From positions 1 to 64,000 of IMG/VR virus record IMGVR_UViG_3300042465_009257: DNA of 64,000 bases. One strand, written 5' to 3'. Under the pieces are notes generated by a model. The model saw only the letters and a list, made by a program, of their open reading frames with translations. It was not told where the DNA came from and did not search any database. The translations under genes were made by a program, and so were the position numbers. This stretch comes from a virus. This document shows, one piece after another, positions 1-64,000 of the stretch (within the stretch, counting starts at the first letter, position 1; the number at the start of each line of letters is the position of its first letter).

Positions 1-159
1 CCTGGGCCGCATTTAATTTCTTTCTTTGAGTAACTCGCTTGAGAGTTGATTTTTTCCCAGCCTCCCTTTGTGGCGGATGTTGGCTCGGCTTTTCCGTTTT
101 CTTGAAAATACATAGTTTTGTTTTTTTGGTTGTTTGTTGTGGGATTCAGTTCCCGCTGC

Positions 160-188
160 ACAGTAGCACAGGATTCGGCGGTTGTCAA
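160..188 (-). promoter_or_regulatory. sigma70-like promoter (leftward)
   Basis: TTGACA-N17-TACTGT on minus strand, same pattern as many others in the window. Confidence 0.55.
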
Positions 189-218
189 GCAGTTTTTTGA
201 AAAAAAAAGAAATTAATA

Positions 219-246
219 TTTCCTCCCCGCGATTTGCGACTGTAAT
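219..246 (+). promoter_or_regulatory. class II (putative late) promoter
   Basis: TTTCC-N17-TGTAAT; no long ORF downstream. Confidence 0.55.
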
Positions 247-315
247 TAAAGAGAGAATAATCAATTTAAACCAAGTCTTTAATACCGCGCCCTTCTTTTC
301 CGCCCACAAAATGCC

Positions 316-343
316 TTGACAGTCAGGTTCGTCCTCTTAACAT
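316..343 (+). promoter_or_regulatory. sigma70-like promoter (rightward)
   Basis: TTGACA-N16-TAACAT. Confidence 0.45.
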
Positions 344-774
344 CGCCAGGTCACCGGAAGATTACTAATCAAAGTATCTGAGATAAAGAATAAAAAGAAA
401 ATTCCAGACATAGAATAAAGAAAATTACTCATTGGGCAAATAATAGACATTTGCTCTACTTTTGTTTATTTTTTTAAAGGAATATTAGGTAAATTTGCCA
501 TTTGTGCAAGTTTCTCTTCGGAATGGGGCCATAAACGGGCCAAATGTGGCGATAATTTCAAATTCTACGGGGAAAAGTGAACATTTTCGCTAGTAAACTT
601 AATAAAAGTTTCAGTAATTAGAGGGACTTTGAACGAATATTTCTTTTTTTATTATTCCGCGCAGGGAAACATACGGAAAAGTCATAAGTCGTTGATAATT
701 AATGATCCCGAATTAGGAAAACGGGGATATTTTCTTTATTTTTCGGGTATTTTAGAATATTAAGGCTCGAATAC

Positions 775-990
775 ATCCTCCCTCCCCCTCCCCCCCCACC
801 CCTCAACCATTATTCCTTTTATTCCTTTTATTCTTTTACCCCTCACTCCTTTTATTCTTTTATCCCTTTACTCTTCTATCCTTCCCCTTATTCCTTTTAT
901 TCTTTCTCTATTATCCTCTTTTCTTCTTTAGTGTATTTAAAGGGGGGAGTGCCCCTTAAAAGGGGCGAAATGCCCCTTAAAGTGGGGAAT
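775..990. repeat. pyrimidine-rich low-complexity tract with short direct repeats and a palindrome in a long ORF-poor region
   Basis: C-runs 777-802, imperfect TTATTCYTTT repeats, TGCCCCTTAAA twice, GCCCCTT-AA-AAGGGGC palindrome. Confidence 0.6.
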
Positions 991-1485
991 CGGGAATAGT
1001 AACCTCGTAAATGCTCACTAAACCTTTCTTGTTTATCGTGCGTCAATAAACTGACCAGGGGATCACAAGAGGTATTTCTCCTTTCTATCGGGGAAACGCC
1101 TTTAATCCTTCCAATTCATTTAATCATTTATTTCATTTTTCTTTTCTTTTCCCTTCCCGCCGAAAACAGGGTTTAAATGCCATTCTTATCCTATTCTTTC
1201 CCCGTTCAAAGCCCATAAGAATGCCATAACTATCTTTTTTATCGGGTAAATTCACTGTATCTACCCACTATGCACAGTTAAAAAAAGAATTGTTTATTTT
1301 CCCTTTATGCCGCGAAACCCTGCCCGCCCATCTTTCCGCCAGGTATTTATTGCCTCAGATACCCTTTTGCGGTCCATTTGATGCGTTTTTAGCCACTTTT
1401 CCTAATTTTCTTTAGTCCCAATAGGGGGAGGTCTTAAAATCGCTTAAAACGTCTTATTATTGATTGCGGTGTTTGTCATTTTGAT

Positions 1486-1740
1486 TTAATTCTTTTTTTT
1501 CGCTTCAGCATTGCACTCCTGACGCCAGAAGTTCTCAGCAGTCTCCATTGCTTCCGCGTAGTAAGCATCGCGGTTCAGACAGGCTTCGGTATACCGCGCA
1601 TAAGCTTCACCCTCACCGCCTACCGACTTCCTGAAGGTATAGTAGGCTTCACGGCATGAATTATTAACTGCTTCCCAATTAGCCCAGGCTGCGACTGCTT
1701 GATCTTGAGCCACCTTTACTTTGTCTTGAGTATCTTGCAT
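1486..1740 (-). CDS. hypothetical protein
   Basis: 84-aa ORF, ATG after A-rich leader, helical composition. Confidence 0.7.
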   Translation of the reverse strand: MQDTQDKVKVAQDQAVAAWANWEAVNNSCREAYYTFRKSVGGEGEAYARYTEACLNRDAYYAEAMETAENFWRQECNAEAKKKN

Positions 1741-1956
1741 TTTATTTAAATAGGATTCTTAATCAGAGATTGTTTAAAATTGACAATTGCATTGCTGATT
1801 TCCTTAATCCGATTATTGAATTTAAGAGTATTTTTATCGACCCTCTTTATCAAAATTTTGGCATATTTGTATTCAGCTTTCAGAAGATTCAAGGCATCAG
1901 GGGTAATATTTTTTTTATTCATAGTTTTTAATTAGTATTTAATTTCACGAAACGGT

Positions 1957-2142
1957 CTATTCCTGCTCAATTTCGTCAAGCCAATCAGAAACCATCTGAA
2001 GGTCTTTTTTTTCAGAATCGTATCTATTCTGCTCTTTTTCCGAATCGCTGTCAATGAGAAACTCGAAACCGTCATGCTCAGAGATAGCGTTTTCAACTAA
2101 TTCGCGTAAAGTTTCCAAGATTTGATTAGAAGGCTTTTTCAT
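1957..2142 (-). CDS. hypothetical protein (paralog of 42456-42647)
   Basis: start trimmed to MKKPSNQ; similar to MDKPSNK protein. Confidence 0.65.
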   Translation of the reverse strand: MKKPSNQILETLRELVENAISEHDGFEFLIDSDSEKEQNRYDSEKKDLQMVSDWLDEIEQE

Positions 2143-2149
2143 TTTTCTT

Positions 2150-2416
2150 TTATTTGTTTTGAAAAGGGCTGGTAAGAAAAGTTCCGAGAGGGAAAGAGCA
2201 ATTCCGTGAGTCGCAGCTTCCCTTATGATTTTTTCCCATGATATGTTGAATTTCCCCAGGAAAATAAGTATTTTCATACCATTCTAAGTCTGAACTGTAT
2301 TGCGGAGCATAGTAATCGCCTGATGGCATTTTATCCGCCGCCCACTGAGGAACGTGATCCATGGTGAAGCGGTGAATATATTTTGAGCAGGCTTGTTGAA
2401 AGGAAAGTCTCTTCAT
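2150..2416 (-). CDS. hypothetical phage protein
   Basis: start trimmed to MKRLSF; HRFTMDHVPQWA...YAPQY segment. Confidence 0.65.
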   Translation of the reverse strand: MKRLSFQQACSKYIHRFTMDHVPQWAADKMPSGDYYAPQYSSDLEWYENTYFPGEIQHIMGKNHKGSCDSRNCSFPLGTFLTSPFQNK

Positions 2417-2435
2417 TTTTTCTTTTATTTTGTTT

Positions 2436-3143
2436 TTAAATGTCCATTCCCGTGTCAATCCTGACCAAGGCATAATTATCAGTCGTATAAACAATTTCTG
2501 TTCCGCAGGTGAAGGTCCGTCCGGTGCAATCGTATGAGGAAGGCTCCAACCGCCGCAAAACTCCCAATTCTTTCAGTTTTTGAGTCGCCAAGCGAATTTG
2601 CCGCTTTTTCAGACATTTTCCTTGGCGAATTTCTCCTTCAGAATATTCTCCGATAGTTTTTTTATTATTTTCCGGCCATTTCACTTCCCCTTCATTGAAA
2701 TTAATCTGGTAAAGGGAGGTTTTGTAACCGTAGTCGTCAGAGTCAAGAATGGCAAGGAATTTCATTTTGTTTTGTGGCAGGGATTGGTTTGCTTCCCTGA
2801 CTTGGTGATTTTTCGCGTAAGAATAAGACTCTTTGTCTTCCGGACTGACGATTAGCCCCTTGAATCCAGATTGCCCTCCCGCAATCCACCAGACCAAAAT
2901 TCCAGAAACAACCTTGTACTCCCCTTTGTTCATATGGATATCGACCTCCATTTCCCCGTGGTCGCCATCCAATTCAATTGTTCCAGTTTCGCCACGCAAG
3001 CGGAAAACAATATCAAAACCCGCCAGATTTTCCAGCGTCCCATGCAAATATGCAGGATTCGTGTAGATAGTTTCTTTATTTTTCCAAACAGTTTGACTGC
3101 CGCAAGGAGAATACTGATAATCGGGGATGAGAGAAAGTTTCAT
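2436..3143 (-). CDS. hypothetical protein
   Basis: 235-aa ORF in operon orientation. Confidence 0.65.
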   Translation of the reverse strand: MKLSLIPDYQYSPCGSQTVWKNKETIYTNPAYLHGTLENLAGFDIVFRLRGETGTIELDGDHGEMEVDIHMNKGEYKVVSGILVWWIAGGQSGFKGLIVSPEDKESYSYAKNHQVREANQSLPQNKMKFLAILDSDDYGYKTSLYQINFNEGEVKWPENNKKTIGEYSEGEIRQGKCLKKRQIRLATQKLKELGVLRRLEPSSYDCTGRTFTCGTEIVYTTDNYALVRIDTGMDI

Positions 3144-3168
3144 TTTGTTTTATTATTTAAACATTTGT

Positions 3169-3414
3169 TTATTTATTTAAACGCGAAATTATCGCCATTC
3201 CTTCTTCTTTGGTTAAAATCCCAATTTTGCCAAAAAAGTAATTGGAGTAAGTATTGCTTCGGGAATCGTAAATTGAATACCCTTTTTCCGCCATTTCGTA
3301 GGCTTCTCGCGGCGAAGGCAAGGCTCCATGAATTGAGACTTGAGCGGGGCATCCGGTGAATCCGGGTTTGCGTTGCCAGATTTTGCGGGGGACTAGGGAA
3401 TACTTTGCGTTCAT
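3169..3414 (-). CDS. hypothetical protein
   Basis: 81-aa ORF. Confidence 0.6.
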   Translation of the reverse strand: MNAKYSLVPRKIWQRKPGFTGCPAQVSIHGALPSPREAYEMAEKGYSIYDSRSNTYSNYFFGKIGILTKEEGMAIISRLNK

Positions 3415-3444
3415 GATTTTTTTTTCTTTTATTTCTTTTATTTC

Positions 3445-4131
3445 TTAAGCGGGGGATTTGACCACAAAATTGGAGGAATCCTTTTTACCTTGCCCCTTGG
3501 CTTTCAAGCCGACGATGACATTTTTGCCATCCAGGAAGCGAACATCCGTTTCGTCGCCATTCACAACAGGCTTTCCGAGGTAAGTTTCTGGGAGTTTATC
3601 GAAAACTACCGCAACATTTCCGCCCATTTTTGCGATAATCTCAACCGCATTTTGATTATTTTCTTTCCGGCTAAAAGTAAGATGATAATTTTCGGGAAGT
3701 TTACCCTGGAGATATTCAATCATCCTTGGGGTGTTTGGTGTATAATCATAGAATTGAACTTCGGGCCATTTTTTGAAATCAATCAATTCGTGCCAAGCAA
3801 CATCCGAAAGGACGTTAAGGCGAATGGCGCATTTCATTCCTGCCCGCCGCGCACTTTTCACGGCGACTGAAATTTCTTTTCCCAATTCCAAAATAAAATT
3901 CTTTTGATCTTCCACAAAAAACATTGTCTTTTTCAGGCGGGCCGCTTTGACATTGGAAAAAGCTCCATGCCCAGAAGTGTAAAGACAAGCGGCGCGGCAT
4001 CCGGCGCTAGCGTAAAGGCACAGATTGATTTTGCCGTTCAGCTTGTGAGGAGCCAGGGACAAGCCCCAGGTCATGATGCCGATCTTTTCGCCCTTGAGGA
4101 TCTTGGTGTTATTCTTGGAGAGTAGTTTCAT
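3445..4131 (-). CDS. phage Gp88-like protein (Cys motif)
   Basis: CLYASAGCRAACL, IRLNVLSD, FYDYT, YHLTFS, GDETDVRFLD motifs; leaderless start after TTGCAT-N16-TATGGT. Confidence 0.7.
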   Translation of the reverse strand: MKLLSKNNTKILKGEKIGIMTWGLSLAPHKLNGKINLCLYASAGCRAACLYTSGHGAFSNVKAARLKKTMFFVEDQKNFILELGKEISVAVKSARRAGMKCAIRLNVLSDVAWHELIDFKKWPEVQFYDYTPNTPRMIEYLQGKLPENYHLTFSRKENNQNAVEIIAKMGGNVAVVFDKLPETYLGKPVVNGDETDVRFLDGKNVIVGLKAKGQGKKDSSNFVVKSPA

Positions 4132-4226
4132 GGCCATACCATACCACACCCCAAGAATAATGCAAGCACTTTTTTTCTTTTTTTTCGAAGGGCTTAAATC
4201 TGATCAAAAAGGAAAAGGGGAAACCC

Positions 4227-5657
4227 CTACTTTTCTTCCCTTACTCGCCGCCACAAATCCCCTTCGCGCTTCATTACCTCTTTCATAATCTGGGTAAAAG
4301 AATGGGAAAATGTCTCATCGTGCCGATTGCTTGCCATATGGCAAATTTCATGAGTCGCCAAGACCAGAATCTCCGAAAGGCTTTCCCGTTTATTCACAGA
4401 ATACCTCATTTTGTTTTCTTTATTTAAAGGATTAATCAAAATATATTCGACTCCTTCAACTTTTCGATATTGCGCTTCTGCCTCATCTGAGAATAGGAAT
4501 CCTATTCCGAAACAAACTGATTGTTTTGTAAACTCTGCATAACATTCTGCCGCCAATTCTACCGCCATTTTCCAGATTTTCAGCAATTTCATTCGTGTCT
4601 CCCCGCCCTTCCAAGTTTCTGGATCGTAAAGTTTAGCTACTTTTTTGACATCTTCGTCCCAGCTATCCATTGCGACTGCCGTTCCTTCAAGCCATTTTTC
4701 AGCGTAACGGGATTCTTCTTCATATTTCGATTCGATATTTTGATAAATTCCCGTTGTCGGCTGACCCCCGATAATTTCCAAGGTAATTGATTTTCCGCTA
4801 TCAATTGCTGCTGATTGTGAAGCCGCAGTTTGTTTCGGACTGGCATGGAATACCGATCCTTTTTTCATAAGCATGAAATAATTGTTTATTTTTGGCTTCA
4901 AAGCCGAAAGGGATTCTGTCGAAATCTCGTCACAAAATTCTTCGATTTCTTTTTGTTTTTCCCATTGCAAAGAATCTCTATTAGAAAGAAGAACATCGCG
5001 AGAAATTTCCGGATTAATTTCAATAATTATTTGAGCAGGGGCGGAAATAAACCGGCTAAACATTGAAATTCCATTAACTCGGACTAATAATTGAGATTGC
5101 TGGCTTTTATTTACCCAAACTTTCCCAAAAGTTAAATCCCGTGCCCATCTGCCTCTTGAAATTTCGCTTTTGAAAATTTCTCCATTTACTGTAATATTAT
5201 GGCGAAAAGAGCATTTGTTTAGGTAACGTGTAATAATCCCGCCCCATTCTTCTTGATCTGTATTAATTCTAAATTCGCATCCAAAAGTAAAAGGATTATC
5301 ATGAATTTCATACCCGCTTCCCTCACCGCACAATTTATAATCATGAGAAATAATCTCATAGGACCGTTGTGCCCAATTAGTGACGGTTCTGGCGCGTCCA
5401 AAGCCGCCGAGAGTTTCCCCTCCATCCTTTGTTGTCTCCCCCATAGAGAGGTATTTATTTAAAAGAATATCCCGATTCATTCCCTGTCCATCATCTTTAA
5501 TAGAGATAAAATTTAAGGAGTGGGTAATTTGAATATTCCGGCACCCTGGGCTATCAACCGCATTCTGAATAAGCTCACGAACTAAGGCTTCGCAATGATT
5601 AGAGTAATTTCGGAGTTCAGTTTTGAAGAACCGAGGAGAGATGGAGATGTTGTTCAT
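4227..5657 (-). CDS. GHKL (HATPase_c) ATPase with C-terminal HExxH motif
   Basis: ELIQNAVD (N box), DDGQGM (G1), GGFG (G2); THEICH near C-terminus. Confidence 0.8.
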   Translation of the reverse strand: MNNISISPRFFKTELRNYSNHCEALVRELIQNAVDSPGCRNIQITHSLNFISIKDDGQGMNRDILLNKYLSMGETTKDGGETLGGFGRARTVTNWAQRSYEIISHDYKLCGEGSGYEIHDNPFTFGCEFRINTDQEEWGGIITRYLNKCSFRHNITVNGEIFKSEISRGRWARDLTFGKVWVNKSQQSQLLVRVNGISMFSRFISAPAQIIIEINPEISRDVLLSNRDSLQWEKQKEIEEFCDEISTESLSALKPKINNYFMLMKKGSVFHASPKQTAASQSAAIDSGKSITLEIIGGQPTTGIYQNIESKYEEESRYAEKWLEGTAVAMDSWDEDVKKVAKLYDPETWKGGETRMKLLKIWKMAVELAAECYAEFTKQSVCFGIGFLFSDEAEAQYRKVEGVEYILINPLNKENKMRYSVNKRESLSEILVLATHEICHMASNRHDETFSHSFTQIMKEVMKREGDLWRRVREEK

Positions 5658-5662
5658 GGGTC

Positions 5663-5690
5663 AATCTACACTCAAATGGGGAGAAGTCAA
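5663..5690 (-). promoter_or_regulatory. sigma70-like promoter, leaderless transcript
   Basis: TTGACT-N16-TAGATT-gaccc-ATG. Confidence 0.7.
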
Positions 5691-5719
5691 CTATTTTTTT
5701 TTATTTTTTGGAAAATTAA

Positions 5720-5747
5720 TTTCCATTAGTAATAAGTTTTCTGTAAT
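5720..5747 (+). promoter_or_regulatory. class II (putative late) promoter
   Basis: TTTCC-N17-TGTAAT. Confidence 0.7.
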
Positions 5748-5764
5748 TATATATAGAACTTATT

Positions 5765-5932
5765 ATGAAACTAAAAACAAAACGCCATAGCTTTCTCTTT
5801 TCTGATGAAACCGATTCCCTTATTCGCCGATTGGGGGAAGAAACTCAACTAAAATTCTGCACTATCTTTGAAAACGCTTTAAAGGATTATGCCAAAAAAT
5901 TAGAGCAAGCAAAACTAAAAGAAAATGTATAA
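5765..5932 (+). CDS. small ribbon-helix-helix-like DNA-binding protein (55 aa, not in ORF track)
   Basis: MKLKTKRHSFLFSDETDSLIRRLGEETQLKFCTIFENALKDY; alternating beta strand plus two helices; overlaps endonuclease start. Confidence 0.75.
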   Translation: MKLKTKRHSFLFSDETDSLIRRLGEETQLKFCTIFENALKDYAKKLEQAKLKENV

Positions 5933-6884
5933 GCTATCAGCACGGGGATTTACTTTCCCTGATAAAATTCGAGGAGTATATTCAATTCGAAATGAAGTCA
6001 ACGGAAAGCAATATGTAGGGAAAGCTGAGGGGCAGAAGGGATTTAAGGGACGATGGTATATCCACAAAAGCGATTTAAAGGCAAATAAACATCCCAACCA
6101 ACATCTTCAAAATGCTTATAATAAATACGGTATAGAAAATTTTACCTTCAATATTTTGGAAATTTGCGACCCATCAAAAGTTTCTATAAAAGAAAAGGAA
6201 GACGAATGGATTTTAAAACTTAATGTCAACGATTCAGAAATTGGTTATAATTGCATTTCACCAGCTAAACTTGAAGCGCATTTTAACTCGAAAAGATACA
6301 CGAATGAAAGCCGAACAGTCTATAAGTTTCGGTCTCCAGATGGGGAAATAATTTCTGGAAAAAATCTAATGCAGATTGCAAGAGATTTAAATCTTTCCAG
6401 TCATGGACTGAGGAAGGTGTTTTACGGAAAACAGTATTCGTTTTATGGTTATACTTCTACTAATCCAGATTTTTCCTCAAAACCTAAAAAAGAATACCGA
6501 TTACTTTCACCAGAAGGACTTATTCATGAATTTGACAATATAAACGAATTTGCGGCAAAAACTGGCTTAAGTAAAAACGGTCTTGGAAGAGTTTTAATGG
6601 GAAAACAGGGGCATTGTGGTGGATGGTCTCTTGAAAACCCAGAGCCTAAGTTTGTGGAAACAATAGAAGAATTTAATACTAAGATTTCTTTAGTTATGGA
6701 CGATAGTAAAATCCATAACTTTGCCACTGCAAAAAGCATTCAGAGAAAATATTCAGCGTCTTACAGTTTGATTAAAAATATACTATTAGGAAAGACACCT
6801 AGAGATTTTCCATTTAAAAAATGGAGAGTCGCTACCAATGAAGACTTTAAACTTTTAGAACAGGTGGAAGAAACCGAGGGATAA
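5925..6884 (+). CDS. GIY-YIG homing endonuclease
   Basis: GVYSI...YVG, R, HPNQHLQNAYNKYG, E, GYN motifs; repeated SPxG DNA-binding modules. Confidence 0.85.
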   Translation: MYKLSARGFTFPDKIRGVYSIRNEVNGKQYVGKAEGQKGFKGRWYIHKSDLKANKHPNQHLQNAYNKYGIENFTFNILEICDPSKVSIKEKEDEWILKLNVNDSEIGYNCISPAKLEAHFNSKRYTNESRTVYKFRSPDGEIISGKNLMQIARDLNLSSHGLRKVFYGKQYSFYGYTSTNPDFSSKPKKEYRLLSPEGLIHEFDNINEFAAKTGLSKNGLGRVLMGKQGHCGGWSLENPEPKFVETIEEFNTKISLVMDDSKIHNFATAKSIQRKYSASYSLIKNILLGKTPRDFPFKKWRVATNEDFKLLEQVEETEG

Positions 6885-6900
6885 AAATTATCCTTTTCTT

Positions 6901-7086
6901 TTATTTTACTTCTTCCACATTCACAGATACTACCCGATAATCATCAGATTCCAATAATCCTTTATTTTTAATCGAAAGAAGAATTTCTGCCATCAACGCC
7001 ATCATAACTTCCATATCGACTACTTCAATCACTATTGAGTCAATTATTCCATTGGCGCTTGTAAGAGTATATTTGAATTTTTTCAT
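6901..7086 (-). CDS. hypothetical protein
   Basis: 61-aa ORF. Confidence 0.6.
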   Translation of the reverse strand: MKKFKYTLTSANGIIDSIVIEVVDMEVMMALMAEILLSIKNKGLLESDDYRVVSVNVEEVK

Positions 7087-7087
7087 T

Positions 7088-7291
7088 TTATTTCTTTTTC
7101 AGTTTTAACTCAGGCATAGAATAGTATCCGCCGTCCTCATAAAAATCTTTGTCATCATTGTGGATGATAGATTCGACCTCTTCCAATGTCAAACCTCTGT
7201 TTTTCGCAATATCCGGCGCTTTAACCCAATTATTGGAATCTTCAAGGACTAGATCTTTGATTGATTTTGTAATTTTCTTCATTTTATTCAT
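7088..7291 (-). CDS. hypothetical protein
   Basis: 67-aa ORF. Confidence 0.6.
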   Translation of the reverse strand: MNKMKKITKSIKDLVLEDSNNWVKAPDIAKNRGLTLEEVESIIHNDDKDFYEDGGYYSMPELKLKKK

Positions 7292-7469
7292 TTTTTTTAG
7301 TTAAATATTCAATTTGCTCTTTTTTCCTTTGTTCCGTATCCTCCAGCCACTTTTTTTCCCGCTTTTTCTCTTTTTCGTAACTCTCAATCGAAATAATAAT
7401 ACCCAGGATCAAGAAAATCATCCAAGAAATAAAGAAAAATAAAAAAGAATCCATTTTATTAAATGCTTT

Positions 7470-7838
7470 CTACCTTTTGAAGACAAGTCCATGGTTGTCG
7501 GCGCACGCTTCCAACGAATCGCTCATATTCATACCGTTTTCCGCGCTTTCCTCCCATTGATCGTGAATTTGCTGAAGTTCGCCGATTAAATCACTATGGG
7601 TAGATGGAACTAAGTTTTTTTTAATCAAATCGCCCCATAAATTCATCTCAAAATTCGGATTGTATTCTTCTTCAGAAATTAAACACCCAGCGGCGCAGGA
7701 AAGACCATTCGCGTTATGATAAAGGCATAGTCCGCCTGAATTTAAGCTTTGTTCGCCTTGAGTGATTAAATGATTCTTAACTTGGTCGAAAACTTGTTGA
7801 GCCGTAGCTTCGTGGAGATTTTTAAGTGTAATTTTCAT
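7470..7838 (-). CDS. hypothetical phage protein
   Basis: CLY..GLSCAAGCLI and LQQIHD motifs. Confidence 0.7.
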   Translation of the reverse strand: MKITLKNLHEATAQQVFDQVKNHLITQGEQSLNSGGLCLYHNANGLSCAAGCLISEEEYNPNFEMNLWGDLIKKNLVPSTHSDLIGELQQIHDQWEESAENGMNMSDSLEACADNHGLVFKR

Positions 7839-7843
7839 ATTTT

Positions 7844-8029
7844 TTATTCTGTGGAGTAAAGTTCTAATCTTTTTCCATTTTTATCTACCTCGACTATTTT
7901 GTAATTTTTTCCAAATTTTCCAGCCCGCATTACAGCATCAGCCTCTTCCTTAGTTTCCCAAAAAGCAATAATTTTTGAGGACAGATCATTATTTTTTTTA
8001 CGCTCAATTCCAAAATACGGTTTATTCAT
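7844..8029 (-). CDS. hypothetical protein
   Basis: 61-aa ORF. Confidence 0.55.
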   Translation of the reverse strand: MNKPYFGIERKKNNDLSSKIIAFWETKEEADAVMRAGKFGKNYKIVEVDKNGKRLELYSTE

Positions 8030-8034
8030 TTATT

Positions 8035-8220
8035 TTATTCTTTATGACCAGATTTATAAAGTTCTTCAAGAAATCTGTGTTCTTCTTTCGTCAATCCGTG
8101 ATCCGACCAATATTCATATAGAATGTCTCCGATTGAGACTGGATCAAGATTGGCGAAATCTTCTGTGCTCCTAGAGACTTCGCGGAGGAGTTCGATGGCT
8201 TTTTCTAGTGTTGCGTTCAT
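8035..8220 (-). CDS. hypothetical protein
   Basis: leaderless after TTGACT-N16-TACGTT. Confidence 0.65.
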   Translation of the reverse strand: MNATLEKAIELLREVSRSTEDFANLDPVSIGDILYEYWSDHGLTKEEHRFLEELYKSGHKE

Positions 8221-8290
8221 GGGTCAACGTAACCCAGATTCGCGGAAAGTCAAGCATTATTTTCTTTTTTTAACCGGCTTCGTTTAATGC

Positions 8291-8578
8291 TTAAGTTGTA
8301 ACTTTTTCAATTGTTTTACCGTACTTACAATTTGCATAAGTGAATTTGACTAAAATCTCTACCAAAATAGGGTTGACAAATTCCTGACCAACGCATTCAT
8401 CAACACTACAATATGGTAATTTATCATACAATTCATACGTTTTTTGATAATCACCTTTTTCGAAATTGTCTAAAATAGCCAGCAACCTCTTCTGCCATAC
8501 TTTGTTAAAATATGAAATAATTTTTTGGCGCTCTTCCTTCTCATCGAATTCAATAATCTCAGTAATTTTAAATTTCAT
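8291..8578 (-). CDS. hypothetical protein
   Basis: 95-aa ORF. Confidence 0.6.
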   Translation of the reverse strand: MKFKITEIIEFDEKEERQKIISYFNKVWQKRLLAILDNFEKGDYQKTYELYDKLPYCSVDECVGQEFVNPILVEILVKFTYANCKYGKTIEKVTT

Positions 8579-8737
8579 CTTATTATTGGTCTATAAGCCA
8601 ATCATCGAAACCTACATTATCGCTTTCTTCCGCAGAGCAGTGTAAATGCATCCATCCATCAGTAGTCAGGACTTTGGGTTCATTGCGTAGTATAGGTTGA
8701 ATACAATACTCGCACTCAAGTTCAGGGTCTAGTGGAT

Positions 8738-9232
8738 TCATTTATTTTTTGGGTTGATAAAAAGTTGATACCCCTTCCCGCCGCAAGATGGGCAAGGAAT
8801 TTCTGCAAAATAATCTTTCAGTCCAGATCCATCGCAAATTGGGCAGAAATTACTCATCTCCATCAGTTCCCGTTCGTAACCATCCAATTTTGATTGTTTA
8901 ACGGCATCAGACAAAGAAAGAAAAACCTCATCGCTATCGACTAAAACCTCATCATAATCGTCAGGTTCCCAATGTCCGCCAGGATACATTTTGACAGTAG
9001 ATCGAATCCAAACCTGTTCATTTGTAGTCCTGCCGTAAATGCCTCGAAAAGAAACTTCCATCATGACGGAATAATAATAATATTCTCCATCAGTATAAAC
9101 CCCTTCCTTCAGTTCAAGATTCCAGCCAGAAACCTGCTGGGCGAGATTAAAGTCTCTATCTGTCGCCGCCAGCAATTCCTCTTCTAATTCGCAGGACAGT
9201 GGCGGGGTATTAATTGGGTGGATTGTGTTCAT
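8738..9232 (-). CDS. hypothetical protein with C-terminal DnaJ-type zinc finger
   Basis: CPICDGSG and CPSCGGKG; leaderless after TTGACT-N16-TAGATT. Confidence 0.7.
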   Translation of the reverse strand: MNTIHPINTPPLSCELEEELLAATDRDFNLAQQVSGWNLELKEGVYTDGEYYYYSVMMEVSFRGIYGRTTNEQVWIRSTVKMYPGGHWEPDDYDEVLVDSDEVFLSLSDAVKQSKLDGYERELMEMSNFCPICDGSGLKDYFAEIPCPSCGGKGYQLFINPKNK

Positions 9233-9878
9233 GGTTTAATCTACTACAGTTCGGCGGAAAGTCAAGACAAAAAAACAAATTATTTATCTCAATTTCATCA
9301 TTTCACCAATCTGGCATACTATAAGCAACCGTAATCATCATAATTATCATTAAAATATCCATAATTAACCAGTGGAGCCGTATTTCTTGTGCAAACGCAA
9401 ATATTCCGCCCGCTCTTTATCTTCTATCTCCTTTTTCTTCTTCAGATCAATCCCTATAAACTTAAAAGCTTGACTCTCGTAGGGAATACTTTCAACCTCA
9501 ATTTCAATTTGATCCCATTCGGTGAAGCCTGATGCCTGGGATCGAATCGATTTACAAAAATTGTCAATCGTGTAAATTCCATCTCCAAATGATAGGTAAT
9601 CAATGTATGATTTGTCCATATTTTTATTTGTAAAAAGAAGTGTGATCAATATTTACCCGCTCTTTATCGCCTTTAACGCGATTTCCTGCTAAACAAGTTG
9701 AGCCATTATTAAAATAATAAAAGCTAGATGCCATTAATCGTAGATTTTTCTTCCTATGCAATGCAAATGCTTTACGCTTTTCAAAATTTAGATTGATGTT
9801 TTCAATGAGTTGTTTAATTCGATTCATAATTAATGATAGCATAGTATTTATATTAGTCAATAAAAAAATAAAATAAAA

Positions 9879-9906
9879 TTTCCAAACTTAATAAGTTTTC
9901 TGTAAT
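9879..9906 (+). promoter_or_regulatory. class II (putative late) promoter
   Basis: TTTCC-N17-TGTAAT. Confidence 0.7.
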
Positions 9907-9920
9907 ACTTATTAGAACTT

Positions 9921-10088
9921 ATGAAAAATAAAACAAAACGCCACAGCTTTCTCTTTTCAGAGGAAACGGATATTCTAATCCGTCGCCTTGCCGACGAGAC
10001 TCAACTGAAATTCTGCACCATTTTTGAGAATTCTTTGAAGGCTTACGCTAAAATTCACGACGAGAAAAAAAATGTATCAGGAAGATAA
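9921..10088 (+). CDS. small RHH-like protein (55 aa, not in ORF track)
   Basis: MKNKTKRHSFLFSEETDILIRRLADETQLKFCTIFENSLK, close paralog of 5765-5932. Confidence 0.75.
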   Translation: MKNKTKRHSFLFSEETDILIRRLADETQLKFCTIFENSLKAYAKIHDEKKNVSGR

Positions 10089-11124
10089 GGGTAAAATTTT
10101 TTATGTTTATATTTATCTCGATGACCGAAAACCGGGATGTTGGGAGTATAATGGGCAAGTTTTTGATTTTCAACCATTTTATATCGGAATGGGACAAGGG
10201 GTCAGAATGGAGCAACACACTCGGCCTTACTACAAAAGAGACGGATCTTTAAAATCTAAAATAATTAATAGAATTATAAGCGCTACTGGTAAAAACCCGA
10301 TATTCTACAAGGCTTATGAAGATTTGACTCGTGAAGAGGCATGGTCTATTGAAATAGATATGATAAGTCACTTTGGAAGGAGACATCTCCGAAATGGAGG
10401 TATTCTCGCTAATATTGACCCCGGTGGACAGGGCGAGGGGAAAGAAAAGCGAAAACCGAAAGAGTCTGATAAAGTAACTTTTATGCCTAAAAGCCAAGGG
10501 GTTAATCAGTATGACCTAAATGGAGAATTTATTCAAAAGTTTGACGCTGTCTTTCTAGCGGTCAGAAGTTTGGTCGGAAAAGATGCTACTGATCGGATGC
10601 GAAGGAATATTGCCCAAAATATAACAAATTGCTGCAAGGATAAAACAGGAAGTTCTCACGGGTTCATTTGGAAATTTGATAAGACTTTCCCTTATACACC
10701 CAAGGATGTAAATAACAGTTTAAAAAAGGAAGTTTTCCAGTATTCTCTTGAAGGAAGGTTTATTCAAAGATTTGAAACTCATACCGAGGCGTCTAAATTT
10801 CTAAACCTCCGTTCTGACAGAGATATAGGAGCTTGCGCATCTGGGAAAAAGCTAAGGGCTTATGGCTTTCAATGGAAGTCATCATATCTTGGAGAATTTA
10901 TTAATCCAGTTTCCCCTAAATCTCTTAGACAACCCGGCCTCCGAAGGAATTTTAACAAACCTATTAGCTCTTTTGACCTAATGGGAAGATTTGTTAAAAA
11001 TTATCCTTCTGCTACCGACGCGACATTAGAGTTGGGAATTTCTTCTATTTCCCGCGCCCTTAGCAACCCGAAAGCAACCATTGGGGGATATTATTGGAGA
11101 AGAGGCTTATATGAACCTAATTAG
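10072..11124 (+). CDS. GIY-YIG-superfamily homing endonuclease with NUMOD1-like repeats
   Basis: FYVYIYLD..PFYIGMG..R, E, LANI; three QYxLxGxFI-type repeats. Confidence 0.8.
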   Translation: MYQEDKGKIFYVYIYLDDRKPGCWEYNGQVFDFQPFYIGMGQGVRMEQHTRPYYKRDGSLKSKIINRIISATGKNPIFYKAYEDLTREEAWSIEIDMISHFGRRHLRNGGILANIDPGGQGEGKEKRKPKESDKVTFMPKSQGVNQYDLNGEFIQKFDAVFLAVRSLVGKDATDRMRRNIAQNITNCCKDKTGSSHGFIWKFDKTFPYTPKDVNNSLKKEVFQYSLEGRFIQRFETHTEASKFLNLRSDRDIGACASGKKLRAYGFQWKSSYLGEFINPVSPKSLRQPGLRRNFNKPISSFDLMGRFVKNYPSATDATLELGISSISRALSNPKATIGGYYWRRGLYEPN

Positions 11125-11449
11125 AATCGATCTTCTTTTTCTCCTTATGAATCCAAGCGAATTTTCGAACGCCTGCGATTTCACGACCCCGGAACGAGAT
11201 TTTCTTTCCATCCTCCTTCGCGTGTTTCTTAAAGCGGATCAATTGCTGGTAGGCACTGGTCCGCTGCTTACGAATAATTTGGGGATCATCCGTGACCCCG
11301 CCCCGCATTTTGGGCTGAAGCTGTGGAAAGATAATGTCAAGAATCTCATTTGGAGTCTTGGAGATAAATAGTAGGGCGTGTTTTCTAATAATCGGAGCTA
11401 CGGACTCAGGTCGTCCGATTGGATTTATTTTTGTTTTTGTTTTGCTCAT
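11117..11449 (-). CDS. hypothetical basic protein
   Basis: 110-aa ORF. Confidence 0.6.
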   Translation of the reverse strand: MSKTKTKINPIGRPESVAPIIRKHALLFISKTPNEILDIIFPQLQPKMRGGVTDDPQIIRKQRTSAYQQLIRFKKHAKEDGKKISFRGREIAGVRKFAWIHKEKKKIDSN

Positions 11450-11525
11450 ATTGTTACTTTACTGTTTATTTTTGTTTTTTATTTTCAAATTTAACGGAGG
11501 GGTCCGATAGGGGATTTATCCCTTA

Positions 11526-11899
11526 TCAGTATTCGCTTGGGAGCATTACAACTGGGGAGTTGCCGTATTCGCGCAAATCAGAAACGAAAAGGTGAACTTC
11601 ATCCAGTGGAAAATCTGTATATTCAATATTTTGCGTGTAAAGAATGTTGCCATTCCCATCATCTACCGTGAAAATTGCTTCATTTCCTGTTTTTTTAGCC
11701 GCACAGACCAAAATTCTTCGCCTTTAATTTCTGGAAGGACAGACGAGATAATGTCGAAGAGCCAGTGACAAGAGGCTTTTTCTCGGAGGTAATAGCAGCC
11801 TGACGTGATACTGAGTTTTCCCGTCCCAAGGATTGAGTGGCCGAAATATTCCTCGGTGCCAGTGAATTGATTTAGGTCGTTTTGTGTGAGCTTTTCCAT
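11526..11899 (-). pseudogene. DUF6876-like gene split by a frameshift at an A7 run
   Basis: N-half LNQFTGTE..WLFDII and C-half DDGNGN..YTDFPL..MLPSEY in different frames, joined at 11690-11696. Confidence 0.7.
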
Positions 11900-11951
11900 A
11901 TGTTTCAACGTATCACGAATTTGCGGGAAGTCAAGGATTATTTCATTTTTT

Positions 11952-12221
11952 TTAGTTCGGAAAATAAATGATTCTTCCCATACCTAAATTATCTTCGGCG
12001 TAATTCTCCAAGAATGTCGCGAAATCCTCGATTTTTTCAATATCTTCAAAATAACTAATCGAATACTTGACCAATTCTAGGAGAATCTGTCCTGAGCGAC
12101 TATCCCCGTTGATAGCAACGCATTTTTTTTTATTTTCGTAACGTCCTGAATAATCTTCATGGAAGGTATAATCAAAATCGTTGCAAAAATGTTTGATAAG
12201 TAATGAATAGCTTGTTTTCAT
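11952..12221 (-). CDS. hypothetical phage protein
   Basis: YSGR..C and DNLGMG.I.YFP motifs. Confidence 0.65.
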   Translation of the reverse strand: MKTSYSLLIKHFCNDFDYTFHEDYSGRYENKKKCVAINGDSRSGQILLELVKYSISYFEDIEKIEDFATFLENYAEDNLGMGRIIYFPN

Positions 12222-12244
12222 AATATTTATTATTTTATTTAACT

Positions 12245-12916
12245 TTAGACTTTATTTACCATTTGTTGCATTTTCCGAACTCCACCGACCCAATTATTAT
12301 TTATTCCACTGGGGTCTGAATGCTTCATCCCTTTATCAGTTTTAGACGGTGCATATTTTGAACCTATTTTAGACACGCTCCGCAAACCCTTCTTCCAATA
12401 ATTGCGAGAAAGATTGCTGGCTGTAAATTCTATTCCCAGCTTGACAGTTTTAAAAGAATAAGGAATCCATTTTTTTGTCGCCTTATTATATTTTAAATTA
12501 CCCCCTGGATTTCTACAGTCTCTTAGAATCTTACTTGTTCCATTTCCTGTCTCCCAGGCGCAGATAGCGATCAAAAGATCAACAGGAATTCCATTCTTTT
12601 TCGCCGCTTCTTCGAAATCCGCCCCGTGGCCAGCCAACCCGCCCTTAAGAATCTTATCGTATTTCGATTTAATTATTTTTGGCGGAACGTAATTAAGAGA
12701 TTCTTTAGGAAATAAATCCGCACTGTGGAAATTATCCACATTTTTCTTAATTTTTTCCAACCATGCTGGCGCGACAGGAACAATTGCCGCATTTTTTATG
12801 GAATCTTTTTTAGGTCGTAGTTGAAAAGTCGTACTGCATGAGACTAGGCAGATTAGACCCAAATTGGCGTAGACAAGATTTCTAATTCCAGTTTGTTTTT
12901 TGTGTTGTTTCATCAT
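12245..12916 (-). CDS. lysozyme-fold glucosaminidase-like protein, putative lipoprotein
   Basis: hydrophobic stretch with LVSC; AICAWETGNG, NPGG, KYAP motifs. Confidence 0.65.
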   Translation of the reverse strand: MMKQHKKQTGIRNLVYANLGLICLVSCSTTFQLRPKKDSIKNAAIVPVAPAWLEKIKKNVDNFHSADLFPKESLNYVPPKIIKSKYDKILKGGLAGHGADFEEAAKKNGIPVDLLIAICAWETGNGTSKILRDCRNPGGNLKYNKATKKWIPYSFKTVKLGIEFTASNLSRNYWKKGLRSVSKIGSKYAPSKTDKGMKHSDPSGINNNWVGGVRKMQQMVNKV

Positions 12917-12974
12917 CTTGGGTCAAGATAACACACAATGAACTATTGTCAACCTCTTTTCTTTATTATTTTAA

Positions 12975-13313
12975 TTACCTGAGATTTGAAATTCCAGAAA
13001 TTTTGAAAAGACGATGACCTGGTTTGCTTGTTGCATTTTCGCCGCCTTTTGAACAAACCTGTGTCCCTCTGATGTAGGTCTCTGATCCCCGCCTGATCAA
13101 ACACCCCCTCAGGCCAGTGGAATATCCGCTCATCCAACTTCCCTTCCCATTGATTTTCTGGTCATGTTTCGCAAGAGATTTTTCAAGGTCCACCCCAATT
13201 CGCACGGTTCGCTGGGATCTCTCTCCCGTTTCATCCTTGGTGTAAGTGAAAGAAACAAGCTGTCCAGATTTAGCTTTTTGGGCCAAAGTTTTCAAAAGTG
13301 GATTGGTTTTCAT
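12975..13313 (-). CDS. hypothetical protein (SH3/WYL-like start)
   Basis: VSFTYTKDETGERSQRTV; leaderless after TTGACA-N16-TACTTT. Confidence 0.6.
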   Translation of the reverse strand: MKTNPLLKTLAQKAKSGQLVSFTYTKDETGERSQRTVRIGVDLEKSLAKHDQKINGKGSWMSGYSTGLRGCLIRRGSETYIRGTQVCSKGGENATSKPGHRLFKISGISNLR

Positions 13314-13373
13314 GACTCAAAGTAGATCAAAATCGTCATTTGTCAAATTATTTCTTATTTTTTAGGAAAAAAG

Positions 13374-13401
13374 TTTCCTCAGAGCAGTTTTCGCCTGTAA
13401 T
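13374..13401 (+). promoter_or_regulatory. class II (putative late) promoter
   Basis: TTTCC-N17-TGTAAT. Confidence 0.7.
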
Positions 13402-13411
13402 AAGGTGTAGA

Positions 13412-13645
13412 ATGAAAAAAATTAAATTATCAGAATATTGCAAGATTAATGGGATTACTTACCGGACTGGTTGGAACCACTTTAAAGCGGGAAAATTTGG
13501 AGACAAGGGAACAACAAATTCCAAGGGTGGTATGTTTATCGAAGTCGAAGAAATTACTGATAAATCTTTGGTTTCTGATCTTCAAGCCGCGATCTTTGAG
13601 TTAAAATCCGTTTCTTCACAACTCTTAGCCCAGATTATAAAATGA
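13412..13645 (+). CDS. MerR-type HTH protein (resembles IS607 TnpA N-terminus)
   Basis: KLSEYCKINGITYRTGWNHFKAGK; stop overlaps endonuclease ATG. Confidence 0.7.
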   Translation: MKKIKLSEYCKINGITYRTGWNHFKAGKFGDKGTTNSKGGMFIEVEEITDKSLVSDLQAAIFELKSVSSQLLAQIIK

Positions 13646-14811
13646 TGGAAGATTACGGAAGAAGGTTCTTTGTATATATTTTGCTCGATCCCAGAGAGCC
13701 TGGACTATGGGAGTATGGCGGAAGAGAGCTTCTTTTTCGTCCATTCTACGTCGGCAAGGGGTGCCAATATAGAGACCGTGTTCACAAAACCCCATCTTCG
13801 AGAAAGGAGAAAAACCTTAAAAATAATTTTATAAATAAAATTATAGCAGAAACGGGAGATTTTCATTTGTCCGAGAGGATTTTCGTTAATTTGACCGAAG
13901 GGGAATCAAAAAATATAGAGCAAAGCGTTATTAATTACTTCGGGAGGATAACCCAAAAGGACGGGATATTAACCAATATTCTAGGAAAATATGATATCAG
14001 AAAAAATGATAATTTTTTTGAAAAGGGAAAAAAGATATATTCTTTTAATTCCGAATTAAAGTTGGTTAAGGAATTTTTATCTTCCCGTCACGCCGCAATA
14101 GAGTTAAAAACATCTACTCAGCGATTGAATAAAGCAATTAATAATTTTGGTCAATATTCAATTGACGGATTTTATTTTGCGATATCTAAGGATGCCCCTG
14201 AAATTGCCCCTCCAATATTCAAACCCATCCGAACTGGTAGGGATTTTGAACTTATATCTCCCACTGGAGAACTAATCAAAGGAAATAATTTGCAACAATT
14301 CGCGAAAAGTATAGGTGTCGCCTCTTCCAACTTACACGTTCTTTTAGAGGGCGGGCTTGGTTCATGTTTAGGCTATAAATCAACCAACCCAGAATTTTGG
14401 CGAGAAAAGAAAAGTTACAGAATCTTATCTCCTGATAAAGAACTTTACGAATTCGATGAAATAAAATTTTTTGCGGACAAGATGGGGCTTAATTGTAAAA
14501 TTTTAAATAGAGTCTTGCTGAATAAAGTGTCTCACGCCGAAGGATTCCATCTTGAAAACCCATTGGAAAAATTCAAAAAAGCGATAGACCTTTCTATCCG
14601 GGGCTACAAACTTCTTAATCTGGAAACCAAAACTATTTATCAGTTCTTTTATATTGCGCCATTCGCAACTAAATTTAATATTTCTGTCTCTCGTTTGCGT
14701 AGACCCCTTCTTCAGAACAAAGAGGTAAATATCCCTGGCTGGAGATCGCCGACCTTAGAGGAATGTGAAAATTTGCCGACTATTTTAGAATCTCGGAAAA
14801 CCAATCTATAG
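13642..14811 (+). CDS. GIY-YIG-superfamily homing endonuclease
   Basis: FFVYILLDPR..PFYVGKG..R, E, LTNI; C-terminal SPxG modules similar to 5925-6884. Confidence 0.8.
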   Translation: MMEDYGRRFFVYILLDPREPGLWEYGGRELLFRPFYVGKGCQYRDRVHKTPSSRKEKNLKNNFINKIIAETGDFHLSERIFVNLTEGESKNIEQSVINYFGRITQKDGILTNILGKYDIRKNDNFFEKGKKIYSFNSELKLVKEFLSSRHAAIELKTSTQRLNKAINNFGQYSIDGFYFAISKDAPEIAPPIFKPIRTGRDFELISPTGELIKGNNLQQFAKSIGVASSNLHVLLEGGLGSCLGYKSTNPEFWREKKSYRILSPDKELYEFDEIKFFADKMGLNCKILNRVLLNKVSHAEGFHLENPLEKFKKAIDLSIRGYKLLNLETKTIYQFFYIAPFATKFNISVSRLRRPLLQNKEVNIPGWRSPTLEECENLPTILESRKTNL

Positions 14812-14824
14812 TCATAATAGACCT

Positions 14825-14852
14825 ACTCTACACGGATTTTGATCAAAGTCAA
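14825..14852 (-). promoter_or_regulatory. sigma70-like promoter antisense to endonuclease
   Basis: TTGACT-N16-TAGAGT. Confidence 0.6.
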
Positions 14853-14861
14853 GACATTTCT

Positions 14862-15092
14862 TTATTTTTGCTTAAAGTAATCTCTTGCAGAAATCTTTAC
14901 AAAATCACCTACAGAACTCTTTACAGAATCTCTTATTGCATCCCCTACTGAATCTTTTACAGCATCCCATACAGAATATTTTACAGAAATACCTACAGAA
15001 ATACCTACAGAATTCCATGCAGGAACTCTTATAGAACTCCCTACAGAATAATATACAGTGTTCCATACATATTTAGAAACGATATTATTCAT
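14862..15092 (-). CDS. SVxx-repeat array protein
   Basis: SV repeats, ends DYFKQK. Confidence 0.75.
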   Translation of the reverse strand: MNNIVSKYVWNTVYYSVGSSIRVPAWNSVGISVGISVKYSVWDAVKDSVGDAIRDSVKSSVGDFVKISARDYFKQK

Positions 15093-15289
15093 TGCTTTAT
15101 TTTAAAGTAATCTTTTGTAGAATTCTCTACAGTAATATATACAGAACCCCTTACAGACCACCATACAGAATCCGATACAGAAAATCTTACAGAATCCGCT
15201 ACAGAATACCTTACAGAATCCCTTACAGACATCCTTACAGAACGCCATACAGAATCCATTATAGCTTCGTAAACGATAGAGTCATTCAT
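15089..15289 (-). CDS. SVxx-repeat array protein
   Basis: SV repeats, ends DYFKIKQ. Confidence 0.75.
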   Translation of the reverse strand: MNDSIVYEAIMDSVWRSVRMSVRDSVRYSVADSVRFSVSDSVWWSVRGSVYITVENSTKDYFKIKQ

Positions 15290-15301
15290 TGCTTTATTAT
15301 A

Positions 15302-15622
15302 TCAGAGTTCGTTTTGAAAGTAATCCCTTACAGACCTCCCTACAGAATCCCTTACAGACATCCATACAGTATCCTGTACAGACCTCCATACAGTATCCTG
15401 TACAGACCTCCATACAGTATACTTTACAGTATCCTTTACAGAATCCACTACAGAATCCCTTACAGACATCCATACAGTATCCTGTACAGACCTCCATACA
15501 GTATCCTGTACAGACCTCCATACAGTATACTTTACAGTATCCTTTACAGAATGCTTTACAGAATCCGATACAGAATGATATACAGATTCCCACACAGTTT
15601 TAAAAACATCATAGCTATTCAT
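15302..15622 (-). CDS. SVxx-repeat array protein with internal tandem duplications
   Basis: VWRSVQDT units repeated; ends DYFQNEL. Confidence 0.75.
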   Translation of the reverse strand: MNSYDVFKTVWESVYHSVSDSVKHSVKDTVKYTVWRSVQDTVWRSVQDTVWMSVRDSVVDSVKDTVKYTVWRSVQDTVWRSVQDTVWMSVRDSVGRSVRDYFQNEL

Positions 15623-15798
15623 TGCTTTATTATATCAGAGTTCGTTTGAAAGTAATCTTCTACAGAATGCTGTACAGAAATATACACAGAATTCCTTATA
15701 GGATTCCATACAGTAATCCCTATATAATTTCTTACAGAACCACATACAGAATTCGCTATAGAACACCATACAGCTTGTCTAATATTAGATTTATTCAT
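15619..15798 (-). CDS. SVxx-repeat array protein (59 aa, not in ORF track)
   Basis: MNKSNIRQAVWCSIANSV...DYFQTNSDIIKQ. Confidence 0.7.
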   Translation of the reverse strand: MNKSNIRQAVWCSIANSVCGSVRNYIGITVWNPIRNSVYISVQHSVEDYFQTNSDIIKQ

Positions 15799-16004
15799 TT
15801 TTGTTTAAAGTAATCTTTTGCATAATCTCTTGCAAAATCTTTTGCAAGATCTTCTAATAAATCTCTTATAGGATTCATTACAGACCACCATACAGAACTC
15901 GATACAGAGTACGATACAGGTTTCTTTACAAGATAACCTACAGAACTCCATATAGACTCCTGTATAGAAACATCTACAGTTTTACACAGGTCAAAGTCAT
16001 TCAT
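15795..16004 (-). CDS. SVxx-repeat array protein
   Basis: ends DYFKQK. Confidence 0.75.
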   Translation of the reverse strand: MNDFDLCKTVDVSIQESIWSSVGYLVKKPVSYSVSSSVWWSVMNPIRDLLEDLAKDFARDYAKDYFKQK

Positions 16005-16013
16005 TGCTTTATT

Positions 16014-16205
16014 TTATCGGAGTTTGTTTTTAAAGTAATCTTTTGCAGAATGCCCTACAGAAACCCTTACAAAATTCCTTGCAGACATCCATACAGAATC
16101 TCTTACAAGATGCTTTACATTACTCCTTACAGAATCCATTACAGAACACCTTACAGTATTCTCTACAACATCCCACACAGCTTTACAAACGATAGAGTTA
16201 TTCAT
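16014..16205 (-). CDS. SVxx-repeat array protein
   Basis: ends DYFKNKLR. Confidence 0.75.
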   Translation of the reverse strand: MNNSIVCKAVWDVVENTVRCSVMDSVRSNVKHLVRDSVWMSARNFVRVSVGHSAKDYFKNKLR

Positions 16206-16438
16206 TGCTTTGTTTTAAAGTAATCTTTTGCAGAATCCTCTACAGACTCCCATACAGAATCCCCTACAGAATCTTTTACAGAATCTCTTACAGAATCTCT
16301 TACAGAATCTTTTACAGAACTCGCTACAGAGTTCCATACAGAACCACTTGCGGGATCCTCTACAGGCTCCCATACAGAACACACTACAGAATTCCAGACA
16401 GACTCCCACACAGCTTTATAAACGATAGAGTCGATCAT
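16202..16438 (-). CDS. SVxx-repeat array protein
   Basis: ends DYFKTKQ. Confidence 0.75.
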   Translation of the reverse strand: MIDSIVYKAVWESVWNSVVCSVWEPVEDPASGSVWNSVASSVKDSVRDSVRDSVKDSVGDSVWESVEDSAKDYFKTKQ

Positions 16439-16641
16439 TAGTTTATATTATTTTTAAAGCAATCTTTTGTAGAATTCTCTACAGAACCCTTTACAGCATC
16501 CCATACAGAACCCTTTATAGAACTCCATACAGAATCCTTTACAAAACTCCGTACAGGATCTTCTACAGACTCCCATACAGAACTCACTACAGGCTCCCAC
16601 ACAGACTCCCACATACTTTTACAAACGATAGAGTTATTCAT
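16438..16641 (-). CDS. SVxx-repeat array protein
   Basis: ends DCFKNNIN. Confidence 0.75.
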   Translation of the reverse strand: MNNSIVCKSMWESVWEPVVSSVWESVEDPVRSFVKDSVWSSIKGSVWDAVKGSVENSTKDCFKNNIN

Positions 16642-16653
16642 TAGTTTATATTA

Positions 16654-16974
16654 TCAGAAGTCGTATCGTCTTGGAAGTAATATATGCAATAACTTTTTTA
16701 TTGGTGAAATTGGTTTTGGTTCTTTAATTGGTTTTTGTTCTTTAATTGCTGGACGAGCTAAGTGATATCCTCCTACACGTATCAACATTAGCATATCATT
16801 GTGATGCTCTGCTGGTATGCCCGTAAAATCAAATGTTGCAGTTACTCCATAACCATGTGCGGTCACATAGTCTTTTATTTTTAGAATTGGTGGGACATTC
16901 GTAATGAGGGATGGATTAGAGTCATATATCGATATGGTCTCTGTGACTATTTTAGTGGTTTCAGACATGTACAT
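16654..16974 (-). CDS. hypothetical protein (non-family insert in array)
   Basis: 106-aa ORF without SV repeats. Confidence 0.6.
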   Translation of the reverse strand: MYMSETTKIVTETISIYDSNPSLITNVPPILKIKDYVTAHGYGVTATFDFTGIPAEHHNDMLMLIRVGGYHLARPAIKEQKPIKEPKPISPIKKLLHILLPRRYDF

Positions 16975-17192
16975 TGATCAGTTAATTTAATGCATTTCAT
17001 TTCCCACTGATAAACTACTTTGCCCCATTTTGCCCATTTTCGGCGTCTTTTGGAGGTGAGTTTTTTATCTAATAGTCGAGAGACTCTTGTAACCGACTGT
17101 TTTGCTTTTGATTGTGCGCGAATATAAGATCCCAACGTGGAAGGATTGGACAAGCTCCAAATATCGCTGAATATTTTATAATTTTTTATCAT
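16947..17192 (-). CDS. hypothetical basic protein (non-family insert in array)
   Basis: 81-aa ORF downstream of TTGACA-N16-TACTAT at about 17221-17248. Confidence 0.55.
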   Translation of the reverse strand: MIKNYKIFSDIWSLSNPSTLGSYIRAQSKAKQSVTRVSRLLDKKLTSKRRRKWAKWGKVVYQWEMKCIKLTDQCTCLKPLK

Positions 17193-17218
17193 TTTTTAAT
17201 TGCCGAGTAGGACTATAC

Positions 17219-17488
17219 CTATAGTAGCTCAAAGTCTTGTGTTGTCAAGGAGTTTTGTTCAAAGTGATCATAGACAGAATCGTCTACAATATTCCCTATA
17301 GAGGTTTCTACAGCAACTTCCACAGAATTCCATCCAAACTCCCATACTGCACTCAGTACAGAAACATATACATGATTATGTATATGATTATGTATATGAT
17401 TATATAAAGAATCTGTTATAACTATCCATACATTACCCCATGTGTAATCTTTCAAATTAAAATCTTTAGCGCTGCTTTTATTATTCAT
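17219..17488 (-). CDS. SVxx-repeat array protein
   Basis: VWEFGWNSV subfamily, DHFEQN. Confidence 0.7.
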   Translation of the reverse strand: MNNKSSAKDFNLKDYTWGNVWIVITDSLYNHIHNHIHNHVYVSVLSAVWEFGWNSVEVAVETSIGNIVDDSVYDHFEQNSLTTQDFELL

Positions 17489-17709
17489 TTTTGTTGAAAG
17501 TAATCATTCGCGGACTGCCACACATCATCCCTTAGAGAGGTATCTACACCAACGTCTACCGCATCCCATCCAAAGTCCCATACAGATGTGCTTATTATCC
17601 TTACAGAACTGATTATAGAATTATAAACAGACTCTCCTATAGCATCATAGGCAAATCTCCATGTGTGATCATCCACATTAAAATTATTAGCTTTGTTTTT
17701 TTTATTCAT
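17485..17709 (-). CDS. SVxx-repeat array protein
   Basis: close paralog of 21941-22168; ends DYFQQK. Confidence 0.75.
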   Translation of the reverse strand: MNKKNKANNFNVDDHTWRFAYDAIGESVYNSIISSVRIISTSVWDFGWDAVDVGVDTSLRDDVWQSANDYFQQK

Positions 17710-17935
17710 TTTTTAAGCGTTTTCTTTTAAAGTATTCTGCTGTAGTGTCTATTACAGAATTTCCTACAGAATTTCCTACAGATTGCCATATAGAATTGTC
17801 TACAAAATTTTCTACAGAATAGCCCACAGAATCCTCTAAAGCACTCCATACATAATCCTTTACCGTATCCTCTATAGAATTTCCTACAGAATGCGATACG
17901 GAAAACCACACGGCAATGCTTATATTATGGTTCAT
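17702..17935 (-). CDS. SVxx-repeat array protein
   Basis: start trimmed to MNHNISI; EYFKRK. Confidence 0.7.
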   Translation of the reverse strand: MNHNISIAVWFSVSHSVGNSIEDTVKDYVWSALEDSVGYSVENFVDNSIWQSVGNSVGNSVIDTTAEYFKRKRLKNE

Positions 17936-18173
17936 TTTGTTCAAAGTAAAAATAAACTCTTGCAGCATCTCTTATAGAACGCTCTATAGAGCCTTGTGCA
18001 GTATGCCATATTAAATCCGATACAGTTTTCCTTGCTTCCAATCCTGGCAGATCCTTCTTAGAATCCATTATAAGCTCGTCTAAAGAATTTGTTAAAACTC
18101 TCAAACCAGTATCATCACGACTCCATAAAAAATAGCATACATTCTCCACTACATTGTTTAAATTATTATTCAT
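17925..18173 (-). CDS. divergent array protein
   Basis: start trimmed to MNNNLNN; SIRDAARVYFYFEQNE end. Confidence 0.6.
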   Translation of the reverse strand: MNNNLNNVVENVCYFLWSRDDTGLRVLTNSLDELIMDSKKDLPGLEARKTVSDLIWHTAQGSIERSIRDAARVYFYFEQNEP

Positions 18174-18406
18174 TTTTTCCTCCGTTTCTTTTTGAAATAT
18201 TCTTCTACACTTTCCCATACATTACTCCTTGCAGATGTTCTCACTGATCTTACTATAACAGCACTTATATTATTGTTTATAATTCTCCAAGTGTCCTGAT
18301 CTACTTCTTTTAATATTATATCCCTTACATTACCGCTCGCAGGACTTGATACATTAAATGTATTTTTATTAAATTGATTTACGTACTGATTCTGGATGTA
18401 TATCAT
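18170..18406 (-). CDS. divergent array protein
   Basis: VWESVEEYFKK end. Confidence 0.65.
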   Translation of the reverse strand: MIYIQNQYVNQFNKNTFNVSSPASGNVRDIILKEVDQDTWRIINNNISAVIVRSVRTSARSNVWESVEEYFKKKRRKK

Positions 18407-18594
18407 AGTTCATTTTGTTTAAAGTAATCTTTTGAAGACCTTCCTACAAGATAACATACAGATCTCCTTATAGGAACTCCTACAGAATCATATACAGAAT
18501 CCCTTACAGAAATCCACGTAGAACACCATATCAAATCTCTTACGGAATCCCATACAGCTTTCCTTACGGCTTCACCAACGGTAGAATTACTCAT
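18403..18594 (-). CDS. SVxx-repeat array protein
   Basis: ends DYFKQNEL. Confidence 0.75.
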   Translation of the reverse strand: MSNSTVGEAVRKAVWDSVRDLIWCSTWISVRDSVYDSVGVPIRRSVCYLVGRSSKDYFKQNEL

Positions 18595-18784
18595 TTTGTT
18601 TAAAGTAATCGCTTGCAGATTGTTCTATAGAAATTCCTACAGACCAATTTACAGAATTCCATACAGGTCGGCGTGCAGCTACTCGTACTGAATAATGCAT
18701 TGAACCATTTATAGAATACTCTACAGAATCTGCAAGACAATTATATACAACATACGAAACGGCTGTACTAATAGTATTATTCAT
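18587..18784 (-). CDS. SVxx-repeat array protein
   Basis: ends DYFKQNE. Confidence 0.75.
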   Translation of the reverse strand: MNNTISTAVSYVVYNCLADSVEYSINGSMHYSVRVAARRPVWNSVNWSVGISIEQSASDYFKQNE

Positions 18785-18989
18785 TTTCAAAGTAATCTCT
18801 TATAGAATCCCTCATAGAATCCTTTATATGCCACATTACAGGACGAATTACAGTCCCACATACTGTATCCCGCACAGCTACTCGTACTGAATAACATATT
18901 GAACGACTTAGAGAATTCTCTACAGAATCTATAAGAGAATTATATACAACATATGAAGCGGCTGTGTTAATAGTATTATCCATTTGCAT
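18777..18989 (-). CDS. SVxx-repeat array protein
   Basis: paralog of neighbour; ends DYFENE. Confidence 0.75.
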   Translation of the reverse strand: MQMDNTINTAASYVVYNSLIDSVENSLSRSICYSVRVAVRDTVCGTVIRPVMWHIKDSMRDSIRDYFENE

Positions 18990-18992
18990 AGA

Positions 18993-19190
18993 TTAATTCC
19001 AAAATATATCCATCAACCATTTTCTCAAGCTACGAGGAGCGGGTTTTTTAGGAATTTCTTGCCAGTTTTTATATAGACAATCTCGTAATGTCTCCCTACA
19101 GTACCCAGCATATTTTGAGCAATAGTCGAGGCAATGCATATCTCTAACGATACAATGTGCGCAAGTATGACAGTTGATGATTTTTTTCAT
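18993..19190 (-). CDS. small Cys-rich protein (non-family insert in array)
   Basis: CHTCAHC..C..C..C..C; starts at an array junction. Confidence 0.65.
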   Translation of the reverse strand: MKKIINCHTCAHCIVRDMHCLDYCSKYAGYCRETLRDCLYKNWQEIPKKPAPRSLRKWLMDIFWN

Positions 19191-19456
19191 TTTTGTTTAA
19201 AGTACTCTCTTACAGACTCTCCTATAGTAGCTTTTATAGAATCGTTTATAACGCTCCGTACAGAACTCCATACAGAATCTCTTGCAGACTTCTCTACAGA
19301 CTCCCATACAGAATAATATACAGACCCCCATACAGAATAATATACAGACCCCCATACAGAATAATATACAGAATAATATACAGAATCCTTTATTGTATCC
19401 TCTACAGAACTCCATACAAAATATCTCACAGCTTTACGAGCGATAGATTCATTCAT
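19187..19456 (-). CDS. SVxx-repeat array protein
   Basis: SVYYSVWG tandem units; EYFKQK. Confidence 0.75.
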   Translation of the reverse strand: MNESIARKAVRYFVWSSVEDTIKDSVYYSVYYSVWGSVYYSVWGSVYYSVWESVEKSARDSVWSSVRSVINDSIKATIGESVREYFKQK

Positions 19457-19463
19457 TGCTTTA

Positions 19464-19670
19464 TTAATTTTTAAAATAATCTCTTATAGAGCCTCTTACA
19501 GTAGCTTTTATAGAATCGTTTACAGCGCTCTCTACAGAATCTCTTGCAGAATCCCATACAGGACACCGTACAAACCCCTCTATATAATGCCATGCAGAGT
19601 CCCTTGCAGAATTTTCTACAGAATCCATTACAGACTCCAATGTATTTTCATAAACGATAGAATAATTCAT
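19464..19670 (-). CDS. SVxx-repeat array protein
   Basis: ends DYFKN. Confidence 0.75.
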   Translation of the reverse strand: MNYSIVYENTLESVMDSVENSARDSAWHYIEGFVRCPVWDSARDSVESAVNDSIKATVRGSIRDYFKN

Positions 19671-19906
19671 TGCTTTATTTTATCTGAGTTCGTTTGAAAG
19701 TAATCTTTTGCAGAATCTCTTACAAAATTTGAGACAGAAGTCCTTACAGATCCTCGTATAGAATCCCATACAGATCGTTCTACAGAATCCACTACAAAAT
19801 CCCATACAGAACCCCTTACAGAATCCCATACAGAACCCCTTACAGAATCCCATACAGAGTTCCATAGCGCTTTCTTTTCAGTTTCAAAATCTATAGATTC
19901 ATTCAT
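19667..19906 (-). CDS. SVxx-repeat array protein
   Basis: SVWDSVRG units; DYFQTNSDKIKQ. Confidence 0.75.
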   Translation of the reverse strand: MNESIDFETEKKALWNSVWDSVRGSVWDSVRGSVWDFVVDSVERSVWDSIRGSVRTSVSNFVRDSAKDYFQTNSDKIKQ

Positions 19907-20100
19907 TTTGTTTTAAAGTAATCTCTTGCAGACACATCTACAGAGTCCAATATAGAATCTGATATAGGGTCCCATACGGAACGCCATACGGAACGCCATA
20001 CAAGACCCTTTACAGCACCTCGTACAGCTTTATCTACAGAACCCTCTACAGTATTCTCTACAAAATCCCATACAGCCTCGAAAACGGTAGATTCATTCAT
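19903..20100 (-). CDS. SVxx-repeat array protein
   Basis: ends DYFKTK. Confidence 0.75.
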   Translation of the reverse strand: MNESTVFEAVWDFVENTVEGSVDKAVRGAVKGLVWRSVWRSVWDPISDSILDSVDVSARDYFKTK

Positions 20101-20252
20101 TGCTTTATTATATTAGAATTCGTTTGAAAGTAATCTTCTACAGAATCATATACAGAATCCCTTACAGAACTCCATGTAGAACCCCATATCGAATCCCTTA
20201 CGGAATCCCATACAGCTTTCCTTACAGCTTCAGCAACGGTAGAATTATTCAT
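20097..20252 (-). CDS. SVxx-repeat array protein (51 aa, not in ORF track)
   Basis: MNNSTVAEAVRKAVWDSVRD...DYFQTNSNIIKQ; paralog of 18403-18594. Confidence 0.7.
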   Translation of the reverse strand: MNNSTVAEAVRKAVWDSVRDSIWGSTWSSVRDSVYDSVEDYFQTNSNIIKQ

Positions 20253-20460
20253 TTTGTTTAAAGTAATCTTTTACAGCATTCCATACAAAGTCATGTATAC
20301 TATCTGTTTCAGAATAATAATTTAAGATATCTTCTACATCATGCCTTGCCCGCCAATGTAGAGATTTATAAGCTTCATCTTCTATAATTTGCTGTGCATT
20401 ATCACATACAGCATTTCTCGCATTATGCCACACTAAATATCTAATGCTATTATCTTTCAT
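20245..20460 (-). CDS. divergent array protein
   Basis: ends VKDYFKQNE. Confidence 0.7.
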   Translation of the reverse strand: MKDNSIRYLVWHNARNAVCDNAQQIIEDEAYKSLHWRARHDVEDILNYYSETDSIHDFVWNAVKDYFKQNE

Positions 20461-20708
20461 TCTGTTTCAAAATAATCTCTCGTAGCATTTTCTGATGCGG
20501 CAAATACAGATCCCACTATTGCACGGCTCGAACGATCTGTCAATGCAGCAATCGTTAAATTTCTTAGCGCGTTAAATCTTACAGCATAACCAGTAGTATT
20601 AAATAGAGTATCATACATAGAAGCTCTAAAACTTTTCCATATAGAATTCTCTATAGAATTTAGTACTGTTTCAGTAATAAAAGTTTTAGTAATAAGGAAA
20701 TCATTCAT
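20457..20708 (-). CDS. divergent array protein
   Basis: start trimmed to MNDFLIT; DYFETE. Confidence 0.7.
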   Translation of the reverse strand: MNDFLITKTFITETVLNSIENSIWKSFRASMYDTLFNTTGYAVRFNALRNLTIAALTDRSSRAIVGSVFAASENATRDYFETE

Positions 20709-20941
20709 TGCTTTATCCATTTTTGATTGAAGTAATTACTTACAGAGTTTGCTATGGAAATCTCTATAGACAGTTTTACCGTGTCCCATACGGCATTTCT
20801 GATGTATTTACCCGCAGCAGTCCATGCCTTATATTCTACAGAAGCATCTATATTATCTAACATGAGATATGCTACAGAATTAGACACTAATTTTGACGGA
20901 GAATATCTTACATTCTCTCTTATAGTTTTATTCGTTTTCAA
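20705..20941 (-). CDS. array protein with ACG at the usual start position
   Basis: NYFNQK end; junction reads AAACGAATAA instead of AAATGAATAA. Confidence 0.6.
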   Translation of the reverse strand: MKTNKTIRENVRYSPSKLVSNSVAYLMLDNIDASVEYKAWTAAGKYIRNAVWDTVKLSIEISIANSVSNYFNQKWIKQ

Positions 20942-21107
20942 AGCAACTTCTTACAGAATCTCTTACTAACGTTTCGATATTCCACTGAGAATTCCAAGCA
21001 TGCTTAATTACAGAGGACCATAAAGAATCATCTACAAAATCCTTTCCAGAAATACCTATACAATAACTCGGGCAAATCAAGGTGTAATACCTTATTTTAG
21101 TATTCAT
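20928..21107 (-). CDS. array protein (59 aa, not in ORF track)
   Basis: MNTKIRY...VRDSVRSCFENE. Confidence 0.65.
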   Translation of the reverse strand: MNTKIRYYTLICPSYCIGISGKDFVDDSLWSSVIKHAWNSQWNIETLVRDSVRSCFENE

Positions 21108-21306
21108 TTTTAAAGTAATCTTTTGCAGAGATTTCTACACTCGTTATTATAGAAGTCTCTGGAGTATTCCATATAGAATTCCAAGTAGAATCTCTCACGC
21201 CATCTTTTACAGAATCTTTGACTGACTTCCTGACAGCATCCCAAGCAGATTCTTTAATAGCAAAATACACATCGAGCAGCACAGAATTATTTAATTGATT
21301 ATTCAT
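21097..21306 (-). CDS. SVxx-repeat array protein
   Basis: ends DYFKNEY. Confidence 0.75.
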   Translation of the reverse strand: MNNQLNNSVLLDVYFAIKESAWDAVRKSVKDSVKDGVRDSTWNSIWNTPETSIITSVEISAKDYFKNEY

Positions 21307-21499
21307 TTTGTTTAAAGTAATCTTTTGCAGAATCTGCTACTAAAAGTCTTATAGAGTCTTTCCTCAATTCGTATAAAGAATCTTTCGCAGAATCCACTAC
21401 AAAATACTGTACAGAATTCCTTATAGAACTCCATATAGAATTCCCTACAGAAGTTGCTGTAGAACCCCATATAGCTTTATAAACGGCAGAATTATGCAT
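21299..21499 (-). CDS. SVxx-repeat array protein
   Basis: ends DYFKQNE. Confidence 0.75.
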   Translation of the reverse strand: MHNSAVYKAIWGSTATSVGNSIWSSIRNSVQYFVVDSAKDSLYELRKDSIRLLVADSAKDYFKQNE

Positions 21500-21698
21500 T
21501 TTGTTTAAAGTAGTCGTAAGAAGCTTGACTAATGCAATTTTTTATAATTTGTTGTGAATGCCAAGCGCTGCCCCATACTGGATGCCATACAGAAGTTGAT
21601 ACTCCATTCACAACAAACTTCCATACAGGATTATCTACTGATTTTGTCATAGACATTTGCACAGAAAAAGTAGTCATGTCACTTATTTTATTAATCAT
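21492..21698 (-). CDS. SVxx-repeat array protein
   Basis: ends DYFKQNA. Confidence 0.75.
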   Translation of the reverse strand: MINKISDMTTFSVQMSMTKSVDNPVWKFVVNGVSTSVWHPVWGSAWHSQQIIKNCISQASYDYFKQNA

Positions 21699-21700
21699 TT

Positions 21701-21931
21701 TTATTTGAGGCGATCTCTTACAGCATTTTCTATAGACTTATCTACAGAATCATTCACCGAAACTCTCAGAAAGTCGTCTATAGCATCATCTATCGATGAT
21801 ATTACAGAATTCTTTACAGAACTCACTACAGTAACCCAAATAGGCATCCACGTATATTCTTGTATAGCATCCTCTACAGCATCCCACACAAAATTTCTTA
21901 CAATGTTACCAGCTTTATTATCAAATTTCAT
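21701..21931 (-). CDS. SVxx-repeat array protein
   Basis: SV periodicity; ends VRDRLK. Confidence 0.7.
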   Translation of the reverse strand: MKFDNKAGNIVRNFVWDAVEDAIQEYTWMPIWVTVVSSVKNSVISSIDDAIDDFLRVSVNDSVDKSIENAVRDRLK

Positions 21932-21940
21932 AGCAGCTTA

Positions 21941-22168
21941 TTATTTACTTTCTTTAAAGTAATCTTGCACCGATAGCCATACAGCATCTCTTGCAGAGGT
22001 CTTTACGGTTTCCTCTACCGCATCCCATCCAAAGTCCCATACAGATGTGTTTATTACCCTTAGAGATCTTACTGTAGAACTATAAACAGATTCTCCTATA
22101 GCATCATATGCAAATTTCCATGTGTGGTCACATATGGCAAAATCTTTAACGGTTTTTTTATTATTCAT
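21941..22168 (-). CDS. SVxx-repeat array protein
   Basis: close paralog of 17485-17709; DYFKESK. Confidence 0.75.
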   Translation of the reverse strand: MNNKKTVKDFAICDHTWKFAYDAIGESVYSSTVRSLRVINTSVWDFGWDAVEETVKTSARDAVWLSVQDYFKESK

Positions 22169-22349
22169 TTTGCTTAAAGTAATCTCTTACAAACCCCCAC
22201 ATAGAATTTTTTATATTAGTCGAAACAGGATTTTCTACAGAATTAACCACATAAAGCCGAATATCAAGCGATGCCCCGCCAATCACATGAGGCCATAATA
22301 CAGGTGCCGCTACAAAATTATTTACAGAATATCCTATTTTATTATTCAT
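22161..22349 (-). CDS. array protein
   Basis: ends DYFKQNE. Confidence 0.7.
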   Translation of the reverse strand: MNNKIGYSVNNFVAAPVLWPHVIGGASLDIRLYVVNSVENPVSTNIKNSMWGFVRDYFKQNE

Positions 22350-22569
22350 TTGTTTTAAAGTAATCTAGCGCAGCGTCCTCTATACTAGACCAAGCATTTT
22401 CTATTACTAAACTCCTTACACGCTCTCCCGTCCAATCTCTTAGATTACTTCGTACAGAAGTACTGACACATCTCAACATAGGTTGTCTTAAATCATTACA
22501 CAGAGTATATCCTGGAGAATCTGCTACTGAATCTACAACACAACAGGTTTCGTTTAATGATTGGTGCAT
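22342..22569 (-). CDS. array protein (first member)
   Basis: ends DYFKTNE. Confidence 0.7.
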   Translation of the reverse strand: MHQSLNETCCVVDSVADSPGYTLCNDLRQPMLRCVSTSVRSNLRDWTGERVRSLVIENAWSSIEDAALDYFKTNE

Positions 22570-22589
22570 TATATTGAATGATGAAATGA

Positions 22590-22628
22590 AAAGACCCTCT
22601 GAAGAAATAAATACTTCAGAGGGTCTTT
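22590..22628 (-). terminator. 15-bp hairpin, probable intrinsic terminator or processing site
   Basis: AAAGACCCTCTGAAG-N9-CTTCAGAGGGTCTTT perfect inverted repeat followed by T-rich run on minus strand. Confidence 0.75.
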
Positions 22629-22640
22629 ATTTAGCTAAAA

Positions 22641-22979
22641 TCAATCAGCTACATTTCGTTTAGCCTGAGCGATGTAGTCATACTCTTGCTGAATCCCAAT
22701 CACATAAGTGCCAGGAACAATGTCAATAGTCGTATGGCGTTCAGACATTACACAGCTAATGTCGGTTGGCACCGTACTATTCATGTAACGTTTGCCAGTA
22801 GTCTTGGAGTTATAAAAAGTTACCCCAGGCTTATTCGCAATGACATGATGGTTTCCCGTAACTTCGCTGTTGGCGACGATGACTGATTTAGTGAGATGAG
22901 TCTCAGCAATAGCGTCATCAGGCAAGCCTGCGCACTGAGCTACGATACATTCACCGTGAAGGATGATTTTATTTTTCAT
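22641..22979 (-). CDS. His-motif beta protein typically adjacent to DUF6745 genes
   Basis: HGE..SEVTGNHH..H.TI...PG.Y....QQEYD......VAD pattern. Confidence 0.75.
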   Translation of the reverse strand: MKNKIILHGECIVAQCAGLPDDAIAETHLTKSVIVANSEVTGNHHVIANKPGVTFYNSKTTGKRYMNSTVPTDISCVMSERHTTIDIVPGTYVIGIQQEYDYIAQAKRNVAD

Positions 22980-22995
22980 ATATTTATTATTTAGA

Positions 22996-23952
22996 TTAAG
23001 CGATACCGACAATTTCGTGATCAGACAAATCAATGTCTCCAAGCCGTTCAGCAATTGCTTGTTTTAGAGTTTTGCATTCTGGGGATACACTTTCAACATG
23101 CCAGACTCCTACAGTCTGATTAAGCATCTTGAGATGAGGAGCATAAGGAATTCCTGGGAAAAGCACCGCCATATCCCACAACTCGTATTCACTCTTCGTC
23201 CACCAATCTTCATTATAGTTTTCGTAAGAATCAATCTTTTTGCCGAAAGAAAGCATACGCTCTACGCCGAATTTGCGAACGAACTCCATCTTGTGATCAG
23301 CATTCTCCAATTCGTTGTACTGATCAAGCGTAAGTTGACTACTAGGAGTCACCGCCAACCATTCAGGAACTCGCGTTCCATTGAGAATAAAGATTTTATT
23401 CAGACCGTATCCGTCGTAAGCAATGGCTGGCCCTCCATCACAATGAGTTACGTTATCTTCATTCAAATGAATCTCAGTAGGCTTCTGAGATACAACAACC
23501 GCAGTTGGCATTGGATAGATTTGGCCAAGCTTGTGAGTAGAGTGCCAAATAGCGTAATTTTCAGTAGCTTCTTTAAAATCAATTCCAACTTCATCTTTAA
23601 AGAAATCATAGAAACTCCAAACATTAGCGTCAAAGCTGCCATTGAGATAAGGCGTAGTATAAGTCTCAATAGTCATCTTGAGGCCCTTGACGAAATATTC
23701 CTCAACTTTAGCGGGAACATCTTTTACCTCAACGCCTTCTTTCAAGAAGTGACAAGCAACCCATGCTTCTACAGGATTATTAACAATAATAACTGGAGTC
23801 GGCTCAGTTTTGAGCAGGTTAATCTGCACTTTGTGGATGATATCTACAGTCTCATCATAGTCGAGACGATCAGTATTGATGCCAATTGCCAGCCACTTTT
23901 TGGTGTATTCTGGCATTTTAGCCGTCTGTTCGGGAGTAAGGGATTCGATCAT
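22996..23952 (-). CDS. DUF6745-like protein lacking internal low-complexity repeat
   Basis: MIESLTPEQ..KWLAIG N-terminus, WSFYDFF, HCDGGPAIAY, NGTRVP. Confidence 0.75.
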   Translation of the reverse strand: MIESLTPEQTAKMPEYTKKWLAIGINTDRLDYDETVDIIHKVQINLLKTEPTPVIIVNNPVEAWVACHFLKEGVEVKDVPAKVEEYFVKGLKMTIETYTTPYLNGSFDANVWSFYDFFKDEVGIDFKEATENYAIWHSTHKLGQIYPMPTAVVVSQKPTEIHLNEDNVTHCDGGPAIAYDGYGLNKIFILNGTRVPEWLAVTPSSQLTLDQYNELENADHKMEFVRKFGVERMLSFGKKIDSYENYNEDWWTKSEYELWDMAVLFPGIPYAPHLKMLNQTVGVWHVESVSPECKTLKQAIAERLGDIDLSDHEIVGIA

Positions 23953-24025
23953 TTGTTTATTTAGTTTGTTGCTGTTGTTTTTGTTGTTACTCTACACTTT
24001 AATAGTACATCTTATTCTGAGAAAG

Positions 24026-25060
24026 TCAAGCGATTTCTTTGATTTTCTTATTCGTCCTAATTGCTCTTGCGCAAGCGGCAATCGCCCGATCCCGATCCGA
24101 AAAAGTTTTAGCTTCCTCCAAAATTTCTGAAACGGTTGCACTTTCTTGCCCTGGGAAAAAACGATCTCGGAAAGCCAGTGTCCCCTCTTGACAGTTTCCA
24201 GCTTTAATCGAATCAGAAATCCGCACAGAAATATCAGAATATCCATTGGGATTATTATCCCGCAACATTTGCATCAAGCGACTTTCTTTCTTTTCTAGCT
24301 CCTTCTCAGTTTCGCGGCGTTTCAAAACACCTCGGCAAGCTCCGATAGTTTTTCCATGCGCCGTTTCATTTCCACGCCGCAAAATAAATCCATATTCTGT
24401 CACCAAAGAAATTCCTTGGCCTTTGCGGACCCACTTCGCGGCCCAACACTCATCTCCATTTTCTTCAAATTGTTTTTCTGCCCACAAGGCAACCATTCCA
24501 GCATTTGCGCGAACCCAATCAGGAGCTTTCCGCAAACTTGGGTGACAATTAATAGAATAAGAATAAACCGATTTTTGGTAACGGCAAGCTCTCGAATACC
24601 TTTCGGCTTTAACGGAAATTTGAACAGAGCAGTTTTCTTTTTTATTCTGCCAAGTTGTTTTGTTTTGCCCCGTATGGGCTGCGGACAAAAGAGAATCAAT
24701 TTTAGAATTTGGGTCGAAACCGACTAATTGATTTTCCCAGCGTTTTTGAATAGGCAGTCCTTTGCCAATTTGTTTTTGCCGATAACCCAAACAGGGGAAA
24801 TCCGTCTTTCCATTGCTCATAAAATTCCGTCTATCAGACCTTACCGGAATCCTAGTATTTTTCATCTTTTGTGCCTCAAATTGCGCACCTAAGACTAATT
24901 TTTCAAACTCTGCAACTGTTACGCCTTTCCGCCTAAAAGCTTTAACTTCTAGCATTTTTTTCGCAGTCGGACGATATCCCATCGCAAAAATTTCCCGAAT
25001 TGCGGCGTGACCAGCTTTCTTTGTTTTCCCTAAGGCTTTTCTGATGTATAGTGTCTTCAT
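24026..25060 (-). CDS. hypothetical phage protein
   Basis: 344-aa ORF, DSIKAGNCQEG motif; TTGACT-N16-TAGAGT upstream. Confidence 0.7.
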   Translation of the reverse strand: MKTLYIRKALGKTKKAGHAAIREIFAMGYRPTAKKMLEVKAFRRKGVTVAEFEKLVLGAQFEAQKMKNTRIPVRSDRRNFMSNGKTDFPCLGYRQKQIGKGLPIQKRWENQLVGFDPNSKIDSLLSAAHTGQNKTTWQNKKENCSVQISVKAERYSRACRYQKSVYSYSINCHPSLRKAPDWVRANAGMVALWAEKQFEENGDECWAAKWVRKGQGISLVTEYGFILRRGNETAHGKTIGACRGVLKRRETEKELEKKESRLMQMLRDNNPNGYSDISVRISDSIKAGNCQEGTLAFRDRFFPGQESATVSEILEEAKTFSDRDRAIAACARAIRTNKKIKEIA

Positions 25061-25112
25061 TGTTCTTTACTCTACACGGATTTAAAAGAAAGTCAATTAC
25101 TTTTTTTAATTA

Positions 25113-25140
25113 TTTCCTAAAATCTCAAAATTGATGTAAT
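25113..25140 (+). promoter_or_regulatory. class II (putative late) promoter
   Basis: TTTCC-N17-TGTAAT, ATG 10 nt downstream. Confidence 0.7.
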
Positions 25141-25150
25141 AGATATTACA

Positions 25151-25480
25151 ATGACTTGGTTCTCTTTCTTCTTCCCCTCTGTGGAGATTAAAATCAGAAA
25201 ACTTGCATCGAAATTAAACCTAAAATATAATACCTGTATGGCCCTTACAACTGAACAATCTGTCGCCGTAATTGAAACCGCAATTGCTGCCCTTACCGAT
25301 CTAAAAACTGAAGCGAAAGCTGCCCAAGATGCACTTGCACCATTGGCCGCTGATAATGAAGCTCTTACCGCTATTGTTTCCCAGCTAAATGAAGCGGATG
25401 CTGCTGTAGATACGAAACTTGAAGAACTTGCGGCTTTACTCGCCCCTGCTCCTGAAGAGCCTGTCGCCCCTACCGAATAA
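25151..25480 (+). CDS. Ala/Glu-rich coiled-coil protein; alternative in-frame start at 25238
   Basis: heptad-like acidic helix; nested TTGCAT-N17-TATAAT before second ATG. Confidence 0.7.
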   Translation: MTWFSFFFPSVEIKIRKLASKLNLKYNTCMALTTEQSVAVIETAIAALTDLKTEAKAAQDALAPLAADNEALTAIVSQLNEADAAVDTKLEELAALLAPAPEEPVAPTE

Positions 25481-25499
25481 AAATAATAAATTAAATCTT

Positions 25500-25530
25500 A
25501 CCCGGCTAGAGCTTTCTAGCCGGGTTTTTT
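25500..25530 (+). terminator. intrinsic terminator
   Basis: ACCCGGCTAGA-gctt-TCTAGCCGGGT followed by T-run. Confidence 0.85.
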
Positions 25531-25560
25531 ATTTAGTTGTTGCTGCTCCCATCCGCAAAA

Positions 25561-25836
25561 TCAATATTTGCCGATTTTTGGGTACACATAGTCAATAAGG
25601 AGTTCAGCCTTGTCCATAATATTTTTTAACCTTTCCTTATTTTCTTTATTCTTATCATAATTAATAACGCTTTCGATTTCTATCCGCAAATCATTCAAAT
25701 GATTCTCGTAAGCGCTTTTCTGCAAATTAATTGCCAATTCAGTCCCATCGTAGTTTAAAAATGGAGCAGCAATTTCTGAAATCTTAACGAATTCTTTGCA
25801 AATTTCTAAAAATGGGCGGTATAGTTTAGTTTCCAT
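25561..25836 (-). CDS. hypothetical protein
   Basis: 91-aa ORF. Confidence 0.6.
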   Translation of the reverse strand: METKLYRPFLEICKEFVKISEIAAPFLNYDGTELAINLQKSAYENHLNDLRIEIESVINYDKNKENKERLKNIMDKAELLIDYVYPKIGKY

Positions 25837-25888
25837 TTTGATTTTTTATAATTTGTGCGGCGGCTGAAATAGGAAGGATGATTATAAA

Positions 25889-27070
25889 TTAATTCCTGCC
25901 ATTCCCGAAAATGTTCATACTCCGAACTTCTTTCTTTTTAATTCCCGTTTCTTCAGGATTATAAATTTCTGCCAAAGTCATTGCCTTGCCTTGCGGTTCA
26001 CGGCCCAATTTCACCAACAGTCTATCGGCTTCATTCGGTTTTAACGGCTGAAACTCATGGAAGAATTTTAAGCGGCCAGGCCGCAAAAGAGCAGAATCAA
26101 TTGAATCTTTTCCGGAATTCATTGTAGCGAAAATCTTAATCTTTAGGATATCCCCCAAAATTCCATCGGACATGTTCAAAATTGTACTGACTCCATTTGA
26201 GCCAGTATCCTCTCGTGAACGAAGGGCATTCTCTGCATCTTCAATAAAAATAATCTGAATTCCTTGATTAGTTAAAAAGGGTAGAAATTCGGCATCTCCA
26301 AGGCAATGACTCATCCCTGGTTGAATGAAAAGAATCTTTTGGCTAGATAAGTTTTGAATCAGATATTTCATTAGAGATGTTTTCCCTAATCCTGGCGCAG
26401 ATGCCATAATATATAATCCATTTGTTTCTTTTTTAAGAGATTCTATCAATCTCTCATAAATTGGAACGAAATCATCTCCGTAATTTAGAGGGATATCGCA
26501 AACAAAATCTTTGGAGATTTCGTGATCTTTCAGATAGAATCCGCCTTGATTCCGGTAAAGAAGATAAATTTTATTTTTATGAACTGTTTCTTTAACGTAT
26601 TCAAATTTGGACTGAACTCGCTTGATTATCTTTTGAGCTTCTGCCTTGCTTTCATTGGCGTAATAAAATTCAGCAATACATGGTTCACGATAACCTACGA
26701 AAACCCAAATTTTATGGCCGACTTCGCGGAGTTCACAGCGAGTTCTCGGCGCGAACATAAAATCAGGCTCTGTATATAAATCTCCGTAGCTTGGAGAGTC
26801 ATAGCCCATGAAAAAAGAAGAATACTCTTTTAGTAGCGGATATGGTTCTAGAAATTTTTCGATACCTTCACTCAATTCTTCTAGCCGCATGATATTTGGC
26901 GGCTCAAAGTGAATATTTTCGAAATGAACGAAACAGTCAAAATGCTTGGTTCTCAAAAAAGATTCATGTTGAGGAGCCTTCGCCATCTCCTTAAACACGG
27001 ACTGACTTTTAGTTTTCTTTTTATTTTTATCCGCCAAAGCTTTTGCAACTTTATTCAATAATTTTGACAT
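25889..27070 (-). CDS. AAA+ ATPase
   Basis: Walker A APGLGKT, Walker B IFIEDAE, SRH DSALLRPGR. Confidence 0.85.
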   Translation of the reverse strand: MSKLLNKVAKALADKNKKKTKSQSVFKEMAKAPQHESFLRTKHFDCFVHFENIHFEPPNIMRLEELSEGIEKFLEPYPLLKEYSSFFMGYDSPSYGDLYTEPDFMFAPRTRCELREVGHKIWVFVGYREPCIAEFYYANESKAEAQKIIKRVQSKFEYVKETVHKNKIYLLYRNQGGFYLKDHEISKDFVCDIPLNYGDDFVPIYERLIESLKKETNGLYIMASAPGLGKTSLMKYLIQNLSSQKILFIQPGMSHCLGDAEFLPFLTNQGIQIIFIEDAENALRSREDTGSNGVSTILNMSDGILGDILKIKIFATMNSGKDSIDSALLRPGRLKFFHEFQPLKPNEADRLLVKLGREPQGKAMTLAEIYNPEETGIKKKEVRSMNIFGNGRN

Positions 27071-27076
27071 ATTATA

Positions 27077-27373
27077 TTAAATTTCTTTTTCGGAAATATT
27101 TAATGTTTCTAAAGCTAATAGTTTTTGAGCAGGCTCCAAGCGAGACCACATATTATCCCTATCCTCTACTGAAATTTTAGCCCAAGCCTGAACTGCACGA
27201 AAAATTGGATCGAAAAGAGACTGGACGATTAATCCGCCGACCGTATTTTCATATTCTTCTTGAGTCAAGTTCCTCACATTATTATTGCCCAAAAGACAGA
27301 TGTTGATGACTTTGCCGTTTAGAGTAAGTTTTCCTTCAAATGAGCAACCTTCAGAGTCAAAATTAAGATTCAT
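27077..27373 (-). CDS. hypothetical protein
   Basis: 98-aa ORF. Confidence 0.6.
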   Translation of the reverse strand: MNLNFDSEGCSFEGKLTLNGKVINICLLGNNNVRNLTQEEYENTVGGLIVQSLFDPIFRAVQAWAKISVEDRDNMWSRLEPAQKLLALETLNISEKEI

Positions 27374-27439
27374 TATTTTTTAATTAAAAGTTTATAGGGC
27401 AGGGATTGAACTTGCCCTCTATAATATTACCTACGAAAC

Positions 27440-28399
27440 CTAGACAGACAAGGCCAAAAGTTTTTCTCCACGCGCCGCAAGCCTGTTCAAAGAAGTATCA
27501 TCCAAAGAACCCCAGAAGTCAAGCTTTTTCTTCGCCCCACTCCCGAATTCTGAACTAGACCAGGATTTCGATACTGTTTTATTTGATTTCCCAGAATAAT
27601 ATTCTGTAACTCCATTAAGCAAATCTGCAACAGTTTGCCCATCATTCCCTGCCCCATTTGCATAAAGCTGATGAATCTCTTGGACTTTATTCTTAGTCCG
27701 GGTGGAAAGATCATCTACCGCTTCGAACCCAATCAGAATTTTCTCCGCCATTTCTGAAGACATTGGGCGACTCATAAGAGCTTCATAAGAAGTGTAAAAC
27801 TCCTCACGCTTTTGAAACAGTTTATCGATTTCCTGTTTCATATTCTCAATTTTCAAATTCGCATTTTTTGTATGGCGAACTCGCAGATTAAGAAGCCCCT
27901 TGTCCCGGCGAGACCATTGCAAAGTATTTGCGCAGCAAACTCTTACACTGGAATCGTAAGCTTCCAGATTGAGTGATCCATCATGCGAAGAAACAAAAGA
28001 AAGGTAATTCTTGAAAGCCTCCCCGTTGATCAGATAATCCTGTTTTTCTTCAAGGGCTACAGAAATAAACACTTTAGAAAGGTTTCCAATACTTCCTGCT
28101 GTGATGATTTTATGAGGAATCCCAATCAAGGACTCTTCGATAATCTCGAAAAGTTGGGAATTCTGAATGATCTGATAACTTTCTTTCGCAACGTTGATCG
28201 TTTCATCTTTTTCGGGGCAATGGACCGCAAAATAACCATCGATCTTATTGCCGGAAGATTCAAGAAGAATTTTCTGCCGTTCAACAGTCCAATTCAGACC
28301 GCTTGTATCGTAATCAATTTTTTCCTGAACCTTATCCAGCTTATGCCAAGAAAGGAAGGTGGAGTGAATTGTGTCTTTAGGTTGAATATTGTGTCCCAT
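27440..28399 (-). CDS. DUF932 family phage/plasmid protein
   Basis: YQIIQN, SHDGS, RVCCANTL, RHT, NGVTEY motifs. Confidence 0.85.
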   Translation of the reverse strand: MGHNIQPKDTIHSTFLSWHKLDKVQEKIDYDTSGLNWTVERQKILLESSGNKIDGYFAVHCPEKDETINVAKESYQIIQNSQLFEIIEESLIGIPHKIITAGSIGNLSKVFISVALEEKQDYLINGEAFKNYLSFVSSHDGSLNLEAYDSSVRVCCANTLQWSRRDKGLLNLRVRHTKNANLKIENMKQEIDKLFQKREEFYTSYEALMSRPMSSEMAEKILIGFEAVDDLSTRTKNKVQEIHQLYANGAGNDGQTVADLLNGVTEYYSGKSNKTVSKSWSSSEFGSGAKKKLDFWGSLDDTSLNRLAARGEKLLALSV

Positions 28400-28510
28400 A
28401 TTGTTGTGTTTTTTGTTTCGCCCGATTGGGCTTGAGGCACTCTACCACACGAAAATCAAAAGTCAATCTGTTTTTTGGAGTTTTTTTCAAATAGTTTTAA
28501 ACCCCAAGGA

Positions 28511-28723
28511 TTATTTCTTCTTTTCCACGAATTTCTTCCCATTCCGCGTCAGCAGAGTATTAAACCAGACTCGCTGCTGTCCAGTCAATGCCTTTTGGGC
28601 TAAAATGAAATCAATCGCTACTTTGTCGCTGGGATTTTCGCAGACCAACTCGGCCATTGATTCCCGCAATTTAATATCAGAGCGGAGGACGGTAAAATCT
28701 TCGGAAGGTTTTGGTTCTGGCAT
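28511..28723 (-). CDS. hypothetical protein
   Basis: 70-aa ORF. Confidence 0.55.
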   Translation of the reverse strand: MPEPKPSEDFTVLRSDIKLRESMAELVCENPSDKVAIDFILAQKALTGQQRVWFNTLLTRNGKKFVEKKK

Positions 28724-28744
28724 TTTGTTTGAATTAGTTTTTAA

Positions 28745-29140
28745 TTATTTAGAAAATTCTGGAGGGCGAGGTTGTTTACCCCAAGAGCGATACATTTCCC
28801 AAGCCCAATCACTATACTTTTTCTCCTCTTTCTGTGAGCGTCCTAAGTGCAGTTTAAGCCTTTCAATCTCTCTGTCCTTTAGTTCGTCAATAGCTTGAGA
28901 AGTGATTCGTTCCCGCGCCTTTCCAATAATGGAGTTCTTTTCGGGGTTTGAATCATAGTCGCTTCCATTATATAGATTTTCCGTCCAGCCGGTTAAAACC
29001 TGATCCATTACGTGTTTAATAATTGAATCAAAACAAGATAAAGTTTCGATAAAACTAATTTGGCTTTCTGCGTCTAGGCATTCAATAAATTCAATTAAAT
29101 CGAATTCAATTTTACCCTTTGGGTTGATTTTAGTTGTCAT
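28745..29140 (-). CDS. hypothetical protein
   Basis: 131-aa ORF with promoter upstream. Confidence 0.65.
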   Translation of the reverse strand: MTTKINPKGKIEFDLIEFIECLDAESQISFIETLSCFDSIIKHVMDQVLTGWTENLYNGSDYDSNPEKNSIIGKARERITSQAIDELKDREIERLKLHLGRSQKEEKKYSDWAWEMYRSWGKQPRPPEFSK

Positions 29141-29170
29141 GAAAATAATTTAATACTGATTTTTAAAAAG

Positions 29171-29860
29171 TCAAGAAGATTTAAGATTTAAAGCGTGGAA
29201 TTCAAAAATATCAAGAATTGTTGATTTACAGTCGCCTTGAAAAATAGTTTCATGACGATGGAAATGAGCCATGAAGTACTGTTTAGGTTTTGCCAGATTA
29301 AATATTTCTCCTAATTGCCGACGTTCTTCTTTTAGTTCTTCCCATAAAGTAAGATCAAATCCACAAAAATGTTGAACGATACCTTCTCTACGATTAGGTC
29401 CGATCCAAGCTGGGGCAGAATGAGTAAGTAAAACATCCACGGGACGCACCAATTCCGGACGAAAATCCAAAACCTCATCCGGCCACCAACTCACCCCCTC
29501 CACGCGGTCAATCCGATCAATGGAAATCGCGCCGCCGATACAAAGGACACTTTTCCCCGCGAATTCCAGATAAGTGTAACTCGGGATTAATTCGATATTG
29601 GATTTAATAAAATTCCGTTCTTTGAAGAACTGGGGGGAGTCGTGGTTGCCTGCGTAGGCGATGATATTGATATTATTCTTAATACAAACATCATTCACTT
29701 CATCCAGTAATTTAGAGTCCAACTCCCAACTCCGGAAACCAATCCCGAAATCGCCCAATTGGATAATTGTCGCGTCGTAGATGTTGGTTAAGATTGATGC
29801 TAATCGCTGGAACTCACCATGCCAGTCCCCCGCTAATAAGATTTGTTTTTCTTTTTTCAT
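29171..29860 (-). CDS. calcineurin-like metallophosphoesterase
   Basis: GDWHG, LGDFG, GNHD, LTH, AHFH. Confidence 0.85.
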   Translation of the reverse strand: MKKEKQILLAGDWHGEFQRLASILTNIYDATIIQLGDFGIGFRSWELDSKLLDEVNDVCIKNNINIIAYAGNHDSPQFFKERNFIKSNIELIPSYTYLEFAGKSVLCIGGAISIDRIDRVEGVSWWPDEVLDFRPELVRPVDVLLTHSAPAWIGPNRREGIVQHFCGFDLTLWEELKEERRQLGEIFNLAKPKQYFMAHFHRHETIFQGDCKSTILDIFEFHALNLKSS

Positions 29861-29932
29861 TAAATTAAAATTTCTCTTTTGAATATTTTGTTTGTAAAGA
29901 AACTTGGATCATAGTGTATACCACAATATTTA

Positions 29933-30970
29933 ATGAAAAAAATAACTACGGAACAATTAACGACGGAACAAGAAACTGTTATAAGAGAATACTATTCCAC
30001 CAAAGGTCTGGCATTTTGTGCTCGGTTATTAGGACTGTCTAAGAGTTTTATCTCAAAACATGCTAATTTCCTTGGAATCAAAACGAAAGCTGAACAAACT
30101 TATGCATTCTTGGATCAATTTTTAGATATAAAAGATCCTTATGTCGCCTATTTCTTAGGATTCATGTGGGCGGATGGGAATATAGATTACAACTCTATTC
30201 GATTGGAAATTTCTGATACTGACGCTCAAGAGTTAAAACCCTTATTCGGTAAAATCGGCGTGTGGAAAACATCGTCTCGGCAGCGTTATAAGAAAGGTAA
30301 AAAATTTGGCTCACTTATGACTTGTTTTCGGTTATCCGACAAAAAACTAGCTTCACTTTTAAGAGATTGCGACTATAAAATAAAATCTACGGTTTCTCCT
30401 AATAAGATCTTGAATAAGATTCCTAGTGATTTACATAAATATTTTTGGCGTGGTTATTTGGACGGTGATGGAAACATTAATGTTTCTGTCGAAAGAAAGG
30501 AGTATTTCGAACGACTTGGGGTTAAAGTCAAGGCTAGAATTTTTAATATAGCTTTTTGGTCAACTTTAAATCAAGATTGGACTTCACTTATCGAATTTCT
30601 CGAACTTCAAAAGGTAGAACATCATATTACTTTTTATCAACGACTCTCTAAGAATGGGAAAATTCACAAGTCTTCAGCGCTAGCTATCAATGGAAACGCT
30701 TCTCAAAAACTTTCTTTTTTGCAATTATTATATTCCGATGGGCCTATGGGTATAAGTAAAAAATACAATAAGGTTGAAATTGCCGAAGAATATGTTCGGA
30801 CATCTCTCAAAGTGGAGACATCTTTATTTTATAAGGAGAGGAGGTTGAAAATTCGCGACATGCTCCTTGACAATATGTCTTACGGGGAAATCGGAGAGGT
30901 GCTAGGGCTTAACGCTTACCGCATTAAAGAAATTGCAGGAACAAAATGTCTGACTAGCTTATTGACTTAG
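29933..30970 (+). CDS. LAGLIDADG homing endonuclease
   Basis: AYFLGFMWADG and FWRGYLDGDG; TTTCT-N17-TGTAAA upstream (29871-29898). Confidence 0.85.
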   Translation: MKKITTEQLTTEQETVIREYYSTKGLAFCARLLGLSKSFISKHANFLGIKTKAEQTYAFLDQFLDIKDPYVAYFLGFMWADGNIDYNSIRLEISDTDAQELKPLFGKIGVWKTSSRQRYKKGKKFGSLMTCFRLSDKKLASLLRDCDYKIKSTVSPNKILNKIPSDLHKYFWRGYLDGDGNINVSVERKEYFERLGVKVKARIFNIAFWSTLNQDWTSLIEFLELQKVEHHITFYQRLSKNGKIHKSSALAINGNASQKLSFLQLLYSDGPMGISKKYNKVEIAEEYVRTSLKVETSLFYKERRLKIRDMLLDNMSYGEIGEVLGLNAYRIKEIAGTKCLTSLLT

Positions 30971-31146
30971 TATACATCGGATTTTCCCCAAGTCAACTAA
31001 AATCTTCAGGCGGAGAATTATCTAGATCAGCCCGTAAACGCACAGAAACGTCCCTCTGCCGCGTCCAAAGCGATTTTTCCTACCCCGATAAGCTGAATCA
31101 AAAGACTCGGATGAGGCATTATAAATTGCAAAATTAATTGATTCAT

Positions 31147-31335
31147 TTATTTGATGCCATAAAATACATTTAAACAATGCCGCCAAGCTGCGTCCTCAGT
31201 TTTCCCAGATCCAACAGTGTGCGTTCCAGATTTTCCAACCAGAAAAATTTTAAATTCGCCACTAATCTCTTTGGCTACTAAGTTTTTATTTTTTTCTAAA
31301 GCTTGCTCTTTCGGCGGCAATTTAAATGATTTCAT
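31147..31335 (-). CDS. hypothetical protein
   Basis: 62-aa ORF. Confidence 0.55.
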   Translation of the reverse strand: MKSFKLPPKEQALEKNKNLVAKEISGEFKIFLVGKSGTHTVGSGKTEDAAWRHCLNVFYGIK

Positions 31336-31801
31336 ATAGTTTTTTTAAAGATTCTACATCGACTCCCGCCAAAATAGCATAGCAGTCTGTTTCTGAGGTG
31401 AATGAATGAGGTTCAGCTTGATTTAGCCACAAGGGCCAAACTGTTTTATCAAAAGATTTATTTGCACAATTAAATCGATCTTCTCTTATTTTTTTATTTC
31501 TAAAATGATTTAATACGCCGCGCCCTTTAAGTGGAATAATAAGCGTTTCTACGCCATCTTCATAAATTTCGTCTGTATGCATTCCAACGCTTCGAAAACC
31601 ATAAATCTCAGCTTCCTTTACATTAGCGCTGATGCCTCTTTCGGCGAAAAAAGAAATAACAAAACTTTTTACAGAATATGTTCCCGTGGTGGAGATTAGA
31701 CCGCCATTATTCTCCAACCACTTTTTATCTAGTTTTCCTTTGTAGTACTGTTGAAAACTTTTGAGAAATTTAATTTCAGATGTATTTAGATTAATTTTCA
31801 T
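31322..31801 (-). CDS. cupin/2OG-Fe(II)-like protein
   Basis: HTD motif and distal PH in a beta-rich context. Confidence 0.5.
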   Translation of the reverse strand: MKINLNTSEIKFLKSFQQYYKGKLDKKWLENNGGLISTTGTYSVKSFVISFFAERGISANVKEAEIYGFRSVGMHTDEIYEDGVETLIIPLKGRGVLNHFRNKKIREDRFNCANKSFDKTVWPLWLNQAEPHSFTSETDCYAILAGVDVESLKKLYEII

Positions 31802-32124
31802 GCAGCGATTAGGTTTCTTAGTTTAAGCCATCCTTCCTCATTTGTCAAGGAAATTCCTTCTAAATCTTCAGACTCCAAATCAAAACGAATATAATCAAAA
31901 GAAAAATCATTTAACCTAATATCAACTCTATATTCTAAATTTTCAAATCCAATATCGTTCTCGAAACCCGGCCAAAAATTCGGCGGTATAACTTCTGACA
32001 AGTACTCTTCCCAACCGATTGCGAAGCGATTTAAAGCTTCGTGATCTGGGGCGAAACAAGCGCCGTCAAACCAACCGTCTTCAACCGCAAATATCGGGGC
32101 AAGTTTCTCTCTAATTGTTGCCAT
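31798..32124 (-). CDS. hypothetical protein
   Basis: 108-aa ORF. Confidence 0.6.
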   Translation of the reverse strand: MATIREKLAPIFAVEDGWFDGACFAPDHEALNRFAIGWEEYLSEVIPPNFWPGFENDIGFENLEYRVDIRLNDFSFDYIRFDLESEDLEGISLTNEEGWLKLRNLIAA

Positions 32125-32125
32125 T

Positions 32126-32335
32126 TCAACCTTTTTTTAGAACTAAAACGACTCGGACCATATTAATTTCCGGCCCAGCTTCAATTTTTCGCACTTCTTC
32201 AATCGCCGCTTCGGGGAATCCAAAGCCGTTGTCAAAGCCGAAATTAGTACCGTCAGTGCGTAAAATGCCAGTTATGGTCTGATCGTTTGGAAGCATGACC
32301 GTGCAAAGTTGGTTGATAAAATCTGATACTGACAT
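32126..32335 (-). CDS. hypothetical protein
   Basis: 69-aa ORF. Confidence 0.55.
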   Translation of the reverse strand: MSVSDFINQLCTVMLPNDQTITGILRTDGTNFGFDNGFGFPEAAIEEVRKIEAGPEINMVRVVLVLKKG

Positions 32336-32338
32336 TTT

Positions 32339-33229
32339 TTAATCTGCTTCTGGGTAATGATAAAATCCATCTACGATATTTCCATCAATAGTCAAATACA
32401 TTCTGCGATTTCCGCAAAAACAACGATGCTCACCAACTGACCAACTATTACAATAATCGCAGCACTCAATATCAATCACCTCACCATCCATAGCCTTACG
32501 ATAATCCTCTATCTCCTTTTCCGTCACCATGGCAATTAGCTCAGCATTAGTTTCTGCCTTGATATCCCATTTTGTCGCTAGTTCCATTGCTTTTGCCACT
32601 AGTCGGATTTGCTTATCAGCTTTTGCCGTTTCGGCTTTGGTAATTTTTATTTTTTCTAGGTATTTAGCTTGGGCGGATTCAATATCCCGTTTAAAGTCTG
32701 CGAGTTTTACTTTCATCGCCCCGTAACCATCATTCAACTGACAATTCCGTTTAATATCTTCCAAAAATCCAGCGTCATGATCAGTTCTTTTCTTTTCACG
32801 GGACCTGGAGGTCGGATAATCGTAAGTAGGGTAACTTGCCGGGATTCCCACGCCTTCCATAAAATTCCTAATATTTTGCTGGACGGCAGTATTATGTTCA
32901 ATCACTGGAAGATTTTCCAAGTGCCATGCTTCAACTTCCTTCAAGGCGCTATCATGCCATTCCATTGCCGCCTTATAACACTTTTCAATATGTTCAACTT
33001 TTGATTCGTCAAAGGAAGAATAACTACCCCCACCGAAATAATCTTTAAAAAACTTTGACATTAAGATTCGTGGATTAGGATATCCACCGAAACCGATCAT
33101 ATTAAGAGGTTTAATCGCCAATGTTTCAAAACGCATTTTTTGAACTTTAGCTAAGGCTTTATCGATTTCCTCTTTTGCTGCTTCAAGAATGTATTCGGCA
33201 GTGCCGTATTTATAATCTTTTTTCGTCAT
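32339..33229 (-). CDS. hypothetical phage protein with C-terminal Cys cluster
   Basis: CCDYC..W....RCFCGNRR. Confidence 0.7.
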   Translation of the reverse strand: MTKKDYKYGTAEYILEAAKEEIDKALAKVQKMRFETLAIKPLNMIGFGGYPNPRILMSKFFKDYFGGGSYSSFDESKVEHIEKCYKAAMEWHDSALKEVEAWHLENLPVIEHNTAVQQNIRNFMEGVGIPASYPTYDYPTSRSREKKRTDHDAGFLEDIKRNCQLNDGYGAMKVKLADFKRDIESAQAKYLEKIKITKAETAKADKQIRLVAKAMELATKWDIKAETNAELIAMVTEKEIEDYRKAMDGEVIDIECCDYCNSWSVGEHRCFCGNRRMYLTIDGNIVDGFYHYPEAD

Positions 33230-33230
33230 A

Positions 33231-33926
33231 TTAAATTCCACAATTAGAGTCATGATGATCTGGAGAGTCCATATCCCTGTCTTTCAAATGCTCCTTAACT
33301 TCTGCTAAAGAAACTGGTTTCGCCCAGCCGTCCCATCCTACATCAAGTCTTTTTCCACGGCCTAAATCTTTATTTGTCAACTTACATCCATTATGACTAT
33401 GTCCTGAAAGGTGTAAACTGTTCTTGCCCAGCCTATTGTGACTAATAATAGGATAATGACCAGCGGCAATAAAAGTCCCGTTAATCTGAATATCTGCGTA
33501 TTGAGGTAAAAAGATAATCTTCTTTCCTTCGATCAATTCCATTTGCAAGGGGTAAACTTCCAAACCTGCCGCCGCAACATCAGGATACAGATTCTCCAAA
33601 CGGCGTTTATAGATAACAGACTGACCACTTGTGTGATTTCCCCAGTAGCAATACAGTTCTTTAAAGTTTAAAGAATAAACTAAATCTATGAACTTTTCTC
33701 CATAAGGGTCTTCAAAGACCATATCTCCTAAATGGAAACAGATAGATTGCGCAGAGCAATGTTCGTTCCAAGATTCAACAACTCCCTCTTTATGAGATTC
33801 GATGGAATCATAGCCACGCATTTTCCACAAAGGGTTTTCCCAAGAAGAACAGGACTGGCCGATATGCAAATCAGAAGAAAAGAAGAAATCTTTATCACTT
33901 CCTTTGAATTTGAGTGTTTTAAGCAT
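33231..33926 (-). CDS. metallophosphoesterase
   Basis: SDLHIG, HLGD, GNH, HYP, GHSH, DVG. Confidence 0.85.
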   Translation of the reverse strand: MLKTLKFKGSDKDFFFSSDLHIGQSCSSWENPLWKMRGYDSIESHKEGVVESWNEHCSAQSICFHLGDMVFEDPYGEKFIDLVYSLNFKELYCYWGNHTSGQSVIYKRRLENLYPDVAAAGLEVYPLQMELIEGKKIIFLPQYADIQINGTFIAAGHYPIISHNRLGKNSLHLSGHSHNGCKLTNKDLGRGKRLDVGWDGWAKPVSLAEVKEHLKDRDMDSPDHHDSNCGI

Positions 33927-33932
33927 ATTTAT

Positions 33933-34334
33933 TTAAAATTTAAAACTATGCTCCAAATTTTGCTTCTGGCGGGCGATAATTTCTGGCGGGACATTATGAA
34001 CATCCTTATGGCCCATGTCCTCTAGGGCTATCGAGAACGCCATAAAACCACATTCCTTAGCTCGATTCAAATATTTTTTCCGCTCGGCGGCAGTAGTCGA
34101 AGTATTAGCTACCAAACAATCAGATCCATCTGCCAAAGCTTTCTCAAATTTGTCCCAGCAAAATTTATGAGCTTGGCTCAGTTTGGCGGCATCAAACTTA
34201 TATTCTCCATCGATCATAAAGAAATCGTCAGCACAACAAATTCTTACTTTCGGGTCGAGACCTTGAATGAAAGCCGCCAAACTGGATTTCCCCGTGCCAC
34301 TTTTTCCAGAAATAATGATTACTGTCTTTTGCAT
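33933..34334 (-). CDS. P-loop kinase (AAA_33 / polynucleotide kinase-like)
   Basis: GKSGTGKS, ADDFF, AH..C, NT, HNVP. Confidence 0.8.
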   Translation of the reverse strand: MQKTVIIISGKSGTGKSSLAAFIQGLDPKVRICCADDFFMIDGEYKFDAAKLSQAHKFCWDKFEKALADGSDCLVANTSTTAAERKKYLNRAKECGFMAFSIALEDMGHKDVHNVPPEIIARQKQNLEHSFKF

Positions 34335-34363
34335 GGGGTAAACTACTCTATTTTAAGAGAAAG

Positions 34364-34837
34364 TCAAGAGAAATCTTCCTCTTTCGCAATTTTAGTCGAA
34401 ATAAATGTCTTATCCTGTTCTGGAGTAATTGCAATAATTCGGCAAAACTCTTTAGTAAGACCCTTATACCCGCGTTCTTTTTGGTGTTTTGCTTTTACGG
34501 TCAAAGCGTCAGAGAAAGTTTGAATATTTGCCTTTTTCTTGTTTTTCTTCTGAATATTTTGATCTACTGTCGCTGCCCGAATTGCATCCAAGAGAAGGGC
34601 TGGATCAGAACCTTCTGGCATAGTGAAAACAGCGCCTTGAAGAAGATCTGGATTAACATTCTCTCCTTTAATCACAATGAAATGTTCATTTTTGCGCTTT
34701 GGAACCTTAGATGCTAAACGATCTTCCTCTTTTTCCTTTGCCAGCATATTAATCTTCTCCATGAAGAGTGTTCGCTGTTCTCCTGCAAGGCCAGCTAGAT
34801 TTGCTGCTGAGACGATGTCATCAATATCAATTTTCAA
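34364..34837 (-). CDS. hypothetical protein
   Basis: 157-aa ORF. Confidence 0.6.
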   Translation of the reverse strand: MKIDIDDIVSAANLAGLAGEQRTLFMEKINMLAKEKEEDRLASKVPKRKNEHFIVIKGENVNPDLLQGAVFTMPEGSDPALLLDAIRAATVDQNIQKKNKKKANIQTFSDALTVKAKHQKERGYKGLTKEFCRIIAITPEQDKTFISTKIAKEEDFS

Positions 34838-34913
34838 TTTATTTATTTCTACTTTGTTTTTAAGTCGTCCGAATTTGAACGAAAATTTCTTTATTTATTT
34901 TTGAGATTAAATC

Positions 34914-35165
34914 TCAAAGCACTTGCTTTTTCATTTCCTCTTCAGCACAGGCAATCATAGCCTGGCCTACCTTCAAAGCTTCTTGAGGATCAAGAGTGAT
35001 AATCTGATCCGGACTATCCGAACCAAAAACCGTTGCTGCAACCTCAACACATCCTAAATCATCAATTTGAATTGTCCAATAATATTCTAGCTCTGCCGAA
35101 CCGACAACACGAATATTTAAGACTTCTAGAAATTTAGTGCGGAATTTTACTGTATTATTAATCAT
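34914..35165 (-). CDS. hypothetical protein
   Basis: start trimmed to MINNTV. Confidence 0.55.
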   Translation of the reverse strand: MINNTVKFRTKFLEVLNIRVVGSAELEYYWTIQIDDLGCVEVAATVFGSDSPDQIITLDPQEALKVGQAMIACAEEEMKKQVL

Positions 35166-35184
35166 ATTTTTTAAAAAGTATTCT

Positions 35185-35673
35185 TTAGACAATCCAATCA
35201 GGTTTATTTCTCTTCCATGCATGAATGTGTTTCTTATCCAATAAAATATATTTTCGATATTTATCGGTTGTCGATAATGATTCAAATTCCGGCAGTGTTC
35301 GGCATATCTTGTCATTGGCAATAGCAATTGCAAATGGAGTTAAGCTGTCAAAATCAAATTTTAATAAATTGATATTATTTTTACACCATTCCAATACTGC
35401 TTGTGATTTGTGAATCTTATTATACCTTGCAGTATACTCATCAAAGATGGCATAAGTATGCTGAATTAGCCATTGAAAATTATCACGGCTTGCCCGCGTC
35501 CATTTCGTACTTGGATGGTTTAAATGGCATGATCGATATGGCGATTGAATTCCTTGAATATTATATGCTGTGCAAAGCATCTGAGTAGATTCAAGACCCT
35601 GTTTTACTACATGTCGATCCACTAAACATCTGGCAGATTGATCTGGACACGCTGTTGTTGTAAAGATATTCAT
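35185..35673 (-). CDS. pyrimidine dimer DNA glycosylase-like protein
   Basis: MNIF, DRHVVK..LES.Q.L, HLNHP..W, H.S, YRKY, P.W. Confidence 0.8.
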   Translation of the reverse strand: MNIFTTTACPDQSARCLVDRHVVKQGLESTQMLCTAYNIQGIQSPYRSCHLNHPSTKWTRASRDNFQWLIQHTYAIFDEYTARYNKIHKSQAVLEWCKNNINLLKFDFDSLTPFAIAIANDKICRTLPEFESLSTTDKYRKYILLDKKHIHAWKRNKPDWIV

Positions 35674-35722
35674 AGTATAGTATTAGCACTATACTTGGCA
35701 TTGTCAAGCTTTTTTTTGATTT

Positions 35723-37042
35723 TTAGGCGCATTCTTCCAATTCTGCCGTATCGTCCGATTCAATGTCAACCTCACCTTTATCCAAAAGCTCTGTCTCTTT
35801 AACAAGAAAGCGAAATGCCTTGAGCTTGAACGCCTTAAGCGCCTTCGTCTCATTCCTCAAGCAAATACCTTCAGCAGGAACTCCAGTATTGCATTCCTTG
35901 CAAATTTGCTCCAAATTGAAAGAAGTCTTTAAATTTTTAAGAAACTCCTCATGCCAATGAGCCTCAAGATGGAGATTAGGAAATAAATCCTTGGCCAAAC
36001 CTTGGTAAAAAATAGGAACATGCTGCAACTTATTATCCCGACAAAACTGAATAACCTCCCGCATTGAATATTCTGTCACCTCATTTGTTGGAGACGTATG
36101 AGTTACCCGATAAACTACCACCTTGAATTCTCCTAGCTTACATCCATAAGTCCATTTGCCTTGGATTTTGCTTCCAGACGGCGTATAGCCTACGATTTCT
36201 GCGTAGATTTGAATGCCATCTGTCAGAGCATGTTCAATCGTTTTAAATCCATCGCGCCATACGTCCTCCTTGTAATAATGATCGCTTTGCGGGAGGAGAG
36301 ATTTAATCACCGTGCGGCTGGCATATACGTTTTCGTATTGGGCTAATGGAACATTTAATCCGCAGAAATTCTTAATTTTTTCCCACAAAGATAAATTCCG
36401 CTTCAATAAAACACGGCCACAATTCAGGCTCGTTCCATGAAATTTATCAGAGATTACAATATAATCATCAGGATCAATCAAATGAATATTATCGGCCAGC
36501 TTAGAGGTATCATAATGCAAATGATATTGCCCTTCAATGAGGCGGCTGGGAAGTTTCCTCACTTTTTTACCTGCAACTCCATTGACCTGCTTTTCGCGAA
36601 TAAGATATTTCCGGCATAATTCCTCGCCATCAATGGTATCAAAAGCCTGATTATCAGCTATATTATCCCATTCGGCAATTTTAATTCCGCGCCAAACTTC
36701 GAAATACTCTAAGGGGCAAAACAAGCCCTCGCTTGGGACTTTCATGAATTTAATACATCGAACCCGGCGCTTGTCTCCAAAATATCCCTTTTTAGTCTGA
36801 TCCGCATTCAACATTTGATCAGAATAGAGATTGTTTTTGGCCGCGAAACTACCAGACAGTTGACTTTCCACTGGGAAAAATACACCCCTATCGCCAACTT
36901 TAGACTCTTTTGAAACAATAACAAGATTTCCATTGATAACCGCGTGCTGAATACTATTCGCACCTGGAATTTCATGCAACGTTTTTAAAGTAACGTAATG
37001 AGCCGCGTAATTTTCGCTATTTTCAATAGTGAGTTTATTCAT
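35723..37042 (-). CDS. RNA ligase (DRB0094/Rnl2-like, N-terminal OB-like domain)
   Basis: motif I DKFHGT, YAEIVG, EGICL, KLKAFRFL. Confidence 0.85.
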   Translation of the reverse strand: MNKLTIENSENYAAHYVTLKTLHEIPGANSIQHAVINGNLVIVSKESKVGDRGVFFPVESQLSGSFAAKNNLYSDQMLNADQTKKGYFGDKRRVRCIKFMKVPSEGLFCPLEYFEVWRGIKIAEWDNIADNQAFDTIDGEELCRKYLIREKQVNGVAGKKVRKLPSRLIEGQYHLHYDTSKLADNIHLIDPDDYIVISDKFHGTSLNCGRVLLKRNLSLWEKIKNFCGLNVPLAQYENVYASRTVIKSLLPQSDHYYKEDVWRDGFKTIEHALTDGIQIYAEIVGYTPSGSKIQGKWTYGCKLGEFKVVVYRVTHTSPTNEVTEYSMREVIQFCRDNKLQHVPIFYQGLAKDLFPNLHLEAHWHEEFLKNLKTSFNLEQICKECNTGVPAEGICLRNETKALKAFKLKAFRFLVKETELLDKGEVDIESDDTAELEECA

Positions 37043-37044
37043 TT

Positions 37045-37536
37045 TTAAATTAAAGTTTTAAATTTTCTTGCTCTAAATTCTGAAATCTTTGTTCCACCAC
37101 CTTCTGAAATTTTGTAAACCTCTAAAATATGTCCATCTGCCGTAACTCGCCTAATTTCAATATACTTCTTCACAATTTCCTTCTCTTCACGTTCTATACG
37201 GAAAAACGGTGGACCATTAAATCTTTTAAAATCAGAAAAAGTTTGCCCAACACGCAGTAAGTCATTTGCGCTTACAAGCATTCCTCTTTTCTTTGCCGCA
37301 TTACCAATTCTAGATAAAATACGTCCAGGAATGTCTGTTCGTTGGAGGAATTCTCGTAAAAAGTAATCAGTTGGGAATTGTTCTGTCCAAATACCGCGAT
37401 CTTCAAACCACTTTTTAATATCTTCTTTGTCAATTTGTCCTCGCTGTAAATTTTTGCGAAGATTCTTAAGACTGCGTCGGAAATTAGGATGATTTCTTCT
37501 CATAAGGAAATGTATATCAGATCTTTCGAATGTCAA
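37045..37536 (-). CDS. hypothetical protein
   Basis: 163-aa ORF, start uncertain. Confidence 0.55.
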   Translation of the reverse strand: MTFERSDIHFLMRRNHPNFRRSLKNLRKNLQRGQIDKEDIKKWFEDRGIWTEQFPTDYFLREFLQRTDIPGRILSRIGNAAKKRGMLVSANDLLRVGQTFSDFKRFNGPPFFRIEREEKEIVKKYIEIRRVTADGHILEVYKISEGGGTKISEFRARKFKTLI

Positions 37537-37545
37537 GAGATTATT

Positions 37546-37899
37546 CTAAATTCTCGCAGGGATAAAAACTCTTTCAAATTTCACATTATCCTCTTCGATA
37601 AATTCAAAAGGTTCATTCTTACCGGACAAAGCCCGAAGAATTCTTTCTTTATTAAAAAGTCGTAATTTATCCTCGCAGCAACAGTATTTAATCATTGCCG
37701 TTCCGATAATCTCTTGCCCAAGAGTTACTGGTGATGCGAACATAATACATCTTTCGTAATTGTCAATTTTATATTTTAAAAAATATCTTACAAAAGCTTG
37801 GAATACAATCGATTCATCAGCGGGGCCGATTATCTCTTCGTGACTCCAAAGAGCGCCGTCATATCCCAGTTTAAAGATTGTGTAAATTCTTGATTCCAT
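37546..37899 (-). CDS. hypothetical protein
   Basis: 117-aa ORF. Confidence 0.6.
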   Translation of the reverse strand: MESRIYTIFKLGYDGALWSHEEIIGPADESIVFQAFVRYFLKYKIDNYERCIMFASPVTLGQEIIGTAMIKYCCCEDKLRLFNKERILRALSGKNEPFEFIEEDNVKFERVFIPARI

Positions 37900-38288
37900 T
37901 ATTTTCCCCTTATGTCATCTTCAAACTGTTCAATTTGGCTTTGCAATTCTGCAATTTCCGTATCGCGCTCATCTAATTGAATTTGCAATTCTTCAATTTG
38001 ATCTTTCTGATCGTTTAGTTGAATTTCCAACTCTTCAATTCTATCATCCCGATCTAATAAGCCTTCAAGGCAGTCCTCAAGATTTTCGCATTTTTCATCA
38101 TACTTTTCATTCCAATATAAGTTTTTAGCTCCTACGCAGATTTGGATAAATCTCTCATCATTACTTAGTCTATAAGAGATCGATTCAATTGGTTCATCGC
38201 CATTCGCAAAATTAACATAAACTTGAGGGTCTAGGGTAAATTTATCACGCGCTAAATCAAGTTGCTCTTTAAATATTGAGTAGTTCAT
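37899..38288 (-). CDS. coiled-coil protein
   Basis: IEELEIQL heptad repeats. Confidence 0.65.
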   Translation of the reverse strand: MNYSIFKEQLDLARDKFTLDPQVYVNFANGDEPIESISYRLSNDERFIQICVGAKNLYWNEKYDEKCENLEDCLEGLLDRDDRIEELEIQLNDQKDQIEELQIQLDERDTEIAELQSQIEQFEDDIRGK

Positions 38289-38306
38289 TTTTTTATTTAT
38301 CTTATA

Positions 38307-39038
38307 TTATTCAATAACTTTTGATCCATCTTTAACTACATAATCTTTTCCAACATTTTTTAAAGTATTCCCTTTTACGTAAACTTTCGTTTTACCATCT
38401 ACATTAAGAAATGTTGGGACTCCCTCAATCATGCAATTCTCAACCCGCGCCTCCCCATGCCTCTTAGACGTACTCTCTCCAATTCTGATTGCTGTAATTC
38501 CACCTGTAATATAACAATCCCGAACAAGTAAACCAACTGCGCCATTGGCTTGCGCACTTTTATCCCCCTTTGAGTTATTGTAAAACTTACATTTAATAAT
38601 ACTTAAATTATCACTGACATCTTTTGCGTTCGAAACAAAGTCTTCAGAAGTTCCAGTAAAAATAAGATTTTCAAATGTGACATTAGACTCATAGGCTACC
38701 AGTCCTCCTGGCAAATCTTTCCCGAATCCGTTTTTAATTGTTAAATTTTTAACGCGAAGTTTAACGGGAGTATTATTTTCATCCTGTGAATTAGATGATT
38801 TTTTAAGCTTTGATCCATTTAGCTCCCCTCCTTGCAAATCAACTGTAGTGCCAGTAATTTTTACTTTATTACCAAATGCTTTAGAAATCTCATCCATGCT
38901 TCGAAAATCTGGATTTCCTGTTAATTTAATAATATGAGATGGATTTGTTTTGGGCGGCTTTGTCCCGGCTCCAGGTCCTGAACTCGCACAAGACGACAAA
39001 ACTGACGCCACAACAAATAATAGTAGTTTTTTAATCAT
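38307..39038 (-). CDS. lipoprotein with pectate-lyase-like beta-helix
   Basis: lipobox LSSC; SEDFVS, DKSAQ.NG and stacked beta-helix pattern. Confidence 0.65.
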   Translation of the reverse strand: MIKKLLLFVVASVLSSCASSGPGAGTKPPKTNPSHIIKLTGNPDFRSMDEISKAFGNKVKITGTTVDLQGGELNGSKLKKSSNSQDENNTPVKLRVKNLTIKNGFGKDLPGGLVAYESNVTFENLIFTGTSEDFVSNAKDVSDNLSIIKCKFYNNSKGDKSAQANGAVGLLVRDCYITGGITAIRIGESTSKRHGEARVENCMIEGVPTFLNVDGKTKVYVKGNTLKNVGKDYVVKDGSKVIE

Positions 39039-39423
39039 ATTCTTTAAATCCTTCTTCTGTCGAAAAGCTCAAGTCCCTAATTCCAAGGAAGTTGAAACAT
39101 AGGTGCTGACAAAATTTACATGGCCGCGAGTTCAAAAGTTCTCCATTTTTTCCTAAACGGATATTCACCATAGTCAACTTTTTCCAATTCAGGTCAGAAA
39201 TTTTATTTTTAACCTTAATAAAGCAATTAAGTTCACTACACGCTCCAGCTTCTAAAAACTTTCCGTTATAGCGATTTCTAGCATGAGTTTTAACTGAATT
39301 TTGAGCAAAACAAATCAGCTTAGAACCTTTATATAGAAAAGAGAAATGGCGACATCTTGCCCCAAAATTAGCAGGAAACGCCGCTCTGGCTATCTCTATG
39401 GCTCGTTTTTGATTTTTGGTCAC
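39031..39423 (-). CDS. cytidine deaminase-like protein
   Basis: CSE (variant of H/C-x-E) and SRPCKFC. Confidence 0.75.
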   Translation of the reverse strand: MTKNQKRAIEIARAAFPANFGARCRHFSFLYKGSKLICFAQNSVKTHARNRYNGKFLEAGACSELNCFIKVKNKISDLNWKKLTMVNIRLGKNGELLNSRPCKFCQHLCFNFLGIRDLSFSTEEGFKEYD

Positions 39424-39674
39424 GCTTAATTATAACGCGATTTTTCCAAAAGTCAAGAGTTATTCTGAATTTTCCGTCAAATATTGGTCTTTTCGATAAC
39501 AACTGGAGTATATAACTTCTCGCCGTCTTTCAAATATTTTTCTCAATAGCTTCTTGATCACACTCTCTTATACAGCTTTGAACCTCTTTTAGGAAGCTCT
39601 GTTGAGTGAATATTTCGTCAGTTTGACTGTAGATTGATTTCTTAATTTGTCAAGGAAAAATATTGAAAATAAAA

Positions 39675-39702
39675 TTTCATAATTTAAGCAATTTACTGTA
39701 AT
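39675..39702 (+). promoter_or_regulatory. class II (putative late) promoter
   Basis: TTTCA-N17-TGTAAT. Confidence 0.65.
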
Positions 39703-39711
39703 AATACTTAT

Positions 39712-39858
39712 ATGAAATTAAAAACCGAACGCTATAACTTTGCTTTTTCAAAAGAAACAAGCGACAAAATTAAAGAAATTGCAGCGAATAAAACTTGGAA
39801 GTTTGCTACCGTGATTGAAAAGGCTATTGAACTATTTTACAGTAAAGAGTTTAAATAA
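39712..39858 (+). CDS. small RHH-like protein (48 aa, not in ORF track)
   Basis: MKLKTERYNFAFSKETSDKIKEIAANKTWKFATVIEKAIELFY; aligns with 5765 and 9921 proteins. Confidence 0.7.
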   Translation: MKLKTERYNFAFSKETSDKIKEIAANKTWKFATVIEKAIELFYSKEFK

Positions 39859-39914
39859 AAACTTTTGCTCTGACTTTATAGAATGATTTAAAATTTTGAA
39901 TATATTGATAATAA

Positions 39915-40844
39915 ATGAACAACTGGCCAAATTTAACGGATTCGGATAAGAAGGAAATGATTAGACTTAAAATTGAAACCTCAATTTCTATAGATACTTT
40001 AGCCAAAACTTATAAAGTTGACGAGATGGTTCTTTCTAAATTTTTGAAAAACAACGGAGTTAAAATAAAAAGCGGAAGATTTAGCCTAGAGGAATTTGTA
40101 AATAAAGCGAGGTCTGTCCACGAGAATTTTTACGATTATTCTCGGGTAGAATATACAAAATCGAATGAAAAAATTGAAATTATTTGCCCTGAACATGGAA
40201 TTTTTAATCAACAAGCTAATAGTCATTTGCAGGGGCATGGCTGTCCTCAATGTTATCACGAGAGAGCGGGTGTTCAATTTAAACTAAATCAACAAGATTT
40301 CTTAGATAAATCAACGAAAGCTCACGGGGATAGATACGATTATTCTTTGTCGTATTATAAAACAACCTTAGAAAAGGTAACTATTATTTGCCCGTTACAC
40401 GGAACGTTTTTACAGACCCCTAAAGATCATTTCCAAGGAAAGGGGTGTGCTATTTGTGCCAACCGATATAAATCCAACGGAGAACGTAAAATTTGTACAT
40501 TATTGGAGGAAAATCAAGTAATTTTCGAATTTAATAGCAGCTTGGGTTGTCGAAATAAGGATACGGGCCGCTTACTAAGATTCGACTTTTATCTGCCCGA
40601 ATTAAATATTGCGATAGAGTACGATGGGATACAACACTTTTTGCCTGTTAAAAGATGGGGAGGAAAAGAGGGCTTAGAATCCGGCCAAAAAAGGGATAGA
40701 ATGAAAGAGGATCACTGTGAATTACTTAATATATATCTTTTAAGGATTTCGTATCAAGAGGATATTGAAAAGAGTCTAATTAATTCAGGAATTATTTCTG
40801 CTGTCCGTATTCCAAACATTCTATCCGATCTTCTAAAGTCTTAA
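39915..40844 (+). CDS. PD-(D/E)xK/Vsr-like homing endonuclease with DUF723-like zinc repeats
   Basis: two ICPxHG..F.Q....H..G.GC..C repeats; FDFYLP..IAIEYDG.QH. Confidence 0.85.
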   Translation: MNNWPNLTDSDKKEMIRLKIETSISIDTLAKTYKVDEMVLSKFLKNNGVKIKSGRFSLEEFVNKARSVHENFYDYSRVEYTKSNEKIEIICPEHGIFNQQANSHLQGHGCPQCYHERAGVQFKLNQQDFLDKSTKAHGDRYDYSLSYYKTTLEKVTIICPLHGTFLQTPKDHFQGKGCAICANRYKSNGERKICTLLEENQVIFEFNSSLGCRNKDTGRLLRFDFYLPELNIAIEYDGIQHFLPVKRWGGKEGLESGQKRDRMKEDHCELLNIYLLRISYQEDIEKSLINSGIISAVRIPNILSDLLKS

Positions 40845-40959
40845 TTTTAGCATTTAAATCATGAACTTCTATGCCTTTAACGCAAATAAAAATTGCTACA
40901 GTAGAAACAATCGAAATAATAGTAATGACATCCCAAAAATTATTTACACTTCTCATATT

Positions 40960-41184
40960 TTAATTAGTTAATTTTTCAATTTTGAAAGATCCTTGCACAG
41001 ATTTTACTGCGTTGTCAAACTTAAATTCTACCGAATCCCCTAAAACCTCATAGTCTTTGACGAAATAAGTTTTTTCTACCTGCCCGCGACTGTCATAATC
41101 AGTAATAAGATAGCCCGTTCTGCCCAAATCTGTTGTTGAGCAAGAAAAAAGAAAAAGAAATGGAATTAATTTTAAATACTGCAT
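40960..41184 (-). CDS. small lipoprotein
   Basis: LFSC lipobox. Confidence 0.6.
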   Translation of the reverse strand: MQYLKLIPFLFLFSCSTTDLGRTGYLITDYDSRGQVEKTYFVKDYEVLGDSVEFKFDNAVKSVQGSFKIEKLTN

Positions 41185-41235
41185 AATTATTTTAAATGTA
41201 TAAAGTTGAGTTGAGTTGTTTGAAATTACAAATTT

Positions 41236-41526
41236 TTATTTATTCCTTAGTTCGTCCCGTTTATCAATTATGCTGTTCCATTCTTCGACAGTGACAATTT
41301 TACCTCCTGTTATATCGCCTGATACCATATCATCAGCACATTCACATTTGCAAAAATCATCTTCTTGCTCAATTATGCCTTCTAGCGCCTTCTTGCTTTG
41401 AATCGTTCGATTACCCTCGCAGTAAGTACAACTGCCGTGATTGCGACAACTATGATCCCAGCGCTTACTTTTTCGATAAGGTTCCCGTTTCTCTTTGCCA
41501 TGTTTGATTGCTTTGTCTAAGCTCAT
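41236..41526 (-). CDS. hypothetical phage protein
   Basis: MSLDKAIKHGKEKR..CRNHGSC..C motif. Confidence 0.7.
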   Translation of the reverse strand: MSLDKAIKHGKEKREPYRKSKRWDHSCRNHGSCTYCEGNRTIQSKKALEGIIEQEDDFCKCECADDMVSGDITGGKIVTVEEWNSIIDKRDELRNK

Positions 41527-41717
41527 TTTATTCATCTTTTCCAGTTAAGCGTTTAATTGCTTCTTTTTTCCGTTGTTCTTTATCCTTCAGCCATGCTTTT
41601 TCTCGCTTTTGATATCGTATGGCAGCGTTGATCATAAATATAAAATTCCAGGTTAAGAGGCATAGAAAGAAAATCCAGAAGATATAATCGAATGACATTA
41701 GATTTTTGGTTTAGTTT

Positions 41718-41972
41718 TTATTTGATTCGATCAGGATTGCCTAGATATTCAATTCCATTTGCAATAATTCTAGCTAGATATCTCATGCATGGTTGACATA
41801 CATCCTTTGCTTCATAAGTATTATCTTGAAATTTAGCATCCTTCGTAATGTCTGCCATTGGATTCTGGCTTGAGCAGTGAGTCTTTACTGCAAAGGATCG
41901 TGGAGCATCTTCCCATCCGCGTTGAGGCATTTCTTTGTCGCAGATATCGCAAATAATAGTTACTGTTCTCAT
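41718..41972 (-). CDS. zinc-ribbon protein
   Basis: CDIC and CQPC. Confidence 0.65.
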   Translation of the reverse strand: MRTVTIICDICDKEMPQRGWEDAPRSFAVKTHCSSQNPMADITKDAKFQDNTYEAKDVCQPCMRYLARIIANGIEYLGNPDRIK

Positions 41973-42013
41973 ATTTTTATGATAAACGGTTTAGGATTTT
42001 AGGAGTAATAAAG

Positions 42014-42361
42014 TTAATTAGTTGTAATAACTTTTTTCCCACAGATTAAAACAGCAGGGGCTTTATGTACTGGCTCTCCAGACTCTTTCTCGAAAAAATA
42101 ATCAAAAAGATAGGGATTGTAACTGACTTGCGTGAGTTTTTTACAGTAATCGAAGCTTTCTGATTCAGTCCCGCAGATATAAGCATGAACGTTTTTCCTC
42201 TTTTGTTGTAATACACGTTCTCGTCCAGCTTTGGACACTCGAAAAGTAGCATTTTCCAAAGAGATAGAGTCAGCATGGCGAACCACTTTCCAAACCCCAT
42301 TGATCTTTTTCTGGACAGAGATTTTTTTCTTATGCAGGTTGAAGTAACAGCGAGTATCCAT
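42014..42361 (-). CDS. conserved hypothetical phage protein
   Basis: YFNLHK, RVSKAGRERV, KNVHA, YNPY. Confidence 0.75.
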   Translation of the reverse strand: MDTRCYFNLHKKKISVQKKINGVWKVVRHADSISLENATFRVSKAGRERVLQQKRKNVHAYICGTESESFDYCKKLTQVSYNPYLFDYFFEKESGEPVHKAPAVLICGKKVITTN

Positions 42362-42455
42362 GGGAATACTATACAGCGGAAACTGAGAAAAGCAAGAAAT
42401 TTTTTGAATTAATTATTAATGACTCTGCAAAACCTCATTCTGAAGAGTGACTGAG

Positions 42456-42647
42456 TTATTCAGACTCTACTTTGGCAATCCATTCGTCAAGAAGTTTAAG
42501 ATCTTCTTTCTCTCGATTACAGAACTCCATTTCTCTTGATTCATACCCAAGAGTTTCAATCGCGTCTTGCCAAATTTTATTTTGTTCCCAAGCGTTGTAA
42601 ACTAAACTGTCAATGAGCGCAATGATTTTGTTTGATGGTTTGTCCAT
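42456..42647 (-). CDS. hypothetical protein (paralog of 1957-2142)
   Basis: 63-aa ORF. Confidence 0.6.
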   Translation of the reverse strand: MDKPSNKIIALIDSLVYNAWEQNKIWQDAIETLGYESREMEFCNREKEDLKLLDEWIAKVESE

Positions 42648-42869
42648 TTAATTTTTAATTAAAGATCATTGTTGCGATTATGCAATAAAATATGGCTATT
42701 GTTCCCAAAATGCTAAAAAATGCAATATTAGATGATCCAGTTAGCGCAATCATTACTAATGGTATTATTAGGAGAATGGCGAATATGCCTAGAGTGAGAA
42801 TCAAAGTTCTTTTGCTTAATTGTGGCATTTTCATATTTATTCTTTTCTATTATTATATTAGAGTTCGTA

Positions 42870-43187
42870 TCAATCAAGCAATTTGACTCCGGCTGGAGGA
42901 GGAGACATTTGGTAGATCTCTTTCCAGTGAGTAGCAGCAGGACCCGCGAAGCTAATAGATCCAGCCTCACAGACTTTGGCTTCAGCTTTGTAGTGTTGCA
43001 GTGAGTAATATTCTACTTTTGAGAGTGCGAAGCCAACGTCGCTGCGGGCAGTGAAACCACTACCGCTTACGAACGACTCGACAACGAGATATGGATCATC
43101 CGGGAAATCCTCGCTGTGTAGAATCTCCACCACACGGTACACTTCATTTGAATCGGTAAAGATATCGCCAACAGATACATTGTGCAT
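42870..43187 (-). CDS. hypothetical protein
   Basis: 105-aa ORF. Confidence 0.6.
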   Translation of the reverse strand: MHNVSVGDIFTDSNEVYRVVEILHSEDFPDDPYLVVESFVSGSGFTARSDVGFALSKVEYYSLQHYKAEAKVCEAGSISFAGPAATHWKEIYQMSPPPAGVKLLD

Positions 43188-43219
43188 ACTATTATTATAT
43201 TAGAGTTCGTAATCGGTCC

Positions 43220-43465
43220 TCAGGCGAGGAAGTTGTCTTGACAAAGATCTTTTACCACAAGAGTTCTTATATACCTTTTAGGCAAGAGTTGAACCGCGCA
43301 GACTCCAAGTCCAAGCTCCTTGATTTGAAAGTGGTGAACATTTCCTCTAAAGATAATCGATTCATTCATTAACAACCACTCTTGAGCAACTTTTTTTGTT
43401 ACTCTTAGATCTTGTACATTTGAATACAGAGCTTGGATTGGGATCTCGTAATTGCTTTCTTTCAT
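43220..43465 (-). CDS. hypothetical protein
   Basis: 81-aa ORF. Confidence 0.6.
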   Translation of the reverse strand: MKESNYEIPIQALYSNVQDLRVTKKVAQEWLLMNESIIFRGNVHHFQIKELGLGVCAVQLLPKRYIRTLVVKDLCQDNFLA

Positions 43466-43477
43466 ACTATGATTATA

Positions 43478-43795
43478 TTAAAATTCTAAATCAATATTTT
43501 TAATCGCATAAGACATCTCCTCTTTTAACTCTTCAATAAGATCTTTTCTCATTTGTTTTCTATCCGCTTTGCTGATAAGTTGACCAGCAAGAAAGGCATC
43601 GTGCATAGCACTTTCTGAGTAGTATGTTTCTGGCCCCAGAATAATATGTTTGTGTCCTTGTTCTTTCATCAATCTGCCCACATAGTAGGTCATGTGGACA
43701 TCATCTTGAGTCTTCTTATATTTAGCAAGAGGATTGCCATAAGTTTTTAGCAAACGGGTTTCGAGATTTTTGATTATTTCAAGTACATCGCTCAT
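43478..43795 (-). CDS. hypothetical protein
   Basis: leaderless after TTGCGT-N16-TATATT. Confidence 0.65.
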   Translation of the reverse strand: MSDVLEIIKNLETRLLKTYGNPLAKYKKTQDDVHMTYYVGRLMKEQGHKHIILGPETYYSESAMHDAFLAGQLISKADRKQMRKDLIEELKEEMSYAIKNIDLEF

Positions 43796-43854
43796 ACTAT
43801 GAATATACCACGCTCTCAGAAAAACGCAAATTATTTTTTGCGAAAATTGATTGT

Positions 43855-43936
43855 CGTAACGGACGGGAATTGAACCCGCTACCTCTCGCGTGCGATCCTC
43901 GCTACGCCAGCGCTCTCACCGCCGAGCTACCGTTAC
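43855..43936 (-). tRNA. tRNA-like gene with extended, non-canonical anticodon arm
   Basis: acceptor GTAACGG/CCGTTAC, D arm GCTC/GAGC, T arm GCGGG-TTCAATT-CCCGT; anticodon arm 26 nt. Confidence 0.75.
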
Positions 43937-43982
43937 TACAAGCCTTTTAATGACTTACTCAGGTCACTTGCTAGAACAGCAA

Positions 43983-44606
43983 TTATTCAACTAGAGCGCA
44001 AGCTAATCCGCCCTTATTCATTAATTTTGCTAAATCTTTCATTGTCACATAACCGTTTCCGTTGATTCCAAAATCTTTACCCCAACTATTTCTTAGCCAA
44101 ATTCTATCTTTCAGTCCATCGTATCTAAATCCTAAAATCGCGTGAAATCCAATTGGATTACCATTGCATAAAATTCTCCCATCCTTCTCTGTTTTATTCA
44201 TTCTTTCGTACCAAGGTATCGTCATTACAATTGGACTAATTGTATTTAGGTAAAGAGCTACTTGATCTGCATCATTTGTCCAATAATCTTTTTTTACAAT
44301 ATTTTTACTAATTAAGTAATCTACTGCATAGTTTAATTGAGACCCTTCAACATCGTCTGGTGTTTTACCTAATTTCCTCGCCGCTTTATAAATTTCTAGA
44401 GGTTTGCATGGGTTTTGGGAAATTGGTTCTGCTGCTAAAAGGCCCCTTAAGCAATAATCAACACAAGTGCCATTAGGCCCCTGATCTGTGACTTCCCCAA
44501 GTTGATAATTCCGAAAAATTGTTTCTTTCTTTGCCCCCATTGTTAATGGGAATCCCAATTTAGAATCGGGGAGGGAAAATGGAATTGAGCCTAGTTGTTT
44601 TGACAT
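43983..44606 (-). CDS. papain-like (C1) cysteine peptidase
   Basis: DQGPNGTC, GFHAI, RNSWG..FG..G. Confidence 0.85.
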   Translation of the reverse strand: MSKQLGSIPFSLPDSKLGFPLTMGAKKETIFRNYQLGEVTDQGPNGTCVDYCLRGLLAAEPISQNPCKPLEIYKAARKLGKTPDDVEGSQLNYAVDYLISKNIVKKDYWTNDADQVALYLNTISPIVMTIPWYERMNKTEKDGRILCNGNPIGFHAILGFRYDGLKDRIWLRNSWGKDFGINGNGYVTMKDLAKLMNKGGLACALVE

Positions 44607-44607
44607 A

Positions 44608-45153
44608 TTATGGCGTAGAAATAAACTCAATCAACTCTTCTTTTGTCTCGAAAACCTGATTTGCATAAAAACGAATATTTCTTTCATCCGTTACAAAATA
44701 ATAAAAGGTTGTTTCAATTTCACCTTCTTGAGCATAAAAATTATTAATAAATTCGCATAGTTCAACTTCGGCCTGCTTTGCTTTGCCTTCCATGAGAACC
44801 CATACTTTATCACCTTTTTTAAATTTCGGTTCAAGGGTCAACCCTTCTTCCCATTTTAATGCCCGACTCAAGGCCAAATTTCGCCCAGCTTTTTTATTGT
44901 AAGCATCAACTTTTGAACAAACAGATTCTCCGCGTAATTCGTTTCCATCTGGATCGCGTAATTCAATAACTACTTTGCCTCCTCTCGGACTTGGATCTAG
45001 GAAATATGAACCATTTCCACCTTTAAGTTTTTTATCAAGATGCAGAATTAATTCTTGATTATCATTTGGGAAAAAGCGATAATGAGAGCATCGGACTTTC
45101 CACCCTTGATCGCGAAGCTCTTTAACGGTTGGCATTTTAACAATTGTTTTCAT
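44608..45153 (-). CDS. hypothetical phage protein
   Basis: GG...G.S.CS..D.YNKK.G..LA motif plus KOW-like C-terminus. Confidence 0.65.
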   Translation of the reverse strand: MKTIVKMPTVKELRDQGWKVRCSHYRFFPNDNQELILHLDKKLKGGNGSYFLDPSPRGGKVVIELRDPDGNELRGESVCSKVDAYNKKAGRNLALSRALKWEEGLTLEPKFKKGDKVWVLMEGKAKQAEVELCEFINNFYAQEGEIETTFYYFVTDERNIRFYANQVFETKEELIEFISTP

Positions 45154-45184
45154 ATATTGTATTATACTTTAAATCTTTAGTCTG

Positions 45185-45475
45185 TCAAATCATTTCTTTA
45201 ATGGGATATTCGAAAAAATTAAGAGCAAGCCAATCTGCGCCGTAGACTTCTGTTTCTGGAATCTCGTCAATTTTAATTAGGCACCAAGAACTGGCGGGTT
45301 CACAATATCTGACCGTACAAATTTGCCCTGATTTTAGGATAGCCGCATTTTTAAGACAATCCTTATGGAATGCGAATGCTGCTTGTTTAAATTTAATTTT
45401 ATCTCCTGGCGAGGGCCATTTTGGAGTCTCATTAAGATCAGAATTAGTAAGAATAGTTTTAATATTGTGATTCAT
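45185..45475 (-). CDS. hypothetical protein
   Basis: 96-aa ORF. Confidence 0.6.
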   Translation of the reverse strand: MNHNIKTILTNSDLNETPKWPSPGDKIKFKQAAFAFHKDCLKNAAILKSGQICTVRYCEPASSWCLIKIDEIPETEVYGADWLALNFFEYPIKEMI

Positions 45476-45732
45476 GCTTTAAATGTGTAGCCAATTGCCT
45501 GTTCATGCCGAAGTTCGCACGCTTTTCTAAAATTATCAAGTAGAAAATTCTCTAATACCGTTTGTTCGCTTTCGGGCACAGAGTTGACAAAGAAGTCCAT
45601 CATTGCGACTAAAAGAACGACTTGCATTCCTGGTGTAATTATTGTTCCAGTTGGCGCATCAGGAATAATTGCGATTCCAAATTTTCCAGCCGTCTTGATA
45701 CTAAGCAGATTAGAAAGTTCTGGACGCTGCAT
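45472..45732 (-). CDS. hypothetical protein
   Basis: 86-aa ORF. Confidence 0.6.
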   Translation of the reverse strand: MQRPELSNLLSIKTAGKFGIAIIPDAPTGTIITPGMQVVLLVAMMDFFVNSVPESEQTVLENFLLDNFRKACELRHEQAIGYTFKA

Positions 45733-45737
45733 TTAAT

Positions 45738-45995
45738 TTATTTTTTTTTAGATTTTAGCTGAAAATCAATTTGTAAATCACCGACCTCAGATACATATCT
45801 TGAATAATCTTTTTCAGAAATCCATTCTCCATTCTTCATCTTAGAAAAGAGCCAAAGAGGCAGAACTAAAAATATTGGATCTTCGCTTGAGCTATCATTT
45901 ACGACGATCCAGTCTTCTGGCAATTCAGAAGAATCAAATGGGAGTTTGCGAATTTCTTGCTCTTTCATTTTTCGGCGAATTGTGCGTAATTCCAC
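45738..45995 (-). CDS. hypothetical protein
   Basis: 85-aa ORF, start uncertain. Confidence 0.55.
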   Translation of the reverse strand: MELRTIRRKMKEQEIRKLPFDSSELPEDWIVVNDSSSEDPIFLVLPLWLFSKMKNGEWISEKDYSRYVSEVGDLQIDFQLKSKKK

Positions 45996-46549
45996 TCAAT
46001 TTCTTTAGTGTAGTCCCTCACGCATCCCTGCAAATCAGAATAAGACGGTAGTTGGGTGGCAATCATTGGAGAGCATACAAAAACATTATTATCGGCCATC
46101 AAATTATGGTAATGAACGTCCATTTCTCTATCAAATGGTAATTCTAGAATAGTATTATAAAATTTACAATTAACAATATAGGCATGGGCTGCATAAGCTC
46201 CAGACATTTTATGAAGGTGTAATGAATGCTTGTATGCGGGTTTCTGCAAATTAGCACCCAAGAAACACATATCCCATTCTATTTTATTTAATTCTTCCCA
46301 AGCCGCGTTTAAAATTTCTTGAGCATTATCGAAAAATACAACATCATCTTCTAGAATTAGGACATACTCCCATCCTTGCTCTTTTGCAATTTCAATACAT
46401 TTTTTCTGAGATTGGAAACAAGTTCCTGTTCCATCAATAATCCCTTCAACTAAATGACATTCAAGGTTATTTAATTTTCTGACTTCGCCATCGACATGGA
46501 CTCTCCTATCCATACGATGTGGTAAATTTATGATAAGTGTATTGAACAT
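45965..46549 (-). CDS. glycosyltransferase family 25-like
   Basis: INL.HR.DRR, CF.S, ILEDD, HAYIV, QLPSYSD. Confidence 0.8.
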   Translation of the reverse strand: MFNTLIINLPHRMDRRVHVDGEVRKLNNLECHLVEGIIDGTGTCFQSQKKCIEIAKEQGWEYVLILEDDVVFFDNAQEILNAAWEELNKIEWDMCFLGANLQKPAYKHSLHLHKMSGAYAAHAYIVNCKFYNTILELPFDREMDVHYHNLMADNNVFVCSPMIATQLPSYSDLQGCVRDYTKEIEWNYAQFAEK

Positions 46550-47427
46550 AATAGTAATTTTATTCTTTCTTTCCAAGTATGCGACCGAGCGGCAATCTGT
46601 TGAGATAATTCTGCTAAAACTTCTCTCTCTTCTTGATTATTTATGTAGTATTCAACACAATCGCACCAGTCTTTATCATCTGGTACGACAATACTACCTT
46701 TAAATAATATTTTTGCTAAAGGGTGATCACATATCTGGAAACCTCCTGCTAAAGCAATATTAAAAACACTTTGATTTAAATCCACCCGATCAGAAGGACT
46801 TCCAAGATTAGGTTTTTGATAATCAGTATGAAAATTTAAATTAATTTTAGAACGATTTCTAATTAAATTAGTTTCATTATATTGCAAGTGGAAACCCCCA
46901 TGGTTTTTATAAGACATTCCAGCAAGGTAACATTTATATTCAGGATTGTCAAGAATTGGATACAAATACTTAGCTTCCCCCCTATCCCCGTGAGCCAGCG
47001 TCCCGATGAAGGATACGTCAATGTCTTTTTCTATAAAAAGTGGGTAAAAGACTTTCTCGTTTGCCGCTAGGGGGCATCTGACCACTTTGAAACCACGGGA
47101 GACGAACTCAGCCTCCATGACTGGGGACTCAGATTGTGTCGTAAGAATATAATCTATGTAAGGTTGGTAGCTCTCTAACTCATCTCTCCATGTGTCTGCT
47201 GCATAGATCAAAATAGTATCAGGAAATCGCTCTTTGAACTTGGCAATCTCCACAGCGGGAGCAGGACCCACATAAAAAACAATATCAAATTGCGTGCTGA
47301 TGGAGCTTAAAGAGAACGCCTCAATTGGATAAAAGCTCCAGGAATGTCCAAGAGCTTCTAGCCCTACTCCGAACTCGCGAAAAATAGGAGTTGGATGGTG
47401 ATTAGTATCAAAAGTGGCGATTCTCAA
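46528..47427 (-). CDS. CgeB-like glycosyltransferase
   Basis: PLAA...F.P, DVSFIG, SKINLN, F.IA..GGFQI.D, HTW..R. Confidence 0.8.
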   Translation of the reverse strand: MRIATFDTNHHPTPIFREFGVGLEALGHSWSFYPIEAFSLSSISTQFDIVFYVGPAPAVEIAKFKERFPDTILIYAADTWRDELESYQPYIDYILTTQSESPVMEAEFVSRGFKVVRCPLAANEKVFYPLFIEKDIDVSFIGTLAHGDRGEAKYLYPILDNPEYKCYLAGMSYKNHGGFHLQYNETNLIRNRSKINLNFHTDYQKPNLGSPSDRVDLNQSVFNIALAGGFQICDHPLAKILFKGSIVVPDDKDWCDCVEYYINNQEEREVLAELSQQIAARSHTWKERIKLLLCSIHLS

Positions 47428-47984
47428 GCGATAAAAGATTGAAGTTCACTGTAAGGCGTAATATTCAAAAGTTCCACTCGATTGTCAGCTAAGAAAGAGT
47501 ATTCGTTCACCACATCTCTATCATGATATACGCCGATCCCCCGTGTCACAAGCCCGAATCGTGTCCCTTCGATAGCCATCGTTTTTAGCCCAGCCTGTTT
47601 CGCCAAATTCGCGAAAGTAAACCAAGCGTCTCCGCACCACTCTTGGCCAATCAGCCATTCTTCCTCTGGATTGATGTCATCCATAACAATCACCCCATTA
47701 CTGGATAAACACTTCAAAGAATTTTCAAAGTCTTTCGTTACCTGAGAGGTTTCGTGACAAGCGTCGATAAAAACAACGTCCCACTCTTCTTTATTCTGAA
47801 GAAAAAAATCATCCGTTGACATGCAAAACGTGGGTGAACTTCCTGGATTGATATCCACTCCCGCTTTCCGGCCAGCTTGGACATTATTGAATGTAGCTCT
47901 TGGATCTCGGACCCCCAACTCCAAGTATGAGTCCAGATTCCGTGTTTTTAAGATTTCGTTGATAACTTCGTGATAATTTAACAT
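47424..47984 (-). CDS. class I SAM-dependent methyltransferase
   Basis: YLELGV, VFIDACH, GVIVMDD. Confidence 0.8.
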   Translation of the reverse strand: MLNYHEVINEILKTRNLDSYLELGVRDPRATFNNVQAGRKAGVDINPGSSPTFCMSTDDFFLQNKEEWDVVFIDACHETSQVTKDFENSLKCLSSNGVIVMDDINPEEEWLIGQEWCGDAWFTFANLAKQAGLKTMAIEGTRFGLVTRGIGVYHDRDVVNEYSFLADNRVELLNITPYSELQSFIA

Positions 47985-48610
47985 AATTTTTCTTTATTTA
48001 GGAATTCCTGCCACCCTTCTGAGAACACACCTCCTCGTCGGCAAAAATTAAAATAGATCTTTTTCTGTCTAGCTTTCAACAGAATACGTGGATTCAGTGA
48101 TTGAGCGTAAGAATTTCCTTCTATCTCGAATTCCCAAGGTGACATCTCTTTTTTTAAAACCTTTTTTAAATAATCCGTCCGCCAAATTGAGGGTTGAACA
48201 GAGTTTAGATATTGACTATAAGCATTAAATAAATATAGGTCATTTTCTAAGTTTGTCAAGGAATAAACTCCATCTGGATATAATGTATCGAACATTATTT
48301 TGTCAGCCCCATATTCCTCTAAAATTGCAATATGATCGCTCAAAAATTCATTTGTAATAGGTTCCGCTAAATAGTAGTCCTCCAAAATGAAGACCGTATA
48401 GTCAGTAGTCACTTCATCTAAGCCTACCAACATCCTTTGACCCCATGGTCCTTGGACTAACACGTTCTTATAGGTCGGCAGGGGGATAGTCTCCCCGATG
48501 AAAATGTCAGTGGTATTGGCCTGCCAGTAACGACGAAACAAAATGTCGAAATTCCGGCATAGCGGAAAATATGCGTCACAAGACCCAATGATTACAGATA
48601 TATTACTCAT
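47978..48610 (-). CDS. putative glycosyltransferase (GT-A-like)
   Basis: SCDAY, LEDYYL, QPSIW, SPWEFE. Confidence 0.6.
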   Translation of the reverse strand: MSNISVIIGSCDAYFPLCRNFDILFRRYWQANTTDIFIGETIPLPTYKNVLVQGPWGQRMLVGLDEVTTDYTVFILEDYYLAEPITNEFLSDHIAILEEYGADKIMFDTLYPDGVYSLTNLENDLYLFNAYSQYLNSVQPSIWRTDYLKKVLKKEMSPWEFEIEGNSYAQSLNPRILLKARQKKIYFNFCRRGGVFSEGWQEFLNKEKLC

Positions 48611-49292
48611 AAAATGCTTTCAGTTCTGCTAGTTGGGTTTCAATTGAAGAGGTAAACTCGCCTATAATACATTTGTCCGATCCTATTCCGCTAATAGGTT
48701 TAATCTCAATATCTAAATTGAAACATTTTTTGATTTTGCTTAATAGGTCAAATTTGGAAATGCATTCAGACCTATAACAGTTTAAAGTTTCGCCTCCATT
48801 TTTCATCAACTTTTGACAGATTTCCGCCCATTTTAGAGTTGTGATACCATTCCATTTCGCGCTAGTATAGCCATTAATTTCCCCTTTCTGAGATAATACC
48901 CAAGACAATAGACTGTCATTACTATTTTTTTCTATTCCAATAATTGAAGATTTAATGATAGTTGTTCTCTGCCCATAAGCTAAAATCCAATCAGACGCTA
49001 TTTTTTTAGAAATTCCATAAGAAGAATCGTCCGATTCACAATCTGTTGCTGGATGAAAAATTTGAGCTTTAGTATATTTTTCTAAAAAGTAAGGGAGAGA
49101 TGTATTTAGACTAAAATCTTTATGCTTTTGGGGGATAGCTCCGATACAATTGATAATGAAATCATAATTTTCTAAGCTATCGCGAAATTCTAGAGATGGA
49201 AATCTATAAGGCGAAACTTCTGCTTCGGGGAAAAACTTTTTGACAGCATTCCCCAGCATTCCATTCGATCCTAAGATTAAAACTTTATCCAT
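48603..49292 (-). CDS. RmlD-like sugar nucleotide reductase
   Basis: ILGSNGMLG, INCIG, YGISK, WNGIT. Confidence 0.8.
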   Translation of the reverse strand: MDKVLILGSNGMLGNAVKKFFPEAEVSPYRFPSLEFRDSLENYDFIINCIGAIPQKHKDFSLNTSLPYFLEKYTKAQIFHPATDCESDDSSYGISKKIASDWILAYGQRTTIIKSSIIGIEKNSNDSLLSWVLSQKGEINGYTSAKWNGITTLKWAEICQKLMKNGGETLNCYRSECISKFDLLSKIKKCFNLDIEIKPISGIGSDKCIIGEFTSSIETQLAELKAFYE

Positions 49293-49293
49293 G

Positions 49294-50046
49294 TTATTTT
49301 TTCAGAATTAATGTCCAATTATTATTTGCATGTGTTTTTGGATATTCTGGAATTACATTTACATACTTAAAGTGTTTCGCCGCTAAGTCAAGTAAAAAAT
49401 CTTTTCTCTGGTCCCATATATTCATCATGAAAAATCCATTTTCACAGTTTTTAATAATGGAGTCAAAATAAAACTGAATTCCATCTTCATCAAATTCTGA
49501 TAAACACCAATTAGAAATAACTAAGTCAAAATCTCTAGTTGGAACAGATGGAAAGTTAAAATAGTCGCAGTCATGATCAAAAAGTTCCATATATTTTCGA
49601 CAAAGCCCTAGAGTTTGGGGAACATCAACAAAAGAATACGACTTTACACCTGAATCAATAATAATTTTTCCCTGTCCACCATAACCACTCCCAATCTCGA
49701 CAATTTCAAAATCTCTCAAGTTTCCAAAGTTTGCTCTAAGATTCTGTAAAATATTCAAAAAATATAATGTTCCTGGGGATATCGTTGCAGCAGGGTAATC
49801 GTAAAGAATTGGAGATCCAAATTTATCATTCTCCTTATATTTATCAAGCTCCTCCATAATAGACGAGTCTTTCTCAATATTCGAATATAGAATATCGGCA
49901 ATTGATTTAGGCAGAACATCGTTCCCAATCACTCTCCTAAATATCCAATTTTGCTTAAATGTTTTAAAGCTTTCTTCATTTTGACAGATAGCTAAGCATT
50001 CTGCTAGAAATTGGTTTCCTACTTCTTCTTGTGGTAACCAGATCAT
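49294..50046 (-). CDS. putative sugar O-methyltransferase
   Basis: GSP, EIGSGYGG, DLVISNW.LSE. Confidence 0.75.
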   Translation of the reverse strand: MIWLPQEEVGNQFLAECLAICQNEESFKTFKQNWIFRRVIGNDVLPKSIADILYSNIEKDSSIMEELDKYKENDKFGSPILYDYPAATISPGTLYFLNILQNLRANFGNLRDFEIVEIGSGYGGQGKIIIDSGVKSYSFVDVPQTLGLCRKYMELFDHDCDYFNFPSVPTRDFDLVISNWCLSEFDEDGIQFYFDSIIKNCENGFFMMNIWDQRKDFLLDLAAKHFKYVNVIPEYPKTHANNNWTLILKK

Positions 50047-50047
50047 A

Positions 50048-50902
50048 TTAAATTAAAGGAATAATTTCTTCCACAGTAAACTGTTGGCACTCATTCGAAA
50101 AAGGCCCATTTTCTAAAACTTTCTCATGAAGATTCTCACCGGCTTGAAGACCAATTGTTTTAATTTTAATATCTGCGCCATTTCCATATTTTAAGATCAT
50201 AGCGTGTAATAAATTGTTGATCGACATTGATTTCATTTCTGGGCAATATGGGGCAGAGTCTACAGCCTTATCCATACAGTCAAAAATCAAATTAACTGCA
50301 TCTGATACTGTCCAGAAGAATCGCGTAGCATCTAGGCTTGTTACTACTACTTCGCCGCCGCTTTGAATTAAATCCTTCCATTTGCATAATACGGAGCCAG
50401 TTGAATATAGAACATTCCCATATCTTACAATTCGATACTCGGTAGAAGAATTAAGTTTCTCAAATTGATGGAACATGCGCTCCATCATTAATTTCGTTGC
50501 CCCGTACACTCCATTAACTTGGGCCGCTTTATCTGTAGAAACACCCAAAACAAAATCCATTTGATTTTTTAGAGATTCTTCTAAAATATTCAAAGAGCCT
50601 AAGATATTAGTTTTAGTATTTTCTCTAACAAATTTTTCTGCCAATCCAACGTGTTTACTTGCAGCTAAATGAAACACTCCGTTAACACCTACCATTGCCT
50701 GCTTAACTTCAAATGGATCAGCAATATCGCCTGGATAAATTTCGACATTAGGAAGAGCCTGCTTAAGTTCAATCAATTTACCTTCATCACGGGCCATGGC
50801 TCGAACTTGTCCTCCCGCATCAATAATACGAGAGCAAAGGCTTTTGCCTAAAAACCCAGATCCACCCGTTACCAAATATTTTTTATTTTCAATTTTTAAC
50901 AT
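50048..50902 (-). CDS. UDP-GlcNAc 4,6-dehydratase-like (PseB/CapD family)
   Basis: VTGGSGFLG, HLAASKHV, STDKA, YGATK, RYGNV, TRF, GENLHE. Confidence 0.85.
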   Translation of the reverse strand: MLKIENKKYLVTGGSGFLGKSLCSRIIDAGGQVRAMARDEGKLIELKQALPNVEIYPGDIADPFEVKQAMVGVNGVFHLAASKHVGLAEKFVRENTKTNILGSLNILEESLKNQMDFVLGVSTDKAAQVNGVYGATKLMMERMFHQFEKLNSSTEYRIVRYGNVLYSTGSVLCKWKDLIQSGGEVVVTSLDATRFFWTVSDAVNLIFDCMDKAVDSAPYCPEMKSMSINNLLHAMILKYGNGADIKIKTIGLQAGENLHEKVLENGPFSNECQQFTVEEIIPLI

Positions 50903-51220
50903 TTATTTATTTTTAATTAAATCTACCAAAGCGTCAAGATTCTTAATCTCAACCCGTTCTTTTCCAGCGCTTTGTATTGCTGTCAATTTATTCTCCCCCA
51001 TCTTATTATCAAAAATCCACCAAGCTACCCATTGATTATCATCTCCAATTTCTCGTTGAATAGCATCAGTATATTTATCAAAAAGTCTCCAACTTAAATC
51101 TCCTAAACCCATACTGACATCAGCCCCGAGAACTTTCTCCAACGCGCTCCACTTATCGTTTAGCTCTTCATGAAATTGAAGCACTGTTTTAATTTTCTCT
51201 TTAATTTCTTTACGTTTCAA
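50903..51220 (-). CDS. hypothetical phage protein
   Basis: 105-aa ORF, W..WW.FD..G motif. Confidence 0.65.
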   Translation of the reverse strand: MKRKEIKEKIKTVLQFHEELNDKWSALEKVLGADVSMGLGDLSWRLFDKYTDAIQREIGDDNQWVAWWIFDNKMGENKLTAIQSAGKERVEIKNLDALVDLIKNK

Positions 51221-51345
51221 GCTTTTAATTTGTTTAAGATTTCCTCCCGCTTTTTATTCATATATTCCGCCAACTCAGTTCCCTCCAACTTATAACACTC
51301 CTCATGAACCGCGCCGCAGTATTGAGTTGTTAAAGGGATTATACT
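51217..51345 (-). pseudogene. orphan 3' end of a glycosyltransferase gene
   Basis: IIPLTTQYCGAVHEECYKLEGTELAEYMNKKREEILNKLKA* aligns with C-terminus of 52528-53331. Confidence 0.7.
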
Positions 51346-51392
51346 CCATTTCGCCCCGATGTCAACTTTTTTCTATTTTTTTGTAAATAAAA

Positions 51393-51420
51393 TTTCCAAC
51401 TCCTAATTTTAAATTGTAAT
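51393..51420 (+). promoter_or_regulatory. class II (putative late) promoter
   Basis: TTTCC-N17-TGTAAT. Confidence 0.7.
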
Positions 51421-51444
51421 ACAATATATAACCCAACAAATTAT

Positions 51445-51618
51445 ATGCAAAAAAGATTAAAAGACCAAGAAAGAATAGACCTCGTGTCTAAATATGAAAA
51501 CGGAATGAGTTCGTGCCAACTTTCGATTGAGTATGGAATCACGGATACAGCGATTCTGGGATTGTTAAAGCGTCGTGGGATCAAGATCCGGAAAAATTCA
51601 GATTATAAGACCAAATGA
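51445..51618 (+). CDS. small HTH protein (57 aa, not in ORF track)
   Basis: YENGMSSCQLSIEYGITDTAILGLLKRRGIKIR; ATGA overlap with endonuclease. Confidence 0.7.
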   Translation: MQKRLKDQERIDLVSKYENGMSSCQLSIEYGITDTAILGLLKRRGIKIRKNSDYKTK

Positions 51619-52553
51619 AGAAAAGTCGCGTTGAATTAAATGATGATCAAAAAACAGAGATAATCACAGCATATGGAAATGGAGAGAAGATTCCGATGCT
51701 TAGAAATAAGTTTAATATTTCGGCAGAAAGAATTTCTAATCTTCTTAAGGATGCTGGAGTGAATTTACGAAAGCGCGGTGAATTACGTACGTATTCCATA
51801 AATCAATCTTATTTTGAAGAAATAGATACCGAGGATAAATCTTATTTCTTGGGCCTTCTCTATGCCGATGGCAATCAGGGGTCCGGCCCCTCCTCCAGAG
51901 TCAGAATTGAGCTAGCAGAGACTGATAAGGATATACTAGATCGATTTAATGATTGCCTCGATACAAATAAACCGTTATATTTCAGAAATCTTCGGGAGAA
52001 AAATCCTAATTGGCAAAATACCTATACACTGGAAATAAACAGTAAGAAAATTAGCGCAGATTTGCTTAATTGGGGATTGGTTCCAGCTAAAACTTTTAAA
52101 ATTAAATTTCCAGATTTTTTAAGAGAAGACTTAATCATTCCTTTCATTCGTGGTTATGTCGATGGAGACGGTTGTTTGTTTCGATCTTCTGTAACCATCT
52201 GCGGAAATGTGGAATTTTGCGAACAGCTTCGACAAATTATATTCGATTTAACAGGTATTAAATCAGCGTTAAGACTTCCCCAAAACCATCATCCAGACTT
52301 TAGAGTATTGATTATAGAGGGCGGCTTAAACGTCAAGAAGTTTTTAACTTGGCTTTATGGTGATTCAAAAATTCATATGGAAAGGCGTTATCAAAAATAT
52401 TTATCATTCCTTGAATGGTCTCCCAAGCCAAAGAAAAATCTTCTTCGAGGAAATGATGGGGATCTTATGGGGGCGGAAGAAAAAAGAATCAGAACAAATT
52501 CTCGCGCACGGGACCGATGGCAGAGAATTAAGAGCGAGAAAGTAACGAAATGA
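51615..52553 (+). CDS. LAGLIDADG homing endonuclease
   Basis: SYFLGLLYADG and FIRGYVDGDG. Confidence 0.85.
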   Translation: MKKSRVELNDDQKTEIITAYGNGEKIPMLRNKFNISAERISNLLKDAGVNLRKRGELRTYSINQSYFEEIDTEDKSYFLGLLYADGNQGSGPSSRVRIELAETDKDILDRFNDCLDTNKPLYFRNLREKNPNWQNTYTLEINSKKISADLLNWGLVPAKTFKIKFPDFLREDLIIPFIRGYVDGDGCLFRSSVTICGNVEFCEQLRQIIFDLTGIKSALRLPQNHHPDFRVLIIEGGLNVKKFLTWLYGDSKIHMERRYQKYLSFLEWSPKPKKNLLRGNDGDLMGAEEKRIRTNSRARDRWQRIKSEKVTK

Positions 52554-53331
52554 TTTGTTTTCGCTTCTCTTTTAGCTTCACCCCTAACTCCCTCCCGTTA
52601 AATTTATATAAATCTTCCCCAATCGCGCCGCACCACCCAGGAACAATCGGTAAAACCCGCATCATAGACGCCTCTGTTAAAACGCGACAATAAGATTCGA
52701 TGGTGTAAGAGGGGGCAAAAACATAACAACTGTAGTCTTTCAAGGTGTTAAGGAATTCCAGATATTCCATGTTCCCAATAATGTCAAACGGAATATTCAA
52801 CTTTTTACATAAATCCGCCGAAGACCGTTCCCCCTTATAATCCCCGCTGATTATCGCCGCTCGGCCATTTTTTGGGCTGGATTCCTTTGAGACGCAAAAT
52901 TCAATGATTTCATCAGTCCAAAGATTGCCTCCCCAACTTTCCGTGTTTTCAAATCCATTTAATTTAAAAATAGATTCTTGGAAGGAGCTTTGACAAAAAA
53001 TCTTGGCCGATTTAAGGAATTCTACGTTAATCAGATGGTCTGGTTCAACTTTGAAGTCGGCATATTGGGCAGGATTTCTGGAACCAACGAAGAGGAAATC
53101 GTGGCTAATGTGGACGACATTCCCACGAGAAATAAGAATATCCTGAGAATCGTGACTTAAACTAGCAAAATTAGATACAATATATTTATCGGCGAGGTGC
53201 GGATTCTGATTAAATTCTTGGCAAGTTTGGAAATCAGGTTTTAGTTCAGCGTAAATAATGGCATCGCAAGATTCTGCTCCGCGATAACTGCTGCCAATCG
53301 GATTATCCGCGATAAAAAGTATTTTACTCAT
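52528..53331 (-). CDS. GT-B fold glycosyltransferase-like protein
   Basis: GAE..D, HD, YKG, ESYCRVLTEA (ExxxRxxxEA). Confidence 0.7.
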   Translation of the reverse strand: MSKILFIADNPIGSSYRGAESCDAIIYAELKPDFQTCQEFNQNPHLADKYIVSNFASLSHDSQDILISRGNVVHISHDFLFVGSRNPAQYADFKVEPDHLINVEFLKSAKIFCQSSFQESIFKLNGFENTESWGGNLWTDEIIEFCVSKESSPKNGRAAIISGDYKGERSSADLCKKLNIPFDIIGNMEYLEFLNTLKDYSCYVFAPSYTIESYCRVLTEASMMRVLPIVPGWCGAIGEDLYKFNGRELGVKLKEKRKQIISLLSRS

Positions 53332-53338
53332 GGTTTAT

Positions 53339-53797
53339 TTAATAAGCTTTTCTCGCAGCTTGCCATAATTCCCAACTCTCTTGAACTCCACGGTTTAGAA
53401 AAACAGATCCCTCTTCATTAAATTCTGTATTCCAGCCTTTATTATTGGCATAATTTACGAATTTTGAATGAATTGAATCGAAAACAGGAGTTTCTGTATA
53501 ATAACTATTCCCATCCATTTCTGCTGGATAAGATTTAATATTTTCCAATCCGACATCTATTAGTAAAGGTTTCCAAGTTTGCACCAGCGGTGCCGAATCC
53601 CGGTCAAAATTGAACAAAGCTGAATTCCATTCTCCTTCAACCCCCTCCAAGACCAATTTAGTATAAGATCGCCCTTCTTCGCCACTAAGAATTTTATACT
53701 TTTGGCCAATAACGAAATTTCGATTTGCCATTACCTGTTCATAGTCATATCCGCCAGCACAGGTAAAAGTTGCCCAACATTCAGTGTTTTTGCTCAT
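53339..53797 (-). CDS. hypothetical protein
   Basis: leaderless after TTGACA-N17-TATAAT. Confidence 0.65.
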   Translation of the reverse strand: MSKNTECWATFTCAGGYDYEQVMANRNFVIGQKYKILSGEEGRSYTKLVLEGVEGEWNSALFNFDRDSAPLVQTWKPLLIDVGLENIKSYPAEMDGNSYYTETPVFDSIHSKFVNYANNKGWNTEFNEEGSVFLNRGVQESWELWQAARKAY

Positions 53798-53837
53798 TTA
53801 TTGATTATACATTATTTTTTGTGATTGTCAAGTAAAA

Positions 53838-53865
53838 TTTCCATTTTTCAACCTTTTGCTGTAAA
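53838..53865 (+). promoter_or_regulatory. class II (putative late) promoter
   Basis: TTTCC-N17-TGTAAA, ATG 7 nt downstream. Confidence 0.65.
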
Positions 53866-53872
53866 GAGACCT

Positions 53873-54319
53873 ATGGATAACCAACCTGAAATTGACTGGG
53901 AGAAGATGACCCCAAGCCAGCGAAGCCGAAGCCAGGCTGGACTTGTTAAGGTCAATGGGTTTAAAGCTCTACTGTTTGCGATTGCCCTTGTGGCTCAACC
54001 AATTTGGCAAGCTTATTTTAAAGATCAGGATATGGCCCGCGCTTCAGAAATTATCAAAAATGAGAAACAGGCTGAATCTGCCCTCTCTCTTTCTAAAGCC
54101 GCCATTTCCCAAGTTACAATTCTTTCTTCCCAACTAGGCGAATTAAAATCTGAAAATGAGACCCTTCGCCGCGAGTTAGTCATTTTAACTGATAAATATA
54201 CAGATTTGACTCAGAAGTATAAAGATATGGAAACTTCATATGTCCAAACTCTTGAAGAAAAAAAGATACTTGAATTGCGGATTGATGAGCTTTTTAAAAA
54301 GCATAATGCTACACAATGA
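53873..54319 (+). CDS. membrane-anchored coiled-coil protein
   Basis: hydrophobic ALLFAIALVA segment followed by long heptad region. Confidence 0.65.
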   Translation: MDNQPEIDWEKMTPSQRSRSQAGLVKVNGFKALLFAIALVAQPIWQAYFKDQDMARASEIIKNEKQAESALSLSKAAISQVTILSSQLGELKSENETLRRELVILTDKYTDLTQKYKDMETSYVQTLEEKKILELRIDELFKKHNATQ

Positions 54320-54747
54320 ATACTAATACGAAAGACTACCTAAGGGATCACCCCTGTTATCTTGTCGCGGCAATAATCCTCGCTTCAGAGGGAATTCCTG
54401 ATATCCTTAAACAGATTTACGGAAATGAGAAAAACGCATTTGATGCTCTGCAAATTGCGCAAGTTTATGCTGGGAATATGAGAGTCCATCAGCCATCTGA
54501 TTTTCCTATTTACGTTTCCCCCAAAGGGGATATTACTAAAATTCCAGAACGTTTAGCTGGCCTGATTCTCTCTGAGACTGAATTTTTTACCGCTCTCGTT
54601 TGTGACCGTTCCCCTTCTGTAATTTATGATGAATCTTGGCTTGCAACTCTACCTAAAGCATCACGATTAAAACTAAAGGAAAAGTATAAAGAGTTAACTA
54701 TTAGCCATAAGCTTCCTAATCTTGCGCCTTCCCATCCCAGCCATTGA
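54316..54747 (+). CDS. hypothetical protein
   Basis: ATGA overlap with upstream gene. Confidence 0.6.
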   Translation: MNTNTKDYLRDHPCYLVAAIILASEGIPDILKQIYGNEKNAFDALQIAQVYAGNMRVHQPSDFPIYVSPKGDITKIPERLAGLILSETEFFTALVCDRSPSVIYDESWLATLPKASRLKLKEKYKELTISHKLPNLAPSHPSH

Positions 54748-55194
54748 GTGGTCGCCCCTAGTAAGCTTCTCCTTTGAAAAATAAACCTTCATAATAGATT
54801 TTCTTTGATAAGGTAAGATTAGCCCTAAGAAGTGATCTAAATCTGCTCCAATTCCAGGATCGCGGTCATAAAAACTTGGTTCCGAAACAGAATCTAATGG
54901 AAATTCATTAAATTTGGGTTTGTTTTTCTTATAAAATCCAGTCATCTGATTCAGAATCACCCAAGTAGCGAAAGTTATAAACTTTGATTTTTTATCTGGG
55001 TCAAACCTCATCGCGGCTCTCTCAAAAGCAATCCATCCTTCTTGGATATAATCGTCTAAATCATTACGCCCTTGAGAGAAAGAAATAGCCATTTTCATGA
55101 TAATTCCTTTATTGGCCGCGACGAGTTTCTCAAAAATCCGATTTGATTTCGTTTCTTGATATTTCGCTACTAAGGATTCGTTCGTTTCTGACAT
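54694..55194 (-). CDS. sigma-70 family RNA polymerase sigma factor (short)
   Basis: region 2 DDYIQEG..AF.RA..RFDP....KF.TFA.W; degenerate region 4. Confidence 0.8.
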   Translation of the reverse strand: MSETNESLVAKYQETKSNRIFEKLVAANKGIIMKMAISFSQGRNDLDDYIQEGWIAFERAAMRFDPDKKSKFITFATWVILNQMTGFYKKNKPKFNEFPLDSVSEPSFYDRDPGIGADLDHFLGLILPYQRKSIMKVYFSKEKLTRGDHSMAGMGRRKIRKLMANS

Positions 55195-55196
55195 AA

Positions 55197-55934
55197 TTAT
55201 TTATTTTTATTTCTTTCGATAATCCCTACTACTGTGAAGATTTCTGGATTTTCCATGCTTTCAACAGTTCCATTCCATTTTCCGCTGAGAGTATAGCCGC
55301 CAGACTCCATCAATTTTGGAATATCTGCTGCCGTGTAGCCTGTTTCTACCATAGATTTAATTAGCAGATTTGCAGCATTGGGAACAGTTTTAATTTCTGG
55401 TTTATCGTTCGGGTCCAATTCTTCAAAAGAAACGCTAGCAATATTCAATGCTTGACGTAAAGCTCGACATTCGGCACGGTTTGACGCTAGAGCCTCAGCA
55501 TATTTGAAAAAGTTTGGACTGCAATTATCTACTGAGCAATTTGCTAAGCTGGAAATTACCGTTTCGTAAGGCTCGTCTACTGTCGGAACTAGTGTCATCT
55601 CAACAGAAACAACGGCCCGATGATCCTGACGTTCGCAAAGTTTAAAAATAGTCTTACTGACACCTCGTTTACGAGCAATTTCGCGGAATCCAGCCAAAAG
55701 GATAATTAGTCCCTCATCTGGCGCTTCAGCTTTAAGCCGTTCTTTTTCAGACTCCTCCAGACTTTCAGAATCAATTCCAATCCGAGCATAAAAATGAGGA
55801 TTGAGGATAATGTTTTGAGAACTGACGATTTTGCGCCAATCAGTTGAACCATCTTCTTTTTGCGGCAAAGCAGGGCGAAGCGATGGACTTGCCTTGGCGG
55901 TTCGAGTTTTTTTAGTTTTTGTTTCTTCTGACAT
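55197..55934 (-). CDS. putative ssDNA-annealing (Rad52/Sak-like) protein
   Basis: LAGF..IA..RG and ALASNRAECRALR..LNI...EEL motifs. Confidence 0.45.
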   Translation of the reverse strand: MSEETKTKKTRTAKASPSLRPALPQKEDGSTDWRKIVSSQNIILNPHFYARIGIDSESLEESEKERLKAEAPDEGLIILLAGFREIARKRGVSKTIFKLCERQDHRAVVSVEMTLVPTVDEPYETVISSLANCSVDNCSPNFFKYAEALASNRAECRALRQALNIASVSFEELDPNDKPEIKTVPNAANLLIKSMVETGYTAADIPKLMESGGYTLSGKWNGTVESMENPEIFTVVGIIERNKNK

Positions 55935-55941
55935 AAATTGT

Positions 55942-56193
55942 TTAATTCTTAGACTTTAATGAAAGATAAATTCTTATTACGATCTGTGCAAATAGCATTA
56001 TAACGATACACGGAAAATTGCACAAAACACACCATAGAGGTTTTTCAAAAATATAGTCAATCATTCCTTCTTGATCGCTTGGTTTTAGACCTGGCCGCGC
56101 TGAAAACCAAATTTGTGCGCCGCAAAACCACCAAACAGTCGCAATAAAAAGGAAAAGGATCATGAAAAGCGTAGAAAAATTAATTGTACCCAA
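55942..56193 (-). CDS. small membrane protein
   Basis: two hydrophobic segments. Confidence 0.55.
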   Translation of the reverse strand: MGTINFSTLFMILFLFIATVWWFCGAQIWFSARPGLKPSDQEGMIDYIFEKPLWCVLCNFPCIVIMLFAQIVIRIYLSLKSKN

Positions 56194-56357
56194 GATACTG
56201 GGCCTAAAATTAAGAAAATCTTTAAATGGTGCATCTTGAATTCCTCAAAGCCTTTGTCACTATCAGCAAATACATCTGGATACTTTATCCGAACGACTTC
56301 TGATCCAATGGAATGCCAAATCCAAAGTGCGGCGAGGACTAATAGAAACGTTGTCAT
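56160..56357 (-). CDS. small membrane protein
   Basis: two hydrophobic segments. Confidence 0.55.
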   Translation of the reverse strand: MTTFLLVLAALWIWHSIGSEVVRIKYPDVFADSDKGFEEFKMHHLKIFLILGPVSWVQLIFLRFS

Positions 56358-56406
56358 GGTATTAATTCTTTCGTGAATTTTTAACTATAATTTAGAAGAG
56401 TATGCT

Positions 56407-57567
56407 TTAAATCCTTTTAAAGAAATAAAGTGAGTCGCCGCTCTCCCAAAATTCATCATCTTGTAGAGCTTGACCCACTTCCCCCATTAAGCCTTCAATT
56501 CCTCGTCGGTAGTGCCAAATTGATGCGTAAGGCTTTCCTCTGCCCAAGATAACTTGGCGTGAGACAAATGAAGTTTTTGCAGTAACGCCTTCGACCTTTT
56601 CCAACTTTTTTGTATGGACTGGATTGAAATCAAGCAATTTTAGTCGGACATCACCTAATTTATCTTTATCGCCGATCCAGACAAGAGAATAAGGAATTCC
56701 AGATTTTTTAAGATTTTCTACTTGTTCAAAATTGCTTTCATTTTTAAGAAAATCATTATCCAAGAGTTGGAGTAGCTGGCCAATTCCTCCCTTTGCGGCT
56801 TTAAGGAAATCAAGAGATAAATATTTTTTCGTGACCATCGTAATTGGTCGTTTACGATGACGTAGAATTTCTCCAACCAAATTCTCATCATGCTTTAAAT
56901 CCATCCGAACTACTAAGTTATTATTTGCAATCTTTTCAAACTCTGGGACAAAGTCGGGAATGATCATCATTTGAGGCAGATAATACGCTTTACCAAAGCC
57001 AATCGTCTCCATTGGAATTCGGTCGGGCAAGCCCAGCATTTCTAAAGCTTTATTGGCGACATCTTCCGGCTTAATATTATTAACTTCCTTATTCGCTTCG
57101 TCCGGAAGATAGCTGGGTAGACCTTTTCTCGCAGATAGAGCCTCGTAGCGGCCTTTAAAGTATGGTCCGGTAGCTTCAGGAAGCGTAGAGCCGTAGAGCG
57201 CTAGAATCGGCGTATTTACAGCCCCGCCGAAATGAACAAAACAAGAATCTCCTGAAAGATGAAGCTTTGAATTTTGAACGATGAATGATGATTCGCGAAA
57301 AGATAGACCTGTTTTAGTTACACATCCTTTAATTGGAGTTTCTGAACTTTCACCGATTTGGACGATCCACATCCCCTTTTTCTGCAAAATTCCACTAATC
57401 ATTCTGACGACTTCTGGCCAATGATCATAATCTTTTGATTTTTGCCCTGTCTTTGGAGATAAAGAAATATAATCTCCTAAAATTGGATGGAAATTAACTG
57501 GGAATTCATGTGGAGTTTCTGGAATTTTAACTCCCGCCGCCAATGCGTAATGTTCTAGAATTTTCAA
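56407..57567 (-). CDS. glycosyltransferase family 9-like
   Basis: KDYDHW, VQIG, HLSGDS...H, ALYG.T.P...GP. Confidence 0.75.
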   Translation of the reverse strand: MKILEHYALAAGVKIPETPHEFPVNFHPILGDYISLSPKTGQKSKDYDHWPEVVRMISGILQKKGMWIVQIGESSETPIKGCVTKTGLSFRESSFIVQNSKLHLSGDSCFVHFGGAVNTPILALYGSTLPEATGPYFKGRYEALSARKGLPSYLPDEANKEVNNIKPEDVANKALEMLGLPDRIPMETIGFGKAYYLPQMMIIPDFVPEFEKIANNNLVVRMDLKHDENLVGEILRHRKRPITMVTKKYLSLDFLKAAKGGIGQLLQLLDNDFLKNESNFEQVENLKKSGIPYSLVWIGDKDKLGDVRLKLLDFNPVHTKKLEKVEGVTAKTSFVSRQVILGRGKPYASIWHYRRGIEGLMGEVGQALQDDEFWESGDSLYFFKRI

Positions 57568-57585
57568 AATAAGAATTATGTATAA

Positions 57586-59574
57586 TTATGCCGCGTTTTC
57601 CCCGCTTGTCAATTTAAAATTTGTAGAATTTGGATTAAACTCTTGGAGGTCGCACCCGTTGTGAATAGCTCCGCGCCAAGTTTGCGGGGAAATCCAAACA
57701 TCTACCCATTTTTGATGATTGCGTGTCCCTTCCCAAAGTTCAAAATGTTTCACGCCAGTATATGGAACAAATCCAGTAATATAGTCTAGATGTTGGTAGA
57801 TTTCTACATATTGAGGCAAACAACATACATAAATATCCCATTCTGAAACTGGGTAAAGTTCTCGGAGACGATCTAGAACTGTTAATCCAATATAGGAATC
57901 TCCGTAGTCGCCAGACATGTCCCACATCAGTCGTTTTTTACCATTATCTTTGAAAAATTCAGAAGGATCAAAGGGTTTGCCCATTTTCTGATCAACCATC
58001 TTTTTGGACTCCTCATAAATTTGTTGGCGAGTCGTTCCGCTTGCAAACCGCTGCGTTATTGTCTTAAAATCTTGATGATCCTCATTAATTTTATTTCCAA
58101 AAAAGTTCCAAACTAATTCTTTAATGAATTCTGGTTCATCTGTAGCAGTTGGGAAGGGCGCGTTTGGATTTAACCTCTCTGTTCTGAAATCAAAAGAATA
58201 ATTTGAAATTGGCAATTGATCTAAATATTCCTCAATAGTTTTTAATGTTACATCTGGATGAATCGTTTTCATCGCCCATTCACGGAACTTTAATCCTTTT
58301 TGTTTAGACTCTTCTGGATTATTATAGACCTCCTCCATAAAATCGCAGATGGATTCAGTAGAAGGGACTGCTTTTTTATAAAGGCTTCCCATCTCTTTAT
58401 CAAAAGCATAGGTGATAGGGAAAACAGCATTTGATTCCATAAACATCTCCCCAAAAGAGTAGTCAACGGTAGCTGTATAAACTCCAGCGAAAGCGGCCTC
58501 GGCCACTGTCAGTTCAAATCCTCCTGAATTAATTGGAGCGACATATCCGTTAAAAAGATTATAAAGTTCAACTAAATCATTTTCTAGTATTCCTTTTTCA
58601 ATCGAAATATTCTTAAGGGCTTTAGCTGTGCCGCACTTTGGACAATCATTCTCCGGTCCTTCAATTTCTTTCAAAACTGTCTCGCCGCAACTATGACAAG
58701 TGTGGGCGCACAAAACGTCTTTTGGGTCTAATCCAGCATGTTCGACTCCTAGCTTTAAATTCCAGCCTTCTAGAAAATTAGTACAAAAAACGAATTTAGA
58801 TTTTACGCTTGGATTACGGGTTTGGAATTCTTTAAGCCCATCAATAGCTGCAATCATTCTTTTGCGCGTTTGGTTACGACTGACGAATCCAAAGACAAGA
58901 CAGTCTTCATCAATTCCGTATTTTTTCCTGACGTTTTTTTTCTCTTCGTCATCGAATACACGATAAGGACCAACTTCCATTAAACATGGCCAAAGCCCCA
59001 CATGAGAATGACCCAAGCGGTGAAGATCTTTTTGAGCAAAAGAAGACTTAACGAAAAAGCGTTTTGACTTTTTTACTCCATCTAATAGCATTTCCATGGC
59101 AGGAAGTGAATCAACTGGCGTCTGGATGATGGTATTAAATTTATCCCACCACTCTGTTTCCCAGTAAGGAACGAAAGCTTTATCAGAGAATTTGCGCAAA
59201 ACAGACATCGCCCAAATATCCTCTACAGCTAAGAAAATATCTGGTTTAACTTCCTTAAGAACGCTTTCAATCCGCGCCGCTCCATAAGCAACCATCCTTT
59301 GCAGGTTGGGATCATGATTGCCATTACTATCCTTTGCTAAACCAACGAAAACTGATGATTCATCAGCAGGAATTCCTCCGTAACATTTCCATGGACGCGC
59401 TCTTAGTTTTGGGCTTTCTTCTACTGCCCCTTGGGCAAACTCATGAACTTCCCATTTTTTTGATCCATCTGGATTTTTACGGGAATAGAGGTAGCGAAGA
59501 AGAACTTTGAGATTTTTTGAAAAACCTGTTTGAAGATCAGCAGATGTACTGGAAATAAGAATTTTACGTGGCAT
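57586..59574 (-). CDS. GT4-like glycosyltransferase with inserted zinc ribbon and extra C-terminal domain
   Basis: TGF, RNQ.RK, CHSC..CPKC, GGFEL...EA; C-terminal GD motif. Confidence 0.75.
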   Translation of the reverse strand: MPRKILISSTSADLQTGFSKNLKVLLRYLYSRKNPDGSKKWEVHEFAQGAVEESPKLRARPWKCYGGIPADESSVFVGLAKDSNGNHDPNLQRMVAYGAARIESVLKEVKPDIFLAVEDIWAMSVLRKFSDKAFVPYWETEWWDKFNTIIQTPVDSLPAMEMLLDGVKKSKRFFVKSSFAQKDLHRLGHSHVGLWPCLMEVGPYRVFDDEEKKNVRKKYGIDEDCLVFGFVSRNQTRKRMIAAIDGLKEFQTRNPSVKSKFVFCTNFLEGWNLKLGVEHAGLDPKDVLCAHTCHSCGETVLKEIEGPENDCPKCGTAKALKNISIEKGILENDLVELYNLFNGYVAPINSGGFELTVAEAAFAGVYTATVDYSFGEMFMESNAVFPITYAFDKEMGSLYKKAVPSTESICDFMEEVYNNPEESKQKGLKFREWAMKTIHPDVTLKTIEEYLDQLPISNYSFDFRTERLNPNAPFPTATDEPEFIKELVWNFFGNKINEDHQDFKTITQRFASGTTRQQIYEESKKMVDQKMGKPFDPSEFFKDNGKKRLMWDMSGDYGDSYIGLTVLDRLRELYPVSEWDIYVCCLPQYVEIYQHLDYITGFVPYTGVKHFELWEGTRNHQKWVDVWISPQTWRGAIHNGCDLQEFNPNSTNFKLTSGENAA

Positions 59575-59630
59575 TGTGTATAGAATTGTAAGATATTTTT
59601 TAGACTTTGTCAAATTATTTTCACATAAAA

Positions 59631-59658
59631 TTTCCTTCTACCAGTTTCCGCTTGTAAT
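59631..59658 (+). promoter_or_regulatory. class II (putative late) promoter
   Basis: TTTCC-N17-TGTAAT. Confidence 0.7.
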
Positions 59659-59668
59659 TAAAAGTATT

Positions 59669-59824
59669 ATGAGAACTAAAACTAAAACTGAAAAATATAC
59701 ATTCACCTTTGATAAGCCTACCGTAGAACTTTTGGCTAGAATTGTGGATTTTACTGAAATGAGTCAAATTAAAATTGTTACTCGCGCTATTGAAGATTAC
59801 GCGAAAAAGAAAGGGGTCGAATAA
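59669..59824 (+). CDS. small RHH-like protein (51 aa)
   Basis: MRTKTKTEKYTFTFDKPTVELLARIVDFTEMSQIKIVTRAIEDYAKK. Confidence 0.7.
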   Translation: MRTKTKTEKYTFTFDKPTVELLARIVDFTEMSQIKIVTRAIEDYAKKKGVE

Positions 59825-59825
59825 G

Positions 59826-60917
59826 ATGGATATTGAAGACGAAGAGGAGGAAGATAACCGCCAAAGGTGTATCTACAAAATAACTTGTCTCTTAAACGGG
59901 AAAATCTATATCGGTCAGACTGTTCATTTTGACAAAAGGATGACTCAGCATAAAAATAATAATGGAAAGGCTACTACGATGTATATTGATCGGGCTATTG
60001 AATTTCACGGAGTCGATAATTTTGTTAACGAAATTATTTGTAATTGTCGAAATCTGACTCACGCTAACGAAATGGAGAAATTTTTTATCGCCTTCTATGA
60101 TACGTTTGAAGGGGATGGATACAACTTAACCGAGGGAGGGAGTAACGCAAAAAAATCCCTTTCGGTGAAAAAGAAGATGTCAAAAGCAAAACAAGGCTGG
60201 AAACCTGCATCCTCGAAAAGACTCTTTCTTGGCGTTTCCACACGGAAGGGAAGTAAATCTTTCACCACCACGGTATCTGTCGGATTAAGTAACTCAAAAA
60301 GTAAAAACTTTCCTACTCAAATTGAAGCGGCAGAAGCGTATGATAAGGTTGTTTTGTTTATTTTTGGAAACGATGCGGTTTTAAACTTTCCTGAGAAGCT
60401 AGATGATTATTTATCATTGGATCTTGAATTATTCTACAATTTATTTATTTTTAACAATTCGCCGAGATATAGTAATTTTGTTGGAGTTACAAAAAAGAAA
60501 GATAAATTTGGAAATTTAAAATGGACAGTTCTTTTCCAAGGGAGGCTCCGTAAAATTTTGTACGCTCAAATAAGAGAAACTGGAGGGGATTTCATTCCAT
60601 TAGAATTTTTCGACACTGAAATAGATGCTGCAATCTTTTCTGATAAATTTATTTTTTACTTTGATCTACCATGTCGCTTTAATTTTCCCGAAATTATTGT
60701 AAATCTATCGAAAACAGAACTAGCTTCAATTTTTGCAGAAAGGATAAAAACAAGATATTGTGCATATACTGGAGTCAGCTTTAGCCGTGGGAAATGGATA
60801 AAATTTTATACCGATAGCAAGGGTCAGCATAGAACTATCCGGGGTGGCCACGCTACCGCTGATGAGGCTCATATCGCTCGTCAAGAGTTCCTTCTGCAAA
60901 ACGAAAAATCCCAGTAA
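59826..60917 (+). CDS. GIY-YIG homing endonuclease with AP2-like repeats
   Basis: CIYKI..IYIGQT, E, GYNLTEGG; F.GV...EAAEAYD...LNFP repeats. Confidence 0.85.
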   Translation: MDIEDEEEEDNRQRCIYKITCLLNGKIYIGQTVHFDKRMTQHKNNNGKATTMYIDRAIEFHGVDNFVNEIICNCRNLTHANEMEKFFIAFYDTFEGDGYNLTEGGSNAKKSLSVKKKMSKAKQGWKPASSKRLFLGVSTRKGSKSFTTTVSVGLSNSKSKNFPTQIEAAEAYDKVVLFIFGNDAVLNFPEKLDDYLSLDLELFYNLFIFNNSPRYSNFVGVTKKKDKFGNLKWTVLFQGRLRKILYAQIRETGGDFIPLEFFDTEIDAAIFSDKFIFYFDLPCRFNFPEIIVNLSKTELASIFAERIKTRYCAYTGVSFSRGKWIKFYTDSKGQHRTIRGGHATADEAHIARQEFLLQNEKSQ

Positions 60918-60985
60918 CTTTCCTGGGTGTCAAGTGAGGGAGAAACAATATTAAAAACCCTCACTGCAATTTTTATTTTTTCAGA

Positions 60986-61633
60986 TTAAAAGGGGATTTC
61001 CGAACTCTCTAGATCATCACTCACATCCTTATAATCTCCACCCGATTCTTTCTTAACGGTTTTCGTAGTAGGCGTTGGATTAGCCTTCAGTTTTTCCCCG
61101 AGGGCAGTCATCTGGTCTTGATAAAACTGGTTGACTTCAAAATAATCCTTATCGATTTCGCCGCTTTTTTTCTTGGTGACTTCGACTTCTGGGACTGCGC
61201 TGTCACCTTTTTCGTATTTTGCTTTAACAGTTTCGCCCTTTTGACGGACAGCAAAGCTTTCGTAATTTTCACGATTCCTAAAAAACGAGATTTCTACATC
61301 ATCTGTTCCATTCAAGTTTAGAATTCGATTGAACAGACTGCGAGTTGGAACCTTGAAGGTAAACTCTGCAATGTACTTTTCACCAGCTTCCTCATCTTCC
61401 AGAGTAATGGCAATCAGACTTAGGGGTTTCGCCGGGGCGGGCAGTGGAACGAGCTTATGCGCTACTGCTACTAGTTTACCAGAGAAGCGGTCTGTGGACC
61501 CATCTTCTTTCCATTCTCCATTGATCTTGCGACGAATGAAGAACGCTGGTTCAATTTCTTTTCCATCTTTCTTTGCGCGAGGGCTTAGGAATACCAACGA
61601 GCTATTTGATTCTTGTTCTTTACGACCGAGCAT
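60986..61633 (-). CDS. single-stranded DNA-binding protein-like
   Basis: beta-rich core with acidic tail ending EIPF, next to polymerase. Confidence 0.55.
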   Translation of the reverse strand: MLGRKEQESNSSLVFLSPRAKKDGKEIEPAFFIRRKINGEWKEDGSTDRFSGKLVAVAHKLVPLPAPAKPLSLIAITLEDEEAGEKYIAEFTFKVPTRSLFNRILNLNGTDDVEISFFRNRENYESFAVRQKGETVKAKYEKGDSAVPEVEVTKKKSGEIDKDYFEVNQFYQDQMTALGEKLKANPTPTTKTVKKESGGDYKDVSDDLESSEIPF

Positions 61634-61773
61634 TGTGTGCTTTTCTTATTTATTGTTGCTTTTGATTGGGGAAGAAAACGCTCTTCCTTGATGTATTATA
61701 CATCTAAACCCAGAAAAAGAGAAAGTCTATTTTAACTATTTCTCTAAATAATTGGTGAAGATGATAAATTCTT

Positions 61774-64000
61774 TTAATTAAGGGCCGCGCCCTCAATATT
61801 TTGGGATTTGCCAAGAGCTTTTTGTTCTTTCTCTTGATGTTTATTCAAATCGGAAACGCGGCTGTAGATTTTAAGAGCTTGAATTTCAGCCAGATCAATA
61901 AAAATTAAAGGATCTTCGCCGCCGCCCTTCTGACCACGGATATAAATCAACTGTCCTTCTTCCGGTTCGCCAAATTTCGCCAAATAACTCAGCCATTTAT
62001 CTCCTGTAAATAATGACTCAATATTACCTGTCTCATCTGCCAAAGTGATTTTTGCATATTTATTCCCAGATTTTTTAGCTGTGCCGGTTTTTATCTCTTT
62101 AACCTCCGCAACGACTTGGAGTCGCTCTTTTTCATAAAGTTCAGTTTTAATCTGTCCGATTTTAGAAAGGTCAGGATATTCGTCAAAGAGTTCTGAAAGG
62201 GTGATACTAGGGCAGTATCCGAGGAGCTTCTTTTCGAAGAGCCATTGGGAGACCATGGGATTTTTGGAGTTCTCTTTGTAGATTTCGAAGTAGCTGGCGC
62301 AATTTTTACGGAGAGTAGCCAAGCGTGATTCTTTGCCGATGGGTTTACCGTTCAGGCCAATCCATTCCAAATAACTTTTCATCATAGAAATTAGATCAAA
62401 ATTATGAGACTTCCCATTTTCAAGACAATAGTTCTGTTCTTTTGTTGTAAGCTCTTTCCAGATTTTAGAACAGAGAACGGTTTTTTGTCTATCGAATGGA
62501 GCAAGATCCTCCAAAACCCCACATTCAATTAAAGCTGAAATAACAGTGGAGTTAACCTTTGATTGCTGTGCCGCTTGGAATACTTCAAATAAATTTGCAG
62601 TATCTTTTTGAATAAAGCTTTGAATATTGGCAATAGATTTTTCTGAAATCCCTTTAATAGCTTCTAATCCAAAACGGATATTCGGTCCCTCTAGTTTGAA
62701 ATCTCTTTCAGATTTAGTCAGTGATGGGGGTAGAAGTTTCAAATTAAAAGATGGCATCTCTTGGACCAAGATGGACACTTCTTCCGCTTGGTCTTGCTTA
62801 TCTTTTGATAAACGTAAAGCTTCCAAAAAGAAATGACTGGGATGATTAAACTTTAAGTATACACTTAAAGCACATAACTTGCTATAACAAAAACTGTGAG
62901 AAAAATTGAAAAGATAATCCGCTGACATCAACGCTAGACTCCATAATTTCTTTCCAGCCTCAATATCAATATTATTCTCTGCACATTTGTCATAAATTTT
63001 TTGCTCCCACTGTGCAATCTCATCAACCTTCTTTTTCCCTACGATGCGCCGAATATCATCAGCTTCGCTTAAACTAAAACCAATTTTTACAAAAAGAGCC
63101 ATGAGAGATTCTTGATAAATCATAACTCCTCCAGTCTTATTCAAAATTTCATCAAACAAAGGATGAACACTTGGCTTATCTCCAACTCCATTAACATAAT
63201 CTGCATACTGATCCAAAAAGACAAAACTTCCAGGGCGGCAAATAGCCAATACCGCCGATAGATCGTTCATCGATTTTGGTTTAATTTTATTTAATCCTCT
63301 CTTTGCGCTATCGCCAGAAATCTGGAATAGATTAGATGCACTTTCTAAATTTTGGAGATGACAATAGATATCGTCCCAACTTTCATAATTAATCTTAGAA
63401 ATATCAATCCCTAATGTCTTTACGATATTATCAAAAAGAGTAACTGATTGTAATCCTAAAAGATCAAGTTTGATTGTTGAAATTTCTGCGACATGAGCAT
63501 CTGCCGAAGTTACAATTTCTCCATCATTTCCATACTGCAAAGGCATGAAATCATTAAGAGGGTAATAAGAAATAATATAAGCTGAGGCGTGACTCCCGAA
63601 ATTTTTAATACAATTCTGTAGCTTCTTCACGCACCCGAATATCTCTGGATTATTATCTGCAAATTGTTTTATCTTCTCAGATTCTTCATACGCGGCTTCA
63701 GGTCTAGCGACTTTACCGAATTTAACAGGAATTTCATCTGAATAAACTTTAACCTGCTCTTCTGATAATCCACCGATAACTTTCCCAGCGTCTTTTAATA
63801 AAGCCTTTGTAGTTTGTGTGTTATAGGTCGAAAGTTTTGCGAATTTACCTGGATATTTCCCAGTCAAATATTCAATTACTTTATCTCTAGCTTCGGCCCC
63901 GTAATCGCAATCAATATCGCATAAAGACCCTGCTAAAAAAGTAACTCCATCAATAATTGAAGTTTTTGCGCGGGAAAGAGAAATAAATCTCTCGAAATAT
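61774..64000 (-). CDS. dnaE: DNA polymerase III alpha subunit (5' end outside window)
   Basis: FERF, CDIDCD, HASA, KLDLLGL, FQ, RPG, YQE, FN.SH...Y, RFGL.AIKG, OB fold; frame open to window edge. Confidence 0.9.
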   Translation of the reverse strand, partial: YFERFISLSRAKTSIIDGVTFLAGSLCDIDCDYGAEARDKVIEYLTGKYPGKFAKLSTYNTQTTKALLKDAGKVIGGLSEEQVKVYSDEIPVKFGKVARPEAAYEESEKIKQFADNNPEIFGCVKKLQNCIKNFGSHASAYIISYYPLNDFMPLQYGNDGEIVTSADAHVAEISTIKLDLLGLQSVTLFDNIVKTLGIDISKINYESWDDIYCHLQNLESASNLFQISGDSAKRGLNKIKPKSMNDLSAVLAICRPGSFVFLDQYADYVNGVGDKPSVHPLFDEILNKTGGVMIYQESLMALFVKIGFSLSEADDIRRIVGKKKVDEIAQWEQKIYDKCAENNIDIEAGKKLWSLALMSADYLFNFSHSFCYSKLCALSVYLKFNHPSHFFLEALRLSKDKQDQAEEVSILVQEMPSFNLKLLPPSLTKSERDFKLEGPNIRFGLEAIKGISEKSIANIQSFIQKDTANLFEVFQAAQQSKVNSTVISALIECGVLEDLAPFDRQKTVLCSKIWKELTTKEQNYCLENGKSHNFDLISMMKSYLEWIGLNGKPIGKESRLATLRKNCASYFEIYKENSKNPMVSQWLFEKKLLGYCPSITLSELFDEYPDLSKIGQIKTELYEKERLQVVAEVKEIKTGTAKKSGNKYAKITLADETGNIESLFTGDKWLSYLAKFGEPEEGQLIYIRGQKGGGEDPLIFIDLAEIQALKIYSRVSDLNKHQEKEQKALGKSQNIEGAALN

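Follow-up and report, generated by a model that had tools for sequence, protein, structure and literature searches.

A 32-gene array of stand-alone tetrapeptide-repeat proteins beside a repeat-less DUF6745 gene in a freshwater phage: a putative set of interchangeable subunits

The locus and its genes

The complete 173,358-bp genome of a large, uncultured freshwater phage, whose first 64,000 nt make up the window analysed here, carries a repeat-less DUF6745 gene (the core), a His-motif gene beside it (the partner) and, downstream of both on the same strand, a long array of mini-genes interrupted in places by unrelated ORFs:

14862..16641, minus strand: array block 1, comprising 8 mini-genes whose (S-V-x-x)n tracts are the most regular
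16654-16974 and 16947-17192, minus strand: two ORFs (106 and 81 aa) unrelated to the mini-genes, interrupting the array; no match to the mini-gene HMM
17219..18989, minus strand: array block 2, comprising 8 mini-genes that diverge more and in part have uncertain starts
18993..19190, minus strand: Cys-rich 65-aa ORF unrelated to the mini-genes, interrupting the array; no match to the mini-gene HMM
19187..22569, minus strand: array block 3, 16 mini-genes, including 19187-19456
22641..22979, minus strand: His-motif partner gene, 112 aa, with conserved HGEC...SExTGNHHV...RH...QQEYD and a weak phrog_27831 match
22996..23952, minus strand: repeat-less DUF6745 core gene, 318 aa, assigned by Pfam PF20530 and fold

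An earlier note on this DNA had counted about 32 head-to-tail paralogs of 51-106 aa; the ORF listing and an alignment give exactly 32, all on the minus strand between 14862 and 22569, and a family HMM search of the whole 173,358-bp genome finds no copy outside the array. Each unit has its own stop, an ATG or TTG start and a coupling overlap, which at most junctions spans 4 or 8 nt and is of the ATGA type; the true starts of 17702-17968, 17925-18218 and 18170-18406 are probably internal ATGs. Mini-gene 15302-15622 encodes 106 aa and contains an internal 108-nt duplication. Among the interrupting ORFs, the Cys-rich one has no match in family searches, and the stretch 16726-16936, within the other two, shares 87% DNA identity with a relative (L010).

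Read from their sequence, the 32 mini-genes are real genes, co-directional and predicted to be translationally coupled. That the array is instead non-coding DNA repeated every 12 bp (as binding sites or an origin) or an assembly artefact, with the ORFs as by-products, is most improbable: several frames are indeed open on both strands (e.g., plus-strand 15092-15649), the hexamer TCTGTA recurs every 12 nt along the array and short-read assemblies break inside it, but regular ATGs, stops, conserved N- and C-terminal caps and the orientation of the flanking genes are found in the minus-strand frame only, which is also the frame homologous to the DUF6745 tract. Moreover, the indels preserve the frame, and 0.91-0.96 of the words sampled from the array stretch were recovered in four independent lake studies.

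The core belongs to DUF6745 by HMM and predicted fold, in agreement with the earlier note. It scores 28.7 bits against PF20530, whose cut-off is 27 (29.1 bits in a six-frame search), in a partial match that places residues 136-235 on profile positions 33-129 of 206. Its AF2 model (pLDDT 93) resembles the DUF6745 protein of Microcystis phage LMM01 in BFVD (E 6.5e-17, TM 0.59) and an ESM-Atlas DUF6745 cluster (TM 0.75 over residues 1-317), predicted models being compared on both sides; no solved structure in the PDB matched, and the fold matches were confined to DUF6745 models. By eye, core residues 79-88 (DVPA-KVEE-YF) may be what is left of two or three tetrads.

The partner finds no match in Pfam, PDB or NCBIfam. 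The suggestion that a His-motif gene is the usual neighbor of DUF6745 genes holds well: of 36 related loci with a split or fused core, 34 have a partner homologue beside the core or close to it, and within the flanks one is present at 31 of 33 viral-contig loci, at 4 of 4 metagenome-assembly loci and at 3 of 3 further fused loci.

Codon design and turnover of the array

All mini-genes follow one plan, with an MN/MK-like start, a strictly phased tetrad repeat (S-V-x-x)n and a D-Y-F-[KQ] end. Tetrad position 1 is S in 61% and position 2 is V in 75% and I in 25%, whereas position 3 is variable (W 19%, R 18%, then E, K and G), as is position 4 (D 27%, N 11%, others). The V/I phase is nearly constant; in 15302-15622, 24 of 25 V/I residues fall in one phase. 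What is conserved within the genome is the mini-gene ends and not the middles, the F of the C-terminal cap being kept in more than 90% of the paralogs.

The same division runs through the codons. The scaffold uses 87% TCT and 88% GTA, compared with 34% and 22% in the large genes, and its synonymous sites are invariant too, whereas the two variable residues approach saturation, with an entropy of 1.2-1.9 bits at all positions of their codons; all six nucleotides vary. Variation restricted to defined codons next to fixed synonymous sites might recall targeted hypermutation, for instance by a diversity-generating retroelement (DGR). We consider this origin very unlikely: the complete 173-kb genome contains no reverse transcriptase (no RVT_1 match) and no template/variable repeat pair was found, the changes affect all six nucleotides of the variable codons and not adenines only, and the lengths of the mini-genes differ in 12-nt steps, which fit slippage.

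The dN/dS comparison proposed in the earlier note separates the two parts of the locus. Against relatives, the core has a dN/dS of 0.02 and the partner 0.03-0.04, with dS saturated for both, and this pair is under strong purifying selection; pairs of mini-genes give 0.47-2.8, with a fixed scaffold, and turn over fast. Core DNA remains ~80% identical across relatives while the array is scrambled. Three other lake metagenomes carry a 24-nt in-frame deletion at 19303 in mini-gene 19187-19456, and alternative array junctions are present in other lake metagenomes.

Rearrangement between populations, together with head-to-tail units whose junction sequences are conserved, is what might be expected of silent cassettes donating sequence to the DUF6745 gene by recombination, a role the earlier note had entertained. 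Polymorphic toxin systems, in which a constant gene is followed by stand-alone variable cassettes related to part of that gene (PMC3482391), and antigenic-variation cassettes would be the precedents. Toxin cassettes, however, usually lack a start and recombine into the main gene, whereas every unit here is a complete gene with start, stop and 4-8-nt overlap, and neither the core nor its 237 homologues has a tract to receive them, bar the possible remnant. The core DNA is stable, and no metagenome contig fuses a mini-gene to the core ORF, leaving donor cassettes a very small probability. Donor cassettes and DGR mutagenesis are thus both unsupported.

Fused relatives and the distribution of arrays

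A profile of the mini-genes matches 1963 proteins at E<=0.001 among 1.84 billion cluster representatives, with scores inflated by the biased repeat composition. The best matches are proteins of 400-574 aa (E 1e-47 to 1e-29); in a sample of eight of these, Pfam finds DUF6745 in six, five of them over the cut-off, and all sampled DUF6745 matches whose sequence was read contain (SVxD)n tracts. In two fused relatives from the same phage subfamily (L034 and L036), an (xQVx)n tract lies between the N-domain and PYxxGSF..FSFYDFF, and the mini-gene HMM matches both tracts. The tracts of fused proteins share the register of the mini-genes, and caps such as ...KDFVWPY and ...GYFVYPY are comparable to ...DYFKQ, giving a common [DG]-[YF]-[FV] cap. 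Such fused proteins bear out the earlier note: DUF6745 proteins commonly have an SVxD/QVxD tract that follows the N-domain and precedes the ...GSF..FSFYDFF motif, and by sequence comparison the mini-genes are the stand-alone counterpart of the DUF6745 internal tract. The fused proteins (PF20530/phrog_31813; P0121, P0124 and L034:10001-11347) thus correspond to the locus piece by piece, to the core by HMM and fold and to the mini-proteins by tract profile, and they have the same partner; the region of gene 38 in Mycobacterium prophage prophiGD102-1 is a further example of an internal-tract DUF6745 protein with a phrog_27831-like partner. The difference is that their tract is internal, whereas in the phage studied it is off the core, in 32 separate genes. 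In a cyanobacterial LRR+DUF6745 cluster, LRRs stand in place of the tract.

The tetrapeptide tract is absent from the core and from 237 homologues of 283-354 aa, and repeat-less cores form one clade in the tree, with the fused forms outside. From these sequences, the repeat-less form appears as the norm of a large clade and its clade-wide ancestral state, not a local event; the earlier note was right about the missing repeat but not in treating its loss as particular to this copy. Arrays go with repeat-less, not fused, cores, as the co-occurrence check proposed there could reveal: at least three mini-genes within about 10 kb were present at 17 of 22 dereplicated repeat-less loci and at 0 of 5 fused loci (Fisher p=0.003, uncorrected for relatedness, the contrast representing only one or two evolutionary transitions); all five fused genes are free of neighbouring mini-genes. 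The other five repeat-less loci, with fewer than three mini-genes in their flanks, are all on incomplete records; a repeat-less core may also work alone, without mini-genes. Depending on the lineage, arrays flank the core on its upstream side, its downstream side or both, and differ in flavor (SV, NV, QV) and in C-terminal cap. Because of these differences in side, flavor and cap, the linkage of core and array can be said to have outlasted rearrangement, down to ~42-50% core identity.

A complex model and a possible subunit repertoire

Does the detached tract still act with the core? In the modelled complex of the core with mini-protein 14862-15092, ipSAE is 0.82 in three runs, compared with 0.00 for the best of three controls; solved complexes reach this mark in 58 of 80 cases and mismatched pairs in 2 of 110. 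The contacts agree by at least 91% between runs, partner pLDDT is at least 79, and the mini-protein rises from a pLDDT of 41 beside an unrelated chain to 80 beside the core. The modelled interface joins the C-terminal half of the mini-protein, including the DYF cap, to core residues 60-71, 95-118 and 145-194, which flank the tract-insertion site of the fused proteins; for the tract itself the model gives no more than low-confidence helices (pLDDT 40-59). The model supports docking of the mini-protein on the core, but it was built from our own alignments, halves of split genes tend to pass such a measure, and the score may recall intramolecular contacts of the fused DUF6745 proteins. Across lineages, mini-protein cap type and core interface residues show no clear co-variation. 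Of the earlier proposal that an externalised variable module acts in trans, the tract counterpart is borne out by the profile, and action in trans is suggested only by the complex model.

Alternatively, the mini-proteins could descend from the tract but now work independently, whether as small free binders, as decoys or as inhibitors of host proteins, with their position reflecting descent and a hyperplastic early-gene region. Some repeat-less cores do have few or no mini-genes in their flanks; the tetrad tract is a portable module that also occurs in unrelated proteins and does not require DUF6745 (e.g., a family ending in LVPSFDGxIWRLH; P0139, P0167, L064 and L118); and W, R, Y, G, D and N at the variable positions would suit a binding surface. 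Independence is nevertheless the less likely reading, given that linkage to the core pair has been kept despite changes of side and order, that the ends and not the middles are conserved within a genome, that the model puts precisely these ends on the core, and that no capped array without a core was seen among complete records.

We posit, with a probability of about 55%, that a detached DUF6745 tract has been amplified into mini-genes that serve as interchangeable subunits of the core. In an ancestor of the clade, the tract would have left the core gene, with at most a remnant of two or three tetrads staying behind, and persisted as separate genes that then multiplied and diversified by (i) 12-nt slippage, (ii) whole-gene duplication and deletion at the conserved junctions, and (iii) occasional exchange. 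Each mini-protein would fold onto the single conserved core, plausibly together with the His-motif partner, through its conserved ends, chiefly the DYF cap, and the 32 variants would be interchangeable subunits for recognition, through which one constant core gains many different surfaces. More tentatively, the locus could encode a combinatorial adaptor repertoire in which the conserved two-protein core is loaded with any of the 32 fast-diversifying subunits, each with its own recognition surface, directing one enzyme or effector to many host targets in defence or takeover; the 12-nt design with its fixed synonymous sites would then be kept since slippage and unequal crossing-over readily yield new specificities.

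The adaptors of poxviruses (ankyrin/F-box and BTB-kelch families) and the MGFs of ASFV arose as "genomic accordions", by tandem amplification and then diversification of small repeat proteins that attach to an unchanging machinery of host or virus, as the mini-proteins would with the core. Those are families of eukaryotic viruses, with larger repeats of known structure and known host ligases, whereas here the unit is four residues long and the core is viral.

The likeliest arena would be conflict between phage and host, for example in counter-defence or host takeover, because of the cyanobacterial DUF6745 proteins with LRRs and the analogy to Tweety gp54; DUF6745 itself is not mentioned in the literature searched. 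In Tweety gp54 (with Che8 gp57 and PMC gp51), the number of tetrapeptide repeats tunes counter-defence against Phrann gp29/gp30 (PMC2884959, PMC9262239). Like the mini-genes, gp54 belongs to the early region of a phage and has repeats of two invariant plus two variable residues. Invariant synonymous sites are a further shared feature; in gp54, third codon positions do not vary, changes fall at positions one and two of the variable codons, and repeat number differs among isolates (PMC2884959). The two have no detectable homology (hhalign probability 0.1%, E 0.72), and gp54 has no Pfam match. Its scaffold is A-A instead of S-V, it is a single fused tract without a stand-alone gene array, and counter-defence has been demonstrated for gp54 only.

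Tetrapeptide-tract DUF6745 proteins occur widely among phages and prophages; among cluster representatives, 1963 significant matches come from the mini-gene profile by itself. The sole studied protein with such a repeat is the non-homologous gp54, whose counter-defence activity can be tuned by mutation. The split form parts the variable module from its constant core and offers 32 natural variants in one genome, making the role of the tract directly testable through the binding of variants to the core and the host targets of each complex. If the docking model is true, the array would represent a new means by which one effector of a phage acquires many specificities, and a compact natural scaffold of four-residue units with two free positions, of possible interest for binder design. 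If the repertoire reading is true as well, the array would constitute a virus-encoded germline "repertoire" system, of a kind not described in phages.

Mini-gene array and its DUF6745 neighbours

The minus strand of the window carries 32 paralogous open reading frames (ORFs) of 51-106 aa, arranged in blocks of 8, 8 and 16, and both the ORF listing and the alignment thus reproduce the head-to-tail series of about 32 mini-genes described in the earlier note. The array and the other genes considered here are placed as follows.

5925-6884, 10072-11124, 13642-14811 (+) and 29933-30970 (+): homing-endonuclease genes, three GIY-YIG/NUMOD and one weak LAGLIDADG-like, on the strand opposite to their neighbours
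14862-22569 (-): mini-gene array
16654-17192 (-): two unrelated ORFs that separate array blocks
18993-19190 (-): Cys-rich ORF, 65 aa (CHTCAHC...C..YC...C), inside the array between blocks
22641-22979 (-): His-motif gene, the partner
22996-23952 (-): repeat-less DUF6745 gene, the core
61774-63999 (-): DnaE-type polymerase ORF, whose frame runs off the window

The mini-proteins begin with an MN-like start and end in a ...D-Y-F-[KQ]... cap, whose F is more than 90% conserved. In the intervening tetrads, position 1 is S in 61% (otherwise A, T, N or P), position 2 is V (75%) or I (25%), position 3 is variable (W 19%, R 18%, E, K, G, Y), and position 4 is D in 27% and N in 11%, with many other residues. 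The V/I phase is nearly constant; in 15302-15622, a single phase accounts for 24 of 25 V/I residues. Most adjacent mini-genes share 4 or 8 nt (overlaps of the ATGA type), and their junction DNA is of two conserved types; the Cys-rich ORF, for which no family match was found, likewise has 4 nt in common with the start of the mini-gene that follows. For 17702-17968, 17925-18218 and 18170-18406, the true starts are probably at internal ATGs. The periodic DNA leaves other frames open too, on both strands; regular starts, stops and caps, as well as homologues elsewhere, are found only in the minus-strand mini-gene frame, and it is very unlikely that the array is non-coding or artefactual DNA. The family HMM found no further copy elsewhere in the 173,358-bp genome, a search of the ESM Atlas with a mini-protein returned unnamed viral clusters only, and the mini-genes are members of no named family.

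The core (318 aa) is DUF6745-like, as had been proposed: it matches the Pfam DUF6745 HMM at 28.7 bits against a gathering score of 27 (29.1 bits in a second search), and its model (pLDDT 93.1, from an alignment of 55 sequences) resembles a DUF6745 protein from the Microcystis phage LMM01 (E 6.5e-17), as well as a viral ESM Atlas cluster of DUF6745 proteins (TM 0.75) and a cyanobacterial cluster with leucine-rich repeats joined to DUF6745 (TM 0.70). Foldseek gave no PDB match at E<=0.001 (best 0.39), and VIA-align against 48,161 chains reached Z 4.0 at best, so that no known fold can be named; no mention of DUF6745 was found in the literature searched. The partner (112 aa), with conserved HGEC...SExTGNHHV...RH...QQEYD, has no match in Pfam, NCBIfam, PADLOC or PDB sequences and only unnamed viral clusters in the Atlas. 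Its homologues lie beside or near the core at 31 of 33 viral-contig loci, at 4 of 4 metagenome-assembly loci and at all three further loci with fused DUF6745 proteins, that is, those with an internal tetrad tract; core and partner thus form a conserved module.

Tetrad tracts inside and outside DUF6745 proteins

A profile built from the 32 mini-proteins was run against 1.84 billion cluster representatives and matched 1963 of them at E<=0.001, with 298 left at 1e-10; its best matches (E 1e-47 to 1e-29) were proteins of 400-574 aa. Six of eight long matches scanned against Pfam hit DUF6745, five over the cut-off, and the long DUF6745 matches read out contain long (S-V-x-D)n tracts between the N-terminal domain and the DUF6745 domain. 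Two fused proteins from related viral-contig loci, L034 (449 aa) and L036, belong to the subfamily of the window core and carry (x-Q-V-x)n between the N-domain and PYxxGSF..FSFYDFF, and the mini-gene HMM matches both tracts. Fused tracts terminate in ...KDFV-WPY or ...GYFV-YPY, similar to the mini cap, ...DYF-KQ. The profile matches and the L034 and L036 tracts bear out the four-residue repeat that the earlier note had described for DUF6745 proteins. Its claim that this copy lacks the repeat stands insofar as the core has no tract, but the absence is peculiar to no single copy: 237 homologues of 283-354 aa align with the core end to end without one. Judged by eye, core residues 79-88 (DVPA-KVEE-YF) could be what is left of two or three tetrads and a cap. 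No longer core homologues came from the word-based search; the fused forms were obtained from the fetched loci and the profile search. A second, unrelated phage family (profile matches P0139 and P0167; viral-contig loci L064:6147-6881 (-) and L118:10570-11478 (+)) has an (SVWD)n tract that follows an N-terminal domain and precedes a conserved C-terminal one ending ...LW..GLVPSFDGKIWRLH / LVPSFDGxIWRLH, with no Pfam match. Occurring as it does in unrelated architectures, the tetrad tract is a portable module.

The distribution of arrays was followed by scanning 33 viral-contig loci with a core relative, together with the loci of selected proteins, with mini, core and partner HMMs. With near-duplicates collapsed, 17 of 22 repeat-less loci have at least three mini-genes within the available flanks (up to 27, and 32 in the window) vs none at five fused loci (Fisher p=0.003, a value that ignores relatedness), so that arrays accompany repeat-less DUF6745 genes, as had been predicted. 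Because the repeat-less forms make up one clade of the core tree, with locus L030 and the fused forms outside, this contrast between fused and split forms rests on one or two splitting events. More telling than the Fisher contrast is the retention of mini-genes near the core across the repeat-less clade, down to ~42-50% core identity; by lineage, the array lies upstream, downstream or on both sides of the core, its flavour is SV, NV or QV, and its caps differ (DYFKQ, KDLIKSHDT, NKINETIT, EYEY and others). Repeat-less loci with fewer than three mini-genes are all on records 14-53% complete, and the core-like genes of two complete records devoid of mini-genes (55.8 kb and 230 kb) belong to a divergent subfamily without the GSF..FYDFF motif; neither kind of record argues for or against obligate linkage. 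No capped array without a core was found in complete records, and a further locus, L055, has a mini-gene array without a core on a 48-kb fragment that is 23% complete.

Few-copy matches in core-less records proved to be perfect, uncapped simple repeats (GSVP, NSVV, SVVQ) and not family members. At the DNA level, the pattern (TCTGT N7) x5 is common in viral contigs (L039-L156), including giant-virus MAGs; its 118 stretches, 94 of them without a mini-HMM match, are mostly unrelated simple repeats with neither caps nor diversity.

Predicted docking on the core

A complex of the kind proposed in the earlier note was predicted once, for the core and one mini-protein, from our own alignments (A3 for the core; A1, first row 14862-15092, for the mini-protein). 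The pair passes, as a model, with an ipSAE of 0.82 in each of three runs against 0.00 for the best of three controls; in calibration, 58 of 80 solved complexes attain that mark, as do 2 of 110 mismatched pairs. The runs share at least 91% of contacts with a mini-protein pLDDT of at least 79, and the mini-protein reaches 80 with the core vs 41 beside an unrelated chain. On the mini-protein, the modelled interface takes in the C-terminal half with its DYF cap and some of the N-terminus; on the core, it takes in residues 60-71, 95-118 and 145-194, which flank the point of tract insertion in fused proteins. The model supports binding of the mini-protein to the core, with two caveats: given the existence of fused DUF6745 proteins, the predictor may have passed the pair on contacts learned from within single chains, and the alignments supplied were our own. 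In the fused L034 model, the tract forms three long helices at pLDDT 40-59, values too low for this model to settle the fold of a strict 4.0-residue period.

The most likely reading, we posit, is that the mini-proteins are detached, multiplied versions of the variable tract; as interchangeable subunits, they would bind to the constant core pair. That they act independently of the core is a serious, though less likely, alternative. Mini caps and core interface residues show no clear co-variation across lineages, which counts against docking; the modelled interface and the retention of arrays near the core count against independent action. The suggestion that the array consists of silent donor cassettes is rejected, since the units are all complete, translationally coupled genes and the tract-free core has no counterpart that could take up a cassette. 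The fusions of DUF6745 to leucine-rich repeats, by analogy, and the residues at the free positions (W, R, Y, G, D, N), by their chemistry, would fit a recognition role of the module preceding the DUF6745 domain. The arena in which the mini-proteins act might be sought by analogy with Tweety gp54, whose A-A-x-x tetrapeptide tract has invariant third codon positions and variable first and second ones (PMC2884959). The codon signature of the mini-genes is alike, whereas the gp54 scaffold is A-A; no homology between gp54 and the mini family was detected.

Array turnover in a freshwater phage

Core-pair DNA is ~80% identical to that of related loci L006, L008, L009 and L010, and yet the arrays are not collinear at all; the best matches of window mini-proteins in these relatives have a median identity of 40-43% vs 89-93% for the core. 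A dN/dS check gave a divided answer: core and partner are strongly constrained (0.02-0.04 vs L006, L008 and L010, with synonymous sites at or near saturation), whereas alignable mini pairs range from 0.47 to 2.8. The scaffold codons are TCT in 87% and GTA in 88%, compared with 34% and 22% in large window genes, and the two variable codons have 1.2-1.9 bits of entropy at each of their six nucleotides. This variation extends beyond adenines and the genome has no reverse transcriptase, both of which speak against mutagenesis by a diversity-generating retroelement (DGR), a very unlikely source. Other loci have fixed other synonymous pairs (L013 TCT GTT; L029 TCT GTC; L025 TCA GTT; L030 CAA GTG), and the fused L034 and L036 use CAG GTC. 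TCT GTA is common to the window array, L006, L008 and L010 although their cores are saturated at synonymous sites, and could be maintained by unit turnover or by constraint at the nucleotide level.

The codon pattern is what would be expected if 12-nt units were constantly gained and lost through slippage and unequal crossing-over while the two free positions changed rapidly under selection. Tandem Repeats Finder (TRF) detects periods of 12, 24, 36 and 108 nt in the array. In line with this reading, contigs of three other lake or freshwater studies have a 24-nt (two-tetrad) in-frame deletion at 19303, within gene 19187-19456, which is population-level variation in repeat number. Alternative within-array junctions occur in other samples, many with flanks of <35 nt inside repeats; the solid short-read evidence on the array consists of the 24-nt deletion and general assembly breakage. 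The mini-gene at 19464-19670 is 90% identical to L010:16524-16736 (dS 0.024) although the cores of the two phages are saturated, which suggests, from sequence comparison, that one mini-gene was exchanged recently between them.

The window spans the opening 64 kb of an IMG/VR phage record of 173,358 bp, complete by CheckV; it has a G+C content of ~37% and no tRNA genes, and promoter and terminator scans gave matches at chance level. Only 1 of its 33 large genes is preceded by a Shine-Dalgarno (SD)-like motif, so that the missing SD before mini-genes is uninformative. Together with A-rich upstream regions, this suggests a host whose translation starts independently of SD sites, e.g., a Bacteroidota-like one. 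One of the homing-endonuclease genes stops 50 nt from the array end, and other window genes encode an RNA ligase, DUF932, an AAA ATPase and the DnaE-type polymerase. The N-terminus of the DnaE-type ORF matches only the C-terminal half of DNA_pol3_alpha (profile positions 128-260), and an upstream split or interruption of the gene is possible. Its relatives in cultured phages are all <60% identical (26% among the best matches listed), and tblastn against the phage collection found no core match in cultured phages; the phage thus has no near cultured relative. Metagenomes of lake water from four further studies (2020-2024) contain almost the entire window (0.91-0.96 of the words sampled), and others, dating back to 2017, contain part of it; this is a recurrent freshwater phage. 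Its array can be classed as a multigene family of a virus or as a repeat module detached from an uncharacterised family, and if the mini-proteins are indeed a repertoire of adaptors, they would represent a new kind of phage system.
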